Source of the DNA: Clostridia bacterium
Lineage (GTDB): Bacteria; Bacillota; Clostridia; TANB77; CAG-508
Length of the DNA: 64,000 nucleotides
NCBI GenBank assembly: GCA_017536685.1
Contig: JAFXGW010000011.1
Coordinates: 25,958-89,957, forward strand
Direction of reading: 5' to 3'
In this document: positions 1-64,000 of the stretch, one piece after another
Layout of the letters: each line of letters starts with the position of its first letter
How positions within the stretch are numbered: position 1 is the stretch's first letter
The notes under the pieces: generated by a model
Seen by the model: only the letters and a program-made list of their open reading frames with translations
Databases searched by the model: none
What the model was told of the DNA's origin: nothing
Position numbers and translations under genes: made by a program

Positions 1-697
1 AACCATTTCCAAGTAAAACAACTTTATCACCTTTTAAAAATATTTCTGAAATTGTAAATCTTTCATCATCAGTTTTTATCTTTATATTTGAAACAACTTC
101 TAAAGTATCTGCTTTTACTATATGAAGCACTCCATTTAAAACATAATAAATATGTTCTCCATCTGTTTTTACAATATCTGCCTCATCAACATTTTCTACT
201 TGAGTATTAGTTGTAGAATAGTCGTTTTTTGAAGCAGAAGATAAAGCTTCTGTCGCTACCAAATCACTTACTGTATCTCTGTTTGTCTTTGATTCTGCAA
301 CACTTTGTTCTACTTCTAAATTACTTGTTACCCCTTTGTTAATAGCATCATCAAAATAAATTCTGTTATATCCGCTAGAATCTAGTTTTAAAGCTTCCTT
401 TAATTGTTCTATACTTTCAAATCTTGGAAGCTCTGCATTTGCAATTATTATTTCTTCTGTTTTTTCATCTTTAGATTTATCTGCAAATTCTGTGTCAATT
501 GGATTTGAAACTTTATTCATAGAATTAATTCCAACAAAAAATAATACTAATACTGCAGCACAAGTTGATAAATATTTTAAAGCAGAATATTTTTTTGATT
601 TAGCTGCATATTTTGCATTTTCAAAAGCTTTTTCTTTTAGTTCATCGCTTGCATGAATTTGCTCTATTGCTTTTTTATAATTATCTTGATTATTCAT
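1..697 (-). CDS. membrane-anchored putative anti-sigma factor (start present, 3' end beyond window edge)
   Basis: ATG at 695-697 preceded by AAGGAGG. 8-nt overlap with the stop of the upstream ECF sigma gene. Short cytoplasmic N-terminus, one TM helix (CAAVLVLFFVGI), then an extracytoplasmic domain. The frame stays open to position 1. Confidence 0.5.
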   Translation of the reverse strand, partial: MNNQDNYKKAIEQIHASDELKEKAFENAKYAAKSKKYSALKYLSTCAAVLVLFFVGINSMNKVSNPIDTEFADKSKDEKTEEIIIANAELPRFESIEQLKEALKLDSSGYNRIYFDDAINKGVTSNLEVEQSVAESKTNRDTVSDLVATEALSSASKNDYSTTNTQVENVDEADIVKTDGEHIYYVLNGVLHIVKADTLEVVSNIKIKTDDERFTISEIFLKGDKVVLLGNG

Positions 698-1166
698 TCT
701 CAAAACCTCCTTCTAATTCTTGTTTTAAAATTTCTCTTGCTCTATAAAGCCATATTTTAATTGTACCTTCTGGCTTACTCATAAGCTTAGAAATTTCATG
801 CACTTTGTATCCTTCATAGTATAGTAGATAGATTACAGTTCTATAATTTTGAGGTAATGTACAAACTACACCATAAACATCATTTTCTTCTTTAGTTTTA
901 AAAACTATATTTTCATCTAACCTAACTACTTTTTTGTTCCATGCAGATTCTTTTATATTTTTTGTTAAATTTATAGTAACTCTAATAAACCATGCTTTTT
1001 CATGTTCTTCACTTTCAAATTTAGGATTCTTTTCACTAAATCTCATAAATACTTCTTGAAAAATATCTTCAGCTGTTTCAATAGATTTACATCTTGTTAA
1101 AGCAATTCTATAAACTAAGTCTGCATATTCTTCTATTTTTTCTTTTAAATATGTATCTTTTTGCAT
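690..1166 (-). CDS. RNA polymerase ECF-type sigma-70 factor
   Basis: 158 aa. Region-2-like (DLVYRIALTRCKS...EDIFQEVF) and region-4 HTH (YRTVIYLLYYEGYKVHEISKLMSKPEGTIKIWLYRAR). RBS TAGGAGGT upstream. Confidence 0.85.
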   Translation of the reverse strand: MQKDTYLKEKIEEYADLVYRIALTRCKSIETAEDIFQEVFMRFSEKNPKFESEEHEKAWFIRVTINLTKNIKESAWNKKVVRLDENIVFKTKEENDVYGVVCTLPQNYRTVIYLLYYEGYKVHEISKLMSKPEGTIKIWLYRAREILKQELEGGFENE

Positions 1167-1365
1167 TTTAACCTCCTATCTACTAATAATACAAATCAAA
1201 ATGCCATTTGGTTTCAAAAATTTTAAATTTTTTTATAATTTTGCATATTTATTTCTATTTAACATTTAAAATAGTGTAATTCAAATAGATTATATCTTTT
1301 ATTACATTTTATATTAAAAGCAAAAATCGCCGTACAAATAATTTATGTTACGACGATTTTGTACT

Positions 1366-2493
1366 TTATTTATTTTCACTTTCTAATTGTAAATATTCTG
1401 AATTATTAATTTTCATGGCAAAATATGGTTTTTCTTTATTCTCTTCTTTTACAAAAATTACAAAAGGTTTTGTAAAATAGAAAAGTCTTGCATTTGTACT
1501 TGGAGCTGACATTGAATCTGTAATAATTGCAGCTTCACTAAATATTAGCCCACCTTCGCTATTTAAATTAAATTTAATGTTTTGAATAGCTTTTGATATA
1601 TATTCACTATTCGTATTTTTTATTATTTTATTACACAACTCATCATAACTAATATTTACATCAATATCTATACAAGGAATCTTTAACTCATCATAATAAT
1701 TTGAGAATTTCTTATTCCCTTCAAAACTGCTAGATAAATTTAAAAGTTCATTATATAAATTTTCGAAATTATCTTCTTTATCAGTTCTATACAAAATAAC
1801 TTCTTCATTTTCTTTTGTTTTTAATTTAACAGCACACTCATTAGATATAACACCAGTATTATCTACATTTTTAGGATCCCAATATAAAACTTCAACATTA
1901 TCACATAATTTTGCTTCACTATCTTCATCTATACCAAATATTTTTACTTTTTCAGAATTACCATCTTTTCCTGTAAAAATTCCTGGTTTTAAATCATCAA
2001 ATTTTTCTAAAAAAGTAAAATTCTTTTTTAGCATTGAATATATTAAAATTCCATTTGAATTATCTAATTCTTGTCCTTCAAGAATTTTCGCACCATCTTT
2101 TATATTAAATTTTTCTTTTAAATCTTTATCGATTTCATTTTTTAATTTTCCTGATGCTTTTCCTTGTTTTACATAATAGCTATTTTCAGAAAGCATCTCT
2201 TTAGTGAAATTTCTTTGGTTTAATTCGCTTGCAAGTAAACTTTCTGTTTCTTCGAATTCTACTGTTCCACCTGCATAATCCATAAGCTCGTTCCATGCTA
2301 CTTGAAAAGTTCCACACCAAATTGTATCTAAATTACTATTACTAACTGTTTTTGAATATACTTTTGAAGTCTCATATCTTGGCTTTACAAGTTTAAATTT
2401 ATAACCATATTCATTTTTAAACACATACATTCCAACTATTAAAACAGCCAAAAGTATTGCAAATAAATATATTATCAAAAACTTTTTCTTCAT
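1366..2493 (-). CDS. serpin-family protease inhibitor with N-terminal membrane anchor
   Basis: 375 aa. N-terminal TM segment. C-terminus carries a serpin hinge (SEAAIIT) and an s1C/s4B signature (FTKPFVIFVKEENKEKPYFAMKINN, compare alpha1-antitrypsin [26 protein letters not shown]). RBS AGGAGA. Confidence 0.6.
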   Translation of the reverse strand: MKKKFLIIYLFAILLAVLIVGMYVFKNEYGYKFKLVKPRYETSKVYSKTVSNSNLDTIWCGTFQVAWNELMDYAGGTVEFEETESLLASELNQRNFTKEMLSENSYYVKQGKASGKLKNEIDKDLKEKFNIKDGAKILEGQELDNSNGILIYSMLKKNFTFLEKFDDLKPGIFTGKDGNSEKVKIFGIDEDSEAKLCDNVEVLYWDPKNVDNTGVISNECAVKLKTKENEEVILYRTDKEDNFENLYNELLNLSSSFEGNKKFSNYYDELKIPCIDIDVNISYDELCNKIIKNTNSEYISKAIQNIKFNLNSEGGLIFSEAAIITDSMSAPSTNARLFYFTKPFVIFVKEENKEKPYFAMKINNSEYLQLESENK

Positions 2494-2691
2494 AAGTAAT
2501 TCTCCTTATTATAAAAATATAATTACAAATTCTTTATATCATATAGCTCATTTTCATTCAATAATTATTGTCATTTTTCAAAAAAACTTATTTGCCCCGT
2601 CTTTGTTCGTGTGCCAAATTTTATATAATAAAATTTGTGTACAACAATCATGCAAAGCATTTTATTTAATAGAAAAGGAGAACTTTCCTAT

Positions 2692-2764
2692 TAAATAAAA
2701 AAATAAAAAGCTATAGTATCCTGAAGTATTTTACTTACATAACTCTTCAGTTTTCTATAGCTTT
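2692..2764 (-). terminator. rho-independent terminator (long imperfect hairpin plus T-run) downstream of the acyl-CoA ligase gene
   Basis: Inverted repeat aagctatag...ctgaag / cttcag...ctatagctt, followed on the minus strand by TTTATTTTTTATTT. Confidence 0.45.
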
Positions 2765-2843
2765 TATTATTTTCTATTTTTATTTGTTGTTTTATTATCA
2801 CTTTTGTTTATTGTTTTTATTCGTTGCTTTTTTATTATCATTT

Positions 2844-4568
2844 TTATTTATTATTTAAAATCAACTTCATTTCCTCTTGTCTCTTTACTTTTTTAGTAGT
2901 TGTTTTAATTAATTCTTTATCTGTTAAAATCATATTTTGCATATATTTATATCTTGGGAATGATTTGTTAATCTCTTTAATTTGTTCCCATAAAATTTTA
3001 TGAAGTTCTTCTTCTGTTTTTCCTGGATATTTGTTTTCTGCAGTATCTTTGTTATAAACAACTTTTACAGATAATTTTACATCATTTTTATCTTCTTCAG
3101 ATGGCATTCCAAATACCATACATTCTTCAACTAATTCTAATCTGTTTACTAATGTTTCAAGTTCTTCTGGAAATACTTTTTTACCATTAGCTAAAACTAT
3201 CATATTTTTATTTCTTCCTGTTATATGAAGACATCCATCTAAATCAAAATATCCTAAGTCTCCTGTGTAGAACCATCCGTCTCTTAAAACTTCTGCTGTT
3301 TCCTCTGGCATTTCATAATATCCAAGCATTACACATGGACCTTTTGCTCTAATTTCTCCAATTCCACATTCATCTTTATCTGCAATTTCAACTTCAAAAC
3401 TTGGCATTGGATGACCACAAGTTCCGTTCTTTTTAAGTTTTGCATTTTCAGCACAAACAACAGGAGACGTTTCTGAAAGTCCATATCCTTGAAGAGTTGT
3501 TATTCCAAAATTATCAAATGCTTGTAATATTTTCGGATCTGCAGGAGCACCACCAACTATTACAAGTCTTAAAGCTCCTCCTAAACCATCTATAACTGCT
3601 TTGTAAACTTTTCTTCTAATATCAATTCCTATTTTCAATAAAAAATTAGTAATTGGTGTTGCTATTTTAATTAATTTTGTTTTTCCTTGTTTTTCAATCT
3701 CTTTCATTACTGCTTTATGGATTGATTCCATAAGAAGTGGAACACCAACAAACATTGTTACTTTGTATTCAACTAAGTTTTGTTTTACATATCTTAATCC
3801 ATCAGCAAATACTATTTTTACACCGCAAGCTAATGTATAAGCCATACATGTAGAACCAAATATGTGGTGAAATGGCAATAATGCAATACTTGTATCTGTT
3901 GAGTTAATATCTTCCATAGATTGCAAGTCATGGACATTTGAAGCTACATTTCTGTGTGATAACATAACTGCTTTTGATTGTGCTGTTGTTCCTGATGTAA
4001 ATAATAAAATTGCCATTGCATCATTATCAACTTCATGATTTATATAATTATTATTTCCGTTTTCAAGTTCTTTTTCTCCAATTTTTAATAGTTCTGGAAT
4101 AGAATCGAACCCATCATTTTCACTCATGCAAATGAATTTTTTTAAATTTGTTTTTTCTTGATTTTTAATTTTTGTAACATTCTCTGATAATTTTTCATCA
4201 AATACTATTACATCTGCTTTGCTTCTAATTAATGATCTTTCAAGTTCATCATATTGTAAGTCTTTATCAAGTGGAACTGAAACAATTCCTCCAAGCAAAT
4301 TTGATATATGAGCTAAAGCCCATTCATATCTATTTTTTCCTATTATTGCAACTCTTTTTCCTTTTAATCCCAATTTATAAAGAGCTGTTCCAAGTTTATT
4401 AATATCTTCTAAAAATCTTTTATAAGTAACATTTTCGTATTCTACTTCTTTTCCATTTTGATGTTTAATTACAAATGCAATATTTTCACTATATTTTTTT
4501 ACTGCATTGTAAATAACTTCTTTCATGTTTTTTACTTCTGGAACATTAAATATTCTTTCTGACTTCAT
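2844..4568 (-). CDS. long-chain fatty acid--CoA ligase (AMP-binding enzyme)
   Basis: 574 aa. AMP-binding motif LFTSGTTAQSKAVMLSHRN. Motif II GYGLSETSP. C-terminal GWFYTGDLGYFDLDG. Confidence 0.85.
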   Translation of the reverse strand: MKSERIFNVPEVKNMKEVIYNAVKKYSENIAFVIKHQNGKEVEYENVTYKRFLEDINKLGTALYKLGLKGKRVAIIGKNRYEWALAHISNLLGGIVSVPLDKDLQYDELERSLIRSKADVIVFDEKLSENVTKIKNQEKTNLKKFICMSENDGFDSIPELLKIGEKELENGNNNYINHEVDNDAMAILLFTSGTTAQSKAVMLSHRNVASNVHDLQSMEDINSTDTSIALLPFHHIFGSTCMAYTLACGVKIVFADGLRYVKQNLVEYKVTMFVGVPLLMESIHKAVMKEIEKQGKTKLIKIATPITNFLLKIGIDIRRKVYKAVIDGLGGALRLVIVGGAPADPKILQAFDNFGITTLQGYGLSETSPVVCAENAKLKKNGTCGHPMPSFEVEIADKDECGIGEIRAKGPCVMLGYYEMPEETAEVLRDGWFYTGDLGYFDLDGCLHITGRNKNMIVLANGKKVFPEELETLVNRLELVEECMVFGMPSEEDKNDVKLSVKVVYNKDTAENKYPGKTEEELHKILWEQIKEINKSFPRYKYMQNMILTDKELIKTTTKKVKRQEEMKLILNNK

Positions 4569-4812
4569 ATTTCTCCCTTCATATTATAATTATTTTGCTT
4601 CAATAATTATAATAAATTCAAAATAAAGTATATTTATAATATATTTCAAAGTGATTATAATACACAAAATGTTTTTTGTAAATATTAGACTAAGTGGTCA
4701 AAACTATTTATTTTAATTTCACAATTCATCTAATCTAGTTTCAAATACCAGGTTTGCGAGGTTTATAAAATTCAATTCATAAAAAATTAATTAAATTTTA
4801 ATATTTTTAATT

Positions 4813-4847
4813 TTTATAAAAAAACAAGGAGCCCAAATTCGGGCTCC
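4813..4847 (-). terminator. rho-independent terminator
   Basis: GC-rich hairpin ggagcccgaatttgggctcc, followed on the minus strand by TTGTTTTTTTAT. Confidence 0.6.
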
Positions 4848-5057
4848 TACACTGTTACCGTGATTTTTCCGCATATTAACATAGGTGTCTGTATTCAGTC
4901 TTTACATAATAATATTTTTCAGGCGGGAATGTTTTGCATTACTTTCAATCAATTCATAGCTATGTTGTATCACATAATTTTTGTTATGTCAAATTGTCAT
5001 TTCTCGAATAAATTTCTTTAAATTCTATTTCTCTTCTCAAAACCATTTGCATTTAAT

Positions 5058-6767
5058 TTATTGTTCAATCATCTTCATTTCCTCTTGTCTTTTAATTTTG
5101 TTTGTTGTTGTTTTTATAAGTGGTTTTTCTGATAATATAATTCCTTTTATACCTTTATAAGCTGGCATTGTTTCATTTAAATCTTTTATTCTATCAAAGA
5201 TTGCTTTATGAATTTCTTCTTCTGTTTCAGCTTTATAAGCAAGCTTCATTATATCTTTATCATATATAATTTTTGCATGAACTCTTATATCATCTTTATC
5301 TTTTTTGTTTGATTTTCCAAAAATGAAAGATTCTTTTACACCTTCAATTCTGTTTATTAAATTTTCCATTTCTTCTGGGAAAATGTTTTTTCCGTTTTTT
5401 AGAACAATAACACTTTTCTTTCTTCCCATTATAAAAATAAAACCATCTTCATCAATTTTGGCTAAATCTCCTGTATGGAACCATCCATCTACAATTGCTT
5501 CTTTTGTTGCTTCTTCATTATTATAATACCCAAGCATTATTGTTGGACCTTTAACTAAAAGTTCTCCAACACCTTCGCTATTAGGTTCTTCTATTTTAAC
5601 TTCTAAGCTCGGATAACACTTTCCTATTGAACCAGCCTTTTTAAATTCATCAGATTCTATTGCAACAACAGGAGAAGTTTCTGTTAATCCATAACCTTGT
5701 AATAAATTTAAACCAAAATCTCTATATCCTTGAACTACATTTTTATCTATTGCAGCTGCACCACTTATGAATGTTTTTACATGTCCACCAAACATTTCAT
5801 GAATATCTTTAAATACTTTTTTTCTTTTCTCCATTGTTGCATCTTTATATTTTTTAAGTAATTTTAAAGTATCTTCTTTTTTACCATCTTTTTCTAATTT
5901 TTTCCAAACATTTTTATACATATTTTCAAAAATTGCTGGAACACATGCTGCAAAAGTAATTTTATATTCTTTATAATTTTCTTGCATATGTCTTATTCCG
6001 TCACAAAAAGATGTTTGAGCACCTCTATATAATGCAAGCAAAAATCCTACTGTACATTCAAAAACATGATGTATTGGTAAGAATGATAAGAATCTATCAT
6101 CTGAATTTACATTTAACATTGTAGCTATATCCATTAAATTACTACATAAATTTCTATGACACAATGCTACAACCTTTGATTCAGAAGTTGTTCCAGATGT
6201 AAAAAGCATTATTCTCATTTCTTCTGGATCTATTTCGCTATCAATAAATGCTCTATTTCCATTTTTTAATAAAACTTCTCCAAACTCAATTAATTCTGAC
6301 CAAGAATAAATTCCGTTTTTATGAGTTTTAGAATCCATAGAAATTAAACGTTTTAAATTTCCTGTTTCTTCTAAAACTAATTTCTTCAAAGTTTGCTCAT
6401 ATTTTTCTGAATATATAACTGCTTCAACTTCAGATCTTTCAATTAATCTTTTAAGTTCGTTTTCCGGAAGTGATTTGTCAAATGGAACTACTGTACCAAC
6501 TCCACAAACTACAGCTAAATATGAAATTTCCCATTCATATCTATTTTCACCAATTACTCCAATACGTTTTCCTTGAAGTCCTAATGTTGTAAGAGCTGTT
6601 CCTAAAGCATCAATCATATCCCTTACTTCTTTATGTGTAATTATTTTATATTTTTTATTTTCATCTTTGATTTTATATGCTGGTTTATTTTTAAAAATCT
6701 CTTTTGTCTTGTTTAGCATATCTTTTAAGTCATGTATTTGCAATACATCTTCTTTTTTACTCATCAA
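5058..6767 (-). CDS. long-chain fatty acid--CoA ligase (AMP-binding enzyme), paralogue of 2844..4568
   Basis: 569 aa. MLFTSGTTSESKVVALCHRN, GYGLTETSP, GWFHTGDLAKIDEDG. Confidence 0.85.
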   Translation of the reverse strand: MMSKKEDVLQIHDLKDMLNKTKEIFKNKPAYKIKDENKKYKIITHKEVRDMIDALGTALTTLGLQGKRIGVIGENRYEWEISYLAVVCGVGTVVPFDKSLPENELKRLIERSEVEAVIYSEKYEQTLKKLVLEETGNLKRLISMDSKTHKNGIYSWSELIEFGEVLLKNGNRAFIDSEIDPEEMRIMLFTSGTTSESKVVALCHRNLCSNLMDIATMLNVNSDDRFLSFLPIHHVFECTVGFLLALYRGAQTSFCDGIRHMQENYKEYKITFAACVPAIFENMYKNVWKKLEKDGKKEDTLKLLKKYKDATMEKRKKVFKDIHEMFGGHVKTFISGAAAIDKNVVQGYRDFGLNLLQGYGLTETSPVVAIESDEFKKAGSIGKCYPSLEVKIEEPNSEGVGELLVKGPTIMLGYYNNEEATKEAIVDGWFHTGDLAKIDEDGFIFIMGRKKSVIVLKNGKNIFPEEMENLINRIEGVKESFIFGKSNKKDKDDIRVHAKIIYDKDIMKLAYKAETEEEIHKAIFDRIKDLNETMPAYKGIKGIILSEKPLIKTTTNKIKRQEEMKMIEQ

Positions 6768-7003
6768 TACCTCCTTAGTAAAATCTATATTTTATTTATA
6801 TCATATAATTTAAAAAAAAACAATTAAACTGACTGGTCAAAATTTTATAGTAATTAGTAAAAAATTGTCAAACTTTAGATTTTACATTAATTTTAAATAT
6901 TATACTATTAAATCACAAATCAAAAAAGAACTTTAGATAATTATTATCTAAAGTTCTTTTTGATAAATATTCACTTCCGCATAAGTTCCCGAAAACATCT
7001 CTT

Positions 7004-8950
7004 CTAGCTACTTTGGCCAGGGCATTTTGCTAAAGCATCTGTTACTGCAAACATAGTAATTGCTATATCGTCCTTAAATGAATTTATACTAAAACTATGA
7101 TTTGACTCATACCAATTTGGAGCTTTTATATTAATTTTTTCGAAGCGAGAAATCCATTTACTTAAAACATCTAAAGAATATGCATAAGGTAACATATCGA
7201 AAAAATAGTTTGGATTTTGATATAGCATTTTCTCAAGTTCTTCTTTTTCTGCCGTTTCCAAAAATCTCTTAAACCCTCTAATTCTTCCTAAAATTTCATT
7301 TCCATGAGTAGTTCTCTTGTCCATATATTTTTTTATAATTGCAAGTATTACAATACAAATTAATCCTATTGCATATGTTAAAATATATCTCTTATTTTGT
7401 AATAATATTGGAAGAATCAAAACGCTCCATGATCCACCACCAAAAAGACTAGCCCATACTAAAATAGAAAAATTTTTAGCCAACGGATCAGTAATAGGTA
7501 TTCCTGACCTTCTGTCACGAACAATTCCTTTTGGGGTATTAAATACCCAATTATCTACTATGATAAAAGCAATCAATGGAAATGCTATTGCGAACATTAA
7601 TGGTCCATTATCCATATTCGAATTTAATATTGGTTTAATTGTTATTAAAATAAATATCGTAATCATCATCATAACTAGCAATATTTTTATTTTGCTTGCA
7701 GTTTTATCAAATATTTTAAATTTGCTAAGTTTTGAATTCAATTCATATTGTATTTCTTCTAAAGTTCTATAAAATTTGTCATATAGTTCATATTCTGCAA
7801 CAAATGTCCTACCGCTTTTAAATAATCCATTAAAAAAGTTTTTTTCATTTTCATTGTTTCCATCATATTCTTTTAATTTAAAAATTCTAAAACTATCTTT
7901 TTGTTTTGTAAAATCAGGTTCTCCAAATTGTTCGATTTTTAAGTATCCTTTACTTGCTAATTCAATTAATAATGAAACTACTCCTTTAAGAGAAGATGAA
8001 CCTTCATATAATAGTCCTACCTCAGCGGAATCTAAACCATCTGGCGGATAAACCTCTACAGTTTCAACAACCTCATCGTCTTTTCCATAAGTTCTCCATA
8101 ATATGTATGCTACTATGACACATGCTATAGAAAAAATGACAATCCTATTTGCGTAATTGTTATCCTCTTTAGTATTCAAATTAATAAAATATCCTTCTGG
8201 CAAATTCAATTTAATTGCTAGTTTTTCTCCATATTCTAATGTTCTGTCTATTTTACCAGTTATAATATTCCCATACACTTTATAATCAATATCTGGTGAT
8301 GAACTCATAGAATCAGTTTCACCTATTAAAAAACGAACATCTGAAGAATCAATTTCTTTTGGCATAGTTATTTTAAAGGAAATATCATCTATACGAGTTC
8401 CCCATTCATTGCCAATCAAATTTAAATAAAACCCCTCAAAATTCTTGAATATATTGTAGTTATATTTTATTTTATATGTTTTTTTTCCTTTTAAGCTTTC
8501 GTTTTCGTCTCCAATTTTTATAACTTTATATCTATCCTCTGAATAAGTTGTAAAATTATCTGTAACTTCAATATCCGTTATTTTTGCAAAATAATTATAT
8601 TCTATACCAGCAAATGGTGTTTTTATTGAGTCATCTACAGTTATTTTTCTAATAAACTCTGGTGTATTAGTATGAAAATTCACTGTAATAGTTTCAATAA
8701 TATCAATGTCATTATTATTATTAATTACCATATCTATTTTATAGTTTGTTATAGAATAATCTAAATTACCACTATCTAATTGAGTATACTCTGTAATATC
8801 TAAATCATTATCATTTAAATCGCTCTCTGAATATTGGGGAATAGAAGTAATTTGAGATGCATTAGAACAGTTCGGCAACATTACTAATAATATTGAAAAT
8901 ATTATTAATAGTATGCTTTTGAATTTATTTTTTATCATCTTATAGTCCAC
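7004..8950 (-). CDS. large membrane protein with signal peptide, N-terminal extracytoplasmic domain and multiple TM helices (DUF2207-like architecture)
   Basis: 648 aa. Signal peptide MIKNKFKSILLIIFSILLVMLPNCSNA. Hydrophobic segments near residues 270-290 and 430-560. Confidence 0.4.
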   Translation of the reverse strand: MDYKMIKNKFKSILLIIFSILLVMLPNCSNASQITSIPQYSESDLNDNDLDITEYTQLDSGNLDYSITNYKIDMVINNNNDIDIIETITVNFHTNTPEFIRKITVDDSIKTPFAGIEYNYFAKITDIEVTDNFTTYSEDRYKVIKIGDENESLKGKKTYKIKYNYNIFKNFEGFYLNLIGNEWGTRIDDISFKITMPKEIDSSDVRFLIGETDSMSSSPDIDYKVYGNIITGKIDRTLEYGEKLAIKLNLPEGYFINLNTKEDNNYANRIVIFSIACVIVAYILWRTYGKDDEVVETVEVYPPDGLDSAEVGLLYEGSSSLKGVVSLLIELASKGYLKIEQFGEPDFTKQKDSFRIFKLKEYDGNNENEKNFFNGLFKSGRTFVAEYELYDKFYRTLEEIQYELNSKLSKFKIFDKTASKIKILLVMMMITIFILITIKPILNSNMDNGPLMFAIAFPLIAFIIVDNWVFNTPKGIVRDRRSGIPITDPLAKNFSILVWASLFGGGSWSVLILPILLQNKRYILTYAIGLICIVILAIIKKYMDKRTTHGNEILGRIRGFKRFLETAEKEELEKMLYQNPNYFFDMLPYAYSLDVLSKWISRFEKINIKAPNWYESNHSFSINSFKDDIAITMFAVTDALAKCPGQSS

Positions 8951-8960
8951 CTTTACATTA

Positions 8961-9845
8961 TTATATATTTATCCATGTTTGCACAATTTTTTTGTCTATT
9001 CTTAAATTTCCTTTTCCTACAGCTAAATTTATTCCCGGTTTATTGTCCCCATGACAATCACTTCCACCACTCATTAACAAATTATTATCTTTGCAATAAT
9101 TTACTATGTAATCAATTTGTTCATTCGAAAAACTACTGTGATAGCATTCGAATCCATCTATGTCATAATTTTCGTGTAAATCTTTTATAAAGCTTTTTTT
9201 ATCCTCAGCCCATTTATAAATAAAAGCATGTGCCACTATTGCAATTCCATCAGATTTTTTTACAGCATTTATTGCTTCAGATAAACTTGGATAATCATTT
9301 GATTTATCAATATAGAAAGGTCCATTCATATCTGCACAATATTTTTTAGTGAAAGTTGTAAAATCATTCCAAAAATCCTCTGGTATCATTTCCTTATTCT
9401 CTTCATGACTTTTTAATTCTTTATATACAGTTACACTTGCCCAATCATTTTCTGGATTCCAAATAATACTTTCCTTCGGAGCCATTTCTAACCCCATTTT
9501 TATACAAGCATCATATAAAATATTAAAATATTTTTTTTGAGTATCTTTTCTTTGTCTATTTTTATAAAATTCTCCAAGCCATTTTTCCATTTTTTCTTTA
9601 TTATAATTATATCCTAATATTTCAATTAATCTGCCTTTATATAAACATTTTAGTTCAATTCCTTGAACTAACTTTCCAGAAAAATAATCTTCAACTTTTA
9701 AATTTTCAAATTCATTATAAGCTTTACAATTATCATGGTCTGTTATAGAGATACACTCTAAACTAAGTTCTTCAGCTTTTTCTAATAATTCTTTTACAGA
9801 ATATGTTCCATCAGAATATTTTGTATGTATATGCATATCTATCAT
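8961..9845 (-). CDS. PHP-domain metal-dependent phosphoesterase
   Basis: 294 aa. N-terminal MIDMHIHTKYSDG...ISITDHD PHP signature. Further downstream His/Asp clusters (VAHAF, GGSDCHG). Confidence 0.7.
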   Translation of the reverse strand: MIDMHIHTKYSDGTYSVKELLEKAEELSLECISITDHDNCKAYNEFENLKVEDYFSGKLVQGIELKCLYKGRLIEILGYNYNKEKMEKWLGEFYKNRQRKDTQKKYFNILYDACIKMGLEMAPKESIIWNPENDWASVTVYKELKSHEENKEMIPEDFWNDFTTFTKKYCADMNGPFYIDKSNDYPSLSEAINAVKKSDGIAIVAHAFIYKWAEDKKSFIKDLHENYDIDGFECYHSSFSNEQIDYIVNYCKDNNLLMSGGSDCHGDNKPGINLAVGKGNLRIDKKIVQTWINI

Positions 9846-9964
9846 GTTATTATCTCCTTTTAGATTATGTAATAAAGTTATACATCTATTTCAAGTACAA
9901 TATTTATCAACCATTTTGCTGACATAATCTAAATTTTTATTTTCAATTATAATTATTTTTAAGT

Positions 9965-12043
9965 TTATCGTTCATCGTCATCATCATCTTTATTAAACAA
10001 CCTATTTAAACCTGCTTTTATATTAGGAAATGTTTTTACAATAAGAGATGAATCTCTTAGATTTTTAGCTCTCTGACTCAATCTTCCAATCGTTTTATTT
10101 TTTTTAGACTTCCTTGTAGCAATAGCATTATCTAATTTTTTTTCAAATTCCACTTGTCTTTCTAAATTACACTCTTGTTCTAGCTCTGATAATTGCTTAT
10201 ATATATCTAATACATCAAACAATTTGTCATATGTTTCGTAAGCAAAACCTTCTAATGTTTTACTAGAATCCAAAGAAAGTCTTGAAATATTTAAACCTAC
10301 ATTAATTAATCGACCTGTTGGTTCTAATCTCACCCTATCTAGTTTATCTGCATCTGTAAAAAGCCATAATATTTTAGCATACTTTTCTTGTATTTCATCT
10401 GGCAAATCGGCAACAATCCTCGTATTTTCTTTAGAACTTATTGAGTGTTGCGATATAACAAATTTTATTAGTTCTTGTTCTTCACGAGTAAAATCTTGTA
10501 GTCTATGACTAGAATCCTCAAGTTTTCTTGCACTTCTATACCCATGTATTTCATCTTCCCAGTCATGAAATCTACCAATATCATGATTCTTGGCAATTTG
10601 GAATATTATATCACGTTCTCTTCCTGTTACATCTTCCATTTCCATAAGAATCGTTGCCAAAAAATTTACTCTTCTTGTATGTTCAAAACCGTGAGTAAAA
10701 CTAGGAAATTGCTGATCATCCATACAAATTTCTTCATCTTGTTTTAATAATTCTGAAAGTTTCCCTGTCTGTTCAAGCTTACTTATAGCTTCTTTTAATG
10801 TTATACTAGATTTTGCCCCATCTCTTTTTGAAAAACTTCTCAAAAAAACTTCATTTAATTGATTTTTTAAATCATCTATCTTTTTTACATTTTCTGTTTT
10901 AATCTTTAAAAATTTTCTGTAAATTTCTTCTAGTTCTTCTAATGTTTTTTCAGGTGTAATAGTTCCCATTAATTGTTCTATATTCGGTTCACCCTTATAA
11001 AAACAATTTTCATACATAAGATCTCCTATTTTTAGTCCTTTTTTTCTAGCAAATAATTGTTTCATTTCAAATTCATCCATCATTTCCACAATACCTATTA
11101 TAGCTTCGTTTGGAATTTCGTTTGAAGCAATGACTAAATTTTCAAAATTATTTGTTTCATCTGCATCTCCAGCTTTATCTGTAAAAAAGCCATCTAATCT
11201 TATTCTAGGCATATTCCATTTTATAAGTTCATTTAATACATAAGTATTCCCTTCATGAAATTCTTTGTATCCTATATTTACATTCTTCAGCTTTTCCATA
11301 CTAAGAAGAACAAATGCCGGCCTATTACTACAATAATATTCAGTTAAAGCTTTAGCAGCCTCTATTGCTTTTATATATTGTATCGACTTCTTATCTGAAA
11401 TTTTTTTATCAATTTTGTTTTTCAAAACTCTCATTATATAAGTTTTTTTCGTTTCTCCAACCACTATAGGTTCTGCCATTCCCTCTTGTGAAGATTGTTT
11501 AGCTGGTCCCAAATAAAATCTTTCAGGAGATTTCTTTAAAGTATAATGTATTGTTTTTGTTCCAGGCGAAGATACAAAAACTGCATGAGCTCCTTCAGGA
11601 AGTTTAGCATTATATCCACTACTTATCGCATAGGTACTTTTTCCTAATACTCCTTCCAAAAATTCTAATTTTTTTCTCATTTCCTCAACTTGCCTTTTTT
11701 CTTTACCTGGCATCAAATTCATATAATTAAAGCCATATTTCTCTAATCTATGTCTTTTACTTCCGTTAAAAGCATGTGTTAATACTCCATTTTCAATTAT
11801 ATGTTTATAACTTGCAGTATCTCTAAATTCACTATATATTTCTTTGCTTCGTAGTTCAATTTCTTGATATGAATAATTTGTTCTTGAATCTTTTGTTGCG
11901 ATATAATAACATAATACTTTTGAAAGTCTTTTTTCTATAACTTCTGATGTATAAGTTTTTAATCCATTCATTAAACTTAAAATAAACTTTTTATTTCCAA
12001 AAACTTTATTTAGAGTTTCTGCAAGATTTTCGGTTCGATTCAT
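9965..12043 (-). CDS. large cytoplasmic protein with C-terminal HD-domain phosphohydrolase module and poly-Asp tail
   Basis: 692 aa. HD motif region FTHGFEHTRRV...NHDIGRFHD...HGYRSARKL. N-terminal ~450 aa unrecognised. Ends NKDDDDDER. Confidence 0.5.
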   Translation of the reverse strand: MNRTENLAETLNKVFGNKKFILSLMNGLKTYTSEVIEKRLSKVLCYYIATKDSRTNYSYQEIELRSKEIYSEFRDTASYKHIIENGVLTHAFNGSKRHRLEKYGFNYMNLMPGKEKRQVEEMRKKLEFLEGVLGKSTYAISSGYNAKLPEGAHAVFVSSPGTKTIHYTLKKSPERFYLGPAKQSSQEGMAEPIVVGETKKTYIMRVLKNKIDKKISDKKSIQYIKAIEAAKALTEYYCSNRPAFVLLSMEKLKNVNIGYKEFHEGNTYVLNELIKWNMPRIRLDGFFTDKAGDADETNNFENLVIASNEIPNEAIIGIVEMMDEFEMKQLFARKKGLKIGDLMYENCFYKGEPNIEQLMGTITPEKTLEELEEIYRKFLKIKTENVKKIDDLKNQLNEVFLRSFSKRDGAKSSITLKEAISKLEQTGKLSELLKQDEEICMDDQQFPSFTHGFEHTRRVNFLATILMEMEDVTGRERDIIFQIAKNHDIGRFHDWEDEIHGYRSARKLEDSSHRLQDFTREEQELIKFVISQHSISSKENTRIVADLPDEIQEKYAKILWLFTDADKLDRVRLEPTGRLINVGLNISRLSLDSSKTLEGFAYETYDKLFDVLDIYKQLSELEQECNLERQVEFEKKLDNAIATRKSKKNKTIGRLSQRAKNLRDSSLIVKTFPNIKAGLNRLFNKDDDDDER

Positions 12044-12051
12044 TATAACTC

Positions 12052-12360
12052 CTATAATTTGCTTATAATCTCTTCTAATTCACTTTTTGAATGAAATCCT
12101 ACAACTTCTTTCACTTTATTTCCATTTTTGAAAAATATTAAAGTAGGAATACTCATAACTCCATATTCTATAGCTAAATCTTGGTTGTCATCAACGTTAA
12201 CTTTACCAACTTTAACAATTCCTTGTTTGGCTATATCTTCTACAACTGGTGCAATCATTTGACAAGGTCCACACCATGTTGCCCAAAAATCTACTAATAC
12301 TGTTTTATCAGATTTTAAAACTTCTTTTTCGAAATTTTCTTTATTTAAATTTACTTCCAT
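12052..12360 (-). CDS. trxA: thioredoxin
   Basis: 102 aa. Active site WATWCGPCQ. Confidence 0.9.
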   Translation of the reverse strand: MEVNLNKENFEKEVLKSDKTVLVDFWATWCGPCQMIAPVVEDIAKQGIVKVGKVNVDDNQDLAIEYGVMSIPTLIFFKNGNKVKEVVGFHSKSELEEIISKL

Positions 12361-12421
12361 AAAAATACCTCCTTTACTATTGCTTTATTTATTGTCTGTA
12401 TTTTATCTTTTTTAATTCAAA

Positions 12422-12619
12422 TTATTTTGACTTGTAATAAAGCATACAATGACAATATCCTTCAAATTCTGGATCTGCAATTTGCTCTCTAAACTCTTTA
12501 CACATACACATTGTATCTTCATTCATTTCCAATCTACAAGGACAATGTCCGTCTTTCTTTTTTAATCCTTCTCTTATTGCGTTTACTACTTTTTCATTAT
12601 CATTAAATCTTATTTCCAT
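12422..12619 (-). CDS. ferredoxin:thioredoxin reductase catalytic-subunit-like small Cys protein
   Basis: 65 aa. CPCR ... CMC ... CHCMLY Cys cluster, the same pattern as the FtrC/FtrB catalytic chain. Sits immediately upstream of trxA. Confidence 0.65.
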   Translation of the reverse strand: MEIRFNDNEKVVNAIREGLKKKDGHCPCRLEMNEDTMCMCKEFREQIADPEFEGYCHCMLYYKSK

Positions 12620-12633
12620 ATTGGTTTCTCCAT

Positions 12634-13479
12634 TTATTTAGCGTTTATATATTCCTTTAGTTTTTCTAAACATTTTTTTCCATCTTCTAATCCTAAGTCA
12701 TACATTTCTTGAAGCTTCTCTGGATCTTTTTCAATTCTTTTTACATTAACAAGTCTTGATGGCCTAATTACAAATATTTCTTTTTTATTTTCCATATCTA
12801 TAATTTTTTCTACTGTTTCATTATACATTTTGTATCTATTGTTTAATGTTTTTGCAAATTTAGGATATTTTCTATAAAAGGTTTTTGCAAAAATTTCTTT
12901 TGGCTTTTTCTTTCTATAATCTAAAGGTCTTGTAAGAACAACTATTATTTTATCATATCCAAGTTCTTTACATTTTTCTACTGGAATACTATCTGAAATT
13001 CCACCATCTAAATATTTTCCGGACTCTAATTCTACAATTTTTGAAACATATGGCATAGCAGAAGTTGCTCTTAATACTTCTATTTGAGCGAATAAATCTT
13101 CAAGTTTTATATATTCTGCTTCTCCTGTTTCAATATTAGTTACAGTAGCCCAAAAATCTATTTTTGATTTAATAAATGTATCATTATCAAACACATCTAG
13201 TTTTTGAGGAACTTCGTAAAAAGAAAATTCTTTATTAATTACATTTCCAGTTGTTAAAAGCGACCAAAGTCCCATATATCTTTTATCATTAATAAATCTT
13301 TTGTTATATCTTATTACTCTTCCTTTTTGCTTTGACAAATAATTTACTCCAAATAAAACTCCTGCTGAAACACCTATTATTCCATCAACTTCTATATTGT
13401 TATCTAAGAAAGTGTCTAATACTCCAGCTGTGTACATGCCACGCATTGCTCCACCTTCTAATACTAATCCTATTTTCAT
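12634..13479 (-). CDS. patatin-like phospholipase
   Basis: 281 aa. Oxyanion GGAMRG and nucleophile elbow GVSAG. Catalytic DGG near residue 160. Confidence 0.8.
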   Translation of the reverse strand: MKIGLVLEGGAMRGMYTAGVLDTFLDNNIEVDGIIGVSAGVLFGVNYLSKQKGRVIRYNKRFINDKRYMGLWSLLTTGNVINKEFSFYEVPQKLDVFDNDTFIKSKIDFWATVTNIETGEAEYIKLEDLFAQIEVLRATSAMPYVSKIVELESGKYLDGGISDSIPVEKCKELGYDKIIVVLTRPLDYRKKKPKEIFAKTFYRKYPKFAKTLNNRYKMYNETVEKIIDMENKKEIFVIRPSRLVNVKRIEKDPEKLQEMYDLGLEDGKKCLEKLKEYINAK

Positions 13480-13548
13480 TTTTAGCCTCTCTCATTTTGA
13501 ATGAATATTTATAGAAAATAATCATTTTAATAAATATTATTGAATTTA

Positions 13549-13932
13549 TTATTCTACAATTTTTTTCCATAAACCATGTTTGTTACAATATGCGTATAAA
13601 ACAGATCCTTTAATATAAGGAAATCTTGTTTCTGTAGATTGTTCTGGGAATAATCTTACTCTTGTTGTTCTATTATCTGTAACTTGAGCAATCCACATAA
13701 TATAATGTTCTTTTTCCATTGGATGTTCTACTTCTCCAACTCTTACAACTATTTCATCTTCAACTAATTCATATGCTGGAACATGTTTTTCAACAGATGC
13801 ATCTTGAGTATTTGCTACCATTAGTTCCATTGGTTTTCCGCAACATGTAACATGAGCCATATCTCCATCTATTAATCCTATAACATTGCCACAAATTGGG
13901 CATCTATAAAATCTTACATTTTCTTCTTTCAT
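13549..13932 (-). CDS. dfx: desulfoferrodoxin / superoxide reductase
   Basis: 127 aa. N-terminal desulforedoxin-type CxxC...CC (CPICGN...TCCG). C-terminal SOR centre (EKHVP...EHPMEKEHYIMW...C). Confidence 0.85.
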   Translation of the reverse strand: MKEENVRFYRCPICGNVIGLIDGDMAHVTCCGKPMELMVANTQDASVEKHVPAYELVEDEIVVRVGEVEHPMEKEHYIMWIAQVTDNRTTRVRLFPEQSTETRFPYIKGSVLYAYCNKHGLWKKIVE

Positions 13933-14117
13933 AATAAATACCTCCTAAAATTTAATTAGTTATTAAATAACTTTTTTGTAAAATGATATTATCATAAAAA
14001 TATTTTCTTAGCAATTATCTAATAAAATATTCATATAAAAATTACAATCCATGTTATTTATTTTAAAATAAAAAAACAAAAGACTAATACTGTAATTCGC
14101 ATTAGTCTTTAAAAAAT

Positions 14118-15215
14118 TTATTTACATTCAAGTTCGGCAACTAATTCTTCAGCTTTATATAAATTATATTTTCCTTCTTGTAATTTCGAAGAACTTATAA
14201 TAATTGTTTTAAAACTATCATCTGCTATAAAAGATACAACTTCTTCTCCTTTACTATCTTTTAATACAAGCTGACTTCCACTATCTATTTTTGAAGATAA
14301 ATTTTGAGCAATTACTTTTTGTTTAGAATTGCTTAATGGTTTTTCAAGCATATCTGATCCAAGAGCAATTAGCTCTCCTCCATTTATTGTTGTTCCTTCA
14401 TCAGCATCAACACCAGCGTCTCCACCTTTTGAAGAACCTATTGTATAAACTTTTCCACCATTTATAACGATGTTTTTATTTGAATCAATTCCATCTCCAC
14501 TAGCTTTAATATAGACTGTGCCATCATTTATCTTTATAGTACCTCCATCTCCACCAGCGTTTAATCCATCATCATTTGATACTATTTTAATATTTCCACC
14601 ATCTATTGTTAAATCATTTGTTTCAGTAGCAATTCCTTCGCCTTCTTCTTGATTTCCATATACTTCTAAAATCCCTGTTCCTTTAAAAGTAAGCGGTCCT
14701 GCTGAATAAACACAAGCATCATATTCACTTGAGCCACCATCAGAAAAAACATTTGTCGTTCCTTCTAATAAATTTATTGTTAATGGATTTGTTGAAATAT
14801 TTGCTAGAGCTGCTGTTAATTTATTTTCTACTTTAGCATTGTCTAAATTTAAAGTAACTTCTCCATCAGCATCTATTAAAACTGTATTTCCAAATTCTCC
14901 TGTTAAAGTATAATTCCCTGCTTCAGTTATTGTTATATTTGTAGTATGCTCACTTAAATTAATTATTTCTGTATTTACATTTTCACCTGCTTCTACATCT
15001 TCTGCTTTAGTAGTTCTTTCTATTTCTTCTTCAAATGGCATTTTTCCATCTCTAGGCATTTCAGGAAGTTTTCCATCTTCCATCATTTTTTGCATCATTT
15101 TATCTCTGTTTTCAAAATCTTTTCTTACAGAAATTCTTCCACAAAAAAACATAACTATACAAAGCACTATAATTGATAAAATCATAATAATATTTTTTAT
15201 AATTCTTTTTGTCAT
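14118..15215 (-). CDS. membrane-anchored secreted protein with parallel beta-helix repeats (Cthe_2159-like carbohydrate-binding-domain family)
   Basis: 365 aa. N-terminal TM anchor, then repeated GxxxIxGG / NDGTVYI / INGGKVY beta-helix rungs. Confidence 0.45.
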   Translation of the reverse strand: MTKRIIKNIIMILSIIVLCIVMFFCGRISVRKDFENRDKMMQKMMEDGKLPEMPRDGKMPFEEEIERTTKAEDVEAGENVNTEIINLSEHTTNITITEAGNYTLTGEFGNTVLIDADGEVTLNLDNAKVENKLTAALANISTNPLTINLLEGTTNVFSDGGSSEYDACVYSAGPLTFKGTGILEVYGNQEEGEGIATETNDLTIDGGNIKIVSNDDGLNAGGDGGTIKINDGTVYIKASGDGIDSNKNIVINGGKVYTIGSSKGGDAGVDADEGTTINGGELIALGSDMLEKPLSNSKQKVIAQNLSSKIDSGSQLVLKDSKGEEVVSFIADDSFKTIIISSSKLQEGKYNLYKAEELVAELECK

Positions 15216-15357
15216 CGATTCTTCCTCCTTAGAATTTATAAATTAAATATAAAATATAATTATTAAATTAATCTTAAAATTAATTATATTTTATATTTAA
15301 TTGAACTTATTTTAAAGTATTTTTTATTTATATTTTACTATTTATATAATTCTCTAT

Positions 15358-15390
15358 AAAAAAGCGAAAACCAGAAGGCAGCCCTTCTGG
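15358..15390 (-). terminator. rho-independent terminator
   Basis: Hairpin ccagaaggGCTGccttctgg, followed on the minus strand by TTTTCGCTTTTT. Confidence 0.55.
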
Positions 15391-15415
15391 TCGTTTGCTG
15401 GGTATGGAACAATAA

Positions 15416-16549
15416 TTATTTTATTCCTTTTTCATCTAGTTTTTGGTATACATTTTGTTTGAATAATGTATATAAAACTGAAGCTGTTGGAAGTCCTAAA
15501 AGCATACCTATTATTCCAAACAAGTCTCCCCCTACAGCAACTGAAACTAATACCCAAATTCCTGGTAATCCAACTGAATTTCCAACTACCTTTGGATAAA
15601 TTAAGTTTCCTTCAATTTGTTGTAATATTAATATGTAAATAATAAATGTAATAACTTTAACAGGTTCTACTGAAAGTATTAGTACAGCACCTATTATAAT
15701 TCCTATAAAAGCACCAACAATCGGAATTAAAGCTGTAACACCTATTAAAACACCTATTGGAACAGCATAAGGAACTTTTAAAATTAACATTCCGATTATA
15801 CTTAAACTACCAAGAATTGTAGCTTCTAAGCATTGTCCAGATATAAATCTTCTAAATATATTTCTTGCTATTCTTCCAATATCTATAATCTTTTCAGCCT
15901 CTTCTTTTTCATTATATGCATATAAAATCTTTTTGGCTTGTCCTTTTAATTTATCTTTACTAGTTAATATGTATGCTGCAAACACAATTGAAACAACTGC
16001 ATTTACTACAGAACCAATTATATTTCCAACAAAAGAAACTGATGTAGATAAAAAGCTTGTTGCTAAGTTTTTAACTTGTTCTTGTAATTCTTTATTGTTT
16101 ATATCTATTCCTTTTATAATTTCATTTATTTGAGGAACATCTTGTGTTATATTAGTTGCGATATTTTTAAGTTCTGCACCATAATATGGTAATTTTTCAA
16201 TTAGTAATGTAATAATGTTAATTATTTCTGGCAATATTAAATTAACAATTAACGTTAAAATAAGTGCAATTACAAGTATTGCTAGAATTAAAGAAACAGT
16301 TCTTATAAAACCTTTTCCTAATTTTTTTCCTTTTTTAGTTTTAAATTTCGATAATTTTTCTTCAAAGAATCCCATTGGTAGATTTAGGATAAATGCAATA
16401 GCAGCTCCTATAACAAAAGGACTTATTATACTTATTATTTTTCCAATAATATCTCCAACAACTTTTACATTTTCTACAATTAAATATCCAAATAAAGCTA
16501 TAAATATAATTTTTGCCCATTTTTTTATTTCTTGTTTTTCTGTATTCAT
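15416..16549 (-). CDS. AI-2E family transporter (PerM/YtvI-like permease)
   Basis: 377 aa. About 8 TM helices. Overall composition and length typical of the AI-2E family. Conserved G-rich C-terminal helices. Confidence 0.7.
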   Translation of the reverse strand: MNTEKQEIKKWAKIIFIALFGYLIVENVKVVGDIIGKIISIISPFVIGAAIAFILNLPMGFFEEKLSKFKTKKGKKLGKGFIRTVSLILAILVIALILTLIVNLILPEIINIITLLIEKLPYYGAELKNIATNITQDVPQINEIIKGIDINNKELQEQVKNLATSFLSTSVSFVGNIIGSVVNAVVSIVFAAYILTSKDKLKGQAKKILYAYNEKEEAEKIIDIGRIARNIFRRFISGQCLEATILGSLSIIGMLILKVPYAVPIGVLIGVTALIPIVGAFIGIIIGAVLILSVEPVKVITFIIYILILQQIEGNLIYPKVVGNSVGLPGIWVLVSVAVGGDLFGIIGMLLGLPTASVLYTLFKQNVYQKLDEKGIK

Positions 16550-16680
16550 AAAATTCTCCTTATTACTTTTTAATTTTTATATCATTGTTTTGTTAATTTT
16601 TTGTGAATTATTAACGTATTATAAATTATATCATATATTTAAAATGTTGTAATCATCTTTTTTGTAAATATACAAGAAAA

Positions 16681-16725
16681 CCTTGCACAGCAGATTACTG
16701 CATTATGCAAGGTTTCTTATTCTTC
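16681..16725 (-). terminator. hairpin terminator at the edge of the GC-rich islet
   Basis: ccttgcataatgcagtaatctgctgtgcaagg on the minus strand, followed by TTTTCTTGT. Confidence 0.45.
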
Positions 16726-16742
16726 ATCTTGAGGATGACCAA

Positions 16743-17648
16743 TCACTTAAGATTTTCGAGTTTTTTCATTGTAGCACAGCATGCCTTTCTGTTGATGTCA
16801 CAGAATACGCCTTTTCTTCCCAGCCGTTTAGCAACAACAGCGGTTGTTCCTCCACCCATAAAAAAGTCTGCAACCGTATCCCCTTCATTACTGCAGGTAG
16901 AGATGATTCTTTCCAACACCGCATCCGGTTTCGGAGTATCGTATACCTCAGCGACATCAGTCCTGGTGTAATCATCCAGCATGCAATCTTCATACCAGAG
17001 ATTTCCAACAGGAACAACAGTGCTGAATCGATATGGCAACCCGTTAATGATTTGCACCTGATTCTTCTTAACCATATCATCAAACTGCTTCTGGCTGATA
17101 AGCCAATGTTTGTTTCTCTTCTCCAGATTGATTTCTTCGCCATTGAAAATTCTGATTTCAGAACGGCCTTCGAGATAGCCGTTTTCAAAAAGTGGAACTA
17201 CTCTTGGAGAAGTTCCGTGCTGTTCTTTGAAAACAAAGTTTCCAGAATCCTTCACGTAGTAAAGGATGATGTCCACTTGAGAATCAAAGTTTGCATAGAA
17301 TCCTCTTTCCGCACTATGCTTTCTGTAGATTCTGTTTCTGAAGTTTCTCTCTCCAAAAATTTCATCCATCAGAATTCGCATATAGGAATCCAGGCGCCAA
17401 TTGCAATGAATGAAAATCGAACCATTGTCTGCTAAGACTCTCTTCATTTCCTCAAAGCGAGGTCTGTACCATTCCATAGCTTCTTTCGGCGAACCAAGGT
17501 TGTCACTGTAATCATCAAACACTTTTCCTGTGTTATAAAGGATGTCACAGTAGATAAGGTTTATGCTACGATCAGGAAGCCTCCGTAAAAGCTCAATGTT
17601 GTCCTCTTGGTAGATTTTTATTCCACCATCTTGATAATATAGGCTCAT
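16743..17648 (-). CDS. beta-class (YhdJ-like) N6-adenine/N4-cytosine DNA methyltransferase, solitary, with variant catalytic motif
   Basis: Start moved to ATG with RBS AAAGGGG, reading MSLYYQ. N-terminal IKIYQEDNIELLRRLPDRSINLIYCDILYNTGKVFD aligns to YhdJ [34 protein letters not shown]. C-terminal SAM motif FFMGGGTTAVVAKRLGRKGVFCDIN. G+C is clearly higher than in the neighbours. Confidence 0.8.
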   Translation of the reverse strand: MSLYYQDGGIKIYQEDNIELLRRLPDRSINLIYCDILYNTGKVFDDYSDNLGSPKEAMEWYRPRFEEMKRVLADNGSIFIHCNWRLDSYMRILMDEIFGERNFRNRIYRKHSAERGFYANFDSQVDIILYYVKDSGNFVFKEQHGTSPRVVPLFENGYLEGRSEIRIFNGEEINLEKRNKHWLISQKQFDDMVKKNQVQIINGLPYRFSTVVPVGNLWYEDCMLDDYTRTDVAEVYDTPKPDAVLERIISTCSNEGDTVADFFMGGGTTAVVAKRLGRKGVFCDINRKACCATMKKLENLK

Positions 17649-17765
17649 ATTATAACCCCTTTCCATATGTGATTGTTTTTATGTTAACTTTTGGTCATTT
17701 TTAGTATACTATATTTTTTCTTGTTTTTCAAGTATTTAGCACTCTTCACTTATTTATTCAAAACA

Positions 17766-17804
17766 TAAAAAATAGGGTATAAAAATTTATACCCTATTTT
17801 TTCT
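17766..17804 (-). terminator. bidirectional rho-independent terminator
   Basis: Perfect 10-bp stem atagggtata/tataccctat with loop aaaatt, flanked by A-run and T-run. Confidence 0.6.
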
Positions 17805-17816
17805 TTTCATTTTTAA

Positions 17817-18899
17817 TTATTTTAAAACATTTTGATTTAATATCAAACTACTATATAAAAATAACACATCTTGATTTTCAAATTCGATAAATCTATCTAA
17901 TATTTCACTTGAAATATATCTTAAATCAATTAAAGTTATTGTTTTATAATTCTCAACTAAAAGTGGTGCAAAACTACTTCCAAAAGAATCTCTAAAAAGT
18001 AATAATTCTTTATCAGTTTTTGCATTTATATTTGTCATTTTGATTAAAGGAGTTGCTCCTGATAAATAAATATCATACTTATCATTTGTCTCTTTTCTGT
18101 CGTAAACTTCTCCTTCTTTTTGAGTTTCAAAGTTATATGTAATAGAATTTTTTATTGTATCATTTGTTAAAATATACATATCATCTGGCTCTACTTTGCT
18201 TGCTATTTGTCCATAGTATGTACCATAAAATTTTCCTACATTTTCTTTTGCATAATCAATATCAGATACAATATCTTGTCCCATACTTGTGCTAATCTTA
18301 TCAGCCACTTTTAAAATATTTTCTTGTCTCCAATGTATATCTGTTTTGTAATAATCTTCTAATTTTAATTCATTCAATATACTTATGTATTCAAACTTGT
18401 TTGAATTATATAAATTGTCTTTCATTATATCTTCTATTTTATTGTAATCCATTAATAAATGTTCATCATTTAAATAATAGTTTTTCTCTGGAATTATTGA
18501 AAAATAAACTTTTTTACCAGTCAAATATTTATCATAAACATTCTTTATTTTTTCTGCATTTTTTCTAACATTTGTTTCACTTAAAGGATACTCCATCTTA
18601 TAAAGAGCACCATCTTTTTCAAACATTTTATTATTATCCTTTTGTCTGAATATGTTTATACTCCAAAATGATTTTACATTTTTTAATAAATCTCTCCCTA
18701 CAAATTGATCTTGTGTATAATCTTCAAACTCCTCTGTCCATTTCCCATTTATTAAATCTTCAGAATTAATTTCAGGAAACTTCGCAAGTTTTCTTCTTTC
18801 TGATATAGAAATATCAGTATCTTTTACAATTAAATTCGTAAAAAATATTCCAAATAAACAAATTATAAAACTAATTGTAATAATCTTATTTTTCATCAA
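17817..18899 (-). CDS. DHHW-family (AlgX/AlgJ-like) extracytoplasmic protein, partner of MBOAT acyltransferase
   Basis: 360 aa. N-terminal TM anchor. DIHW motif (KTDIHWRQ). Encoded immediately downstream of an MBOAT gene, as in DltB/DltD- and AlgI/AlgJ-type pairs. Confidence 0.5.
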   Translation of the reverse strand: MMKNKIITISFIICLFGIFFTNLIVKDTDISISERRKLAKFPEINSEDLINGKWTEEFEDYTQDQFVGRDLLKNVKSFWSINIFRQKDNNKMFEKDGALYKMEYPLSETNVRKNAEKIKNVYDKYLTGKKVYFSIIPEKNYYLNDEHLLMDYNKIEDIMKDNLYNSNKFEYISILNELKLEDYYKTDIHWRQENILKVADKISTSMGQDIVSDIDYAKENVGKFYGTYYGQIASKVEPDDMYILTNDTIKNSITYNFETQKEGEVYDRKETNDKYDIYLSGATPLIKMTNINAKTDKELLLFRDSFGSSFAPLLVENYKTITLIDLRYISSEILDRFIEFENQDVLFLYSSLILNQNVLK

Positions 18900-18911
18900 G
18901 TTTCCTCCATT

Positions 18912-20309
18912 CTAAAATCTAAAATACAAAAATGGATTGAATGAATCATCTATAATATAGCTTGTTGAAAGTATTAATATAAGTATTAAAAATACAGGTT
19001 CTACAACACTCACAAATTTTTTCAATCTATCTTTAGAGAAAAGATTTTTCATTAAAGGTGTGCTCCCTATAATTCCGATTAACATCACAATAAAATAACT
19101 TTTAAAGTAATATAAACTTTCTTGAGAAATAAGCGGTATATCTTTATATCCAATCAAACCACCTAAATGTTCAAAGATTTGTTTTGAACTTTCACCACTA
19201 AATATTATAAAGCTTATCATTACTGTTAGTAACACATAAATTCTTGACAGAAAACTTGGCATTTTTTCTAAATATTTTCCTAAAAACACTTTTTCTAAAA
19301 CTAAGATTATGCCAAAATATAATCCCCAAATAATAAAATTCCAATCAGCTCCATGCCATATTCCAGTTAACATCCAAACAACTAAGATGTTTCTTAACCA
19401 TTTAACTTTACTTACTCTGTTTCCTCCAAGTGGAATATATACGTAATCTCTAAAAAAACTACTTAAAGAAATATGCCATCTTCTCCAAAAATCTGTTACA
19501 CTTTTAGCAATATATGGATAATTGAAGTTTTCTAAAAAGTCAAATCCAAACATTTTTCCAAGTCCAATTGCCATGTCTGAATATCCTGAAAAATCAAAGT
19601 AAATTTGAAGCGTTACTGCTATTCCGTATATCCAATAAAATAATACACTTTTATCATTAGAAGCTAAAAATACTTGCACTAGCTCTCCTAATAAATTAGC
19701 AATCAAAACTTTTTTTCCAAGCCCTATAACAAATCTTCTAACTCCAAAAGCAAATTTATCAAAAGAATGCTCTCTCTTTTCTAATTGTTCTTCAATTGTT
19801 TCATATCTTACTATAGGTCCTGCAATTAATTGTGGGAATAATGTTATATATAGACCTAATCTAAAAATATTTTTTTGTACTTTTACTTTTCCCTTATAAA
19901 GATCTATTATATATGTAAGCATTTGAAATGTATAAAAAGAAATTCCTATTGGAAGTACAACATTAATAAGATCAACTTTATTAGAAAGCCATAAATTTAT
20001 ATTCTCAATTATGAAATTAGTATATTTAAAATATATTAATAAACCAATACTTGTAAATATTGATAATCCTAAAAATATCTTCGAATGTTTTCTAAATTTA
20101 TCAATTAATAAACCATAAATATATGAAAATGTAATTGATAAAATCATTATTAAAACATAAGTTGGTTCTCCATATGCATAGAAAATTAAAGATGCAATTA
20201 ATAACACAAAATTTCTACATCTTTTTGGTAATATGTAATATAAAGCCAAAGTTATTGGCAAAAAGTAAAATAAAAAAGCAATACTTGAAAATACCATAAA
20301 TCCTCCCAA
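18912..20309 (-). CDS. MBOAT-family membrane O-acyltransferase (AlgI/DltB-like)
   Basis: 465 aa, multi-TM. Conserved His region WRRWHISLSSFFRDYVYIPLGGNR. The ORF-track start is TTG; a more likely start is ATG at 20297 (MVFSS) after GGGAGGA. Confidence 0.8.
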   Translation of the reverse strand: MGGFMVFSSIAFLFYFLPITLALYYILPKRCRNFVLLIASLIFYAYGEPTYVLIMILSITFSYIYGLLIDKFRKHSKIFLGLSIFTSIGLLIYFKYTNFIIENINLWLSNKVDLINVVLPIGISFYTFQMLTYIIDLYKGKVKVQKNIFRLGLYITLFPQLIAGPIVRYETIEEQLEKREHSFDKFAFGVRRFVIGLGKKVLIANLLGELVQVFLASNDKSVLFYWIYGIAVTLQIYFDFSGYSDMAIGLGKMFGFDFLENFNYPYIAKSVTDFWRRWHISLSSFFRDYVYIPLGGNRVSKVKWLRNILVVWMLTGIWHGADWNFIIWGLYFGIILVLEKVFLGKYLEKMPSFLSRIYVLLTVMISFIIFSGESSKQIFEHLGGLIGYKDIPLISQESLYYFKSYFIVMLIGIIGSTPLMKNLFSKDRLKKFVSVVEPVFLILILILSTSYIIDDSFNPFLYFRF

Positions 20310-20457
20310 GTCATAAAATATATAAATTAATTACTATGCTGTTTTTTAATAACAATAATACATCTAATTGTTATTATCAATTTCCTTATTAAACAAAAAT
20401 CGATTGAATTATGAAAGGTAAAATACCAACAATAATTCAATCGATTTGATATTTATT

Positions 20458-21126
20458 TTAATACATATCTTCTGGTAGTTCTTCTACAGCTTCTGCTTTA
20501 TTGTATTCTTGTCCAACTTTACCAACTTTAGATTTGAATGCTTCATATACTGGTTTCGCCATTTCTTCAGAAGACATTACTAAAAATACTAAGTCTTCTG
20601 TACTTGTAGCATAAAGTACTTCAGCTGATACACAAATCCATTTTCTCATGTCGATATTTTCGCTCATTTCTTTTGCAATAGCATCTGCATCTGATCCATC
20701 TTTTACTTTTGCAATTACAAGAGAATAAGCTTGAGAAGACATCATTGGTTCTGATACAACAAGATATTCTAAATCATCTCCATTTTTTAAACCTGTCATA
20801 TAAGAAACTGATTCTGAATCAGTAACATCAACAGCTTGTGACATTAGGCTTGGAAATAATTCTTCATTTCCAGCATAAATCGTATCAACAAAAGCTGTTA
20901 AATCTTCTGCAGAATTAATATTTAATTCTACTTCATTATTAGAGTTAGATTCAAAATTAGAAATTATATTTTGTGTTTCTTTGTTGTTTCCTTGTGCTGC
21001 TTGCATTTGAGCTTCAAGTTCTTCTGGAGTAATATTATCCACTGCTGGCTCTTGATTTTTATTTAATGCAAAAAATCCTAAAACCACTATAGCCACAACT
21101 ATAATACATATAATTAATTTTTTCAT
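20458..21126 (-). CDS. secreted/lipoprotein-like hypothetical protein
   Basis: 222 aa. N-terminal signal/TM, then an acidic domain. Downstream 14-bp inverted-repeat hairpin. Confidence 0.3.
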   Translation of the reverse strand: MKKLIICIIVVAIVVLGFFALNKNQEPAVDNITPEELEAQMQAAQGNNKETQNIISNFESNSNNEVELNINSAEDLTAFVDTIYAGNEELFPSLMSQAVDVTDSESVSYMTGLKNGDDLEYLVVSEPMMSSQAYSLVIAKVKDGSDADAIAKEMSENIDMRKWICVSAEVLYATSTEDLVFLVMSSEEMAKPVYEAFKSKVGKVGQEYNKAEAVEELPEDMY

Positions 21127-21243
21127 AATTGTAATTCCTTTCTTTTGTTTTTTCTATAAACATTATAATATATAAATAAATAAAGTCAATTAAATACTTA
21201 TTAAATTCATTAATTTATTTTTCATTTTTATAAATAATAATTA

Positions 21244-22143
21244 TTATTTATTTCTATCTCTTATATAAACAGTTAATCCTCTTAAAAATTCTGCTTTTTC
21301 ATTAAATTGTTTTAAATCTTCTAATGCCTCTTCTATAATTTTATTTAATTCTTGTTTTGCTCCATCTAAACCATAATAAGAAACATATGTACATTTTTCA
21401 AGTTCTTTATCATTTCCAACAGGTTTCCCCATTATTTCTTGGTCTCCTTCTTCTGAAAGGATATCATCTTTTATTTGGAATGCTAAGCCAATTTTATCAG
21501 CAAATTTAGAAAGAACTTCTATATCTTTTTCTGATGCTCCTGCTAAAATTGCTCCCATTCTAATACTTAATTTAAGAAGTGCTCCAGTTTTATTCTCGTG
21601 AATATATTGTAGCAATTCTTTCGATATTTGTTTCCCCTCTAACTCAGTATCTAAATATTCTCCTGCAATCATTCTATCTGTTGCAATAGAAAATTCATTA
21701 AATGCTCTTACTTCTTTTTCTAATAAATCATAATTTTTATTCTTAGCTTGTTTATTCATTTCATTACTAATAGTAATATATGCTTGATTAAAAAGAGCAT
21801 CTCCAGCTAAAAGTGCTGTTGCATGATTAAATGCTTTATGATTTGTAGGTTTTCCATGTCGTAAATCATCATTATCTATTTCTGGCAAATCATCATGTAT
21901 TAATGAAAAATTATGAACCATTTCTAATGCCATTGAAAAAGAAAAAGACGTTTCGTAATCTTGTTTAAATAATCTATAAGTATCTATTACTAATATTGCT
22001 CTTAATCTTTTTCCTCCAGCCATCAAACTATATTCTACAGAATTATTTAATAGCTTTTCAAAGCATTCCTCTTTTCTCACATATTTTTCTAGTTCTTTAT
22101 TTACTATACTTTGATAATTTTTTAGTTCTTCTTTAAATTCCAT
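21244..22143 (-). CDS. polyprenyl diphosphate synthase (FPP/GGPP synthase type)
   Basis: 299 aa. First DDxxD (LIHDDLPEIDNDDLRHGKPTNH). Second DDxxD (FQIKDDILS). Confidence 0.85.
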   Translation of the reverse strand: MEFKEELKNYQSIVNKELEKYVRKEECFEKLLNNSVEYSLMAGGKRLRAILVIDTYRLFKQDYETSFSFSMALEMVHNFSLIHDDLPEIDNDDLRHGKPTNHKAFNHATALLAGDALFNQAYITISNEMNKQAKNKNYDLLEKEVRAFNEFSIATDRMIAGEYLDTELEGKQISKELLQYIHENKTGALLKLSIRMGAILAGASEKDIEVLSKFADKIGLAFQIKDDILSEEGDQEIMGKPVGNDKELEKCTYVSYYGLDGAKQELNKIIEEALEDLKQFNEKAEFLRGLTVYIRDRNK

Positions 22144-22358
22144 ACAATACTCCTTGTTAAAAATCCATTTTAGTTTTATCTTTTCTTAATGTATATCATA
22201 AAATTATAAAAAAAAGAATAGTTTTATACTATTCTTTTTTATTATTTGATATTTAGTCTTTAATTTTTTAATTTATTTTATATAATTCAATATTTAGCCC
22301 AATTATTATGTATGAAAGTGAAAATATTCTTATAGCTATAAAAGCTATTCTTTTTTAT

Positions 22359-22688
22359 CTAGTCATACTCAATATGTGGATTTTCTTCCTGAGGAGTTTC
22401 CCATTCTATATTATATTTATTTTTTAAAATACTCTTTTTAACACTCCAGTACCCGTGACAAAAACCAAGATAGATACCTGAAGGATTTTTATAATTATCT
22501 GCCAATTTCTTTATTACATCTTCTTCTGTTAATCCATCTGTATTGCCAATAAGTTCAATTAATCTGTCATCATTAAGATTCTCATTATAGAATTTTTTGA
22601 AATCACTTTTTGCAATGATAGTCATAATTTCATCTTCCAATCCCGAAATTTCTTCTATCTTTTTTAATACTTCTTCAGAATTTGCCAT
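22359..22688 (-). CDS. hypothetical cytoplasmic protein
   Basis: Start set at MANSEEV, which is preceded by AAAGGAG. The ORF-track start lies further upstream and lacks an RBS. Confidence 0.35.
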   Translation of the reverse strand: MANSEEVLKKIEEISGLEDEIMTIIAKSDFKKFYNENLNDDRLIELIGNTDGLTEEDVIKKLADNYKNPSGIYLGFCHGYWSVKKSILKNKYNIEWETPQEENPHIEYD

Positions 22689-22790
22689 AATATACTCCTT
22701 TAATTTAATCTTATACCATATATTATACATTATTATTTTCAAAAAGACAATAAAAAAGTTCTTACACTCCCATTTTATCTATTCATACTT

Positions 22791-23747
22791 TTAATTAACA
22801 TTTACAATTTCTAATCCACAATTATAACTTGTATCTTCAAAAATAATTTGATTATCTTTTTTTAATGTAATATCTATTTTAGAATTAATATTTTCAAAAA
22901 TATTCTTGTCCATCTTTCCTTTAACAGGAGCTTTTAACTTTAGACCATTATTATATTTTGATTTTATATTTATACTATACTCTCCTCTTTTTAAAGTTAT
23001 ATTTAAATATTTATCATTAATATTGTATTTTATTATTTTAGAATTATTATAAGTTGTAAATTTATACTCTCTATTCTCAATTATTAAATCACAAATAACA
23101 CCTCTAAAATTAACCACTTTGAATGGAATATCAGCTATGGAAATCATGAAACTAGCATCTGAATTTTTGAAATCATTTCCCTGACACCAAATATAATTTT
23201 TAGGAAAAGAACATCCCCAATCTTTTTCAATATAACCAACGTCATCATTAAAGTTAATTTCATTACCATTAATATTTATCTTTCCACAAGCTTTATTTTT
23301 CATGCAAAGTATTGCATGATTACATTCCATAAATGGTATATACGAAAATGGTCCCATTATATTAGGATTTAAAAAATCTGTTTTTATATTTTTATTATTC
23401 GAATATTTTATATCGCCATATATTCTTAAATTTTGCTTTTTATCATCAATATCTATATGCAAATTCGTTTTTGAAAATAAATTTTTCCCTATTTTGATAC
23501 AAAAAGGCTTATCAGAAAATTCAAATTCATCAATATTATAATTTACATAGTATGATTCCTTATTTGTTATTACTTGTATAAAAGATTTTCTCTCATTTTC
23601 ATTTATATTTATTCCAGGTATAACCGAAATTCCATTTTCTTTATTAGTATTCTTAAAGTACCAACCTTCAAAATACGTTTTATTTGTTTCTAAATATTTT
23701 TCTCCTTGAAAAATTTCAGGATTTTTAATTAAATATAATTTATTCAT
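22791..23747 (-). CDS. tocopherol-cyclase-like family protein
   Basis: 318 aa. N-terminal YFEGWYFK motif resembles the FFEGWY signature of VTE1/slr1737-type cyclases. Several Cys/His/Trp-rich segments. Confidence 0.4.
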   Translation of the reverse strand: MNKLYLIKNPEIFQGEKYLETNKTYFEGWYFKNTNKENGISVIPGININENERKSFIQVITNKESYYVNYNIDEFEFSDKPFCIKIGKNLFSKTNLHIDIDDKKQNLRIYGDIKYSNNKNIKTDFLNPNIMGPFSYIPFMECNHAILCMKNKACGKININGNEINFNDDVGYIEKDWGCSFPKNYIWCQGNDFKNSDASFMISIADIPFKVVNFRGVICDLIIENREYKFTTYNNSKIIKYNINDKYLNITLKRGEYSINIKSKYNNGLKLKAPVKGKMDKNIFENINSKIDITLKKDNQIIFEDTSYNCGLEIVNVN

Positions 23748-23882
23748 AATGGTAGTATTTTCAAAATAATTTATTTTATCCTCTATAAAGATTTATTCCA
23801 TAATAAAAACTTTATCTATTTTAATTATAAAAAATCATATTTCAATTTATCAAAAATAAACATTTATTAGGAGGTAGAATCT

Positions 23883-24341
23883 ATGTCAAATTTAAAAATT
23901 TATGCAAAGTCAATTCTTACTACAGTCATTTTAGGAGGTCTTGTTGGTTTTATTATCTCTGGATCAATTGATTATAATTCACTTCAAAAGCCACCATTTT
24001 CTCCACCTAGTAGTCTTTTCCCAATAGTTTGGACTATACTTTATATTTTAATGGGAGTATCTTATGGAATTTTAAAAAGTAATGGATTAGTTGATTCAAA
24101 AATTAATTTAATATACTATTCTCAATTAGTTGTAAATTTACTTTGGCCAATAGTTTTTTTTGTTTTACAATGGAGGCTTTTTGCATTCCTTTGGATTATT
24201 TTGCTTATCGTATTAGTTGCAAATATGATTACCCAATTTTACAATAAAAATGATTTAGCTGGACTTCTTCAAATACCATATTTTCTATGGTTATTATTCG
24301 CTGCATATTTAAATTTAGGAGTATATTTACTTAATAAATAA
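23883..24341 (+). CDS. tspO: TspO/MBR (tryptophan-rich sensory protein, CrtK) family membrane protein
   Basis: 152 aa. Five TM helices. PPFSPP...FPIVWTILY...LLWPIVFF...W/Y-rich pattern. RBS AGGAGG upstream. Confidence 0.8.
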   Translation: MSNLKIYAKSILTTVILGGLVGFIISGSIDYNSLQKPPFSPPSSLFPIVWTILYILMGVSYGILKSNGLVDSKINLIYYSQLVVNLLWPIVFFVLQWRLFAFLWIILLIVLVANMITQFYNKNDLAGLLQIPYFLWLLFAAYLNLGVYLLNK

Positions 24342-24457
24342 TATACATATTAAAATATTCTTTATATTATAAATCCAAAAAGCGATTAGATTATAATATT
24401 CTAATCGCTTTAGTATATTTTATATTTTCTTTTAGTCTTCTTTTTTATCATCAACTT

Positions 24458-25759
24458 TTATTTCTGTTTTTTGTTTACCAAAATAATTGTTACAAATACA
24501 GTTAAAGCAAGTACAACTGCAAAACCAATACAAATTAAAACTATTTGTGTTCCAGAAATTGAATATAGTGTTGCATCTGCTTCATTAGCAACAACTTCAT
24601 CATTTTGAAGATCTTTATTAACAACATTTTCGTTTTCTATTTTTTCGTCAGAAGCAACTTCATCTTCTATATCTTCTATTTCTGTACTATCTTCTTCAAG
24701 TTCATAATATTCTAATTCTCTGTCTAAAATATCTTGATATGTTTCTCCTTCAGATAATAATTCATCGACATTAAATAACCAGCCACTTACTCCATTATAT
24801 GTTACATATATCCAAGTAATCATTTTAGTATTTACAGCATAAGTTGCCTCTAATTTTGTTTCTAATGGGAGTTCATCCACTAAGACTTCACTTCTTAAGT
24901 CTGCTTCTTTATATATTTTTGCTGGATAATCTACAATATATTCCATGCTTTCTTCTAACCATGTCATATTAGTTGCATAATCTTCATGCCTAACATATCC
25001 TGAAACTCCATTATGCTCTACATATAATCCCCAGCTCCAATCGTCTATTTCTAAATAATTTTCTATTTTTGTATTTGCTGGTATTTTTCCAATAACTTTA
25101 GTATAAGTAGTATCTTTGTATACTTTTACTTCTTTACCGCTTATAATTTCTTTATCTTTTTCAGAATATTCATCATAAGCATCTTTAATTCCAACAGTAC
25201 CATTTAAAATGCAAATCCATCCTGAACCATTACTTGTTTTGGCAAAGAACCAAGGATTTCCAGCGTTTTCATTATCATTATATAATTCTATTTCTGTTCC
25301 TTTTTTTAATACAGTTCCTTCTTTTTCGTAACCATAAGCAGGACCTTTATATAATTCCACCCCATCTTGTAACACAACAGATTTTGTTCCAACTTTTGAA
25401 GAGTTTTTTGAAAGTTCTATTTGTTTTTCTTCTAATACTTTAATGTCACTAATTTTGACATAATAAGCAGATGATGCATATTCCTCATCTAAATAATAAT
25501 GCCCATAAAGTTCATCTTCAATTTCTTGCTCATAATGTATCGTTATTGTGTCTCCATATTTAAGTTTTCCGTCTTTTTCTAATCTACTTTCTTTTAAAGT
25601 TTCATCATAAACATATCTATAATAATCTGCTCCATCAACAACAGAAATTGTAGCAGTATATGGCTTCACACTAGGTGCATCCATATCAGCAAAAACAGCA
25701 ATTTGTATAGATATTAAAGCTAATATTAATACCATTATAAATAATAATTTATTTTTCAT
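24458..25759 (-). CDS. cell-surface protein with signal peptide, repeated SH3b-like segments, acidic linker and C-terminal TM anchor
   Basis: 433 aa. Signal MKNKLLFIMVLILALISIQIAVFA. Recurrent GW..(I/Y)..NG.SG(Y/W) blocks. Acidic EEDSTEIEDIEDE stretch. Terminal hydrophobic helix plus KKQK. Confidence 0.4.
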   Translation of the reverse strand: MKNKLLFIMVLILALISIQIAVFADMDAPSVKPYTATISVVDGADYYRYVYDETLKESRLEKDGKLKYGDTITIHYEQEIEDELYGHYYLDEEYASSAYYVKISDIKVLEEKQIELSKNSSKVGTKSVVLQDGVELYKGPAYGYEKEGTVLKKGTEIELYNDNENAGNPWFFAKTSNGSGWICILNGTVGIKDAYDEYSEKDKEIISGKEVKVYKDTTYTKVIGKIPANTKIENYLEIDDWSWGLYVEHNGVSGYVRHEDYATNMTWLEESMEYIVDYPAKIYKEADLRSEVLVDELPLETKLEATYAVNTKMITWIYVTYNGVSGWLFNVDELLSEGETYQDILDRELEYYELEEDSTEIEDIEDEVASDEKIENENVVNKDLQNDEVVANEADATLYSISGTQIVLICIGFAVVLALTVFVTIILVNKKQK

Positions 25760-25768
25760 TTTTCCCTC

Positions 25769-26128
25769 CTAAAAATTTATATATTTTATTATATCACCTA
25801 TTATATAAGAACATAGGTTTAATATTAATGACAGTATGTAAGGATTTATTTTTTTGAATTTCAAATATTTACTATAAATTTTGCCTTCTATAAGTACAGT
25901 AATTATTTCTAAAATAATTACTATTATATTTCTTTGCATTAATCCATACCTTATATTTACAAAAACTGGTAAGCTAACAACTATTGGGTTTGTCATAACA
26001 TTTACAAGTAAAATATTTAATATATCCTTTTTATCTTTCACTTTTAATATAATTGCAAAAATAATTTCAATAACTATAGTAAAAAATAAACAATTAATCA
26101 TTATAAATGGTAAATCATTTATTATCAT
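25769..26128 (-). CDS. small polytopic membrane protein, unknown function
   Basis: 119 aa. Three or four hydrophobic helices. The start overlaps a possible 46-aa upstream ORF. Confidence 0.35.
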   Translation of the reverse strand: MIINDLPFIMINCLFFTIVIEIIFAIILKVKDKKDILNILLVNVMTNPIVVSLPVFVNIRYGLMQRNIIVIILEIITVLIEGKIYSKYLKFKKINPYILSLILNLCSYIIGDIIKYINF

Positions 26129-26238
26129 CTTTTTTCTTTAACTCCTTTAAAACTAATATAATAGCAATTATTATTCCAAGTAACATAGAAAATAAAAATC
26201 CATAAAATATTCCTAAATTATTCATAACAAATATTTTA

Positions 26239-27315
26239 TTAAACGTCAATTCCATTTTTTCTTTCATCCTTTTTATCTAAAATAAATAATAATATTATCG
26301 TACAAACAAGTGACATTACAGAAATCAAACCAAAATTAAAAATTGGATTTGTAATTTTTACAAAAAATATTGGTACTGTTCCTAAAAATAATCCAATTGT
26401 TGTAAGTCCAAATGCAAGTCCTGGAGCTTTCTTTAAAACAGATACTAATATAGCAAGAGTAATTGACATTGTCATACTAAAAAACATAACTCCTATTAAA
26501 GAAATAATCATTATATTTTCGCCAAAATATAAGAACGGTATTGCTGCAAGAGTACTTAATACTGCAATTTTTCTTATTCCAAACGCATCTGATAAAATTC
26601 CGCCTAAAGCTTTTCCTAGCCCCATTGTAAAATAAAGTATAACTGTTTGTATTATTGTTTTGTTCCATGAGGTTGGTAGTCCATAACCTATATAACCTCT
26701 TATCATAACCACTAAAACTGCAAGAAAAATTATTATCTTAGGGCTAATTTTTTTATTTGCATATTTAAAATTTTCACAGTTATCATTTTTATTTTGATAA
26801 GTTTCTGCTAACATTATAAATGGAATTGTAGTAATAATTAATATTAAGATCCCCAAAAATGGAATAATTGTAGACGCTAAAACTTTTCCTAAAATTACTC
26901 CAAAAGATCCACCCGCAACAAATATTGCACTATGTGAAAGTTTTCCGTTTGATGTTTTTAAGGTAACTTCTGCACCATTTATATGTACACAAGCATTTCC
27001 TAAACATAGTATTATTAGTGCTATATACACATTTACATTCATTCCAAAGAACATTACGTAACTTACAAACATCATAAACATTCCAATTATACTAAATTTT
27101 ATTTTTGGAAATTTGTCACTTATATATCCGATTATAGCTTGTGGTACAAAGGCCATTCCATCATATATAAATGGTATTAACCACACAAATCTTGAATTGT
27201 TTGCAATTGTTGTCAAAAAATAAAAACAAACAATTTCTGTAATTAAATGTATATAAAAATATAAATATCCTGTAGCTATATTTTTTGCTTTTAAAGTTTC
27301 ATTTATTTTTTTCAT
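26239..27315 (-). CDS. MFS-type transporter
   Basis: 358 aa. About 10-12 TM helices. Motif-A-like GKALGGILSDAFGIRK in a cytoplasmic loop. Confidence 0.6.
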   Translation of the reverse strand: MKKINETLKAKNIATGYLYFYIHLITEIVCFYFLTTIANNSRFVWLIPFIYDGMAFVPQAIIGYISDKFPKIKFSIIGMFMMFVSYVMFFGMNVNVYIALIILCLGNACVHINGAEVTLKTSNGKLSHSAIFVAGGSFGVILGKVLASTIIPFLGILILIITTIPFIMLAETYQNKNDNCENFKYANKKISPKIIIFLAVLVVMIRGYIGYGLPTSWNKTIIQTVILYFTMGLGKALGGILSDAFGIRKIAVLSTLAAIPFLYFGENIMIISLIGVMFFSMTMSITLAILVSVLKKAPGLAFGLTTIGLFLGTVPIFFVKITNPIFNFGLISVMSLVCTIILLFILDKKDERKNGIDV

Positions 27316-27462
27316 ATAAATCTCCTAACATAATATTAATTTAACATATATAATAATAATTTTCTATATTAAAACATAAAAAAGAAAATTAAATTTAGCA
27401 CAAAAAAACTTACGAGTACTTTCCTCATAAGTTTCTATTGTTATATATTATAAATTTATCTT

Positions 27463-28479
27463 TTATATAAATAAGCTTATCATATAAGCTGCATATCCAA
27501 TTAAATACATTACTCCATTTCTTTTGCTCATCATATTTTTTGGAGGTATATATTGAAATAAAAATAATCCAACACTTGCAACAAATAAAATAATTAGATC
27601 TGTATTATATTCAATATTAAATGTAATTGGTTTTATTAATGCTGCAATTCCTATTATCATTGTCATATTAAATATGTTTGAACCAATTATATTTCCAACT
27701 GAAATATCGCTATTACCTTTTATTGCAGCAATTACGCTTGTTACAAGTTCTGGCAAACTAGTTCCTATTGCTATTATAGTTAAACTTATAATCTTTTCAC
27801 TAATGTGGAAATATTCTGCAATTATAACTGCATTATCTACAATAAAGTCACCACCAAATTTTAAAGCAATAATACCTATTAATATTTGTACAACATTCCT
27901 CCAAATTGAGCCTGGATCCCTTTCTTTTGCTGCTTTTTCTGTTTCATCATCTTCATCTATTGGCGCTTCTTCGTCATATTTCTCACCTTTAATTCCCATT
28001 GCAACTGTATAGCCAATAAAAATATTGAATAACACTAATAGTATAACCGCTTCAATTCTAGTTATCATATTTCCAGTATTGCATAATATTGTAAAAATTA
28101 TTGTATATAAAATACATAGTGGAACTTCTATATATCTAGTTTCTTTTTTTAATTTTAATCTTCTTAGAGATGCTGATACTCCAAGAATTAATAAAAAGTT
28201 TGCTATATTACTTCCAATTACATTTCCAAGAGACATATCTGAAAAACCTTTAGTGGCGGAATTAATACTTACTAATAATTCTGGTAATGATGTTCCTATT
28301 GAAACTATAGTTAACCCAATTACTATTTCAGGAATATGAAATCTTTTAGCAATGTCACTTGAACCTTCAACTAAAAAATCCGCTCCCTTTATAAGAAGTA
28401 TAAATCCTATTATAATTAATATAGCTGGTAATATGATTTCCATATTTTTCCTCCATAATTTATATTTATTTTTCTTCAA
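27463..28479 (-). CDS. Ca2+/Na+ antiporter (CaCA family, YrbG-like)
   Basis: 338 aa. Duplicated alpha-repeats GTSLPEL (SIGTSLPELLVSI and AIGTSLPELVTSV). Confidence 0.85.
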   Translation of the reverse strand: MKKNKYKLWRKNMEIILPAILIIIGFILLIKGADFLVEGSSDIAKRFHIPEIVIGLTIVSIGTSLPELLVSINSATKGFSDMSLGNVIGSNIANFLLILGVSASLRRLKLKKETRYIEVPLCILYTIIFTILCNTGNMITRIEAVILLVLFNIFIGYTVAMGIKGEKYDEEAPIDEDDETEKAAKERDPGSIWRNVVQILIGIIALKFGGDFIVDNAVIIAEYFHISEKIISLTIIAIGTSLPELVTSVIAAIKGNSDISVGNIIGSNIFNMTMIIGIAALIKPITFNIEYNTDLIILFVASVGLFLFQYIPPKNMMSKRNGVMYLIGYAAYMISLFI

Positions 28480-28618
28480 TAACTTATATATTATACTATT
28501 TATTTTTTATTTTGAAAATAGTTTTTATAATAATATTTGCAATTGTAATTAAAATAATAAAAAATAAATTTAATAATTAATTTAAAAAGAGATTGAATTT
28601 ATCAACCTCTTCTATGTA

Positions 28619-29185
28619 TTATATTGTTTTTATTTCTTTTTCAATTATATCTTCTGCTTCTCTCATTGCAAAAATTGTTTTTTCAAACAATTCATTTAGT
28701 TCCCAACCTAATTGTTCTGCACCTTTGCTAATTGTTTCCCTAGAACATCCTGCTGCAAATTTTTTATCTTTAAATTTTTTCTTTAAACTTGAAACTTCCA
28801 TATCTTTTGTACTTTGAGAAGGTCTCATTTTAGCAGCTGCCCATATAAGTCCAGTTAATTCGTCAACAGCAAATAATATTTTTTCCATTTTATGCTCTGG
28901 TTTAACATCAGACGAGCTCCCATAAGCATGACTACATATTGCATGTACCATTTCATCACTTGCATTTATTTCAGCTAATAATTCTGGTGCTTTTTTGCAA
29001 TGTTCCTCTGGATATTTTTCATAATCAACATCATGCAAAAGTCCAACTAATCCCCAAAATTCCTCATTTTCATTATTTTCTTTTGCAAAGTATTTCATAA
29101 CTTGCTCAACTGTTAAAGCATGTCTTATATGAAATTCTTCTGTATTGTACTTTTTTAATAATTTAATTGCTTCTTCTCTATTCAT
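28619..29185 (-). CDS. HD-domain phosphohydrolase
   Basis: 188 aa. H...HD motif (HALTVE...GLLHDVDYEKYPEEH). Confidence 0.7.
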   Translation of the reverse strand: MNREEAIKLLKKYNTEEFHIRHALTVEQVMKYFAKENNENEEFWGLVGLLHDVDYEKYPEEHCKKAPELLAEINASDEMVHAICSHAYGSSSDVKPEHKMEKILFAVDELTGLIWAAAKMRPSQSTKDMEVSSLKKKFKDKKFAAGCSRETISKGAEQLGWELNELFEKTIFAMREAEDIIEKEIKTI

Positions 29186-29218
29186 TTATCTTGTCCCCTT
29201 TTTATTTTTTAACCTACT

Positions 29219-29692
29219 TTATTCTGTTATATTAATTTTAGTAGCATACCAAACTTTGCCATTTTCAGATTCTAAATTAATTTGAATTATATATTCTCCA
29301 GCTACAATATCAGGTACAACTATATAATTTTCCTCTAAATTAGTCTCTATTGGAATTCTTGCAATTTCTTTTTTATCTTGCTGTAATATTACAAACGCAT
29401 TTACCATTGTCCATCCATAGTCATTAAAATATAATTTGTCATTTGAGCTAACTTCTATACTATTTATAAAATGTATTTCTAATGGACTTATAGAGTCTGC
29501 AATCACTTGCATTCCTTTATCATCCCATTGGTAAGCACCTTTATTCATTTTAAATTCTTCTTTTGAAGATTGTTTTGATAAATACAATTCCTCTGGTCCA
29601 ATTCCTACTTTTGCATAATATATTTTTCTTCCAATTAATATTGTGCAAAATACTATTAATGCTACGATTAAAATTTTAAAAACTTTTTTCAT
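29219..29692 (-). CDS. secreted hypothetical protein
   Basis: 157 aa. N-terminal signal/TM. No recognisable motifs. Confidence 0.35.
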   Translation of the reverse strand: MKKVFKILIVALIVFCTILIGRKIYYAKVGIGPEELYLSKQSSKEEFKMNKGAYQWDDKGMQVIADSISPLEIHFINSIEVSSNDKLYFNDYGWTMVNAFVILQQDKKEIARIPIETNLEENYIVVPDIVAGEYIIQINLESENGKVWYATKINITE

Positions 29693-29714
29693 ATATTATC
29701 TCTTTTCTTTATTA

Positions 29715-30914
29715 TTATTTTATTCTTACATATCCAGTCTTTTCTACAATTTCTTGCCCTTGTTCTGATAAAATCCATTCTAATAACCTTGTTACGTTAT
29801 CATTATCATTGTTTTTATAAGTTACAGCATACACTGAAGCGGTAATTGGATAACTCTCATCTCTTATATTTTCTTTATTAGGTTCAATTCCATCCACACT
29901 AATTGTTTTTACATTTGGATTTTTTATGATTCCTTCTAAATAATATCTAAAAGAAAATCCAATTGAGCTTGAAGTATTTTTATAATGTGATACTTGTTCT
30001 ATAATCCCGCTCATAAAATCATTTACTTGTTCTTTTGGAGCCTCCATAATCGGCGTATTTCCCATAAATCTTATAAGCATACTTTGACTACCACTTCCAG
30101 GATTTCTTTGAAATGCTATTATCTTCTCATCTTTTCCACCAACATCTTTCCAATTTGTAATTTTCCCAGAATATATTCCTTTTATTTGTTCTGTTGTCAA
30201 ATTCGATACAGGATTATCTTTATGAACAAAAAATACAAAAGCTTCTTTTCCGATTTCTGTATATTCAAATTCTGTTCCCTCTTCTATCGCTTTTTGCCTT
30301 TGCTCTTCAGAAGGATATCCACCAAAAAATATATCTGTTTCTTTTTCAGCTAATAATTTATATCCATCTACTGTATTATTATATTGAAATACACCACTTC
30401 TATCCAATTGTACATTATTAGGATATATTGCATTTATAAAAGCTGAATACATAGGAAAACAAGCAGCAGCACCATCCAAAATAGGTAGTTCTTCTGTTAA
30501 TTTTAAAGTAGATTCTTCTTGTAATTTTACAATCTTTGTATTTTCTACAAATGGTAAATATTCTGATGTATTAATATTAGGACTAGTATTTATAGTTATA
30601 CTTTCTTCGTACTTTTTTATTCCTATGTCTATTAATAAAATTATTATAAAAATTATAAAAAATATTATCCAACATTTTAAAACTTTTTTCTTATTTTTAC
30701 AATATATAAGTGGTAGTAATAAAGATGGACATATAATAACACCTAAAATTGTTGATATTATATTTATATTTGATGACATACTAATTAAAATAAAATATAT
30801 CCCCACTATAAAGCTTATCCACATTACAGCTACTGTTAATACAATTTTCAATAATATTTTGAAATGTCTTTTTATTTTATTTTTCTCATCCATAATTTTT
30901 CTCCTCAAATTCAA
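29715..30914 (-). CDS. PstS-like (type-2 periplasmic binding fold) substrate-binding domain fused to N-terminal multi-TM region
   Basis: 399 aa. Three N-terminal hydrophobic helices. C-terminal domain has LDGAAACFPMYSAF...IYSGKITNWKDVGG...FQRNPGSGSQ, resembling phosphate-binding PstS/PBP proteins. Confidence 0.55.
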   Translation of the reverse strand: MNLRRKIMDEKNKIKRHFKILLKIVLTVAVMWISFIVGIYFILISMSSNINIISTILGVIICPSLLLPLIYCKNKKKVLKCWIIFFIIFIIILLIDIGIKKYEESITINTSPNINTSEYLPFVENTKIVKLQEESTLKLTEELPILDGAAACFPMYSAFINAIYPNNVQLDRSGVFQYNNTVDGYKLLAEKETDIFFGGYPSEEQRQKAIEEGTEFEYTEIGKEAFVFFVHKDNPVSNLTTEQIKGIYSGKITNWKDVGGKDEKIIAFQRNPGSGSQSMLIRFMGNTPIMEAPKEQVNDFMSGIIEQVSHYKNTSSSIGFSFRYYLEGIIKNPNVKTISVDGIEPNKENIRDESYPITASVYAVTYKNNDNDNVTRLLEWILSEQGQEIVEKTGYVRIK

Positions 30915-31057
30915 TTCATAATATAAAATATTATCCTATAAATTTATTTTTAAATCAATATAAAATGAACAAATAACTTCCTAATAAATAAAAAGACTTA
31001 TAGTTATAAGAGAATAATTAAATTCGCCTATATCATACAAGTCTTTTTTAGTTTTAT

Positions 31058-31672
31058 TTACATACTATATTCTTCAACGCTTTCTTCTTTATTAATCATG
31101 CCTAATAATTTTATTTTTTCTATAGCGTTATTCTTCTCTTCTTTTCCATCTTTAAAATATCCAATGCCAGAACATATTAATACAACAGTTTGCAAAATTA
31201 CCCCAAATACAGATTTAATATAAATACTATCAACAATTACTAGAAGTGTTACTGGTATTCCCATAAACCTATATAATTTATTATTTTTTTGCCAAATCGA
31301 ATATGTATAAAGCATAGATCCTGCCGCATATAATAATGTCCAAAAACCTTTAAAAGTAAGCACTATTGATATAATTGAAATTCCATATATCATTGCTAAA
31401 ATTAAATAATCTTTTTTAGTAATAATATCACTTTTACCATTTATTTTTTGATCAATTATAAACACAATGTCTCTAAAAATTGATATTGCACACATTGCTG
31501 AACTTGTATATGCTCCTAGCAATATAAAAGCAATTGCATTTAAAAAATTAGATAAAAAACTAAATGCTAATATTACTTTTCTATTTTTCACACAATAAGT
31601 TAAAGATAAAAAAATATACACAAAAATTGTAACAATTTGAGAAGCTATATATTGACTGCTTAAATTTTCCAA
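31058..31672 (-). CDS. polytopic inner-membrane protein (YgjV-like)
   Basis: 204 aa. Five or six TM helices. Confidence 0.35.
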   Translation of the reverse strand: MENLSSQYIASQIVTIFVYIFLSLTYCVKNRKVILAFSFLSNFLNAIAFILLGAYTSSAMCAISIFRDIVFIIDQKINGKSDIITKKDYLILAMIYGISIISIVLTFKGFWTLLYAAGSMLYTYSIWQKNNKLYRFMGIPVTLLVIVDSIYIKSVFGVILQTVVLICSGIGYFKDGKEEKNNAIEKIKLLGMINKEESVEEYSM

Positions 31673-31937
31673 AATAAATCTCCTTTAAATACATTTATAA
31701 TACTTATAAATTTGCTCACGCATTTTGTACTATATCATTTAATAAAAAATAAAGCAAGGAGATTTTTTTCCAAACAAAAAAGATATTTCTAACAATTGCA
31801 AATTCAACTTACTTTATTAGAAATTTTTGTTTTAAAAATCCATCTCTTATAATTGTTTTATTTACAATCTTTTCATCTAAATATTCTATAACTTTTGTTG
31901 TAGTACTTCTAATATCAATATCTAAAATGCTCATATT

Positions 31938-32285
31938 TTACGCATCTTTTAATGTGAATTTATATGTATCTCCTTCGTCAAGAGTTGGAGTTGTAAGTGT
32001 TAGAACTTTTCCTTCTCTTATTTCAAAATAATAGTCTCCTTCACTTTCTTCAGCATTTGTTTTTGATGTATCTATCATTTTAATATTAGTTTTTATCTCA
32101 ATATATAATTCTCTAACTTTATTTATTTTAAAAGAAAATATTTTTGCCACATGATCTGCATCTGCTTCTACTTCATCCACAACATATTCTGTACCATAAT
32201 CTACTTCAAACTCATAATTTGCACTCGCTGGAATTTCTTCACTATCCCATCCACTCCAAGTACTTTTTTCAACACATATTTTCAT
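31938..32285 (-). CDS. small cytoplasmic hypothetical protein
   Basis: 115 aa, acidic. No motifs. Confidence 0.4.
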   Translation of the reverse strand: MKICVEKSTWSGWDSEEIPASANYEFEVDYGTEYVVDEVEADADHVAKIFSFKINKVRELYIEIKTNIKMIDTSKTNAEESEGDYYFEIREGKVLTLTTPTLDEGDTYKFTLKDA

Positions 32286-32438
32286 AATTTTTTATCTCCT
32301 TGTTTCTTACAATTATTATGCTAAAAAATATATTTAACATCTTTTTTCATAAATGATTATTATATTTTAAACATAACTTTCATATATAAACTATATCAAA
32401 AAAGCAGTAATTTTTCAATTACTGCTTTAATTTTTTAT

Positions 32439-33446
32439 TTAAAGTTCTTCATCTTCGGATTCAATAAATCTATAATCGGTAAAATCTGGTTTTGCAACAT
32501 CTTCATCTGTAACAGTTCCTATGTCAATTACATATCTTGTACTAATATAAGTATTATCCATATTCCAAGTCCATTTACCATAAGGAATTCCAGTATCTTT
32601 ATAAAAATATTCTTGAATTTTTGCAGGATAAGCACCACCTTCTACTTCATATTCTAAAAAGTATCTATCCCATTCTTCTTTTATCTTTATTGAAGGGGTA
32701 AATGCATTAATAATATTTATTAAAAGACTATCATTAACCTTTCCAGAATTTGAAATATTTCTTATTCGATCTGTATTATAACTAGATATCGTACCAGCTA
32801 TATTTATTATCTTTTTGTACGTTTTTCTTTCCATATTGTATGCATAGCCTTCTCCTGTTAACAAATTAATCCAGCTATAATTTGATTCTACGTTTCCTTC
32901 ACTATTAATCATGTCCCATCTAACTTTTACACATTTATCTTTATGCTTTATTTCTTGTTTTGTTGGAAGTTTATATCTATTTCCACTACCTGTAGTATTA
33001 TCTGTTATTTGAACATATGAGTAATTATTATAATATGAAATATTTTCTTGCAACCAATTTAATTTTTCTAGTATAAATAGTTTTCTCATAGAATCTATTG
33101 AATATATAAGAAAAATTATTCCAAAAATTAAAGCAATAATTTTCTTTAACTCTTTTAATTTTGATTTTTTTATTTCTAATTTATTGTTACTTTCTACTTT
33201 GTTATCGTTTTCTATATTTAATCCATTAGTTAAATCATTTGCCTTTATTTCCAATATTTGACAAAGTTTAGACATGTTTTCAATATCTGGAACACTTTTT
33301 CCGGATTCCCAAGCATAAATAGATTGCCTAGATACTCCTATTTTTTCAGCTAGTTCTTCTTGTGATAAATTTTTATTTTTTCTAAACTCAAATAATTTCT
33401 CATTATAAAATTCAAACTTTACTTCCTTCGCTTCTTTTTCTTGCAT
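32439..33446 (-). CDS. membrane-bound XRE-family HTH transcriptional regulator with extracytoplasmic C-terminal domain
   Basis: Start set at MQEKEAK after AAAGGAGG. HTH NLSQEELAEKIGVSRQSIYAWESGKSVP. Single TM (IIALIFGIIFLIYSI). About 190-aa C-terminal domain. Confidence 0.7.
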   Translation of the reverse strand: MQEKEAKEVKFEFYNEKLFEFRKNKNLSQEELAEKIGVSRQSIYAWESGKSVPDIENMSKLCQILEIKANDLTNGLNIENDNKVESNNKLEIKKSKLKELKKIIALIFGIIFLIYSIDSMRKLFILEKLNWLQENISYYNNYSYVQITDNTTGSGNRYKLPTKQEIKHKDKCVKVRWDMINSEGNVESNYSWINLLTGEGYAYNMERKTYKKIINIAGTISSYNTDRIRNISNSGKVNDSLLINIINAFTPSIKIKEEWDRYFLEYEVEGGAYPAKIQEYFYKDTGIPYGKWTWNMDNTYISTRYVIDIGTVTDEDVAKPDFTDYRFIESEDEEL

Positions 33447-33682
33447 ATTTATTCCTCCTTTGTTTATTATATAAAAATTGTAAAAAAAATAAAACAAACT
33501 CACAAGAAAGTTTGCTTTATTTTTGTGTAAAGTTTGCTTTACAAATCTGTTTTTATTTATATTTCAACAATTTTAAGAATTAGTATTTTTTATATTTTAA
33601 TAAACTTTTTATATTTCTAACAAATATTTTTATATTCTTAATAAATATTTTCAATTAAAGATTATTGCTTCACTTCAAAATT

Positions 33683-34303
33683 CTATTTAAAAGAAAAATA
33701 TAAACCTTCAATAAATACTACAAAACATAATCCTAATGTTGTAATAAATCCAGCTTTACCAGATATAAAAATTGCTCCAATCATTAAAATTCCACCAATT
33801 ATAAAGCTATATCCTAAAATCCTTATCATTTTTTTAAATTCCTTTTCTGTTTTAGGCAATGGATTTATATTTCCTTTCGCATCTGCATAACTCATCTTAG
33901 GCATATAATTCCCCATTACTATAAACACTAAACCTAAAAAGATTGTAACTACTTTTCCTACATCAACAGTCTTTCCAAGCCCAATTAATATTGTTAAAGT
34001 ATATATTAAAATAGTTACCATTGGAATAAACCATTTCATGATTTTAACAAATTTGGGAGCTTTTCCTTTTTTATCTTCACCAATATCTGTTACTATACAG
34101 CAAAATGCTTGTAAGCAAGCTGTAATCATTGGAAGTCCAAATAATGCAAAATTCTTTGAAGCCCAGTTATCTGCTTCATTATTTATATTAAAATGAATTG
34201 CCATAGATTCCGGTAATTCTTCATAAAAATATAATCCTAAACAAATAGGCATTAAACATAATAAACATGTAAAAATTATAAAATTCCAATTAATTTTTTT
34301 CAT
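33683..34303 (-). CDS. SdpI/YhfL-family membrane protein
   Basis: 206 aa, multi-TM. Encoded directly downstream of, and overlapping, an ArsR/SdpR-type regulator, as in sdpR-sdpI. Confidence 0.5.
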   Translation of the reverse strand: MKKINWNFIIFTCLLCLMPICLGLYFYEELPESMAIHFNINNEADNWASKNFALFGLPMITACLQAFCCIVTDIGEDKKGKAPKFVKIMKWFIPMVTILIYTLTILIGLGKTVDVGKVVTIFLGLVFIVMGNYMPKMSYADAKGNINPLPKTEKEFKKMIRILGYSFIIGGILMIGAIFISGKAGFITTLGLCFVVFIEGLYFSFK

Positions 34304-34562
34304 TATTTTTTCCTCCCAAACTATAAATCCAAGTTAAGACTTCCTCAAAAACAGATACATTTAATTCATAATAAATAAAGTTTTTATATTTGTTTTCTGT
34401 TATTAAGTCGGCTTTTTTCAATTGTGATAAGTGATATGATACTGTTGCGCCAGTTAACTTAAATCTTTCTGCAATTTCACCTGCTGATTTCTTTTCTTCT
34501 TTTAGCATATTTAAGATATCTCTTCTTACTGGATCTGATATTGCTTTTAATGTTTCAGACAT
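34290..34562 (-). CDS. ArsR/SdpR-family transcriptional repressor
   Basis: Start set near MSETLK after AAAGGAGAG. wHTH ISDPVRRDILNMLKEE...AGEIAERFKLTGATVSYHLSQLKKADLI. Confidence 0.7.
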   Translation of the reverse strand: MSETLKAISDPVRRDILNMLKEEKKSAGEIAERFKLTGATVSYHLSQLKKADLITENKYKNFIYYELNVSVFEEVLTWIYSLGGKNNEKN

Positions 34563-34746
34563 TCCCACTTTTATCACTCTCCTTTTTCTATTTAGAAATC
34601 TTTCTAAATAGATTATATACTTTAAGCCAGAAAAAGTCAACAACTATTTAGAAATTCATCTAAATAGTTGTTGACTTTACACTAATCTTTTGTATTAAAC
34701 ATTAATATTATTATATCTAACGACTAGATAACAATATCAAAATATA

Positions 34747-35412
34747 TTAATATTTTTGTGCTTTTATAATTAATCTATTATTTGTATAATTTACACATGT
34801 TATTAATGTTAATTCTATATTGTTTTTTGAATTTTGTTTTATAGGTTCTACGTTATTTGCTTTGACCTTATAAATATCTGTCACTTTATATTTGTTTTTT
34901 CCTGTAGTATTTTCTGTTACAAATATTTCGTCACCCATTTTCAATTCAATTAATTTATTAAACATATTTTCTTTTTTATAGTTATGACCTACTATAGAAT
35001 AATTTCCAATGCAATTTGGATTTGGCCCCCAAAGTTTAGTTGGACAAAGATTCATAGCACTTTCAGAATATTGTTTAAAAACATATGTCTTTAAATTAAT
35101 TACTGGAATTTCTAATTCGCAATCTACCTCAAATCCTAAATGTTCTTTTGGAATATCAGAATCCATGATTCCATCATTGTAAATCAAGCTTTTTTCTTCA
35201 TTATAACTCAATTCATTATTATATATTTCTATATTACTATCTATTGTATATAAATTATTGGTATATACAATATCAAAATTCTTTTCAATCAGTAATTTAT
35301 CTCTTTTACCCACTTCTTCTAGTCTTATATTATCTTCTTTGTAAATATCTTTTAATATAAAAAATAATCCACAAATACAACTAATTAAAATAACTTTTCT
35401 ATAGTTCATCAT
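34747..35412 (-). CDS. srtB: class B sortase
   Basis: 221 aa. N-terminal TM. Catalytic His (SIVGHNY), TLITC cysteine motif, and downstream Arg. Confidence 0.8.
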   Translation of the reverse strand: MMNYRKVILISCICGLFFILKDIYKEDNIRLEEVGKRDKLLIEKNFDIVYTNNLYTIDSNIEIYNNELSYNEEKSLIYNDGIMDSDIPKEHLGFEVDCELEIPVINLKTYVFKQYSESAMNLCPTKLWGPNPNCIGNYSIVGHNYKKENMFNKLIELKMGDEIFVTENTTGKNKYKVTDIYKVKANNVEPIKQNSKNNIELTLITCVNYTNNRLIIKAQKY

Positions 35413-36526
35413 CTTTCTTTTTTAATATACAATATATTAAAATTAGTATTCCTCCAATTGGAAGTATTAAAAAATAAATCGTACTCCCAGCTTTAGGTAA
35501 AGTAGTAGGCTTGTATTCAATTTCATTAGAATTATTTTCTACTCGATTAATTGTACCTTTATCTACATTATTTTCAAAATTCATTTTTTCTTGAATCGCT
35601 GTAATGCTATTTTCAATTTGATTATCTACAATGCTATTTATATAGTTTTCTTCATCTACAATCACATTAAAAGTTTGACTTGATATAACAAAATCAGGAT
35701 TGTTTAAATCTCGTAATTCAAAAGTTATTTTATATTTTCCAGGGTCTGAAAATTTACTATTCAAACTCAGTTCTTTCATTACATTTAAGCCACCAATAGA
35801 TTCTCCGTTTTCACCACCCCATCCATCTTCTAATATATTATGATTTATTCCTACAGAATCTATAGCATTAAATTGCACTTCGCTTTCAGTATCACTTACA
35901 ACATTTGCATAAATTTTAGTATTAGAATAAATTTGTCCCATATCAGATTTTAAAATTAGTTTTATATCATTTTCTCGATTTGCTAGCAATGGTTTATTAT
36001 ATTCTAACTCAAATTCATATGCCTCATAAACCGGCTCTAATAAAACTACTTCTTCGATCGGCAGTAATGGATTGTCAATCGCTTCTTTTGTTAATTCATC
36101 TTTCATGTTTTGAAGAGTTATTTTAAAATTTGTTGGATTGCTTGAAATTATATCTTGATTTGCTTTAAAAATTATTTCTATTTCTTCTACTGGTTCTTTA
36201 GTTGACATCGTTGGATACGTTATAGTTACGACATCTCCATTATCATATAAATTTATATCTTTGTTTGCTGAGTAATATTGAAATAAATTTTTATCATAAG
36301 CAACATTAATTTCAAATTCATTTAGCTTTCTTCCAAAATCAACCTTTAATGTCACCTTTTCTCCTGGATGAACAATTTTCTTATCAATTTCTATATTAAA
36401 ATTTTCAAGTGTTAATGCATAACAATTACCTTGCAAAAAAAATATAAATAAAATAATAATACTTGCTTTTATCAATATATTTTTCATAAAATTCCTCCTA
36501 AAATAATTTAAAATTATTATTCTCAA
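35399..36526 (-). CDS. sortase-substrate surface protein (LPKAG sorting signal)
   Basis: 375 aa. Signal peptide. C-terminal KPTTLPKAG + hydrophobic helix + KKKDDEL tail. Overlaps the sortase gene by 14 nt. Confidence 0.55.
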   Translation of the reverse strand: MRIIILNYFRRNFMKNILIKASIIILFIFFLQGNCYALTLENFNIEIDKKIVHPGEKVTLKVDFGRKLNEFEINVAYDKNLFQYYSANKDINLYDNGDVVTITYPTMSTKEPVEEIEIIFKANQDIISSNPTNFKITLQNMKDELTKEAIDNPLLPIEEVVLLEPVYEAYEFELEYNKPLLANRENDIKLILKSDMGQIYSNTKIYANVVSDTESEVQFNAIDSVGINHNILEDGWGGENGESIGGLNVMKELSLNSKFSDPGKYKITFELRDLNNPDFVISSQTFNVIVDEENYINSIVDNQIENSITAIQEKMNFENNVDKGTINRVENNSNEIEYKPTTLPKAGSTIYFLILPIGGILILIYCILKKKDDEL

Positions 36527-36624
36527 ATTTGGAATTTTTATTTAAATTTTGAAAAATATACAAAAAAGAATATATAATGAATTTAGATTTTTTTCATTAT
36601 ATATTCTTTTTATTATGTATTTAA

Positions 36625-37518
36625 TTATTTTAATATCCTTTGCATATTTCCATATATTAAATTTATCCAAGTAGTAGATGACGGACAAAATTTTGTTTTT
36701 ACTCCAGAAAGTGTTGGTCCATAATAAAATCTGCCACCTTCAGTTAAATAATTGTTATGCAAAGCTTCTGCTGCTTTTCTCAATCCCTCTTCAACTGAAG
36801 AAAATCTTATTAATCCACCATTTGTCATTAAACTTATATAATTATGAGTTCTTCTATGATTTTCTGCGATATGCCAACCAGATTCTCCAGCAATTAAACC
36901 ACAAAAGAAAATTTCATTTATTTGATACTCTTTGCAAATATCAAATATCAGCCCCGCATTTTCTTCAAAGAATCCTGCTTTATCTTCTTCTACTCCAGAA
37001 ATCAATGTTATAAAATCATTTCTAGATAAGCCAGTTGTTATAGTTAAGTCCATATCTTTTGAAATCGTAACTTCTTCAATAGAAATTGTTTCTGGTTCTT
37101 CTGGAACAACATCTTCTTCAATCGAATTTTCAATTGCTTCAAAATTTATACTTCCAATAGTTCCATATAAAATATTTGGTTCTGATGTTAATTTTTCTTT
37201 TGTGTCATCATCTATTTTTTCTATACTTTCTGCTTCTTCATCAACAACATTATTTGATTCTTCATTTTTTATTTCTGAAGTTCTTTTTTCTTCTGAAGTC
37301 GTTCCTCTTGAACTTATTTCCGGTTTTATTGTTTTTTTGACTTGCACATTTGCAGAATTTACTTCATGATAGTTTGTATTACTTACTAATTCTTTATTCT
37401 TTTGTAAATTACTTTTTATTGTATTTGCTAAACCTATAATTACAATAATTGATATAAATATTAACAAAAGTGTTGATACCTTTACTGATATTAATACTTT
37501 TCTATTTTCTCTTTCCAT
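36625..37518 (-). CDS. membrane-anchored N-acetylglucosaminidase (FlgJ/Glucosaminidase-domain) cell-wall hydrolase
   Basis: 297 aa. N-terminal TM. Acidic linker. C-terminal FCGLIAGESGWHIAENHRRTHNYISL, matching the ESGWG glucosaminidase signature. Confidence 0.55.
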   Translation of the reverse strand: MERENRKVLISVKVSTLLLIFISIIVIIGLANTIKSNLQKNKELVSNTNYHEVNSANVQVKKTIKPEISSRGTTSEEKRTSEIKNEESNNVVDEEAESIEKIDDDTKEKLTSEPNILYGTIGSINFEAIENSIEEDVVPEEPETISIEEVTISKDMDLTITTGLSRNDFITLISGVEEDKAGFFEENAGLIFDICKEYQINEIFFCGLIAGESGWHIAENHRRTHNYISLMTNGGLIRFSSVEEGLRKAAEALHNNYLTEGGRFYYGPTLSGVKTKFCPSSTTWINLIYGNMQRILK

Positions 37519-37699
37519 ATATTTTTCCTTTCACAGATAGAGTTATTATATCATTATTTAAATATTTGTCAAATTTTGTATTTTATAGCATATTTTTATA
37601 AAATCCTGACATTTCAACTGTTTTATTAAATTAAATAGAATTGTTAAAATAAATTTTATATAAAATTTACACTTTTGAAATATTTTTTATTTTAAAATA

Positions 37700-37730
37700 A
37701 AAAATAGCAGATTTTAAGTATCTGCTATTT
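37700..37730 (-). terminator. terminator hairpin downstream of tRNA-Leu
   Basis: atagcagat/atctgctat stem flanked by A-run and T-run. Confidence 0.5.
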
Positions 37731-37813
37731 TGGTGCCCGAGGCGGGACTCGAACCCGCATGGTTTCCCGCACGATTTTGAGTCGTGTGCGTCTGCCAATT
37801 CCGCCACTTGGGC
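37731..37813 (-). tRNA. tRNA-Leu (anticodon CAA), type II with long variable arm, CCA encoded
   Basis: The minus strand reads gcccaagtggcggaattggcagacgcacacgaCTCAAAAtcgtgcgggaaaccatgcgggttcgagtcccgcctcgggcacca. Anticodon loop CU-CAA-AA. T-loop GGTTCGAGTCC. Confidence 0.85.
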
Positions 37814-37928
37814 AAATACAAGTTCTAATATCTACAAATGTTACCATATAAGATATCTGTAACTCACTTCGTTCGAACAGCTATCTTAACTTGGGCATTT
37901 TATTAAATTTAATTATTTAATTTGACTA

Positions 37929-37966
37929 GACAATCTTAACATATAATTTTAAGATTGTCTAGATTT
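37929..37966. terminator. strong 14-bp inverted-repeat hairpin between deoB and tRNA-Leu
   Basis: ctagacaatcttaa...ttaagattgtctag followed by TTTTTTTATTTT on the plus strand. Probably a bidirectional terminator. Confidence 0.5.
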
Positions 37967-37979
37967 TTTTATTTTATTT

Positions 37980-39155
37980 TTACATTATTTCATTTTTGAA
38001 ACTTGTTCCGTTTTCTAATTTTTCCATTTCAAATATATCTAATATTGTTGCTGATATATCTGCATAAGTTTTTCTTATTCCTAAGTCTACATTTTGCTTT
38101 AGATTTTTTCCATAAACTAATATTGGAATATATTCTCTTGAGTGATCTGTACTTGGTGTGCTTGGATCATTTCCATGGTCCGCAGTCAAAATTAACATAT
38201 CATCTTCTTTTAAGCTATCCATTATTTCTGGTAATTTACTATCAAAATATTCTAAAGCTTTAGCATATCCTTCTATATTATTTCTATGTCCATATAACAT
38301 ATCAAAATCTACTAAGTTCGTAAAAATTAAATCTTCATTACTATTTTTTATAGCCTCAAGAGTTTTTTCTATTCCGTCTTCATTGCCACTTGTATGAATT
38401 GATCTATTTATTCCTCTTCCAGTAAACAAATCTTCAATTTTTCCTATTGCTAAAACTTTTTTATTATTATCTTGGAATACATCTAACATTGTTCTTCCAA
38501 AATCTTCTGCTTCATAATCTTTTCTATTATAGGTTCTTTTAAAATCTTCTGCACAAGTTCCTATAAAAGGTCTAGCTATTACTGTACCAATTCCGTATCC
38601 AAGTTCATCTATCGTATTTCTAGCAATTTGACATAATTCGTGTAATTTTTCTGCCGGCATAATATCTTCATGCATAGCAATTTGAAGTACACTATCAGCT
38701 GAAGTATATACAATAGGCATATTTTTTTCTAATGATTCCTCTCCATATTGTTTTAAGAAATCAGTTCCAGATCCTTTTTTATTACATATAAAACCTGGTA
38801 TTTTTCCTCTTTTTGCAATTTCATCAAGTAATTCTTGTGGAAACCCTTCATAGTATGTTTTAAATGGCTCTTCTTTTATAAATCCAGCAATTTCCCAATG
38901 ACCAACAGGGCTATTTTTCCCTTTAGTTTTTTCAGCTGCTTTTCCAAAAATTCCTATTGGACTCTCTTCTTTTTCTGGAATACTAAGACCTTGAATATTA
39001 TACAAACCTAGTTTCTTCATATTAGGAAGATTTATTTTTGTGTTATTATATATTCCTTCTAATGTATTGCTTCCAACATCTCCATAATCAATAGCATCTG
39101 GAGTTTCACCAACTCCAAAACTATCTAAAACTATAATAACAACTCTATTTATCAT
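37980..39155 (-). CDS. deoB: phosphopentomutase
   Basis: Start set at MINRVVIIVLDSFGVGE after GAGGAGGAAGAGG. Characteristic LDSFG.G N-terminus and GNEDG / DHGNDP metal-site motifs. The start overlaps the upstream gene's stop by ~11 nt. Confidence 0.9.
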   Translation of the reverse strand: MINRVVIIVLDSFGVGETPDAIDYGDVGSNTLEGIYNNTKINLPNMKKLGLYNIQGLSIPEKEESPIGIFGKAAEKTKGKNSPVGHWEIAGFIKEEPFKTYYEGFPQELLDEIAKRGKIPGFICNKKGSGTDFLKQYGEESLEKNMPIVYTSADSVLQIAMHEDIMPAEKLHELCQIARNTIDELGYGIGTVIARPFIGTCAEDFKRTYNRKDYEAEDFGRTMLDVFQDNNKKVLAIGKIEDLFTGRGINRSIHTSGNEDGIEKTLEAIKNSNEDLIFTNLVDFDMLYGHRNNIEGYAKALEYFDSKLPEIMDSLKEDDMLILTADHGNDPSTPSTDHSREYIPILVYGKNLKQNVDLGIRKTYADISATILDIFEMEKLENGTSFKNEIM

Positions 39156-49150: not shown

Positions 49151-50644
49151 TTATTTATCTAATAATTTATTGTTTGACTTGATTCCCCCAATAATTTGTC
49201 CAGTTATAGCATCTACATAAATATCTATATAATTTATTTTTTCATCTTCAGTTCTATAATGTAACTTCCAACAAATTCTTTCTTCTCCCGATATTGGTGT
49301 TTTTATATAATCCATTTCAGCAAATTCTTCCTTTGTTAATAAATCTAATCGATCATCTTTATAACCAATGTAAGGTAGAAATTTAAAATTAAAATACTCT
49401 TCAAATTCTCCTCGAACTTCTTCTGCAATGCTTATTGCTTTTTCAGCATCAATTTTTAATTTTTTATCACTTTCTACAAACACAGTGCTGCTATTTCCAC
49501 TTTCTTTTGGAATAATGGCTAGTAACAAACTTTCTCTATTATTTTTTTCTCCATCTACTACAAAATTCCATCTCCAAGCTTCATTACTTGCATATTGTTG
49601 TAAATAATTAAGTTTTTCTCCTGTTTTATAAGCAATTACAACAAAATAAGATTCGAAATCTTTTTCTGTTAGTTCTCTTAATCCAGAATAATTTTCTCTA
49701 AATTTATTATAGGTGTCTAAATAATCTATTCCAAATTTTATTATTCCGCTTTCATTTGGTGTTAATTTCAAAAAGTTTAACTCTTCTCCTTGAGCAATTT
49801 CAACATTTTCAATCAGCTGTTCTCCTGGTTTTAAATCAGTTCCTGTTATCGGATTTTCAGCAATTAACTTTCTATGATATATTTCACCAAAAGCCTCATC
49901 CGAAAAATTAACCACATCGAAATCTTCTGGATCTGGTTTTTCAAAAACTCCATCTGGTGCTTGTTTTAAATACTCATACTCAATAATACTTGCAATTTTT
50001 TTATCCTTATCTTTATATTGTGCAGCTACAGTTAGCAAACTTTCTTTATCTACATATATTTTTTTATAGCCACTACCAAATGGATCAATTGCATAACACT
50101 TTTTTCCGTTATATTCTTCTGTTACAACAATTGGATAAAAAAATCTATATTTTATTTCATTTTTTAATTTTGTAAAAATATTATCTGTCTCAAATTCAAT
50201 TTTTCCTAAAGTATATAAATCATAAATGATACCTTTTGTATTATTGAACTCTTCTTCCATCAATCTTTCTTTATTTCTAGTTATACAAGTTAGTTCTTTT
50301 AATCCATTTTCATTTTCGTAATTTGCAATATAAGAATTGCAAAATTCTTCATTTAGAAACTCCCACGAAGTAATTTCTAAAATATTATTTTCTCCATCAC
50401 TTGTACTACATTTGTGCACTGAGGCATTATTATTTCTATAATATTCATCAATTATTATTTGTCCATCACCTATAAATACATCGTTTCTTGTAATTTTTAT
50501 AAAGTAAGGTTCTGATGAAGAAACAAAATCCATTGTAGTTTTTGAAATTTTTGATAAAATTGAATAGTGATAAATTCTTGTTGCTACTATTAAAATAATT
50601 ATTGCCACAAGACATAATATAAGTATCTTCTTAATCTTTTTCAT
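49151..50644 (-). CDS. membrane-anchored secreted protein with C-terminal PepSY-like segment (tandem paralogue B)
   Basis: 497 aa. Same conserved blocks as 47637..49085. Confidence 0.4.
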   Translation of the reverse strand: MKKIKKILILCLVAIIILIVATRIYHYSILSKISKTTMDFVSSSEPYFIKITRNDVFIGDGQIIIDEYYRNNNASVHKCSTSDGENNILEITSWEFLNEEFCNSYIANYENENGLKELTCITRNKERLMEEEFNNTKGIIYDLYTLGKIEFETDNIFTKLKNEIKYRFFYPIVVTEEYNGKKCYAIDPFGSGYKKIYVDKESLLTVAAQYKDKDKKIASIIEYEYLKQAPDGVFEKPDPEDFDVVNFSDEAFGEIYHRKLIAENPITGTDLKPGEQLIENVEIAQGEELNFLKLTPNESGIIKFGIDYLDTYNKFRENYSGLRELTEKDFESYFVVIAYKTGEKLNYLQQYASNEAWRWNFVVDGEKNNRESLLLAIIPKESGNSSTVFVESDKKLKIDAEKAISIAEEVRGEFEEYFNFKFLPYIGYKDDRLDLLTKEEFAEMDYIKTPISGEERICWKLHYRTEDEKINYIDIYVDAITGQIIGGIKSNNKLLDK

Positions 50645-50757
50645 AAAAATTCCTTTCTTTTGTATATTTTTAAATTTAAATTAATTAGTTATTATAACAA
50701 GCTTGTACCTTCTATCTTATATTAACCATAAAATTTATTCTCTTTATTTGACTTTGT

Positions 50758-51387
50758 TTATTTTATTTTTTTATCTTTTTCGCTTTTTGTAAATAAATTT
50801 TTTATTTTTTCTTTTATGTTTACTGGATTTAAAGCATTTAACAATATAATAGCAGCAATAGATAATCCAAAAGCTCTAATAATTTCTACTACAAATTCTT
50901 TTTTATTATTGAAAACATCTATAAAAGTAGGAATTCTCCAAATTGGCATTAGCATAAATATTATAAAAAATATTAATTCTAAAACTTCACCAATTTTAAT
51001 ATTAGCTTTTCTTGTACTTTCTCTTTCACCTTGTTCTAAATCTTTCAAACTTCTTTTTATATAAAAAATATAATTTATAATCGTTATTGCTATAATCGAT
51101 ATTCCTATAAATACACCTACAATAACATCAGTTCTACTATCTTTAAATGAATTGGCTTTTAATATACAAGCAATTCCTATAGCAATTGTTAAAGTAGAAA
51201 ACAATGTTAAAGTATAAAATTTAGTAACTAACGAAATTAATTCATCAAGTTCAATCTTATTTTTCTTATGATGCTTATGAAATATAAAATAATACGCAAT
51301 ACCAATCGCAATCATATATATTCCAAAAAGAATTGTTATAAGGTTAAAATCTATTTTTTGAAATTCAAATGGTATATTAAAATTCAT
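50758..51387 (-). CDS. polytopic membrane protein, unknown function
   Basis: 209 aa. Four or five TM helices. Confidence 0.35.
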   Translation of the reverse strand: MNFNIPFEFQKIDFNLITILFGIYMIAIGIAYYFIFHKHHKKNKIELDELISLVTKFYTLTLFSTLTIAIGIACILKANSFKDSRTDVIVGVFIGISIIAITIINYIFYIKRSLKDLEQGERESTRKANIKIGEVLELIFFIIFMLMPIWRIPTFIDVFNNKKEFVVEIIRAFGLSIAAIILLNALNPVNIKEKIKNLFTKSEKDKKIK

Positions 51388-51495
51388 ATTTATGCTCCTA
51401 TCACATATAAGTTTTATAATAAATTAGCACCTACTAATTTATATAAATTATTTTTGTAATTTATATTTTATATTATTGCTTAACTTATTTAATAT

Positions 51496-52065
51496 CTAAT
51501 TGTTTATATAATATTTTTTATCCAATGGTTCATCAAATTTTACAACAGGAACTTCAGCTATGTCGATATTGTAAAATTCTTTAAATACACCTTGTACATC
51601 AAGCGATGTTACCTTTGTTTGGTCTACCCCTAACAAATCCATCATATTTTTAACAGAATTTTCATCTTTTCCTTCTATTTCTAAATATGTAGGAATATAA
51701 GGCCAAGAATCAATATCAAGTTCAACATCATTTAAAATATATCGAATTCTTTTATTTTCTTGATAAGTATGAGCTTTATATCCCAATTCTTCTAGCATCT
51801 TATTAGTTTCTTCAAAATCTGAAACTTCAATCTCCATTTCTTTAGTTCCATCTATCGAAAAACTTTCTATTTTCTTTATCGTTAATGTAGTTTTATTTCC
51901 GTCTGTTCTTAATCTTATCCATTTATGGTCTGTTGGTGGATTAAAATTATATACTCTTCGTTTGTAATTAAATTCAGAAACCTTTTTAGCCCCTAAATTT
52001 TCTAGTTTTTTCATAACATTTTCTTTATTTATATCTAAAACTCTTACCTCAAACTCTGTATGCAT
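51496..52065 (-). CDS. CYTH-domain protein (class IV adenylate cyclase / triphosphatase fold)
   Basis: 189 aa. N-terminal HTEFEVRVL (E.E.K-type) motif. Acidic residues distributed along the strands of a beta-barrel. Confidence 0.6.
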   Translation of the reverse strand: MHTEFEVRVLDINKENVMKKLENLGAKKVSEFNYKRRVYNFNPPTDHKWIRLRTDGNKTTLTIKKIESFSIDGTKEMEIEVSDFEETNKMLEELGYKAHTYQENKRIRYILNDVELDIDSWPYIPTYLEIEGKDENSVKNMMDLLGVDQTKVTSLDVQGVFKEFYNIDIAEVPVVKFDEPLDKKYYINN

Positions 52066-52184
52066 TGTCTCCCCCTTAGAATTAATTATTTTACAAAATA
52101 ATTATATATATAATAATCTTTTTTTTCAACAATTTATCAATCATAAAAATTTTTTTAAATCTTAAAGATTGTTTATATAAAATA

Positions 52185-52213
52185 TTGATTTTTATTTTTA
52201 TAAATTGTATAAT
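52185..52213 (+). promoter_or_regulatory. sigma-A-type promoter of tRNA-Thr
   Basis: TTGATT-17 nt-TATAAT, ending 8 nt before the tRNA 5' end. Confidence 0.5.
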
Positions 52214-52221
52214 TCAAATAT

Positions 52222-52297
52222 GCTTATATAGCTCAGTTGGTAGAGCAACAGATTCGTAACCTGTAGGTCGGCGGTTCGATTCCGCCTATAAGCTCCA
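52222..52297 (+). tRNA. tRNA-Thr (anticodon CGT), CCA encoded
   Basis: gcttatatagctcagttggtagagcaacagaTTCGTAAcctgtaggtcggcggttcgattccgcctataagctcca. Perfect 7-bp acceptor. GGTTCGATTCC T-loop. Anticodon loop UU-CGU-AA. Confidence 0.8.
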
Positions 52298-52349
52298 AAA
52301 AACCTCATTAATTGAGTAAATTCCAATTAATGAGGTTTTTTATTTTTTA
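52298..52349. terminator. bidirectional rho-independent terminator
   Basis: 14-bp stem aacctcattaattg/caattaatgaggtt, followed by TTTTTATTTTTT and preceded by AAAAA. Confidence 0.65.
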
Positions 52350-52370
52350 CAACAAATTAAATAATATAAT

Positions 52371-53135
52371 TTATTGTCTTTCACTGTCATTCTTATTATC
52401 TTCTATAAGACCAACATTTCTAATTTCTTCTGTTTTTCCTGTAATATAATCTTGGCTTAATCTATATACTTGTATTCCATAATGCTCCCCACCTGATTCT
52501 GCAACAAAAACAACTTTACCATAGTCCAATATATCAACTTCAGTCATATAATCTATTGCTGCTGCCATTTCAAATTCGTTTGTAATAGTTTCATTATTTC
52601 TGTTCGCAGTTATAACAACTGTTATTTCATCTTTAATATTAGCTGTATAAGATGCTTCATTTACCATATCTGCACCACAATCTATGCTTCCTAATAATTT
52701 AATTTCATTGTTTATTAATTGATAAACATTAACCACACAAGCTTCTCCTCCAGAATATGATACTAGCGCAACTTTTCCAATATTTTTTATATCCATCGTT
52801 CCAGTCTTATCAATCATGGCTCCCAATTCAAATTCCTTTGAGATTTCATTTCCATCTTGTATAGCTTTTATCGTAGCATACATTTCATCTCTAATAGTAA
52901 TTGTATATTCAATATCATCAGTATCTAAATTACCATTTTTTTCATAATAAGTTGTTACATTTTGGTCTTTTTCTTCTAAATATGTATATTCCATTTTCAT
53001 TTCATAAATAATGCAAGCCATTATACAAATAATTATAATCATTCCTACCATTATTAATGATGACAAAGTAATTTTACATTTATTATTTTTTTCCATTATA
53101 TTTATTCCTTTCTTACAAATAATTATATAGCACAA
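52371..53135 (-). CDS. membrane-anchored protein with two internal ~70-aa repeats
   Basis: 254 aa; the true start is probably MEKNNK, 13 codons in. TM anchor. Repeats ITxNxxxIxNEFEx(G/A)AxID..(T/E)xDIxxxGKVxxVxxSGGE. Confidence 0.4.
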   Translation of the reverse strand: MCYIIICKKGINIMEKNNKCKITLSSLIMVGMIIIICIMACIIYEMKMEYTYLEEKDQNVTTYYEKNGNLDTDDIEYTITIRDEMYATIKAIQDGNEISKEFELGAMIDKTGTMDIKNIGKVALVSYSGGEACVVNVYQLINNEIKLLGSIDCGADMVNEASYTANIKDEITVVITANRNNETITNEFEMAAAIDYMTEVDILDYGKVVFVAESGGEHYGIQVYRLSQDYITGKTEEIRNVGLIEDNKNDSERQ

Positions 53136-53177
53136 AAGAAGAAATTTTCACATACAATTTCTTCTTTTGTGCATTTA

Positions 53178-56100
53178 TTAATCTTCTGCAACTATAAAAT
53201 TATATGGTATTGTTAATAGTTCGCCTTCACTATTTTTTACTCTAAATAGTAATCTATAAGTTGAATTTGCTGTTGTTGAAGATAACCTCATTGTTACTTT
53301 ATTAGTTCCCTCTATTGCATTAACATCGAATACTCCTATATTGTGATTTGTTGTATTATTAACTTGATTTAATCTGTCTGTTACCTTTTGATATGCTGTT
53401 CCTACTTTTTGTTGAAGCTCGACTGTTACAGCACAATCAGCGGCTGATAAATATTCAAATGTGGTTTCTAAATTTTCACTCAAATCATTTTTATGCAATA
53501 CTCTTTTATTCATATTAGTTATTTTTAATGCAGGATTTACTCTTCCTTCTGATTTTATTGTTATTTTTCCGCTTCCAACTAATTCTCCTGCCATTGGTAA
53601 ATTTGCATTTGCTGTTGCTGATACCCAAAGTTCCACTTCAAATACATATGGTGTTTCTGCATTTGGTAGCATTCCTGAATTCATTTGTATTGTAATTGTA
53701 TCTGTTAAATTTGATATATCATTTAAAGGAATTATAAATTGTTTATTTGCATTTAAATAATAACTTTCATTTTCTATAATCAAATTTGTATCTGAGGCAA
53801 TATTATCTGGCACTTTTATTATTAATGAAAGTTTTCTTCCATCATATTTTGATTCTGCTCCTTCTGTATCTTGCATAGAATATGATATTTCAAAGTTTTC
53901 TCCAAAATTAGCATTTGCTGGAACAGTCAATTCAAATGTCCTTTTACCTTTTGTTGTAAAAGTCAATTCTTTTGAATTAAAATTATCTACCGAATCATTA
54001 CTACTTTCCAAAATCATTTTTACAGTATAAGTTCCTATATTCATATAGCCTGATGAACATTTTGAAAAATCCACAATTACTAAGAATTTTTGTTCTATTG
54101 TATCTGCTCCAGTTAACAATGCATAATCTTTTGTTTGCAATGTTCCCATTGCTGTAAAATTTTGAAGATCAATATTTGAAATTGCACTATTTACTTCATA
54201 ATACCAATAATTTGGATTTTGAAAATCTGTTAATTCTGCCAAAATAATATTTGTTCCCACAGGCAAACTATTAGAAAAACTTATGCATTGTCCATCATAC
54301 AAGTCTGGTATATAACTTAAAACAAATTGTGTTGTAAAGGCTGAGTCTTGACTTATTGATACTTCTTCTGTTATCTCATCAAACATTACAAATCTTTTCC
54401 CTGATGCAATTGATGATTTTGGATCTGTTGCTTGTTTAATTTCTCTATTTATATTAATTTTTTGTTTAATTGTAACTCCATTATCGCTTGTTAAAGTTAC
54501 TATAATATAACGAATTTGTGAGTTATCACTAAGCTGATTTGCATTATATATTTTAAATGTAAACTCTGGCGCTGAATTTTCTAATAAAGTTCCAACTTCT
54601 ATTGGCATTGTTTGACTACTGCTTAATATATCTTTTTCTAAGCTCCCCATGTTTGCCGTTATTGCAAATGTTTTATTTGCATCTGTTCCTGGCATATCAA
54701 CATTTGCTTCTATATATTGTTTTGTTTGTAATGTTGCATTATAAAGTTCAACACCTGTTATTGAAAACGTATGTGCATTTTTAAATTGAGGGAATACAGT
54801 TTCTTCAACTGTAACAGTATTTACATTTCCATCTATCTTTGGCTGCATATCTGGTGCTGCTGTTAATGTAATCTCATCTAGCTCCATAGAATATTTCAAA
54901 TCAACAGTTACTAATGATGTCGAAAAGTTTCCCGCAGTTTCTCTATCATTGTTTATATGTTTATAATAACCTCCAGAATGCCAAACATTTATGGCTCCAG
55001 CTTCAACACCATAATCCTCTCCACTATATTGCATTTTAATAGATATTCTTGATCTATCACCATTTTCAATTCTTTCCTTATTTAAAGTAATTTTTATTAA
55101 AGTTACTTTTTCCCATAATAAGTTTTCGTTTGTTTCAATTTCTTCAGCAGTATACCAGTTTTCAAGTTCTTTTGCTTCTACATAACTTACACCTTCTGCA
55201 AAAGAATATTGTATACTTAGAAAATCATCACCAGTTTTAGTAGTTTTTTCTATCATCTCAAAATCAAAGAATTTTGTCGAATCTCCCGATATTAAGAAAT
55301 TATCTACTGTAGAAGTCTTTTTAGGTATTGGTATATAGTATTCAAACCCTTCTGCGTTTCCACCACTAAAACATCCTATATCTATATTATAATTTACAAT
55401 ATCTGTTTCTGCTAACAAGGATTGCTCTGTTCCTTCTTCTGTTATAGAACCTTGCCTATCTACAGATATACTATTGGTTATATCTAAAGTTGCTGTTTCA
55501 GCTACTATTTGACAACTTGCTGTATTGTTTGATCTTACGCAAGCAATATTATCTGTTGTTGAACCATTTTCATTTAAATCATATATATCTGTTTTTTTAG
55601 ACCAGCTATAAGTTCCTGAACCAGCATTAGTTTGCTTGTACCCAGCTGTAACTAATATATCTTTAGCAAATAAAGTTGAACTATCTATAGTATATGCAGT
55701 ATCTAATTGCATATTAAATTTTACATAGCTACCTGTTGAAAGCACCGCTAAACTTTCTGTAGCATATCCTACACATATATCCGATGGTAATTTTATTATC
55801 CATAATATAGTACCATTCCCTAAATCTCTGGTAGATACTTGAAAGCCAGTAATAGATACTCCTTTAGAAGTAGAAAAAGCTATTGATTGTTCATTTATAG
55901 ATACATCTTTTGGTAAAATTGCACCTAAAGTCATTCCTTTTATCCACGTACAGTTTCCATAAGGATATTTTACTGCTTCTATTCGTCCTGAAAGTTCAAC
56001 ACTTTCGCCAGCTTCTATTGTTGATTTACTCATTGCTACATTTTCTAACATATATGTAGGATTACTTGACGTTTGTAAAGGAGTTTTTGCAGTTCCATTA

Positions 56101-58238
56101 AGTGTAGCTATATCTGGATTAGAAGATACAACTTTAATTGTACTTGATGGGGATTGACCACTTTGTGCATTTTCATTTATATATCCAAAATAGTTTCCTG
56201 GACCTGTATGCTCATTATTTGATTGATAAGCATATAATTTATGTCCCGCTTTAATTGTATTTAAAGTATATTCTATTGTTTTAAAATAATAATTTCTTTG
56301 TGATTCTGGTAATAGCCCTCTTCTAATGGTATTACGTAATCCTGCAGTAGAAGTTTTATTGTAATAACTATTTTTAATAGAATATTCCCATTCTCCAATA
56401 GCACCTTCTAAAGTTTCTTCTACTCTTTCTCCAGCATCATTTAAAAATACTCTAATTCCATCTTCGTCTACTAAAGTATATTTTATATTTATATATTCTT
56501 GAACAGTATCAGCATGAGTATTTACAGTTGTAACTTTAATTAAATTTGTATTTTCAGTATCAAAAGTCCAATAAAAAGTTTTTTCACAGCTATCTCCTGT
56601 TCCTTTATTCTCTAGCCAAAATCCACCAAGCTCAGAAATTGCTCCAGTAGGTCTTTCTGTAATTGTTGCCGACTTTGAGCCCGCCGATAACGTTACCTTT
56701 TCTAAGTTTTCTTTTTGATATGTAATTTGATACATAGTTTGTGAAAACAACGATATATTTTCTGTTCCATTTTTACTATCTACTGTTGCTGTGACTTTTC
56801 CATTATAAAAAGCAAAAGAGTTTGCATCTAAAGCTAGTAATTCTTCACTTAAAGGTCCAAGATTAAATTTTATTACTGTTCCAGTAGAACTATAATAATT
56901 ATCAAAAGTTATTGTAAAAATACCATTTGATTCTAATTGACTCGACTCTATTTGATAAGATGGATTACTTATATTCGGAAATGTTATTTCATCTACATTT
57001 GGTAATAAGAAATGTTTATTACTGTCAGCATCTGTATAATATGGACATTGTACTTTCATTATTACTTTATTAAAAAATAATTTTATTCCACTCTCTGAAG
57101 ACGGTGAATATGTTATTGTTGCTGTAACTGTCTTGTCCTTTAAAACTGTTACTGCTGATACATTATTGTTTCCATCTATTGCCAAATAATTAGCTGAACT
57201 AAAAGAAATTTTAGTTCCTGCTGTCGCTTTTCCAATTAATAATTTCTGTAATTGTGTAATATTTTCTTCTGTATCTTTTTTCGAAAGACTTACAGTTATA
57301 GGTGCAACTCCATCTGGAGTTAAATTCGAGTTTGCCCTTTTGTCCCATAAATTAGTATCATATCTAATTTCAAGCTGAATAGTTCCACTTATTCCCATTC
57401 TATTCATAACAAATTTTGCAGTACCACTATAAGTATTTACTTGATAAGTTCCTCCATTATTCACTGCTAATGGTTCGTTTTGAGTAAATTCTACTGCTTG
57501 ATATCCACTTGGTGCAATTAATTCTGTAGCAACAATATAAAATTCTTCTGGTAATTCAACTGTAACTATATATGTATTCCCATCTGCTGGAACATTTGGA
57601 TCTATTTGTAAATATTTACTGGTATCATATTTCCAGCCATCTACTTGTGCACCTTCTTCTGTAAGTACTGTTCCAGTTCCTTCACTATATTGATTTGTAT
57701 CATATAAAACTGCTTGTAATGAATAACTTGTTGTATCATTACTAACCACTGTTTCCCCTTGAGTTGTGTTGCTTGAAGTTGCATCTTCTGATAATAAATT
57801 TGTAGTACCACTACTAAATGTAGCAAATTTTAGTGCTTCGTCTTTTGTTACATTATTTGAAATGTTGTTTTCTATTGTTGTATTTTCTGACACAGAATTT
57901 GATATCGTATTTTCTGTTATCTTATTTTCTAACGTATTTGAAACTATATTTTCTTTTATTTGATTTTGTAATTCATTGTTTGAATTTGTATCGTTATTAA
58001 TTTCATTTTCTATTGAATTAGTAAAATTATTTGAAATAGAATTGTTATCTATTATGTTTTGGGATAAATTATTTTGAACTATATCTTCTGTTCTTAGTGA
58101 AGCATCTAATGCGTTTTCTTCTGCTGATGTCACAATTTCATCAGCTTTAGAAAATAGCATTTTACCAGGTAAAAATGCTATTATTAAAATTATTAACATT
58201 AACAAATATTTCCATACACTCTTTCGTTTATGGCGCAT
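53178..58238 (-). CDS. giant secreted surface protein (1686 aa) with N-terminal signal, Asn/Ser-rich low-complexity region and long beta-rich body
   Basis: Signal MRHKRKSVWKYLLMLIILIIAFLPGKMLFSKADE, possibly of SipW-cognate type. Residues ~55-135 are N/S/I/E-rich octad-like repeats. No LPXTG or C-terminal anchor. Its C-terminal ~400 aa are paralogous to 62676..63890. Confidence 0.6.
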   Translation of the reverse strand: MRHKRKSVWKYLLMLIILIIAFLPGKMLFSKADEIVTSAEENALDASLRTEDIVQNNLSQNIIDNNSISNNFTNSIENEINNDTNSNNELQNQIKENIVSNTLENKITENTISNSVSENTTIENNISNNVTKDEALKFATFSSGTTNLLSEDATSSNTTQGETVVSNDTTSYSLQAVLYDTNQYSEGTGTVLTEEGAQVDGWKYDTSKYLQIDPNVPADGNTYIVTVELPEEFYIVATELIAPSGYQAVEFTQNEPLAVNNGGTYQVNTYSGTAKFVMNRMGISGTIQLEIRYDTNLWDKRANSNLTPDGVAPITVSLSKKDTEENITQLQKLLIGKATAGTKISFSSANYLAIDGNNNVSAVTVLKDKTVTATITYSPSSESGIKLFFNKVIMKVQCPYYTDADSNKHFLLPNVDEITFPNISNPSYQIESSQLESNGIFTITFDNYYSSTGTVIKFNLGPLSEELLALDANSFAFYNGKVTATVDSKNGTENISLFSQTMYQITYQKENLEKVTLSAGSKSATITERPTGAISELGGFWLENKGTGDSCEKTFYWTFDTENTNLIKVTTVNTHADTVQEYINIKYTLVDEDGIRVFLNDAGERVEETLEGAIGEWEYSIKNSYYNKTSTAGLRNTIRRGLLPESQRNYYFKTIEYTLNTIKAGHKLYAYQSNNEHTGPGNYFGYINENAQSGQSPSSTIKVVSSNPDIATLNGTAKTPLQTSSNPTYMLENVAMSKSTIEAGESVELSGRIEAVKYPYGNCTWIKGMTLGAILPKDVSINEQSIAFSTSKGVSITGFQVSTRDLGNGTILWIIKLPSDICVGYATESLAVLSTGSYVKFNMQLDTAYTIDSSTLFAKDILVTAGYKQTNAGSGTYSWSKKTDIYDLNENGSTTDNIACVRSNNTASCQIVAETATLDITNSISVDRQGSITEEGTEQSLLAETDIVNYNIDIGCFSGGNAEGFEYYIPIPKKTSTVDNFLISGDSTKFFDFEMIEKTTKTGDDFLSIQYSFAEGVSYVEAKELENWYTAEEIETNENLLWEKVTLIKITLNKERIENGDRSRISIKMQYSGEDYGVEAGAINVWHSGGYYKHINNDRETAGNFSTSLVTVDLKYSMELDEITLTAAPDMQPKIDGNVNTVTVEETVFPQFKNAHTFSITGVELYNATLQTKQYIEANVDMPGTDANKTFAITANMGSLEKDILSSSQTMPIEVGTLLENSAPEFTFKIYNANQLSDNSQIRYIIVTLTSDNGVTIKQKININREIKQATDPKSSIASGKRFVMFDEITEEVSISQDSAFTTQFVLSYIPDLYDGQCISFSNSLPVGTNIILAELTDFQNPNYWYYEVNSAISNIDLQNFTAMGTLQTKDYALLTGADTIEQKFLVIVDFSKCSSGYMNIGTYTVKMILESSNDSVDNFNSKELTFTTKGKRTFELTVPANANFGENFEISYSMQDTEGAESKYDGRKLSLIIKVPDNIASDTNLIIENESYYLNANKQFIIPLNDISNLTDTITIQMNSGMLPNAETPYVFEVELWVSATANANLPMAGELVGSGKITIKSEGRVNPALKITNMNKRVLHKNDLSENLETTFEYLSAADCAVTVELQQKVGTAYQKVTDRLNQVNNTTNHNIGVFDVNAIEGTNKVTMRLSSTTANSTYRLLFRVKNSEGELLTIPYNFIVAED

Positions 58239-58243
58239 ATATA

Positions 58244-59017
58244 TTAATTCCTTTCTACTGAAAAATCATCTTTGCTATAACTTGAACTTGGTTGCTTTTT
58301 AAAAAACGGAAGCGTATATTCTGAATTAGCTTCAAATGTTATCGTTGCACTTCCTTGTAAATACCCAGTATTCACCCCTGAAAACTTCTCATTAGTACTA
58401 TCAGGTGCTACTCCTGCTGGCCAGCTAATATTTATATCTCCAGAATAATCTTCCGTTTGTATTGTTAGTTGTAATATCGGACTATTAGCCGAATCATGTA
58501 TTTCATATATAATATCTTCTTCTTTTTCTGTCAAAACAAAAGATGCTCTAAGAGTTCTTTCATATGGTTTTATCGCTTTTGCAGTTATTAAATATGTTCC
58601 TGTTGGTAAATTAGTAAATTCTATTGTTTTCTCTTCTACATTTTTGTTAGAAAGCTTTCCTGTCTTTTCTTTAATAATATTACCTTCCTTATCTTGAACC
58701 GTATTTCCATGTATATCAGTTATATTTACAACATATTGTGTTTCTACATCAGAATATCTTAATTCATCAATATTATTACTTAAAGAAAAAGAAATTGAAT
58801 CTTTTCCTTTTTCATAAGTATAAGCTTTAGGATTTGTGTTATCTGAAAGTAAATCACTTTCAAAATAGAAACTTTTCGCTTCATATACAATATCTTTATT
58901 TTTTTCAAATACATACTTTGCTAAAGACCCACCAATTAACATAATTGGTATTAATACTAAAAATATTTTATTAAAATTTAATTGTCTTTTTGTATTATAT
59001 CTTCTTTTCTTAGACAT
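58244..59017 (-). CDS. secreted protein with SipW-cognate (TasA/camelysin-type) signal peptide
   Basis: 257 aa. Basic N-terminus + hydrophobic core, then IGGSLAKYVFE, resembling the GGTxAYFSD SipW-cognate consensus. Confidence 0.4.
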   Translation of the reverse strand: MSKKRRYNTKRQLNFNKIFLVLIPIMLIGGSLAKYVFEKNKDIVYEAKSFYFESDLLSDNTNPKAYTYEKGKDSISFSLSNNIDELRYSDVETQYVVNITDIHGNTVQDKEGNIIKEKTGKLSNKNVEEKTIEFTNLPTGTYLITAKAIKPYERTLRASFVLTEKEEDIIYEIHDSANSPILQLTIQTEDYSGDINISWPAGVAPDSTNEKFSGVNTGYLQGSATITFEANSEYTLPFFKKQPSSSYSKDDFSVERN

Positions 59018-59029
59018 TTTATATCCTTT

Positions 59030-59551
59030 CTAATCAGTTTGAGTAGCTAGCACTTTTATAGCAAAATGTTCAATCTCTAAAGCATAGGCTTCATCATTTT
59101 TATCTTCTGGCCAATTTATTTTCAAATAAAGAGTCATTTCTTGTTCTCTATCTGCAGTAAATTTAAAATCATCTTCACTATAAATTCCATTTTCATCTGG
59201 CTCTAATATTTCTGTACAATATTCATCCTTATACAAACCATATGTTAATGGTAAATTTTCTATAGCACTTCTTTTTATTTCTAATGAAAAACTTTGCCCA
59301 ACTTCGCACACTCTGTCACCATCTTTATTAGTAATGACAATTGGGCAAACAACTGGGTCACTTCCAGGATATGCTTCAATTGGAATTTGGGCATCTACTA
59401 AGACATCTGTAGCCATAATTGCAACTCTTGTTGTACTGTCTCTTGCTACAGTCGATTCATATCTTGAAAATGATATAGACAATATAATTATTGTTGTTAT
59501 AAAACATAAGAATATTAAATTATGAGATTTTATCTTATTCTCATTTCTCAT
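59030..59551 (-). CDS. small secreted protein, possible SipW substrate
   Basis: 173 aa. N-terminal hydrophobic core followed by SFSRYEST. The start overlaps the end of sipW by 11 nt. Confidence 0.35.
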   Translation of the reverse strand: MRNENKIKSHNLIFLCFITTIIILSISFSRYESTVARDSTTRVAIMATDVLVDAQIPIEAYPGSDPVVCPIVITNKDGDRVCEVGQSFSLEIKRSAIENLPLTYGLYKDEYCTEILEPDENGIYSEDDFKFTADREQEMTLYLKINWPEDKNDEAYALEIEHFAIKVLATQTD

Positions 59552-60158
59552 TCGTTTTCTCCTTATTTTTTTGTTTTTCGTATCTCATTCGTTTTTTTTC
59601 TCTTGCTAGTTTCTTTTCATCTGTAGATTGGCAATATAATAAATATAAATAATAAATTACTAATACCAAAATTATTGTAGTGGATTTCTTTAAAAATAGT
59701 AAGATATTTCCTAAATTTGATATTGTATTTACAACTTTTCCTTCTATTTGTTCATCTTTAACAATTTCTATATCTTCTACATTGTTAAAATCACCTTTAG
59801 TTTTATATTGCTTGCTACCATCAGACAAAAACATTATTTCAGTAATTCTATGCGTTATAATTAAGTTATCTCTTCTAAATGATATAATGTCTCCCTCTTT
59901 TAATTGTTCTAAGCTATCTTTTACAATTACTATATCTCCAATTTCTAATTCAGGTTGCATACTTCCTGAAATTATTACATAACTTTTTATCCCAAAAAAG
60001 CTCGGAGTTTTATCTGGTTTTATTATTGCTTGTATAATTAGTGATGTATTATATATTAGGAGAGGAATTAAGATTATATAAGCTATTGTACTTATTATTT
60101 TCTTAATTTTTAATTCTTTATTTTTTCTCCTTTTTATCTCATCATTTGTATATAGCAT
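59541..60158 (-). CDS. sipW: signal peptidase I, SipW (archaeal/ER) type
   Basis: 205 aa. ISGSMQPE catalytic Ser box. THRI and KTKGDFNNVED boxes matching B. subtilis SipW (LSGSMEPE...THRII...KTKGDNN). C-terminal basic/coiled extension. Confidence 0.85.
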   Translation of the reverse strand: MLYTNDEIKRRKNKELKIKKIISTIAYIILIPLLIYNTSLIIQAIIKPDKTPSFFGIKSYVIISGSMQPELEIGDIVIVKDSLEQLKEGDIISFRRDNLIITHRITEIMFLSDGSKQYKTKGDFNNVEDIEIVKDEQIEGKVVNTISNLGNILLFLKKSTTIILVLVIYYLYLLYCQSTDEKKLAREKKRMRYEKQKNKEKTNEK

Positions 60159-60779
60159 CTAGTCTTCTCCTACTTTAACGTATTCTTCAGCTTCAATTTG
60201 TAAATTCAATTTATAATATTCATCATCCTCTTGACTTCCTACTAAAGTATCATTTAGATTATCATCTACCCAATACCAATCTAATGTAAATATATTGTTT
60301 GAATCTTGTATTGCAACTATTTTTTCAACATTCAAATCTTCTATTCCTACATATTCGTTTTCATTTCCTCTTACATAAACATTATTTAATTTTAATCTAT
60401 ATTTCACATTTATAGGGAACTTCATTTCATCTAAAAATTTTATATCATATGTAATATCTTTGCGAGTTACATTTTCTACACAAAATTTATATGAACCTTT
60501 TGATTTTGGTGCAATTTTCTTTTGCCCAGAAAATAAAGTATTATTAAATATATTTAGTTCTGTTTCTTCAGCTATTAGTCCGTCATTATCCTTAACTTTT
60601 ATTAGTTTTACATTATCACTTGGTAATAATCCTATTTTCCCAACTCTATATCCTAACAATATTAGCATTATTATTAATATAACAATAACAACTATCAATA
60701 GTATTTTATCATTCTTATCTTTTTTTTGTCTTTTTACATAGTCATCTATAGTATAGGGTATGTTTTCTTCTTTTTTCAT
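60159..60779 (-). CDS. membrane-anchored beta-rich protein in TapA-like position (immediately upstream of sipW)
   Basis: 206 aa. One N-terminal TM (ILLIVVIVILIIMLILL). Stop abuts the sipW start (60158/60159). Confidence 0.35.
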   Translation of the reverse strand: MKKEENIPYTIDDYVKRQKKDKNDKILLIVVIVILIIMLILLGYRVGKIGLLPSDNVKLIKVKDNDGLIAEETELNIFNNTLFSGQKKIAPKSKGSYKFCVENVTRKDITYDIKFLDEMKFPINVKYRLKLNNVYVRGNENEYVGIEDLNVEKIVAIQDSNNIFTLDWYWVDDNLNDTLVGSQEDDEYYKLNLQIEAEEYVKVGED

Positions 60780-60971
60780 ATTTACTCCTTCTTACAAATT
60801 ATGAAATATACTCACAAAACACACTAATTTTTTAGTAATTTTTGTCAATATATTTTTATCAAAGCTCTATCTCTATTTCAAAATAGAGCTTTTGATTGTA
60901 GTAATTATAATTGTTTATATAAAGTTTTAGCTCTTTAAAACAATTTAATTATATGTAAGATTCCAATTAGT

Positions 60972-61595
60972 TTATTGATCTACTTGTTGTACATCAATTG
61001 TAGCTTTAACTGTAACTGTTGGAAGTGTAGTATTTACTGCTAACGCTGTATCTGATGAATCTCTATTAGCATCTGTATCATCTGTAAATGCCCATCTCCA
61101 ATAGATTGTTTTTGTATTTGCTGTAGCTCCAATTCCAATTTCTGTAAAATCAGAATCACAAATATCAGCTATACTAGAACTCCAACTTTGTTTGTCTAAT
61201 GAATATTCTAATGGAACATTTGAAGCATTTGTTACTTCATATTTGGTTTTAAATTCAGCTTTTACTTCTGAAGCATTTTCCAATGCAACAGTAAAGCTTC
61301 CTGTTGTTCCAGGTGCTATTAAAGACCCGTCCACTTTTTTTATTGAATCTGATGTATCTCCTGATAATGTACTGAAGATATCAAATTCAAGTTCTTTTGC
61401 TGTTGTTCCAGCAACATTTACTTTGTTACCATTTTTATCAGTAACATTGAATACCCATTTTGCAACTGTAGCTGTATCTGAGCCATATGAGGTAGATACA
61501 TATCTTGCATATGTTCCTGATACTAATATTAATGCTACCATTGTGAAAAATAAAATAAATATAGCAAATTTTACTATTGTATTTTCACTTTTCAT
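60972..61595 (-). CDS. TasA/camelysin-like secreted protein with SipW-cognate signal peptide
   Basis: 207 aa. Signal ...LILVSGTYARYVSTSYG (compare GGTFAYFSD). Mature part beta-rich and T/S/A-rich, like TasA. Confidence 0.5.
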   Translation of the reverse strand: MKSENTIVKFAIFILFFTMVALILVSGTYARYVSTSYGSDTATVAKWVFNVTDKNGNKVNVAGTTAKELEFDIFSTLSGDTSDSIKKVDGSLIAPGTTGSFTVALENASEVKAEFKTKYEVTNASNVPLEYSLDKQSWSSSIADICDSDFTEIGIGATANTKTIYWRWAFTDDTDANRDSSDTALAVNTTLPTVTVKATIDVQQVDQ

Positions 61596-61686
61596 TAGTG
61601 TATTCCTCCTTTCTGTTGTAATTTTTTCAATAATATTCTAGAATATTACTTTTTATAATAAAAGCAAAATGCTTATTATAAACAAT

Positions 61687-62298
61687 TTAAGAATTATTTT
61701 TCTTTAGTTCTTCATTTTGTTGTTTTAATCTTTCAATTTCTTCCTCTAACGCTTTTTCTTTTTGTAATTTTTCTTCTTCATATTTTTTATTTCTTTTTGT
61801 TTCAATTGATTGTAGTATAATAAGTAAACCTATAGGTACGGATAAACATGATACAATTCCTATAGGAGTTTGTATAAATAATGCAACATTACCTAGTCTT
61901 GATATTTTAAATTGATATAAACCTTCTATTTGTTCCGGTAATACAAATCCTCTGTCTTCTATATTATTGTTATCACCTTTTGTTTTATATTTTGTTTCAC
62001 CGTTTTCTTCTACCACTTCAACAATTCTGTGAGTTACTACAACATCTCCATCTTTAAATGCTATAACGTCATCTTTTTTTATTTCACTTGCTGGTACTTC
62101 TCTTACAACTGCAATATCTCCAGAATAAATTTCAGTTTCCATTGATCCAGACAATACTATAAACGGTTTCCATCCAAAAAACGATGGGACTTCATCTGGT
62201 TTTACAAAAGAATCTAGTATAATTATTCCATTTACCACTAAAATTGGAAGTAATATTATTAATAATATTATGCTAACTATTTTTTTTATTTTTTTCAC
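61687..62298 (-). CDS. sipW: signal peptidase I, SipW type (second copy) with C-terminal coiled-coil tail
   Basis: 203 aa. LSGSMETE, VTHRIVEV, KTKGDNNNIED. Terminal EEEKLQKEKALEEEIERLKQQNEELKK. Confidence 0.85.
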   Translation of the reverse strand: MKKIKKIVSIILLIILLPILVVNGIIILDSFVKPDEVPSFFGWKPFIVLSGSMETEIYSGDIAVVREVPASEIKKDDVIAFKDGDVVVTHRIVEVVEENGETKYKTKGDNNNIEDRGFVLPEQIEGLYQFKISRLGNVALFIQTPIGIVSCLSVPIGLLIILQSIETKRNKKYEEEKLQKEKALEEEIERLKQQNEELKKNNS

Positions 62299-62675
62299 TG
62301 ATTTCTACCTCTTCCTTCCTATATGCAAAGATTATATATACTTTTTATATTAAACGCTTTTGCTCATAATCTCTTTTCTTTACTTAAATTTAATTTTTTA
62401 GTTTTATATTCGAAATTTTTAATAAGTTTCTCAACACTTTTCATTAAATTTCTCCCAACATAATTCTTATTCGAATCATAACATATTTCTACCTTTTTGT
62501 ATATATCTTTACATTCTGTTACAAAAATTTAACCTTTTTTTAATTTTTATGTAATATTTTGTTTTTTCAATTAAATAATTTTAGCATTTTCAATTTCGTG
62601 TCAATAATTATAATTATTGACATAAAAAATAGAAGATAAGTGGTTTTACTTATCTTCTATTTTTTATAATTTATG

Positions 62676-63890
62676 CTATTTATCATTTGCCACAATAAAA
62701 TTATATGGTATTGTCAGTAATTCTTCTCCTTGACTATTTTTAACCTTAAATAATAATCTATAAGTTGAGCTTGTTATCGCAGAAGAGAGTCTCATTGTTA
62801 CTTTATTTATTCCTTCTGTTGAGCTTACATTAAATACTCCAAATGTGTGATTTGTAGTATTGTTAACTTGATTTAATCTATCTGTTACTTTTTGATATGC
62901 TGTACCAACTTTTTGTTGTAATTCAACTGTTACTGAGCAATTAGTTGCTGTTACATATTCAAATGTTGTTTCTAAATTTTCACCTAAATCTTTTTTATGT
63001 AACACTCTTTTGTTCATATTTGTTACTTTTAAAGCTGGATTAACTTTTCCTTCTGTAACAATTGTTATTTCTCCGTTTCCAACTTTTTCGCCAAGCATCG
63101 GTAAATTAGCATTAGAAGTTGCTGATACCCAAAGCTCCACTTCAAACACATATTGTGTTTCTGTATCTGGTAGCATTTCTGAATTCATTTGTATTGTAAG
63201 ACTATCTGTTAAATTGGATATCTCATTTAAAGGAATTATAAATTGTTTATTTGCATTTAAATAATATTTTTCATTTTCTATGCTTAAGTTTATATCTGGT
63301 GAAATATTATCTGGTGCATTCATTATTAATGAAAGTTTTCTTCCATCATATTTTGATTCCGCTCCTTCTGTATCTTGCATAACATATGATATTTCAAATT
63401 TTTTTCCGAAATTAGCATTTTGTGGAACTGTAAGTTCAAATCTTCTCTTACCTTTTGTTATAAAAGTTAATTCTTTTGAATTAAAGTCCTCTACTGAATC
63501 ATTGCTACTTTCCAAAATCATTTTTATAGTATAATTTCCAGTGTCAATATATCCTGATGAACATCCCGAAAAATCAACAATAACTAAGAATTTTTCTTCA
63601 ATTGTATCTGCACCAGTAGATAAAGTATAATTTTTAGTTTGAGTTGTTCCCATTGCAATAAAATCTTGAATATCAATTGTAGAAATTACACTTCCTACTT
63701 GATAATAATAGTACATTGGGTTATCGCTGTTAGTTAATTCTGCTAGAATAATTTTTGTACCTACTGGTAAATTATTTGAAAAACTTATACTTTGACCATT
63801 ATATAAGTCTGGTATATAGTTTAAAACAAATTGTGTTGTAAATGCTGAATCTTGACTTATTGTTACTTCTTCTGTAGTATCATCAAACAT
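62676..63890. repeat. about 1.2 kb dispersed repeat (paralogous 3' gene segments) matching 53178..54395
   Basis: Long stretches of near-identical nucleotides, for example gctgatacccaaag(t/c)tccacttcaaa(t/c)acatat and tgcatttaaataata(a/t)t. Confidence 0.6.
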
Positions 63891-64000
63891 TACAAATCTT
63901 TTTCCAACAGCAATTGCTGATTTAGGGTCTGTTGCTTGTTTAATTTCTCTGTTTATATTAATTCTTTGTTTAATAGTAACTCCATTATCGCTCGTTATAG
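62676..64000 (-). CDS. second giant surface protein, paralogue of 53178..58238 (N-terminal part lies beyond window end)
   Basis: The frame stays open through position 64000 upstream of the annotated Met. It reads ...ITSDNGVTIKQRININREIKQATDPKSAIAVGKRFVMFDDTTEE, colinear with the 1686-aa protein. The last ~400 aa are ~75-80% identical to it. Confidence 0.6.
   Translation of the reverse strand, partial: ITSDNGVTIKQRININREIKQATDPKSAIAVGKRFVMFDDTTEEVTISQDSAFTTQFVLNYIPDLYNGQSISFSNNLPVGTKIILAELTNSDNPMYYYYQVGSVISTIDIQDFIAMGTTQTKNYTLSTGADTIEEKFLVIVDFSGCSSGYIDTGNYTIKMILESSNDSVEDFNSKELTFITKGKRRFELTVPQNANFGKKFEISYVMQDTEGAESKYDGRKLSLIMNAPDNISPDINLSIENEKYYLNANKQFIIPLNEISNLTDSLTIQMNSEMLPDTETQYVFEVELWVSATSNANLPMLGEKVGNGEITIVTEGKVNPALKVTNMNKRVLHKKDLGENLETTFEYVTATNCSVTVELQQKVGTAYQKVTDRLNQVNNTTNHTFGVFNVSSTEGINKVTMRLSSAITSSTYRLLFKVKNSQGEELLTIPYNFIVANDK

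What the first reader, a model, noticed from the sequence alone, without database searches (positions are those of the whole stretch)
1366..2493. Membrane-anchored bacterial serpin (copy 1)
The C-terminal signature FTKPFVIFVKEENKEKPYFAMKINN almost mirrors alpha1-antitrypsin [26 protein letters not shown]. The hinge SEAAIIT fits the inhibitory-serpin P14-P8 consensus, so it is predicted to be inhibitory rather than non-inhibitory. Unlike most serpins, it begins with an uncleaved-looking TM anchor. Bacterial serpins are uncommon and often tied to protection of extracellular protein machinery.
Basis: partly seen in the sequence, partly recalled or inferred. Interest (0 to 1): 0.55.

Follow-up and report, generated by a model that had tools for sequence, protein, structure and literature searches.

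The report
Membrane-anchored, stripped-down serpin-like protein
This gene encodes a membrane-tethered, unusually small and very divergent relative of the serpin protease inhibitors, from a large unannotated family of gut bacteria in which the same outer domain is often fused directly to a transcription (sigma) factor, hinting at a protease-sensing switch.

Summary
The ORF (1366..2493, minus strand, 375 aa) and all quoted motifs are real. It is a serpin-fold protein, but not a canonical serpin. Pfam PF00079 scores 18 bits against a cut-off of 27, and no relative reaches the cut-off. The fold is supported by AlphaFold models (pLDDT 81-85) whose Foldseek hits in the PDB are all serpins (E down to 2e-11, TM 0.50-0.57). 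By secondary-structure mapping, the N-terminal helical part is reduced: helix A is absent, and there are about 40 fewer residues between helices B and F. The conserved parts are a Ser-Glu-Ala hinge, a loop of canonical length that is the most variable segment of the domain, and the s1C-s4B-s5B signature. The N-terminus is an uncleaved signal anchor.

The family is large (3,234 clusters at 50% identity), named "hypothetical", and found in gut Clostridia and Gastranaerophilales. In 31 of 80 species genomes the domain is fused as ECF sigma-TM-serpin-like, and in 6 more it follows an overlapping sigma gene. The window copy has no cytoplasmic domain and its own terminator. It is most likely a surface-tethered protease trap. 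Inhibition is inferred, not shown.

The parts
1366..2493 (-). Complete gene for the 375-aa membrane-anchored serpin-like protein (copy 1); stop codon at 1366-1368
   Evidence: ORF list. A 99%-identical protein is present in public data, and a member of its 90%-identity cluster is named 'hypothetical protein'.
2502..2507 (-). Shine-Dalgarno AAGGAG, 8 nt upstream of the ATG
   Evidence: Read directly from the sequence.
2419..2481 (-). Residues 5-25: hydrophobic signal-anchor (TM) segment, preceded by MKKK (N-in, domain out)
   Evidence: Sequence. Modelled as helix 2-29 with pLDDT 80-94. It aligns with the internal TM segment of the anti-sigma-like relatives and lies at the same position before the domain as the TM of the sigma-fused relatives, where it cannot be a cleaved signal peptide.
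2332..2418 (-). Residues 26-54: poorly conserved, low-confidence tether between membrane and domain
   Evidence: pLDDT below 50 for residues 30-53. Column entropy 2.86 bits.
1402..2331 (-). Residues 55-364: reduced serpin-fold ectodomain
   Evidence: AlphaFold pLDDT 85.1 and pTM 0.78. Foldseek top 50 hits are all serpins, E 2e-11, TM 0.50-0.57.
2011..2049 (-). Residues 149-161 (GILIYSMLKKNFT): strand 3A, counterpart of the serpin NAIYFKGxW motif; Y152, K157 and F159 are invariant
   Evidence: Invariant columns. Strand 149-161 in the model. The Pfam alignment of relative P0017 covers this region onwards. The motif comparison is from memory.
1522..1554 (-). Residues 314-324 (GGLIFSEAAII): hinge, with G314 and S319 invariant and E320 nearly invariant; alternate positions are conserved as expected for a strand with one buried face
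   Evidence: Modelled as a strand paired with strand 5A.
1489..1521 (-). Residues 325-335 (TDSMSAPSTNA): distal reactive-centre-like loop. By canonical counting from Ser319 = P14, the scissile bond would be Ser332-Thr333.
   Evidence: Lowest model confidence. It is the most variable segment of the domain, 2.68 bits against a domain mean of 1.69. The loop is 22 residues, and the family mode is 21-22.
1402..1488 (-). Residues 336-364: s1C-s4B-s5B block (RLFYFTKPFVIFVKEENKEKPYFAMKINN), the part that matches serpin profiles
   Evidence: Pfam stretch 289-364 matches profile positions 297-369. Alignments to antichymotrypsin and alpha-1-antitrypsin.
1322..1357 (-). Terminator-like hairpin plus U-run, starting 9 nt after the stop codon; it separates the gene from the sigma-factor operon downstream
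   Evidence: RNA fold -15.6 kcal/mol, z = -4.4, none of 200 shuffles as good. Missed by the consensus scan, presumably because its loop is longer than the scan allows.
44118..45215 (-). Copy 2: 365-aa paralogue (36% identity) with the same TM-anchor plus serpin-like architecture and a different loop (SEAAIVTLKSAMVAVEYQPREFIF)
   Evidence: tblastn E 1.5e-54. Sequence. It falls in a different deep clade of a rough NJ tree.

Best explanation
Shown: the gene encodes a type-II membrane protein. It has four cytoplasmic residues, one TM helix and a tether of about 30 residues. Its extracytoplasmic domain is a very divergent, N-terminally reduced member of the serpin fold. It belongs to a large, unannotated family of gut anaerobes.

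Inferred: it works like a serpin. The variable loop (residues 325-335) is presented as bait to an extracytoplasmic protease. After attack, the conserved hinge (GGLIFSEAAII) inserts as an extra strand next to strand 5A. The protease is thereby trapped or the protein is consumed.

In this standalone form, with no cytoplasmic domain and its own terminator, the result would be a membrane-tethered protease trap or decoy. It would protect or regulate the cell envelope. The small residues around the predicted P1 (Ala-Pro-Ser|Thr) would suit elastase-like or subtilisin-like enzymes best.

In the sigma-fused and anti-sigma-like relatives, the same event would be read out as a signal.
For: - Fold: Foldseek finds only serpins among listed hits, probability 1.0, E 2e-10 to 2e-11. 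The family profile finds only serpins in the PDB. There are recurrent sub-threshold PF00079 hits.
- Loop anatomy: the hinge is conserved with alternating buried positions (S, A, I/M/V/L, T/V/M). The distal loop is the most variable part of the domain. The loop from the hinge Ser to the s1C Phe is 22 residues and the family mode is 21-22, the same as alpha-1-antitrypsin as I recall its sequence.
- AlphaFold places the hinge as a strand beside 5A. The domain-only model resembles cleaved and latent serpins most closely, so the sequence is compatible with loop insertion.
- Anchor: the hydrophobic segment aligns with the internal TM of the anti-sigma-like relatives and occupies the same place as the TM of the sigma-fused ones.
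- Monocistronic: there is a terminator hairpin after the stop codon.
- Precedent: gut and oral bacteria make serpins against host and bacterial proteases, such as siropins and miropin (PMC5127057, PMC8201313).
Against: - No biochemical evidence exists.
- The protein is below the PF00079 threshold, as is every relative tested.
- The hinge is atypical. There are three extra residues between Gly-Gly and Ser-Glu-Ala, and P10/P9 are bulky Ile-Ile. This could slow insertion and make the protein a substrate rather than an inhibitor.
- The reduced N-terminal part lacks helix A and probably one A-sheet strand with helices D/E. It may not store the strain that drives the serpin mechanism.
- Many relatives are in Gastranaerophilales, which I take to be diderms. 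If so, the protein there is periplasmic and host proteases could not reach it.
- No protease gene is a conserved neighbour.
- Among close orthologues the loop does not evolve faster than the rest.
Confidence: 0.45

Rival explanations
1. It is a non-inhibitory serpin-fold sensor or receptor ectodomain. The domain detects an extracytoplasmic cue: loop cleavage used purely as a signal, or binding of a ligand or partner protein. The standalone window copies would be co-receptors, decoys or remnants of such signalling proteins rather than protease inhibitors.
For: - 31 of 80 species representatives carry ECF sigma-TM-serpin-like fusions. Only about 15 residues separate sigma region 4 from the TM, and no separate Pfam domain is detected in that gap. 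Six more have an overlapping upstream sigma gene plus a cytoplasmic N-terminus of about 45 residues.
- 10 Gastranaerophilales loci place the gene in an operon with a BlaI/MecI-type repressor.
- Fused, split and standalone forms are interleaved in a rough tree.
- The hinge departs from the inhibitory consensus.
- Other fusions are to ankyrin or Sel1 repeats, which are protein-binding modules.
- Non-inhibitory serpins are well known, for example hormone carriers. Vaccinia K2 appears among the structural hits.
Against: - The window protein has only four cytoplasmic residues and cannot transmit a signal by itself.
- It is separated from the neighbouring sigma gene by a terminator. That sigma has its own beta-propeller anti-sigma partner and is only 25-31% identical to the fused sigma domains.
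- A conserved hinge next to a hypervariable loop is the signature of a bait loop, not of a ligand pocket.
Confidence: 0.35
2. It is a constitutively loop-inserted (latent-like), hyperstable serpin-fold scaffold with a structural or adhesive role at the membrane surface. There is no conformational switch.
For: - The domain-only AlphaFold model has residues 314-324 as a strand next to 5A and no s1C strand. Its best matches are latent or cleaved serpins.
- A conserved hydrophobic residue two positions before the hinge Ser extends the buried face beyond that of canonical serpins.
Against: - The full-length model keeps a short s1C strand and only a partial hairpin, so the predictor is ambivalent. 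From my own knowledge, AlphaFold often does this with true serpins.
- A permanently buried strand would not need a hypervariable, low-confidence distal loop of conserved length.
Confidence: 0.12
3. It is not related to serpins. The C-terminal similarity is a chance or convergent motif on an unrelated fold.
For: - Sequence evidence alone is weak: Pfam 18 bits, phmmer against the PDB finds nothing, the profile against the PDB gives E 0.07-1.4, and hhalign against one serpin gives probability 29%.
- TM-scores are only 0.36-0.57, with rmsd of 6-12 A.
Against: - Every weak sequence hit is a serpin and is in register over the s5A-loop-s1C-s4B-s5B region.
- Relative P0017 aligns to PF00079 over profile positions 143-369.
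- The 50 listed structural hits in each of two searches are all serpins, with probability 1.0.
- The order of the secondary-structure elements follows the serpin order from s6B/hB to s5B.
Confidence: 0.03

Closest known systems
Canonical inhibitory serpins (alpha-1-antitrypsin, antichymotrypsin, antithrombin, PAI-1; Pfam PF00079)
   Same: - Overall fold by structure search.
- Strand 3A motif.
- Ser-Glu-Ala-Ala hinge.
- Loop of the same length from the P14-like Ser to the s1C Phe.
- C-terminal FxKPF...KE...PxF block, about 48% identical to alpha-1-antitrypsin over 25 residues.
   Different: - 10-16% identity overall and below the Pfam gathering score.
- About 310-residue domain instead of about 370.
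- Helix A absent, and the helix C/D-strand 2A-helix E region cut to about 30 residues.
- Gly-Gly displaced three residues from the hinge.
- Bulky conserved P10.
- The residue aligned with the shutter His is Gln304.
- Anchored by an N-terminal TM helix.
Miropin of Tannerella forsythia (PDB 5ncs) and other surface-associated bacterial serpins; cellulosomal serpin PinA of Clostridium thermocellum
   Same: A bacterial serpin-fold protein held at the cell surface, proposed to protect the cell or its exported machinery from proteases. 5ncs appears among the sequence and structure hits (PMC8201313).
   Different: - Those are full-length serpins that Pfam recognises.
- They are attached by other means: miropin reportedly as a lipoprotein (my own knowledge), PinA as a module of the cellulosome (PMC8201313).
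- This one uses a signal-anchor helix, and inhibition has not been shown.
Gut-bacterial serpins (siropins of Eubacterium siraeum, Bifidobacterium longum serpin)
   Same: Gut habitat. A plausible role against elastase-like host proteases, with small residues at the predicted P1 (PMC5127057, PMC8201313).
   Different: Those are secreted, canonical and experimentally inhibitory. This family is far more divergent. It also occurs in Gastranaerophilales, where (assuming a diderm envelope) it would be periplasmic and out of reach of host enzymes.
Single-pass anti-sigma factors with extracytoplasmic sensor domains (RsiV, RsgI, RseA) and ECF sigma factors with C-terminal extensions
   Same: Relatives of this protein have exactly that topology: ECF sigma (or a short cytoplasmic segment), one TM, then an outside domain.
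   Different: - The window protein itself lacks any cytoplasmic domain.
- In the fused relatives the sigma factor is joined to the TM without a recognisable anti-sigma domain.
- A serpin-type outside domain is not mentioned in the ECF classification paper searched (PMC7826278).

Membership tests
Serpin family (Pfam PF00079) | Score at or above the curated gathering threshold (27 bits) | tested here: not met
   18.0 bits, E 0.0019, residues 289-364 only. The best of the relatives scanned reaches 25.2 bits. Copy 2 has no hit.
Serpin superfamily (fold level) | Three-dimensional fold superposable on solved serpins | tested here: met
   AlphaFold models have pLDDT 81.5 and 85.1. Foldseek against the PDB: the top 50 hits are all serpins in both searches, E down to 2.3e-11, probability 1.0, TM 0.50-0.57 for the domain-only model. 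This is a predicted structure, not an experimental one.
Serpin superfamily (fold level) | Full complement of elements: nine helices A-I and a five-stranded sheet A in the native state | tested here: not met
   In the secondary structure of the models there is no helix before s6B/hB. Only one short helix and one strand lie between helix B (61-74) and helix F (115-129). I count 14 native strands instead of 15.
Inhibitory serpins | Hinge consensus P15-P9 (Gly, Thr/Ser, Glu, then small residues) | tested here: inconclusive
   P14 Ser, P13 Glu 97% and P12 Ala 88% fit. P15 is not Gly, because Gly-Gly lies three residues upstream. P10 is Ile/Met/Val/Leu in 97%, and P9 is variable.
Inhibitory serpins | Exposed reactive-centre loop of constrained length between hinge and strand 1C | tested here: met
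   22 residues from Ser319 to Phe340, with a family mode of 21-22 (139 of 212 sequences). It has the lowest-confidence and highest-entropy segment of the domain.
Inhibitory serpins | C-terminal serpin signature (PROSITE-type pattern, recalled from memory) | tested here: inconclusive
   Copy 1 (FYFTKPFVIFV) misses the pattern at one position, Thr341 instead of Asp/Asn/Gln. Its orthologues at 72-82% identity match, as do 43 of 266 family members. Shuffled controls gave 4 hits in 5,320 sequences.
Inhibitory serpins | Covalent, SDS-stable complex with a target protease and a stressed-to-relaxed transition | not testable with these tools
   Needs protein biochemistry.
ECF anti-sigma factor or sigma-fused sensor | Cytoplasmic sigma or anti-sigma segment N-terminal to the TM, and co-transcription with an ECF sigma gene | tested here: not met
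   Copy 1 has four cytoplasmic residues. A terminator hairpin follows its stop codon. The downstream sigma (690..1166) has its own overlapping anti-sigma-like partner with a beta-propeller domain. The feature is met by relatives: 31 fused and 6 split among 80 loci.
Bacterial lipoprotein-anchored serpins (miropin type) | Lipobox Cys at the end of the signal peptide | tested here: not met
   There is no Cys in the first 59 residues of copy 1. Some Gastranaerophilales relatives do have a lipobox-like LAGGC.

The most novel reading that the evidence does not exclude
This family uses the serpin fold as a protease-triggered mechanical switch wired to transcription. In the sigma-TM-serpin-like relatives, attack on the bait loop by an extracytoplasmic protease would drive loop insertion. 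That would license release or activation of the membrane-tethered ECF sigma factor, making a bacterial 'protease-activated receptor'. The standalone window copies would be the inhibitor or decoy arm of the same system.
Probability: 0.25. Interest if true: 0.85.

Novelty: new variant of a known kind. Interest (0 to 1): 0.62.

Why it matters
Bacterial serpins are regarded as sparse and close to the animal ones. This family contradicts both points. It has thousands of clusters and is invisible to Pfam and NCBIfam. It shows how far the fold can be pared down while keeping the hinge, the bait loop and the C-terminal core. If it still inhibits, it defines a minimal serpin, useful for understanding and engineering the mechanism. 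It would also add an unrecognised layer of protease control at the surface of gut anaerobes. The direct fusion of this domain to ECF sigma factors makes a concrete hypothesis testable: that bacteria can sense proteases through a serpin-type conformational change.

Tried and rejected
- phmmer of the protein against PDB sequences found nothing.
- NCBIfam gave no meaningful hit.
It is too weak to map the N-terminal half.
- The exhaustive profile search lists only the best 150 hits, so I could not see whether canonical serpins appear in its tail.
- I looked for a conserved neighbouring protease or other partner in 80 loci and found none. Neighbours of fused genes are not conserved. Neighbours of standalone genes mainly reflect lineage-specific synteny.
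- I tested whether the adjacent ECF sigma (690..1166) is the partner of copy 1 and rejected it. There is a terminator between them, the sigma has its own anti-sigma, and it is only 25-31% identical to the fused sigma domains.
- The consensus terminator scan found nothing; direct folding did.
- Literature searches for serpin plus anti-sigma or ECF found nothing relevant.
- I could not inspect model coordinates, so the strand count of sheet A and the exact register of the hinge remain inferred.

Full report
**Observation.** The window is low in G+C (about 26%), and almost all of its genes lie on the minus strand. An ORF runs from 2493 down to 1366 on the minus strand: ATG start, 375 aa, TAA stop. 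An AAGGAG ribosome-binding site sits 8 nt upstream. The N-terminus is MKKK followed by 21 hydrophobic residues with no obvious cleavage motif. A second copy, 36% identical, lies at 44118..45215 on the minus strand.

**Is it a serpin? Sequence evidence.** By sequence alone, only marginally.
- Pfam PF00079 scores 18.0 bits (E 0.0019) against a gathering score of 27, and covers residues 289-364 only.
- NCBIfam has nothing relevant.
- phmmer against all PDB sequences finds nothing.
- Ten of 32 aligned relatives give sub-threshold PF00079 hits. The best are 25.2 bits, and one relative (P0017) aligns over profile positions 143-369.
- A profile of the family retrieves only serpins from the PDB, at E 0.07-1.4. 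The hits are in register over strand 5A, the loop, and strands 1C, 4B and 5B.
- A serpin signature pattern that I wrote from memory misses copy 1 by one residue (Thr341). It matches the close orthologues and 43 of 266 family members, against 4 hits in 5,320 shuffled sequences.

**Is it a serpin? Structure evidence.** By predicted structure the answer is clear.
- AlphaFold models reach mean pLDDT 81.5 (full length) and 85.1 (residues 40-375), with pTM 0.77-0.78.
- Foldseek against the PDB returns serpins in all 50 listed hits of both searches: antithrombin, PAI-1, corticosteroid-binding globulin, tengpin, miropin and vaccinia K2.
- The matches have probability 1.0 and E down to 2.3e-11. TM-scores are modest (0.36-0.50 full length, 0.50-0.57 domain only) and identity is 10-16%.

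**Anatomy.** The elements follow the serpin order (my mapping):
- s6B/hB at residues 58-74 (TIWCGTFQVAWNELMDYAGG)
- one short helix at 86-93
- one strand at 106-112
- a helix at 115-129, whose sequence resembles helix F
- strand 3A at 149-161, with invariant Y152, K157 and F159
- the C- and B-sheet strands, then helices G/H
- s2C and s6A at 269-282
- s5A at 303-310
- the hinge and loop
- s1C, s4B and s5B

Some canonical elements are missing. There is no helix A. Only about 40 residues lie between helix B and helix F, against roughly 80 in alpha-1-antitrypsin as I recall it. So the helix C/D, strand 2A and helix E region is largely deleted, and sheet A is probably one strand short. This is a stripped-down serpin of about 310 residues.

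**Hinge and loop.** Across 182 distinct hinge sequences the pattern is G-G-x-[LIV]-x-S-E-A-x-[IMVL]-x-[TVMIA]. Ser is fixed (partly by the search pattern), Glu is 97% and Ala 88%. Alternate positions are conserved, as expected for a strand with one buried face.

Compared with the inhibitory consensus, S-E-A-A fits P14-P11. However, the Gly-Gly lies three residues further upstream than the canonical P15 Gly, and P10 is bulky.

The distance from the hinge Ser to the conserved s1C Phe is 22 residues in copy 1, and 21-22 in 139 of 212 relatives. That is the same as in alpha-1-antitrypsin, from memory. Residues 325-335 are the least confident part of both models. They are also the most variable segment of the folded domain: 2.68 bits against a mean of 1.69, flanked by 1.47 and 1.41. 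By canonical counting the scissile bond would be Ser332-Thr333 in copy 1 and Ala-Val in copy 2. This is an inference.

The two models differ in the loop. The full-length model has a short hairpin at 314-320 and keeps strand 1C. The domain-only model extends the strand to residue 324, loses 1C, and matches cleaved and latent serpins best. The sequence is therefore compatible with loop insertion, but its native state is undetermined.

**Topology and transcription.** The hydrophobic N-terminal segment aligns with the internal TM of relatives that carry a cytoplasmic N-terminus. It also occupies the same position as the TM of the sigma-fused relatives. It is therefore a signal anchor with the domain outside. 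A hairpin of -15.6 kcal/mol (z -4.4) followed by a U-run starts 9 nt after the stop codon, so the gene is probably monocistronic.

The ECF sigma gene downstream (690..1166) has its own overlapping anti-sigma-like partner with a beta-propeller domain. It is only 25-31% identical to the sigma domains discussed below. The gene order (acyl-CoA-synthetase-like 574-aa ORF, serpin-like, sigma, large downstream ORF) is conserved in a Candidatus Scatovivens genome. That genome holds the closest match, at 74% identity.

**The family.**
- The family is large: 377 hits in the word-indexed search, and 3,234 clusters at 50% identity in the exhaustive search, 868 of them below 1e-30.
- NCBI names the two members that carry a name 'hypothetical protein'.
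- At least 377 stretches in the species-representative genome collection encode a relative. The best 80 are gut or faecal metagenome-assembled genomes, mostly labelled Clostridia or Gastranaerophilales/Melainabacteria.

Among those 80 loci:
- 31 encode a single protein of about 535 aa with ECF sigma regions 2 and 4, about 15 residues, a TM, and then the serpin-like domain. No separate Pfam domain is detected in the gap. All 31 are labelled Clostridia or a clostridial taxon.
- 6 have a separate sigma gene overlapping the start of a 385-410-aa version. That version has a cytoplasmic N-terminus of roughly 40-55 residues.
- 43 carry no detected sigma domain. Most are 345-360 aa, like the window copies, but a few are longer (up to 502 aa).

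A rough neighbour-joining tree interleaves the three architectures and puts the two window copies in different deep clades. Other relatives carry C-terminal ankyrin repeats or N-terminal Sel1 repeats. I found no paper linking serpins to sigma or anti-sigma factors. The ECF classification paper does not mention serpins.

**Mechanism.** The fold, the anchor and the loop anatomy are shown, on predicted structure. That the loop is a protease bait and that the hinge inserts are inferred. For the window protein, which cannot signal across the membrane, I think a membrane-tethered protease trap or decoy is the most likely function (about 0.45).

The main rival (about 0.35) is that the domain is primarily a sensor. 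Several things support it: the sigma and BlaI-type associations, the atypical hinge, the presumed periplasmic location in Gastranaerophilales, and the lack of any conserved neighbouring protease. A permanently inserted scaffold (about 0.12) and a non-serpin (about 0.03) are less likely.

**Comparison and novelty.** It works like, and is homologous to, serpins at the fold level. It fails the curated family threshold and lacks part of the canonical architecture. I therefore file it as a new, reduced variant of the serpin kind, not as a standard member.

Surface-held bacterial serpins exist (miropin, cellulosomal PinA), as do gut serpins (siropins) (PMC8201313, PMC5127057). Those are full-length. 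As far as I could find, none is TM-anchored or joined to a sigma factor.

**Verdict.** Interest is moderately high, mainly because of what the family as a whole implies.

Noticed in passing
L085 2262-3879 (also L086); proteins P0043-P0108: In a species found in many gut assemblies, the sigma-TM-serpin-like fusion is split by a one-base insertion: an extra C in GTT-C-GGAAGT, inside the WxGSFQIAWNE motif. The result is a 244-aa sigma+TM ORF and a 292-aa ORF. The same split occurs in dozens of 90%-identity clusters. It is either a fixed pseudogene or a recoding site.
   Followed up: partly
L058 4223-6035 (10 of 80 loci have this arrangement): In Gastranaerophilales the serpin-like gene is the third gene of a tight operon, with gaps of 1 and 12 nt. 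The operon runs: BlaI/MecI-type repressor (PF03965, E 1e-16), a 123-aa protein of unknown function, then the serpin-like protein. Here the serpin-like protein has a lipobox-like LAGGC signal peptide. This is a second, independent link to transcription control.
   Followed up: partly
P0238, P0255, P0223, P0164 (relatives, not in the window): Other architectures of the same domain exist: C-terminal ankyrin repeats (985 and 630 aa), an N-terminal Sel1 repeat (788 aa), and a weak bacterial Ig-like hit.
   Followed up: no
window 1..1166 (-): An ECF sigma factor (690..1166) is followed by an overlapping single-pass anti-sigma-like gene with a Beta_propel (PF09826) ectodomain. That gene runs off the window end. 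The pair lies directly downstream of copy 1, and the order is conserved in the closest genome (L005).
   Followed up: partly
window 47637..49085 and 49151..50644 (-): Two tandem ORFs of 482 and 497 aa that look like paralogues by eye. Each has a hydrophobic N-terminal segment and no significant Pfam family. They lie upstream of thrS and copy 2.
   Followed up: no
window 47085..47636: No T-box leader, or any other Rfam family, was found at gathering threshold upstream of the threonyl-tRNA synthetase-like ORF (45327..47084). From my own knowledge, this is unusual for a Firmicute thrS.
   Followed up: no
window 16000..18000: There is a local rise in G+C (0.31 against about 0.26) and a weaker GC skew. 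It coincides with ORF 16743..17666 (307 aa), which looks like a DNA methyltransferase by eye. It may be foreign DNA.
   Followed up: no
L001 7645-8967 (also L002-L004): The sigma-fused gene P0025 is followed, 33 nt downstream, by a 440-aa protein with a signal-peptide-like N-terminus and no Pfam hit. It sits near an integrase and a Mob relaxase, so this copy may lie on a mobile element.
   Followed up: no

Follow-up and report, generated by a model that had tools for sequence, protein, structure and literature searches.

Is a methyltransferase gene of foreign composition, whose product lacks both prolines of the catalytic motif, a recent and possibly inactive import, or a working resident of its genome? 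This question was raised by an islet of about 1 kb in a 64,000-nucleotide stretch of contig JAFXGW010000011.1 from a Clostridia bacterium (the whole stretch is referred to as the window). The answer that we favour, and consider rather probable, is that the islet encodes a predicted functional, solitary DNA amino-methyltransferase of an old proline-less clade, which is vertically resident at its locus and whose base composition is held.

The islet and its transcription unit

The original prediction described positions 16681 to about 17670 as richer in G+C than their surroundings, a difference that measurement could have dissolved. It persisted when measured. GC content was 40.9% at 16681-17670 and 26.1% elsewhere in the window (z = 6.2), the baseline being 6102 windows of 990 nt taken elsewhere at non-overlapping positions (mean 0.261, standard deviation 0.024, maximum 0.331). 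Both edges were sharp, with 40-nt GC rising from 0.17 to 0.40 near 16680 and falling from 0.33 to 0.20 near 17680. Enrichment was limited to the coding sequence (CDS) of the methyltransferase and its terminator, and both the 5' untranslated region (0.26) and the promoter region (0.19) were host-like. The CDS had a GC content of 0.41 and a GC3 that was even along its length, at 0.43 compared to 0.087-0.174 in the 29 other genes of the window; intergenic DNA was 15-19% GC. Codon usage resembled that of a moderate-GC Firmicute, as ATC made up 59% of Ile codons (3% in the host) and CAG usage was 50% (4% in the host). The foreign look claimed for the gene was therefore confirmed for both composition and codon usage.

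The islet is one self-contained transcription unit, with a sigma-70-type promoter, leader, CDS and terminator. Its features are as follows.

17703-17731, minus strand: promoter TTGAAA-17 nt-TATACT, with conservation at each of the seven syntenic orthologous loci
17704-17709, minus strand: GTATAC, part in the leader, overlapping the -10 box
17649-17702, minus strand: 5' leader, AT-rich (GC 0.26) and nearly invariant across the clade by orthologue comparison
17683-17688, minus strand: GTTAAC in the leader
17656-17662, minus strand: ribosome-binding site AAAGGGG in the leader, conserved
16743-17648, minus strand: CDS including the stop codon, 301-aa beta-class amino-methyltransferase (from the ORF, Pfam, alignment and composition)
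16668-16742, minus strand: 3' untranslated region with a U-rich tail (from folding and orthologues)
16724-16738, minus strand: small hairpin right after the stop codon, kept in orthologues by compensatory changes
16678-16715, minus strand: strong intrinsic terminator hairpin (arms 16678-16687 and 16706-16715), kept in orthologues
16683-17435, plus strand: 250-aa antisense ORF, not a gene, interrupted in the orthologues of lineages L003, L035, L015 and L017

The ORF spans 16743-17666 on the minus strand, and we took the ATG at 17648 (MSLYY...) as the likeliest start because the conserved AAAGGGG lies upstream of it and homologues begin there. The 3' region folded at -28.7 kcal/mol (z = -5.4). 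A structured RNA or known RNA family was rejected, as no Rfam match was obtained at E values up to 1 and the leader had no stable fold. The leader sequences GTATAC and GTTAAC were also considered as target or restriction sites. GTATAC was present 8 times in the window (8.4 expected) and GTTAAC 8 times (12.8 expected), both unremarkable counts, and neither sequence precedes the family members found in other contexts.

Overlapping ORFs on both strands do exist across the islet and had been dismissed as spurious. That label is right, because the 250-aa antisense frame lacks conservation among orthologues; it arises simply from how few TTA, CTA and TCA codons the sense frame contains. The idea that an antisense gene keeps the sense strand GC-rich was rejected on the same grounds, as this codon-aligned ORF is broken in the four lineages listed.

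Motif IV and the proline-less clade

The protein matched Pfam PF01555 (N6_N4_Mtase) over residues 29-292 with E = 2e-39 and 136.3 bits against a gathering threshold of 26.7, and a 100% identical protein (P0001) carries the NCBI name 'site-specific DNA-methyltransferase [Clostridia bacterium]'. With an AF2 model (pLDDT 90.2), the best PDB folds by Foldseek were M.MboIIA, M.BceJIV, CcrM, M.RsrI and Type III Mod (E 1e-15 to 1e-17); the top matches were all beta-class DNA m6A/m4C enzymes, at only 13-22% sequence identity. The best PADLOC match was MTase_III (E 1.7e-37). The residues and segments discussed below are located as follows.

17535-17546, minus strand: motif IV, D35-I36-L37-Y38 instead of (D/N/S)-P-P-(Y/F/W), from a HMMER alignment to the DPPY of M.BceJIV (9c3u/8urk)
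17464-17478, minus strand: A57-Y61, the clade-specific 'tyrosine swap' in the helix that follows the catalytic loop (residues 54-71 of the AF2 model), with Jensen-Shannon values of 0.94 and 1.00
16842-16865, minus strand: FFMGGGTT (F262-T269), the SAM-binding motif I, directly after D261, from alignment and conservation

The two motifs originally read from the DNA, DILY and FFMGGGTT, are thus both present, in the order of the beta class: motif IV (residues 35-38), the central recognition domain and motif I (262-269). The description of the protein as 'YhdJ-like' was correct for the class but not for orthology. YhdJ (NF008572) was the best NCBIfam match (E 3.6e-27), yet it scored 95.2 bits against an equivalog cutoff of 292 and in two separate stretches, so the enzyme is not a YhdJ orthologue. 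The CcrM model (NF050803) reached 57.9 bits against a cutoff of 830, in the C-terminal 65 residues only. E. coli YhdJ is likewise a solitary beta-class methylase of similar size, and its motif IV is canonical.

The beta-class definition and the motif IV consensus (D/N/S)-P-P-(Y/F/W) were taken from PMC7544214. Set against this amino-methyltransferase pattern, a PROSITE-type N6 signature, the protein has lost both prolines and kept the first and last residues; the FxGxG with a preceding acidic residue is present (D261-F-F-M-G-G-G-T-T). The enzymes of known structure M.MboIIA (1G60), M.BceJIV (8URK/9C3U), CcrM (6PBD), M.RsrI (1EG2) and M.PvuII (1BOO) share its Pfam family, fold and motif order, as well as the SAM-binding FxGxG and, in motif IV, the Asp and Tyr, but differ from it in having Pro-Pro where it has Ile-Leu, M/L/I where it has Tyr61, and the Tyr57 and Trp51 that it lacks. 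Type III Mod subunits (EcoP15I, Mbo45V) have in common with it a 'D-x-x-Y/F-N-T-G' context after strand beta-4; at 500-650 aa they are longer than the present 301 aa, and here no Res lies nearby and motif IV is not of the PP type.

The departure from the consensus is not peculiar to this genome. DILY or DVLY occurred in 118 of 120 close homologues (the 120 best matches, at least 68% identical), and about 48 of the 150 best 50%-identity cluster representatives lacked the two motif IV prolines. Among 107 full-length representatives, the 40 with D-[IV]-L-[YF] formed one clade, and a neighbor-joining tree built with the motif masked needed a single change between PP and non-PP. By these sequence comparisons, D-[IV]-L-[YF] is the hallmark of one deep, large and widespread clade and not a product of decay. 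D35 was found in 40 of 40 proline-less representatives, Tyr or Phe was kept at position 38, and the SAM-binding residues D261, G265, G267 and D284 were kept in 82-95%. More broadly, D49, G76, D126, Y131, Y236, K240, P241, D257, D261, G265, G267, R278 and D284 were 82-100% conserved in the clade, as in its PP relatives. Values of dN/dS of 0.042 (window and L003) and 0.053 (window and L013) indicate strong purifying selection. The suggestion that the atypical loop might be inactive is at odds with this clade-wide conservation. It had also been allowed that DILY homologues might prove to be widespread, characterised active enzymes; widespread they are, but literature searches for DILY, for a proline-less motif IV and for a characterised clade member found nothing relevant. 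A REBASE survey preprint reports rare motif IV variants such as NLPY.

Loss of the prolines went with coupled changes at positions 34, 51, 57 and 61. Position 57 was A, I or V and not Tyr, and position 61 was Tyr in 40 of 40 representatives and not M, L or I. Sequence together with secondary structure suggests that the helix carrying this Tyr57/Tyr61 swap packs against the motif IV loop. Cys34 was rejected as a C5-type nucleophile, being conserved in only 31 of 40 members, with Ser or Gly in the others.

The clade is at home in gut bacteria and also in cultured phages, including Geobacillus virus E3 and Polaribacter, Flavobacterium and Cellulophaga phages, and 36 of the best 80 IMG/VR loci belong to it. 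The central recognition region differs between subclades. Nearly all enzymes that methylate exocyclic amino groups are taken to have the motif IV Pro-Pro, which is built into their recognition signatures. That bacteria and phages share a large, conserved clade with neither proline implies that the prolines can be spared when their loss is compensated, or else that the task of the clade differs. Signature-based annotation and motif-based classification would miss or mislabel such enzymes.

Predicted activity and role

We consider it most likely, from sequence and predicted structure, that the protein is an active, solitary DNA amino-methyltransferase. SAM would be bound through the intact FxGxG and Asp motifs and the target base flipped; its exocyclic amino group would be held by Asp35 together with the residue 36 main-chain carbonyl, with Tyr38 stacking on the base. 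The rigidity given by the prolines may be replaced by repacking on the following helix, where Tyr61 is gained and Tyr57 and Trp51 are lost, together with Cys34. Methylation would yield m6A or m4C, in a sequence context set by the central recognition domain. Either base may be the target, since among enzymes with DPPY/F some form m6A and others m4C (PMC8259958).

The natural departures from motif IV that can be cited in this fold belong to non-catalytic proteins only (PMC7544214). In METTL14 (EPPL) and the ciliate MTA9 (NALW), both partners in heterodimers, motif IV is eroded, and MTA9 lacks both prolines (PMC7544214). The DILY protein might similarly be a catalytically dead, methyltransferase-like subunit that binds DNA or regulates, a reading favoured by the second PF01555 gene that lies beside the DILY gene in some phages (3-4 of 39 loci). 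However, METTL14 and MTA9 no longer have the first or the last residue of the motif, which serve catalysis, and need an active partner, whereas here the Asp and Tyr/Phe of motif IV are conserved with the whole SAM-binding apparatus. Adjacent PP-type methylases are rare, with none within 3 kb at 35 of 39 viral loci, and a heterodimer partner was rejected for this reason; neither most phage loci nor any of the bacterial loci examined had a neighbouring partner methylase. A lone dead methylase would also be hard to account for in phage genomes. We regard a dead subunit as distinctly unlikely.

Activity on another substrate or by another chemistry, such as on a base in RNA, an amide in a protein, or a DNA base that is unusual or already modified, was weighed as well. 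The loop change is clade-wide and coupled to other changes near the active site, the protein is very highly conserved from host to host (68% or more for the 120 best matches), as for a fixed cellular target, and in one fusion a YfbR-like deoxynucleotidase HD domain is joined to the methyltransferase. Members of this fold have been mis-assigned before, HemK being a protein glutamine methylase (PMC7544214). Yet the recognition region differs from one subclade to another, as it does among DNA enzymes with sequence specificity, many phages carry the clade, the structural neighbours are all DNA enzymes, and no conserved partner or RNA-related neighbour was seen across the contexts examined. Such re-specialisation appears to us improbable, and a DNA amino-methyltransferase the better description.

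Active enzymes with an aliphatic residue at the second position of motif IV exist in the Erm/KsgA rRNA adenine methylases (N-I-P-Y or N-L-P-Y). In these the second proline remains, the substrate is RNA, and class and topology are different, whereas the DILY enzyme has neither proline.

The gene lies among genes for DHHW, MBOAT, AI-2E transporter, Cthe_2159, desulfoferrodoxin and similar proteins. No cognate endonuclease or Res and no integrase was found among the Pfam-annotated neighbours at the locus, and no meaningful flanking repeats were seen, in agreement with what had been reported from the sequence. Pfam-annotated neighbours in at least seven bacterial contexts likewise included no nuclease or partner gene. 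The designation of the gene as a solitary beta-class methyltransferase with an atypical motif IV holds on the Pfam score, the alignment of DILY to DPPY and the lack of a restriction partner. Because a cognate nuclease is absent and the protein is highly conserved in the host lineage, its role is probably that of an epigenetic or housekeeping-type orphan methylase in the host, and in phages probably that of an anti-restriction methylase. CcrM and Dam are likewise solitary, without a nuclease, vertically inherited and strongly conserved within their lineages, but differ from this enzyme in the catalytic loop.

History of the locus and its composition

The gene had been proposed to be a horizontally acquired orphan. 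Atypical composition and codon usage, as expected of a recent islet, were found, but mobility genes, repeats and presence/absence among close relatives were not. The same MBOAT-DHHW-MTase-AI-2E slot occurred in relatives down to 77% identity (L001-4, L013-20), and slot, promoter and 5' leader were shared where flanking proteins were only 54-96% identical. The gene was at this site in all close relatives and co-diverged with them; only in L065 was another gene there, a different GC-rich one of 394 aa for which no family and no homologue was found. Composition-corrected memory at four-fold sites (methyltransferase/flanks) was 0.60/0.61, 0.36/0.43, 0.29/0.32, 0.16/0.23 and 0.20/0.08, the dN of the gene tracked that of the flanks, and in some lineages sharing the slot, promoter and leader the flanks were synonymously saturated. 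Comparison of these loci showed the gene to be a long-term resident of the DHHW/AI-2E slot, vertically inherited through the clade.

A late arrival from a donor of about 42% GC, with no time for composition to drift, would match the moderate-GC codon usage, the sharp edges and a slot that is itself variable (the L065 gene, and in L017 an inserted pilin/sortase block). Against it, slot, promoter and leader are shared with lineages whose flanks are saturated, in every pair the gene has diverged at four-fold sites just as far as its flanks, and gene dN follows flank dN. For the composition argument we used a two-state stationary model with the flanking genes as the clock. The S/W memory of the flanks between the window and L013 was 0.05 (-0.01 to 0.12), so an ancestral GC3 no lower than 0.86-0.98 would be required if the composition had decayed neutrally at the rates of the host, and the richest family member seen had 0.59. 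We consider recent acquisition very unlikely; the foreign-looking composition stood up to analysis, and the implied recent arrival is largely refuted. Atypical composition is routinely taken as a sign of recent transfer, and here it accompanies co-divergence to synonymous saturation, a warning against dating transfers by composition alone.

GC3 of the gene was 0.39-0.43 in five lineages, compared to 0.09-0.13 in the flanks, and lower in two others (L015, 0.25; L035, 0.33). As a pattern, these data show a CDS held at a GC3 of about 0.4 by a GC-favouring force equivalent to a scaled fixation bias of about 2, and not the fading scar of a recent transfer. As a single gene, it offers a clean setting in which to test whether selection or biased conversion acts on bacterial GC.

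Recurrent replacement by homologous recombination with alleles of GC-richer relatives could keep the composition foreign with no selection on GC. In the L022/L024/L026 clade the gene was more diverged than its flanks, with four-fold memory of 0.11-0.32 against 0.54-0.67, a signature of imported alleles, so that some part of the family does exchange alleles. In the clade of the window, however, the gene was never more diverged than its flanks and identities followed the host tree. The syntenic relatives seen were all 23-28% GC, with no GC-rich donor of matching flanks known, and the nearest homologues from other contexts, at about 70-74% protein identity, are too distant for homologous exchange. 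We judge this source of the composition quite unlikely, and vertical residence with held composition remains the preferred account.

Possible sources of the GC-favouring force were examined. Regional biased gene conversion was weakened by the excess ending at the CDS and terminator, with promoter and leader host-like. A 'mutational equilibrium' under low expression was rejected given the intergenic GC of 15-19% and the lack of any GC3 above 0.174 in the 29 other genes. Parsimony polarisation of W-to-S and S-to-W changes was biased, giving absurd equilibrium values for the flanks (0.74-1.0), and memory statistics were used instead.

It is unlikely that the D-[IV]-L-[YF] clade is mechanistically distinct, with a loop rebuilt around Tyr61 for another target atom, base or reaction geometry, and that in very AT-rich hosts the CDS is in addition kept GC-rich by selection at synonymous sites, for example through rare-codon throttling of a dose-sensitive methylase. 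If true, such throttling would mirror, with the composition reversed, the TTA/bldA gating of high-GC Streptomyces.

Avoidance or enrichment of a motif, such as the enzyme's own target site or a toxin cleavage site, was assessed by synonymous shuffling of k-mers on seven orthologues and was rejected. Only weak depletion of ATTA, CTAA and TTAA was observed, and the 6-mers that were enriched corresponded to conserved positions.

The methyltransferase gene and its expression unit

The original prediction held that the GC-rich islet at 16681-17670 encodes a single gene and that the overlapping ORFs are spurious. Both points agreed with our comparison, as the long antisense ORF at 16683-17435 was unconserved among orthologues and was ruled out as a gene. 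The unit comprises:

16743..17648, minus strand: methyltransferase (MTase) gene, 301 aa, the sole real gene of the islet
17731-17703, minus strand: promoter TTGAAA-17-TATACT
Upstream of the MTase start, minus strand: 5' leader, 54 nt

The predicted start codon was placed at the ATG at 17648 (MSLYY...) because a conserved AAAGGGG ribosome-binding site precedes it and homologues begin there; an alternative in-frame ATG at 17666 falls within that ribosome-binding site. The terminator had a folding energy of -28.7 kcal/mol (z -5.4). The gene is very probably functional. Its sequence is best read as that of a putatively active, solitary beta-class DNA amino-methyltransferase of a proline-less clade, long resident and with a GC-rich coding sequence that is maintained. 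The observations behind the original prediction were confirmed, and its interpretation was supported in part.

The leader region (17649-17709, minus strand) was near-invariant across the syntenic clade, and neighbouring spacer DNA varied. Two palindromes lie in it, GTTAAC and GTATAC, the latter overlapping the -10 box; counts of both within the window were not unusual, and the leader neither folded stably nor matched an Rfam family. A 5-bp hairpin lies right after the MTase stop (16724-16738, minus strand), upstream of the main terminator, and is kept in orthologues by compensatory changes (TCATC/GATGA in the window, TGTCTT/AAGACA in the orthologous locus L015). At 17576-17590 (minus strand), which encodes L-L-R-R-L, two rare Arg codons in a row, CGG-AGG, make a Shine-Dalgarno-like GGAGG string. 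The 6-mers ACGGAG and CCGTAA were retained in 7/7 orthologues despite otherwise rapid synonymous change.

A proline-less motif IV

The protein belongs to PF01555 N6_N4_Mtase (E 2e-39, Pfam profile). As originally predicted, FFMGGGTT was aligned by HMMER to motif I and D35-I36-L37-Y38 (codons 17546-17535) to the DPPY of M.BceJIV. The AlphaFold2 model was confident (pLDDT 90.2), and every one of its best PDB neighbours (Type III Mod, M.MboIIA, CcrM, M.BceJIV, M.RsrI and M.PvuII) is a beta-class enzyme that makes m6A or m4C in DNA. The earlier description as a YhdJ-like beta-class MTase holds at class level only, since by NCBIfam cutoffs the protein is an orthologue of neither YhdJ nor CcrM. The central recognition region varied among subclades.

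The best 120 homologues in the database, at 68-100% identity, included 115 with DILY and three with DVLY. The best 150 representatives of 50%-identity clusters included about 48 of D-[IVL]-[LI]-[YFW] type and 88 with DPPF or DPPY, and a tree built by neighbour joining from 107 full-length sequences, with motif columns masked, needed one single change between PP and non-PP forms. DILY, DILF or DVLY occurred in 36 of the best 80 IMG/VR loci. The proline-less form was also read in cultured phages, namely Geobacillus virus E3 (GP89), Polaribacter phage P12002L and Flavobacterium Muminvirus phages; Cellulophaga phi12 phages are set beside these by their similar match level, and Campylobacter phage matches had the canonical motif. 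DILY thus reads as the character of a clade, not as decay.

In the proline-less clade the motif IV Asp was present in 40/40 sequences and the final residue was Tyr or Phe. Fold and SAM-site residues (D49, G76, D126, Y131, Y236, K240, P241, D257, D261, G265, G267, R278 and D284) were conserved equally in this clade and in PP relatives, the PF01555 homologues that keep Pro-Pro. Four more positions changed along with the prolines.

Table. Positions that change along with the motif IV prolines
Position; proline-less clade; PP relatives
61; Tyr 40/40; M/L/I
57; A/I/V; Tyr 57/65
51; K/L; Trp/Phe
34; Cys 31/40; I/L/T

Positions 57 and 61 sit on the helix after the catalytic loop in the AlphaFold2 model, and we infer that support of the loop may have been rebuilt with compensation. 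For the MTase and its two nearest orthologues, dN/dS was 0.042 and 0.053. The suggestion of a possibly inactive loop was not borne out, given the clade-wide DILY, the invariant Asp, the retained SAM site and these low ratios.

In motif IV, proton abstraction falls to the first residue and stacking on the base to the last, and non-catalytic partners have eroded forms, EPPL in METTL14 and NALW in MTA9 (PMC7544214). Unlike these, the window MTase retains both chemically active residues, without a partner encoded nearby. We lean modestly towards an enzyme catalytically active on DNA. The motif IV Asp cannot discriminate m6A from m4C, because m4C-forming Type III Mods also carry DPPY/F (PMC8259958). 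Literature searches on the proline-less variant found no paper; a REBASE-based classification preprint gives only rare motif IV variants, e.g. NLPY.

Gene contexts, residence and transfer

In the window the MTase is flanked by DHHW protein and MBOAT genes on one side and by AI-2E transporter, Cthe_2159 protein, desulfoferrodoxin and patatin genes on the other. Family members elsewhere occupy many housekeeping contexts, lying between the NAD kinase and TadA genes near dnaX-ybaB-recR, after isochorismatase downstream of iPGM, or adjoining SecA and DUF1980, a hexapeptide transferase or a GH25 lysozyme. As originally stated for the window, no restriction endonuclease or integrase lies nearby; neither these nor a conserved partner were found among neighbours in any context examined. 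A PP-type methylase within 3 kb was absent in 35/39 viral loci. In Polaribacter and Flavobacterium phages (L060:1173-1329, L061:1113-1329) a second annotated PF01555 gene directly follows the DILY methylase, a pairing that was rare in IMG/VR loci (3-4/39). On three contigs from one study (L010:8001-9539, also L011 and L012), a DILY MTase is fused to a YfbR-like HD domain of deoxynucleotidase type, giving a protein of 512 aa.

The order MBOAT-DHHW-MTase-AI-2E was repeated in independent assemblies (L001-4, L013-20, L035), with MTase identity from 100% down to 77%. Promoter, leader and both 3' hairpins were conserved across these loci, but the remaining spacer was not. MTase non-synonymous divergence followed that of the flanks, and so did memory, the composition-corrected identity at four-fold sites.

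Table. Four-fold-site memory of the MTase gene and its flanks, window against other loci
Locus; gene; flanks
L003; 0.60; 0.61
L020; 0.36; 0.43
L013; 0.29; 0.32
L015; 0.16; 0.23
L017; 0.20; 0.08

The ranking of MTase identities agreed with the host tree (MBOAT+DHHW). Shared synteny, matched memory and this agreement indicate that the MTase was at the site before the species group diverged; long vertical residence is therefore likely, and the recent horizontal acquisition that the original proposal implied was rejected.

An ancient horizontal origin is quite plausible, because alleles appear to have been replaced elsewhere and the slot between the DHHW and AI-2E genes is variable. At loci L022/L024/L026 (6001-6903) the methylase was far more diverged than its flanks (memory 0.11-0.32 vs 0.54-0.67; protein identity 87-96% vs 97-100%), which suggests allele replacement there. 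On the host tree L065 branches from inside the group of carriers, and there the MTase is replaced by an oppositely oriented gene of 394 aa (6153-7337, minus strand; same region in L066). This gene, with a GC of 0.53 and a GC3 of 0.70, has a ribosome-binding site of its own, and its terminator is bidirectional and G/C-rich; Pfam and PHROG assigned it to no family, and 5.8 billion proteins contained no homologue of it. L017, the most distant carrier, has an insertion between methylase and AI-2E transporter (7082-12059) that consists of two SpaA/Cna_B pilin-like genes and a sortase.

Base composition of the coding sequence

Whole-window G+C was ~26%. The compositional difference noted originally was confirmed by measurement: G+C of 16681-17670 was 40.9%, compared with a mean of 26.1% and a maximum of 33.1% in 6102 other 990-nt windows (z = 6.2). 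GC3 was 0.43 in the MTase gene and 0.087-0.174 in 29 other window genes. Codon usage resembles that of a Firmicute with 40-45% GC, with ATC for Ile at 59% (3% in the host) and CAG for Gln at 50% (4%). The GC-rich segment consists of the coding sequence, along which GC3 was uniform, and the G/C-stemmed terminator; the leader and the promoter region were host-like in GC (0.26 and 0.19, respectively).

Passive non-amelioration of a foreign gene would be one cause of such a composition. In the flanks, memory of the strong/weak (S/W) state at synonymous third positions fades fast, with phi against the window of 0.39 (L003), 0.21 (L020) and 0.05 [-0.01, 0.12] (L013). In a two-state model one rate sets both memory loss and decay of any compositional excess, so most of the excess of a neutrally evolving foreign gene should by now be gone. 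Neutral decay to the present 0.40-0.43 would have had to start from a GC3 of no less than 0.86-0.98 if flank memory is set at its upper confidence limit, and of more than 1 with point estimates; the highest GC3 seen among family members was 0.59, in a GC-rich host. Passive non-amelioration was thus rejected.

We consider it fairly probable that the composition is actively held, an unusual result. GC3 was 0.39-0.43 in five lineages and lower in two (L035, 0.33; L015, 0.25), and S/W memory of the gene exceeded that of the flanks (0.62 vs 0.39, window vs L003). Rates fitted to memory and composition by a model-dependent hand calculation were ~2.4x faster for W-to-S and ~3x slower for S-to-W than in the flanks; under the model, a single scaled fixation bias of ~2 towards G/C would yield exactly these rates. 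GC3 excess recurred in the independent contexts L022/24/26/39 (0.39-0.44 vs 0.15-0.17) and L005 (0.26 vs 0.14), and in L028/29 MTase GC3 was 0.33-0.37 vs ~0.08 at flank synonymous sites. No such excess was seen in a set of 'Bacilli' MAGs (0.19-0.22 vs 0.20) or in a GC-rich host. Candidate causes are selection for host-rare codons that limit methylase dose, selection on mRNA properties, and gene conversion linked to recombination at the locus.

Almost every long ORF of the window (1-64000) is encoded by the minus strand, and GC skew stays negative over the whole length; this pattern fits a single replichore with a strong gene-strand bias.

Follow-up and report, generated by a model that had tools for sequence, protein, structure and literature searches.

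Why would a bacterial operon encode two SipW-type signal peptidases among small secreted proteins that stand next to a giant one, and what would their products build? The question is raised by a minus-strand locus in the window (the whole stretch of DNA that was analysed, 64,000 nucleotides), where the open reading frames quoted in the initial annotation are all present and correctly placed (Table 1), in a context of housekeeping genes (ThrRS, a UvrD-type helicase and a CYTH protein). We see an even chance that what the operon encodes is a divergent, unannotated TasA/BsaA-type surface fibre or adhesin dependent on SipW; the seven-gene cluster contains no annotated structural protein. A heteropolymeric TasA-type fibre is the best reading, in which polymerisation is what we infer.

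Table 1 Features of the locus (positions are those of the window; ↓ marks a predicted cleavage site)
Feature	Position	Strand	Description
giant2, C-terminal 441 codons	62676..64000	-	Paralogue of giant1; start beyond the window
Intrinsic-terminator-like hairpin	62622..62667	-	20-bp stem; 9 nt past the giant2 stop codon
Promoter-like site	62575..62604	-	TTGACA-18-AATTAT; ~270 nt upstream of sipW_A; consensus match only
SipW_A	61687..62298	-	ER/archaeal-type signal peptidase I, 203 aa, GTG start; TIGR02228 94.7 bits
p207	60972..61595	-	Candidate major fibre subunit; predicted cleavage VSGTYA↓RYVS, conserved N-terminal extension, then beta-sandwich
Intergenic RNA	60780..60971	-	After the p207 gene; strongly structured (MFE vs shuffles)
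p206	60159..60779	-	p207 paralogue; long charged N-terminus, one TM, R-V-G-K-I-G replacing the cleavage motif
SipW_B	59541..60158	-	Second ER-type signal peptidase I, 205 aa; TIGR02228 95.6 bits
p173	59030..59551	-	p207 paralogue; predicted cleavage ISFS↓RYEST
p257	58244..59017	-	Secreted; cognate signal GGSLA↓KYVFE, motif conserved across the p257 family
giant1	53178..58238	-	1686 aa; ordinary signal peptide FSKA↓DE
p254/241-aa protein	52371..53096	-	Single TM, internal repeat; 42 nt downstream of giant1; 241 aa on L001

Gene order and the two peptidases

The genes follow the order SipW_A – p207 – p206 – SipW_B – p173 – p257 – giant, an order kept in dozens of species of gut Firmicutes. The operon runs on the minus strand from 62298 down to 53178. 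Its leader gave no family match in an Rfam search. In the survey of related genomes that the initial annotation had suggested, the cluster recurs. Across 80 related species-level loci (fewer where the sequence is too short), a SipW gene lies just upstream of a p207 homologue in 73, a second SipW is found in 59 of the 69 with enough sequence, and a protein of 500 aa or more follows the second SipW in 42 of 51. At least 193 species-representative genomes carry the cluster, and Ventrimonas faecis CLA-AP-H27 (locus L046) is a cultured carrier. The single-TM protein downstream of giant1 has no homologue in any of the 80 related loci and is doubtful as a member of the system.

Both peptidases are SipW-type, as first proposed: each scores far above the TIGR02228 cut-off of 51.85 bits, and identity to B. 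subtilis SipW is 35% for SipW_A and 32% for SipW_B. SipW_A has two TM segments and a charged 40-aa tail, while the SipW_B gene abuts that of p206 and overlaps that of p173 by 11 nt. The signature boxes SGSM(E/Q), THRI and KTKGDxNNxED are found in both, although SipW_A reads SGSMETE and not SGSMEPE. The catalytic Ser (SGSM), His (THRI) and Asp (GDxNNxxD) are present in each enzyme, with no catalytic Lys. Ser/His/Asp/Asp of SipW_A are kept in 64–65 of 67 positional orthologues and the catalytic residues of SipW_B in 55–57 of 57. The equivalog model for Bacillus SipW, NF046067, gives 113.8 (SipW_A) and 95.1 bits (SipW_B), below its 190-bit cut-off; on sequence grounds the enzymes are SipW-like and not SipW orthologues.

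The initial annotation had described the locus as a local duplication of tapA-sipW-tasA modules, a description that gives way to one ancient, conserved operon. The best cross-locus match is A-to-A for 67 of 67 SipW_A proteins and B-to-B for 56 of 57 SipW_B proteins, and the two enzymes of one locus have a median identity of 36%. By these comparisons no recent duplication gave rise to the locus, and its two ER-type signal peptidases, with catalytic residues intact, belong to separate ancient lineages, each an orthologous group.

Cleavage motif and predicted substrates

Directly past the hydrophobic segment, p207, p173 and p257 have in common the motif [ST][FYL][AS]↓[KR][YF]; the N-termini first quoted for the 257-, 207- and 173-aa proteins were correct and are part of a cluster-specific motif. 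In the 80 related loci, [GSTAV][FYWL][AS][KR][YF] after the h-region is found in 129 of the 528 ORFs within clusters, in none of 582 outside and in none of 54 p206-like proteins. The suggested resemblance to the TasA/CalY signal class holds as a likeness to the GT[WF]A↓x[FY] site, and the motif parallels both GTWA↓AFND of TasA and TSA↓AFHD of TapA. TIGR04088, proposed as a check, matches none of the window proteins and only weakly 3 of 43 p207 homologues (best E 0.022). The cluster motif is analogous to, and distinct from, the TIGR04088 SipW-cognate signal, and p207, p173 and p257 are three predicted substrates with a private cleavage motif.

hhalign with signals trimmed identifies the beta-sandwich proteins p207, p206 and p173 as paralogues: p207 aligns with p206 at a probability of 99.3% (E 6e-21) and with p173 at 97.6% (E 4e-12, 133 columns), against 0.2–1.6% for reversed-sequence controls. 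The initial annotation saw in p206 a single-TM protein in the position of TapA; it has one TM segment but is no TapA homologue: the TIGR04087 HMM does not match it, a blastp comparison with B. subtilis TapA (from L090) was empty, and its kinship is with p207, of which it is a paralogue that lacks the cleavage motif. With its signal-anchor-like N-terminus, p206 looks like a candidate uncleaved membrane anchor or fibre terminator; some of its homologues carry a 100-aa cytoplasmic N-domain. p173 is a candidate minor or adaptor subunit. The p207 subunit family is large (~7,500 clusters at 50% identity) and has no Pfam or NCBIfam model.

The third substrate is of another kind. With signals trimmed, p257 has no significant similarity to p207 or p173, and its initial placing among TasA-like subunits is unsupported, since it shares the signal only and no TasA-like domain is detected. 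The mature domain corresponds to the N-terminal 250 aa of 2685–2837-aa giants in L024, L038, L052 and L063 (hhalign 99.4%, E 7e-22). Because it is fused to the giant in these four species, p257 is, by homology, the giant's split-off N-terminal module, separately encoded; the p257 and giant1 genes lie 5 nt apart. Together with conserved synteny, the fusions bear out the functional tie that had been suspected between the giant and the small genes.

Behind its signal peptide, giant1, a candidate adhesin, has a linker of ~130 aa rich in Asn, Ser, Thr and Glu, then a body that varies and a C-terminal module of ~430 aa that is conserved and made of three beta-sandwich domains. Orthologues of the giant do not conserve its N-terminus, and neither p257 nor the giant's C-module shows a p207-like domain. 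The cleavage region of giant1, initially described as weakly cognate, is an ordinary A-x-A-like site. The second paralogous giant running off the window is real: the part inside is 80% identical to giant1 residues 1249–1686, and a longer contig holds a complete 1680-aa paralogue (L001:3878-8920), 60% identical overall, whose signal and Asn/Ser-rich linker match those of giant1. It is a separate upstream transcription unit, however, that ends at its own predicted intrinsic terminator, outside the operon.

These results also bear on whether the locus is a sortase-dependent or type IV pilus-like system, or a set of unrelated genes adjacent by chance, which we consider highly improbable. Sporadic sub-threshold Pfam matches of a few p207 homologues to Pilin_N and Arch_flagellin (archaeal flagellin and pilin N-termini) point that way, and giant surface proteins are common beside many systems. 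Yet none of the nine proteins examined has an LPXTG motif or matches a sortase or prepilin-peptidase family, and the conserved motif sits after the hydrophobic segment, whereas in type IV pilins class III cleavage falls before it, at a G↓F-type site. Synteny and the p257–giant fusions exclude chance adjacency, and with motif specificity and the missing LPXTG they effectively refute all three variants.

Subunit fold and relation to TasA

Direct evidence of kinship with TasA was sought at the levels of family and fold. The suggested family link finds no support: PF12389 matches none of the window proteins (E up to 1) and none of 43 p207 homologues (E up to 10). A profile search of PDB sequences did not recover TasA, and hhalign against the TasA sequence gave 0.3%. 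On fold, the p207 model (pLDDT 84.7) is a beta-sandwich preceded by coil at residues 27–48, and its match to the TasA fold is weak. The top Foldseek matches are FimG, FimF, the PapG pilin domain and TasA, all weak. A structural search of the model gave, among further weak matches, donor-strand pilins (CsuA/B and the pilin domain of PapG) and, lower, the ABP pilin of archaea and the thread of Sulfolobus.

The same fold could serve a non-polymeric surface or secreted complex, in which the peptidases mature dedicated exoproteins (small lectin- or CBM-like beta-sandwich proteins and a giant adhesin) that remain monomeric or wall-associated. The structural matches, all weak, extend to many non-filament beta-sandwiches (MSP/PapD-like, macroglobulin and CBM domains), the TasA HMMs are unmatched, and p207-like domains are also found fused to extensions of 350–600 aa, much as carrier modules would be. 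Such a complex would, however, leave unexplained why the first 17 mature residues of p207, unstructured in the monomer model, are its most conserved window (3.0 vs 2.1 bits). Tandem arrays of p207 paralogues and a motif-less, membrane-anchored paralogue suit a polymer with a base, and the best structural matches are enriched in donor-strand filament subunits. We regard the non-polymeric complex as unlikely, though deserving of weight.

TasA was originally found as the spore protein CotN. A spore-associated structure (coat, exosporium or appendage) would accord with the many sporulating Clostridia among the carriers, with the deposition of 5OF1 as 'Spore coat-associated protein N', and with a three-gene version in L007–L009 that sits among spo0A, spoIIID, sipL and yunB. 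It is nevertheless improbable: the neighbours in the window are housekeeping genes, no sporulation promoter or gene lies within the cluster, and the cluster is also found in MAGs labelled Bacilli, Tenericutes, Mollicutes and Erysipelotrichaceae, lineages that are commonly non-sporulating.

Proposed assembly and known systems

We propose that the heteropolymeric fibre would be built as follows. Sec would export the subunits, which their signal peptides would keep tethered. Cleavage by SipW would free the conserved N-terminal segment (roughly 10–17 residues), and this would serve as donor strand for the sandwich of the next membrane-tethered subunit, giving a p207 shaft; the step is modelled on BsaA, for which it is proposed, and TasA, for which it is shown. 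p173 would join the shaft to p257 and giant1 as the distal adhesive end, and the uncleavable p206 would take the last strand and anchor the fibre in the membrane. SipW_A would act on the shaft subunit and SipW_B on the p173/p257 tip module; since the motif is near-identical on both substrate sets, the reason for two peptidases is conjecture. giant2, which has its own expression unit, would be a paralogous, alternative adhesin.

The B. subtilis tapA-sipW-tasA operon (TasA donor-strand fibres; PDB 8AUR; PMC9674648, PMC10151520) has one peptidase and not two, and no sequence homology to TasA or TapA was detected here. In contrast to TapA, a cleaved protein with a macroglobulin-like domain, p206 is a subunit paralogue, apparently uncleaved and membrane-anchored. 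The present locus adds a 1.7-kaa giant and its adaptor module, and its hosts are anaerobic gut Clostridia and Bacilli.

The clostridial sipW-bsaA-bsaB-bsaC operon of C. perfringens (BsaA matrix pilus; PMC7395162; 10.1101/2024.11.04.621531) has two TasA-like paralogues and a larger accessory exoprotein. It has a single SipW, and BsaC is a vWA protein rather than a 1.7-kaa beta-sandwich giant. BsaA oligomers are membrane-associated without LPXTG, which is absent here as well. For the BsaA/TasA family, the preprint (10.1101/2024.11.04.621531), whose survey takes in 2,172 proteins, describes donor-strand assembly coupled to SipW and operons that combine a signal peptidase with several paralogues, and it models cleavage by SipW after strand insertion into the membrane-tethered monomer. 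BsaA subunits are locked by an Asn-Glu-Lys isopeptide triad with N35 in the donor strand, while the N-terminal segment of p207 has no conserved Asn.

The archaeal bundling pili AbpA/AbpB (PDB 7UEG; PMC9245690) and Sulfolobus threads (7PNB) lack a dedicated signal peptidase and show no detectable sequence relation; for AbpB, as for TapA, a role as initiator or adhesin component has been put forward (PMC9245690). Chaperone-usher pili (FimA/FimG/FimF/FimH, Pap, Csu), the source of the best Foldseek matches, follow the logic proposed here of shaft, adaptors, large tip adhesin and terminator or anchor. They are Gram-negative, however, and need a periplasmic chaperone and an outer-membrane usher, neither of which is present; by analogy the likeness would indicate a possible way of working, not membership.

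Little is known of the adhesion and matrix structures of the Clostridia and Bacilli that dominate the gut, most of them uncultured. If TasA-type fibres are built, donor-strand matrix pili would reach well past Bacillus and C. perfringens, in a new architecture that combines a pair of peptidases with an anchor paralogue and a giant protein at the tip. The giants would then be testable candidates for host- or particle-binding adhesins, because giant1 and giant2 share only 37–53% identity in their variable bodies (residues 300–900). More tentatively, the locus may exemplify an unrecognised fibre system very widespread in gut Firmicutes, in which cleavage is the polymerisation step and is split between a shaft and a tip peptidase, p206 is both anchor and terminator, and the tip adhesin is split into p257 and a body of at least 1.7 kaa. 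This would be a chaperone- and usher-free functional analogue of chaperone-usher pili in monoderm bacteria.

The RNA between the p207 and p206 genes has an MFE of -48.4 kcal/mol, against -26.2 kcal/mol in shuffles (z -6.2), and may act as a stabiliser or attenuator that sets subunit excess.

Layout and conservation of the operon

The window is AT-rich (GC ~26%) and codes almost wholly on the minus strand. In order of transcription the locus encodes the very large surface protein giant2, the SipW-type signal peptidase SipW_A, p207 and p206 (small proteins named by length in residues), a second peptidase SipW_B, p173, p257, giant1 and a small membrane protein (see table). The coordinates and peptides quoted in the initial annotation all proved correct. 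An exact copy of the locus on L001, a 47-kb gut-metagenome scaffold, runs past the window end and gives giant2 in full. Samples with the exact locus include SRR12529276 and ERZ28654013. Upstream of giant2 and outside the window, L001:538-3707 encodes two further proteins: one of 586 aa is secreted and weakly matches dockerin, and one of 458 aa has an LRP1-like beta-propeller.

Features of the locus and of the two tRNAs in the window
Feature	Position	Strand	Remark
giant2	stop at 62676, start beyond 64000	-	full length 1680 aa (L001)
Terminator	62622-62667		20-bp stem, after giant2
sipW_A leader	62299-62575	-	~270 nt
SipW_A	61687-62298	-	
p207	60972-61595	-	
p207-p206 spacer	60780-60971	-	192 nt
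p206	60159-60779	-	
SipW_B	59541-60158	-	
p173	59030-59551	-	
p257	58244-59017	-	
giant1	53178-58238	-	1686 aa
Single-TM protein	52371-53135	-	241 aa from ATG start (241/254 aa)
tRNA	52222-52294	+	Rfam 70.5 bits
tRNA	37734-37813	-	Rfam 53.7 bits

Although giant2 was initially taken as a flank of the modules, it is followed by a terminator and then a promoter-like site, and thus belongs to a separate unit. Between this site and sipW_A, which starts with GTG, lies the leader; it matches no Rfam family, and a riboswitch (e.g. for c-di-GMP) sought there by this search was not found. The p207-p206 spacer folds into three hairpins (MFE -48.4 vs -26.2 kcal/mol for shuffled sequence, z -6.2) and has no Rfam family either. 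This structured RNA may have a processing, stabilising or attenuating role after the major-subunit gene, and could raise expression of the shaft subunit relative to later genes.

At the other end, 42 nt downstream of giant1, the single-TM protein contains an internal ~90-aa duplication; none of the 80 related loci encodes a homologue, and no family model matches it. The tRNA directly after it, on the opposite strand, marks the 3' boundary. Further along are adjacent paralogous signal-anchored proteins of 482 and 497 aa (47637-49085 and 49151-50644, minus strand; 35-42% identical) with no Pfam match; nearby ORFs at 50758-51387, 44118-45215, 39145-41508 and 36625-37518 also lack one. A plasmid origin was sought without success, as were annotated plasmid homologues.

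Relatives of the locus are numerous. A word-indexed search with p207 returned 302 homologues, none of them named or assigned a Pfam domain, and its profile gave 7571 matches at E <=1e-3 (638 at E <=1e-30) among 1.84 billion representatives. The species-representative genome set held 193 stretches with relatives, 80 of which entered the related-locus analysis. Hosts are mostly uncultured gut or rumen Clostridia, Lachnospiraceae, Erysipelotrichaceae, Bacilli and 'Tenericutes' MAGs, with one cultured isolate, Ventrimonas faecis CLA-AP-H27 (L046). By tblastn and phmmer the recurring order is SipW_A, p207 (one to five copies), a p206-like protein (200-1360 aa) and SipW_B, then p173-like, p257-like and very large (600-2800 aa) proteins. 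The upstream SipW is present in 73/80 loci, the second in 59 of the 69 whose downstream sequence reaches 4 kb or more, and in 42/51 the second SipW is followed by a protein of 500 aa or longer. L007, L012 and L016 have a minimal three-gene form, SipW – p207 – p206. On this comparison of sequences the cluster is a conserved operon, not a local oddity.

Two peptidases and a private signal

Both peptidases match TIGR02228 (ER/archaeal-type signal peptidase) at 94.7 and 95.6 bits (cut-off 51.85), as anticipated, and fall below the cut-off of the Bacillus SipW equivalog. A metagenome scan with TasA, aimed at a TasA family profile, recovered near-identical B. subtilis loci only; these supplied genuine SipW and TapA sequences for comparison. 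Identity to B. subtilis SipW (from L090) is 35% and 32%, and 42% between the two. The catalytic Ser, His and Asp are present in SipW_A and SipW_B and are kept in nearly all their positional orthologues (64-65/67 for class A, 55-57/57 for class B). These SipW-type enzymes are dedicated to the cluster and predicted to be active.

The locus had initially been read as duplicated modules. Across related loci the best match of an upstream peptidase is another upstream one in 67/67 cases and that of a downstream peptidase another downstream one in 56/57, while the two from the same locus share a median identity of only 36%. By this measure the pair is not a recent duplication.

The substrates carry a private signal. 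p207 (VSGTYA|RYVS), p173 (ISFS|RYES) and p257 (GSLA|KYVF; '|', predicted cleavage site) have in common the motif [ST][FYL][AS]|[KR][YF]x[ST], which follows the hydrophobic core without a gap and is kept across each family. Within related loci it occurs in 129/528 ORFs inside clusters and 0/582 outside. The proposed likeness to TasA/camelysin signals holds in so far as the motif resembles TasA GTWA|AFND and TapA TSA|AFHD; it does not extend to the family models, since TIGR04088 matches no window protein and only weakly 3/43 homologues, and PF12389 none of the 43, weak matches included. Nor did the giant1 cleavage region prove to be weakly of the same type: FSKA|DE in giant1 and FSKA|EE in giant2 (similar in L061, L010, L048 and L069) are ordinary small-x-small sites without [KR][YF] at +1/+2.

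A subunit family and a split giant

None of the seven non-peptidase proteins has a Pfam or NCBIfam family above cut-off. Family alignments from related loci, with signal peptides removed, were compared by hhalign. p207 matches p206 (probability 99.3%, E 6e-21) and p173 (97.6%, E 4e-12), with reversed-sequence controls at 0.2-1.6%, so p206 belongs to the subunit family. Its position had suggested TapA; this kinship argues otherwise, and TIGR04087 does not match. At its N-terminus p206 carries an extended charged stretch, which reaches 100 aa in some homologues, as well as a single TM segment and a conserved [KR]xG[KR]IG; the cleavage motif is found in 0/54 p206-like proteins. p206 resembles a type II membrane protein that stays uncleaved, the one uncleavable member of a paralogous set. 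An initial match of p257 to p207 and p173 disappeared once signal peptides were trimmed; it has only the signal in common with them.

The mature p257 family matches instead the first 250 residues of giants of 2685-2837 aa in L024, L038, L052 and L063 (hhalign 99.4%, E 7e-22, 204 columns), which themselves begin with the cognate signal. p257 is therefore the N-terminal module of a giant, here encoded separately, 5 nt upstream of giant1. In giant1 the signal is followed by a ~130-aa linker, in which Asn, Ser, Thr and Glu abound, and an all-beta body; full-length homologues occur in L061, L015, L021 and L046. A ~430-aa C-terminal module is common to otherwise unrelated giants in 11 loci, all 11 with a separate p257. 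Searches of 5.8 billion clusters gave only 5 and 12 homologues of this module, against 11/80 species loci; this family, of low complexity and encoded by AT-rich DNA, is clearly under-sampled by the word-indexed search. Several of the matches carry PF24547 (DUF7601). giant1 and giant2 are ~80% identical over the last 450 residues and only 37-53% over residues 300-900, the sequence pattern of a protein with a conserved part for assembly and a variable one for binding.

A proposed fibre and its variants

An AlphaFold2 model of p207 (43 sequences; pLDDT 84.7, pTM 0.70) has a signal helix (5-26), no regular structure at 27-48, then a beta-sandwich. Foldseek returned nothing at E <=1e-3; the best matches were FimG, FimF, the PapG pilin domain and TasA (E 0.019, TMq 0.38). 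This model-based fold evidence lends weak support to a TasA-like reading. Profile comparison with PDB sequences gave chance CD47 matches only, and hhalign against TasA nothing. Across 87 species-level sequences the most conserved 17-residue window of p207 is the first 17 predicted mature residues (3.0 vs 2.1 bits elsewhere), a degree of conservation to be looked for in a donor strand but not in a simple linker; in TasA and BsaA the equivalent residues, 28-38, form the donor segments. A BsaA-type Asn-Glu-Lys isopeptide triad is unsupported in p207: the N-terminal segment has no conserved Asn, and in some members Gln or Asp takes the place of the NxSEV Glu.

By analogy with TasA (PMC9674648), TapA (PMC10151520) and the BsaA model (10.1101/2024.11.04.621531), we propose, with about even confidence, a SipW-dependent TasA/BsaA-type fibre. 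Cleavage would free an N-terminal strand, which would insert into the next subunit, still tethered to the membrane, and so complete its sandwich. p207 would form the shaft, p173 and p257-giant the distal end, and p206 would terminate and anchor the fibre; the two peptidases may split the work between shaft and tip substrates. We consider a SipW-matured surface complex that does not polymerise less likely than the fibre; a spore-associated role and other pilus types carry slight weight.

The proposed fibre system would work in the manner of B. subtilis tapA-sipW-tasA and C. perfringens sipW-bsaABC but matches none of PF12389, TIGR04088 and TIGR04087. The BsaA preprint already describes operons in which several TasA-like paralogues accompany a signal peptidase, and suggests heteropolymers (10.1101/2024.11.04.621531). 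The searched literature, with the preprint's 2,172-protein list outside the comparison, yielded no description of the dual-peptidase architecture, nor did it of the anchor paralogue, the p257-giant module or the size of this unannotated family.

Variants occur among the related loci. Three to five p207 paralogues stand in tandem before the p206-like gene at L078:140-4298, L029:7381-11827 and L011:4792-9647, which suggests subunit diversification or variation. A p207-like N-terminal domain with a 350-600-aa C-terminal extension is encoded at L011:4792-6663, L017:2451-4415 and L029:7381-9309 and 10019-11827 (such proteins include P0127, P0140, P0163 and P0178). These would be subunits carrying cargo domains, parallel to the p257-giant fusions. 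The p206 position in a Bacilli/'Tenericutes' sub-lineage (L033, L055, L064, L072-L076, L080, L088, L089) is held by 820-1360-aa proteins retaining the TM segment and [KR]xG[KR]IG (e.g. ...SCTSKFLGKIG...). Clusters on contigs binned as Bacteroidaceae, Muribaculaceae, Paludibacteraceae, Endomicrobium or Anaerolineaceae (L036, L043, L044, L068, L071, L076, L084) reflect either mis-binning or transfer outside Firmicutes.
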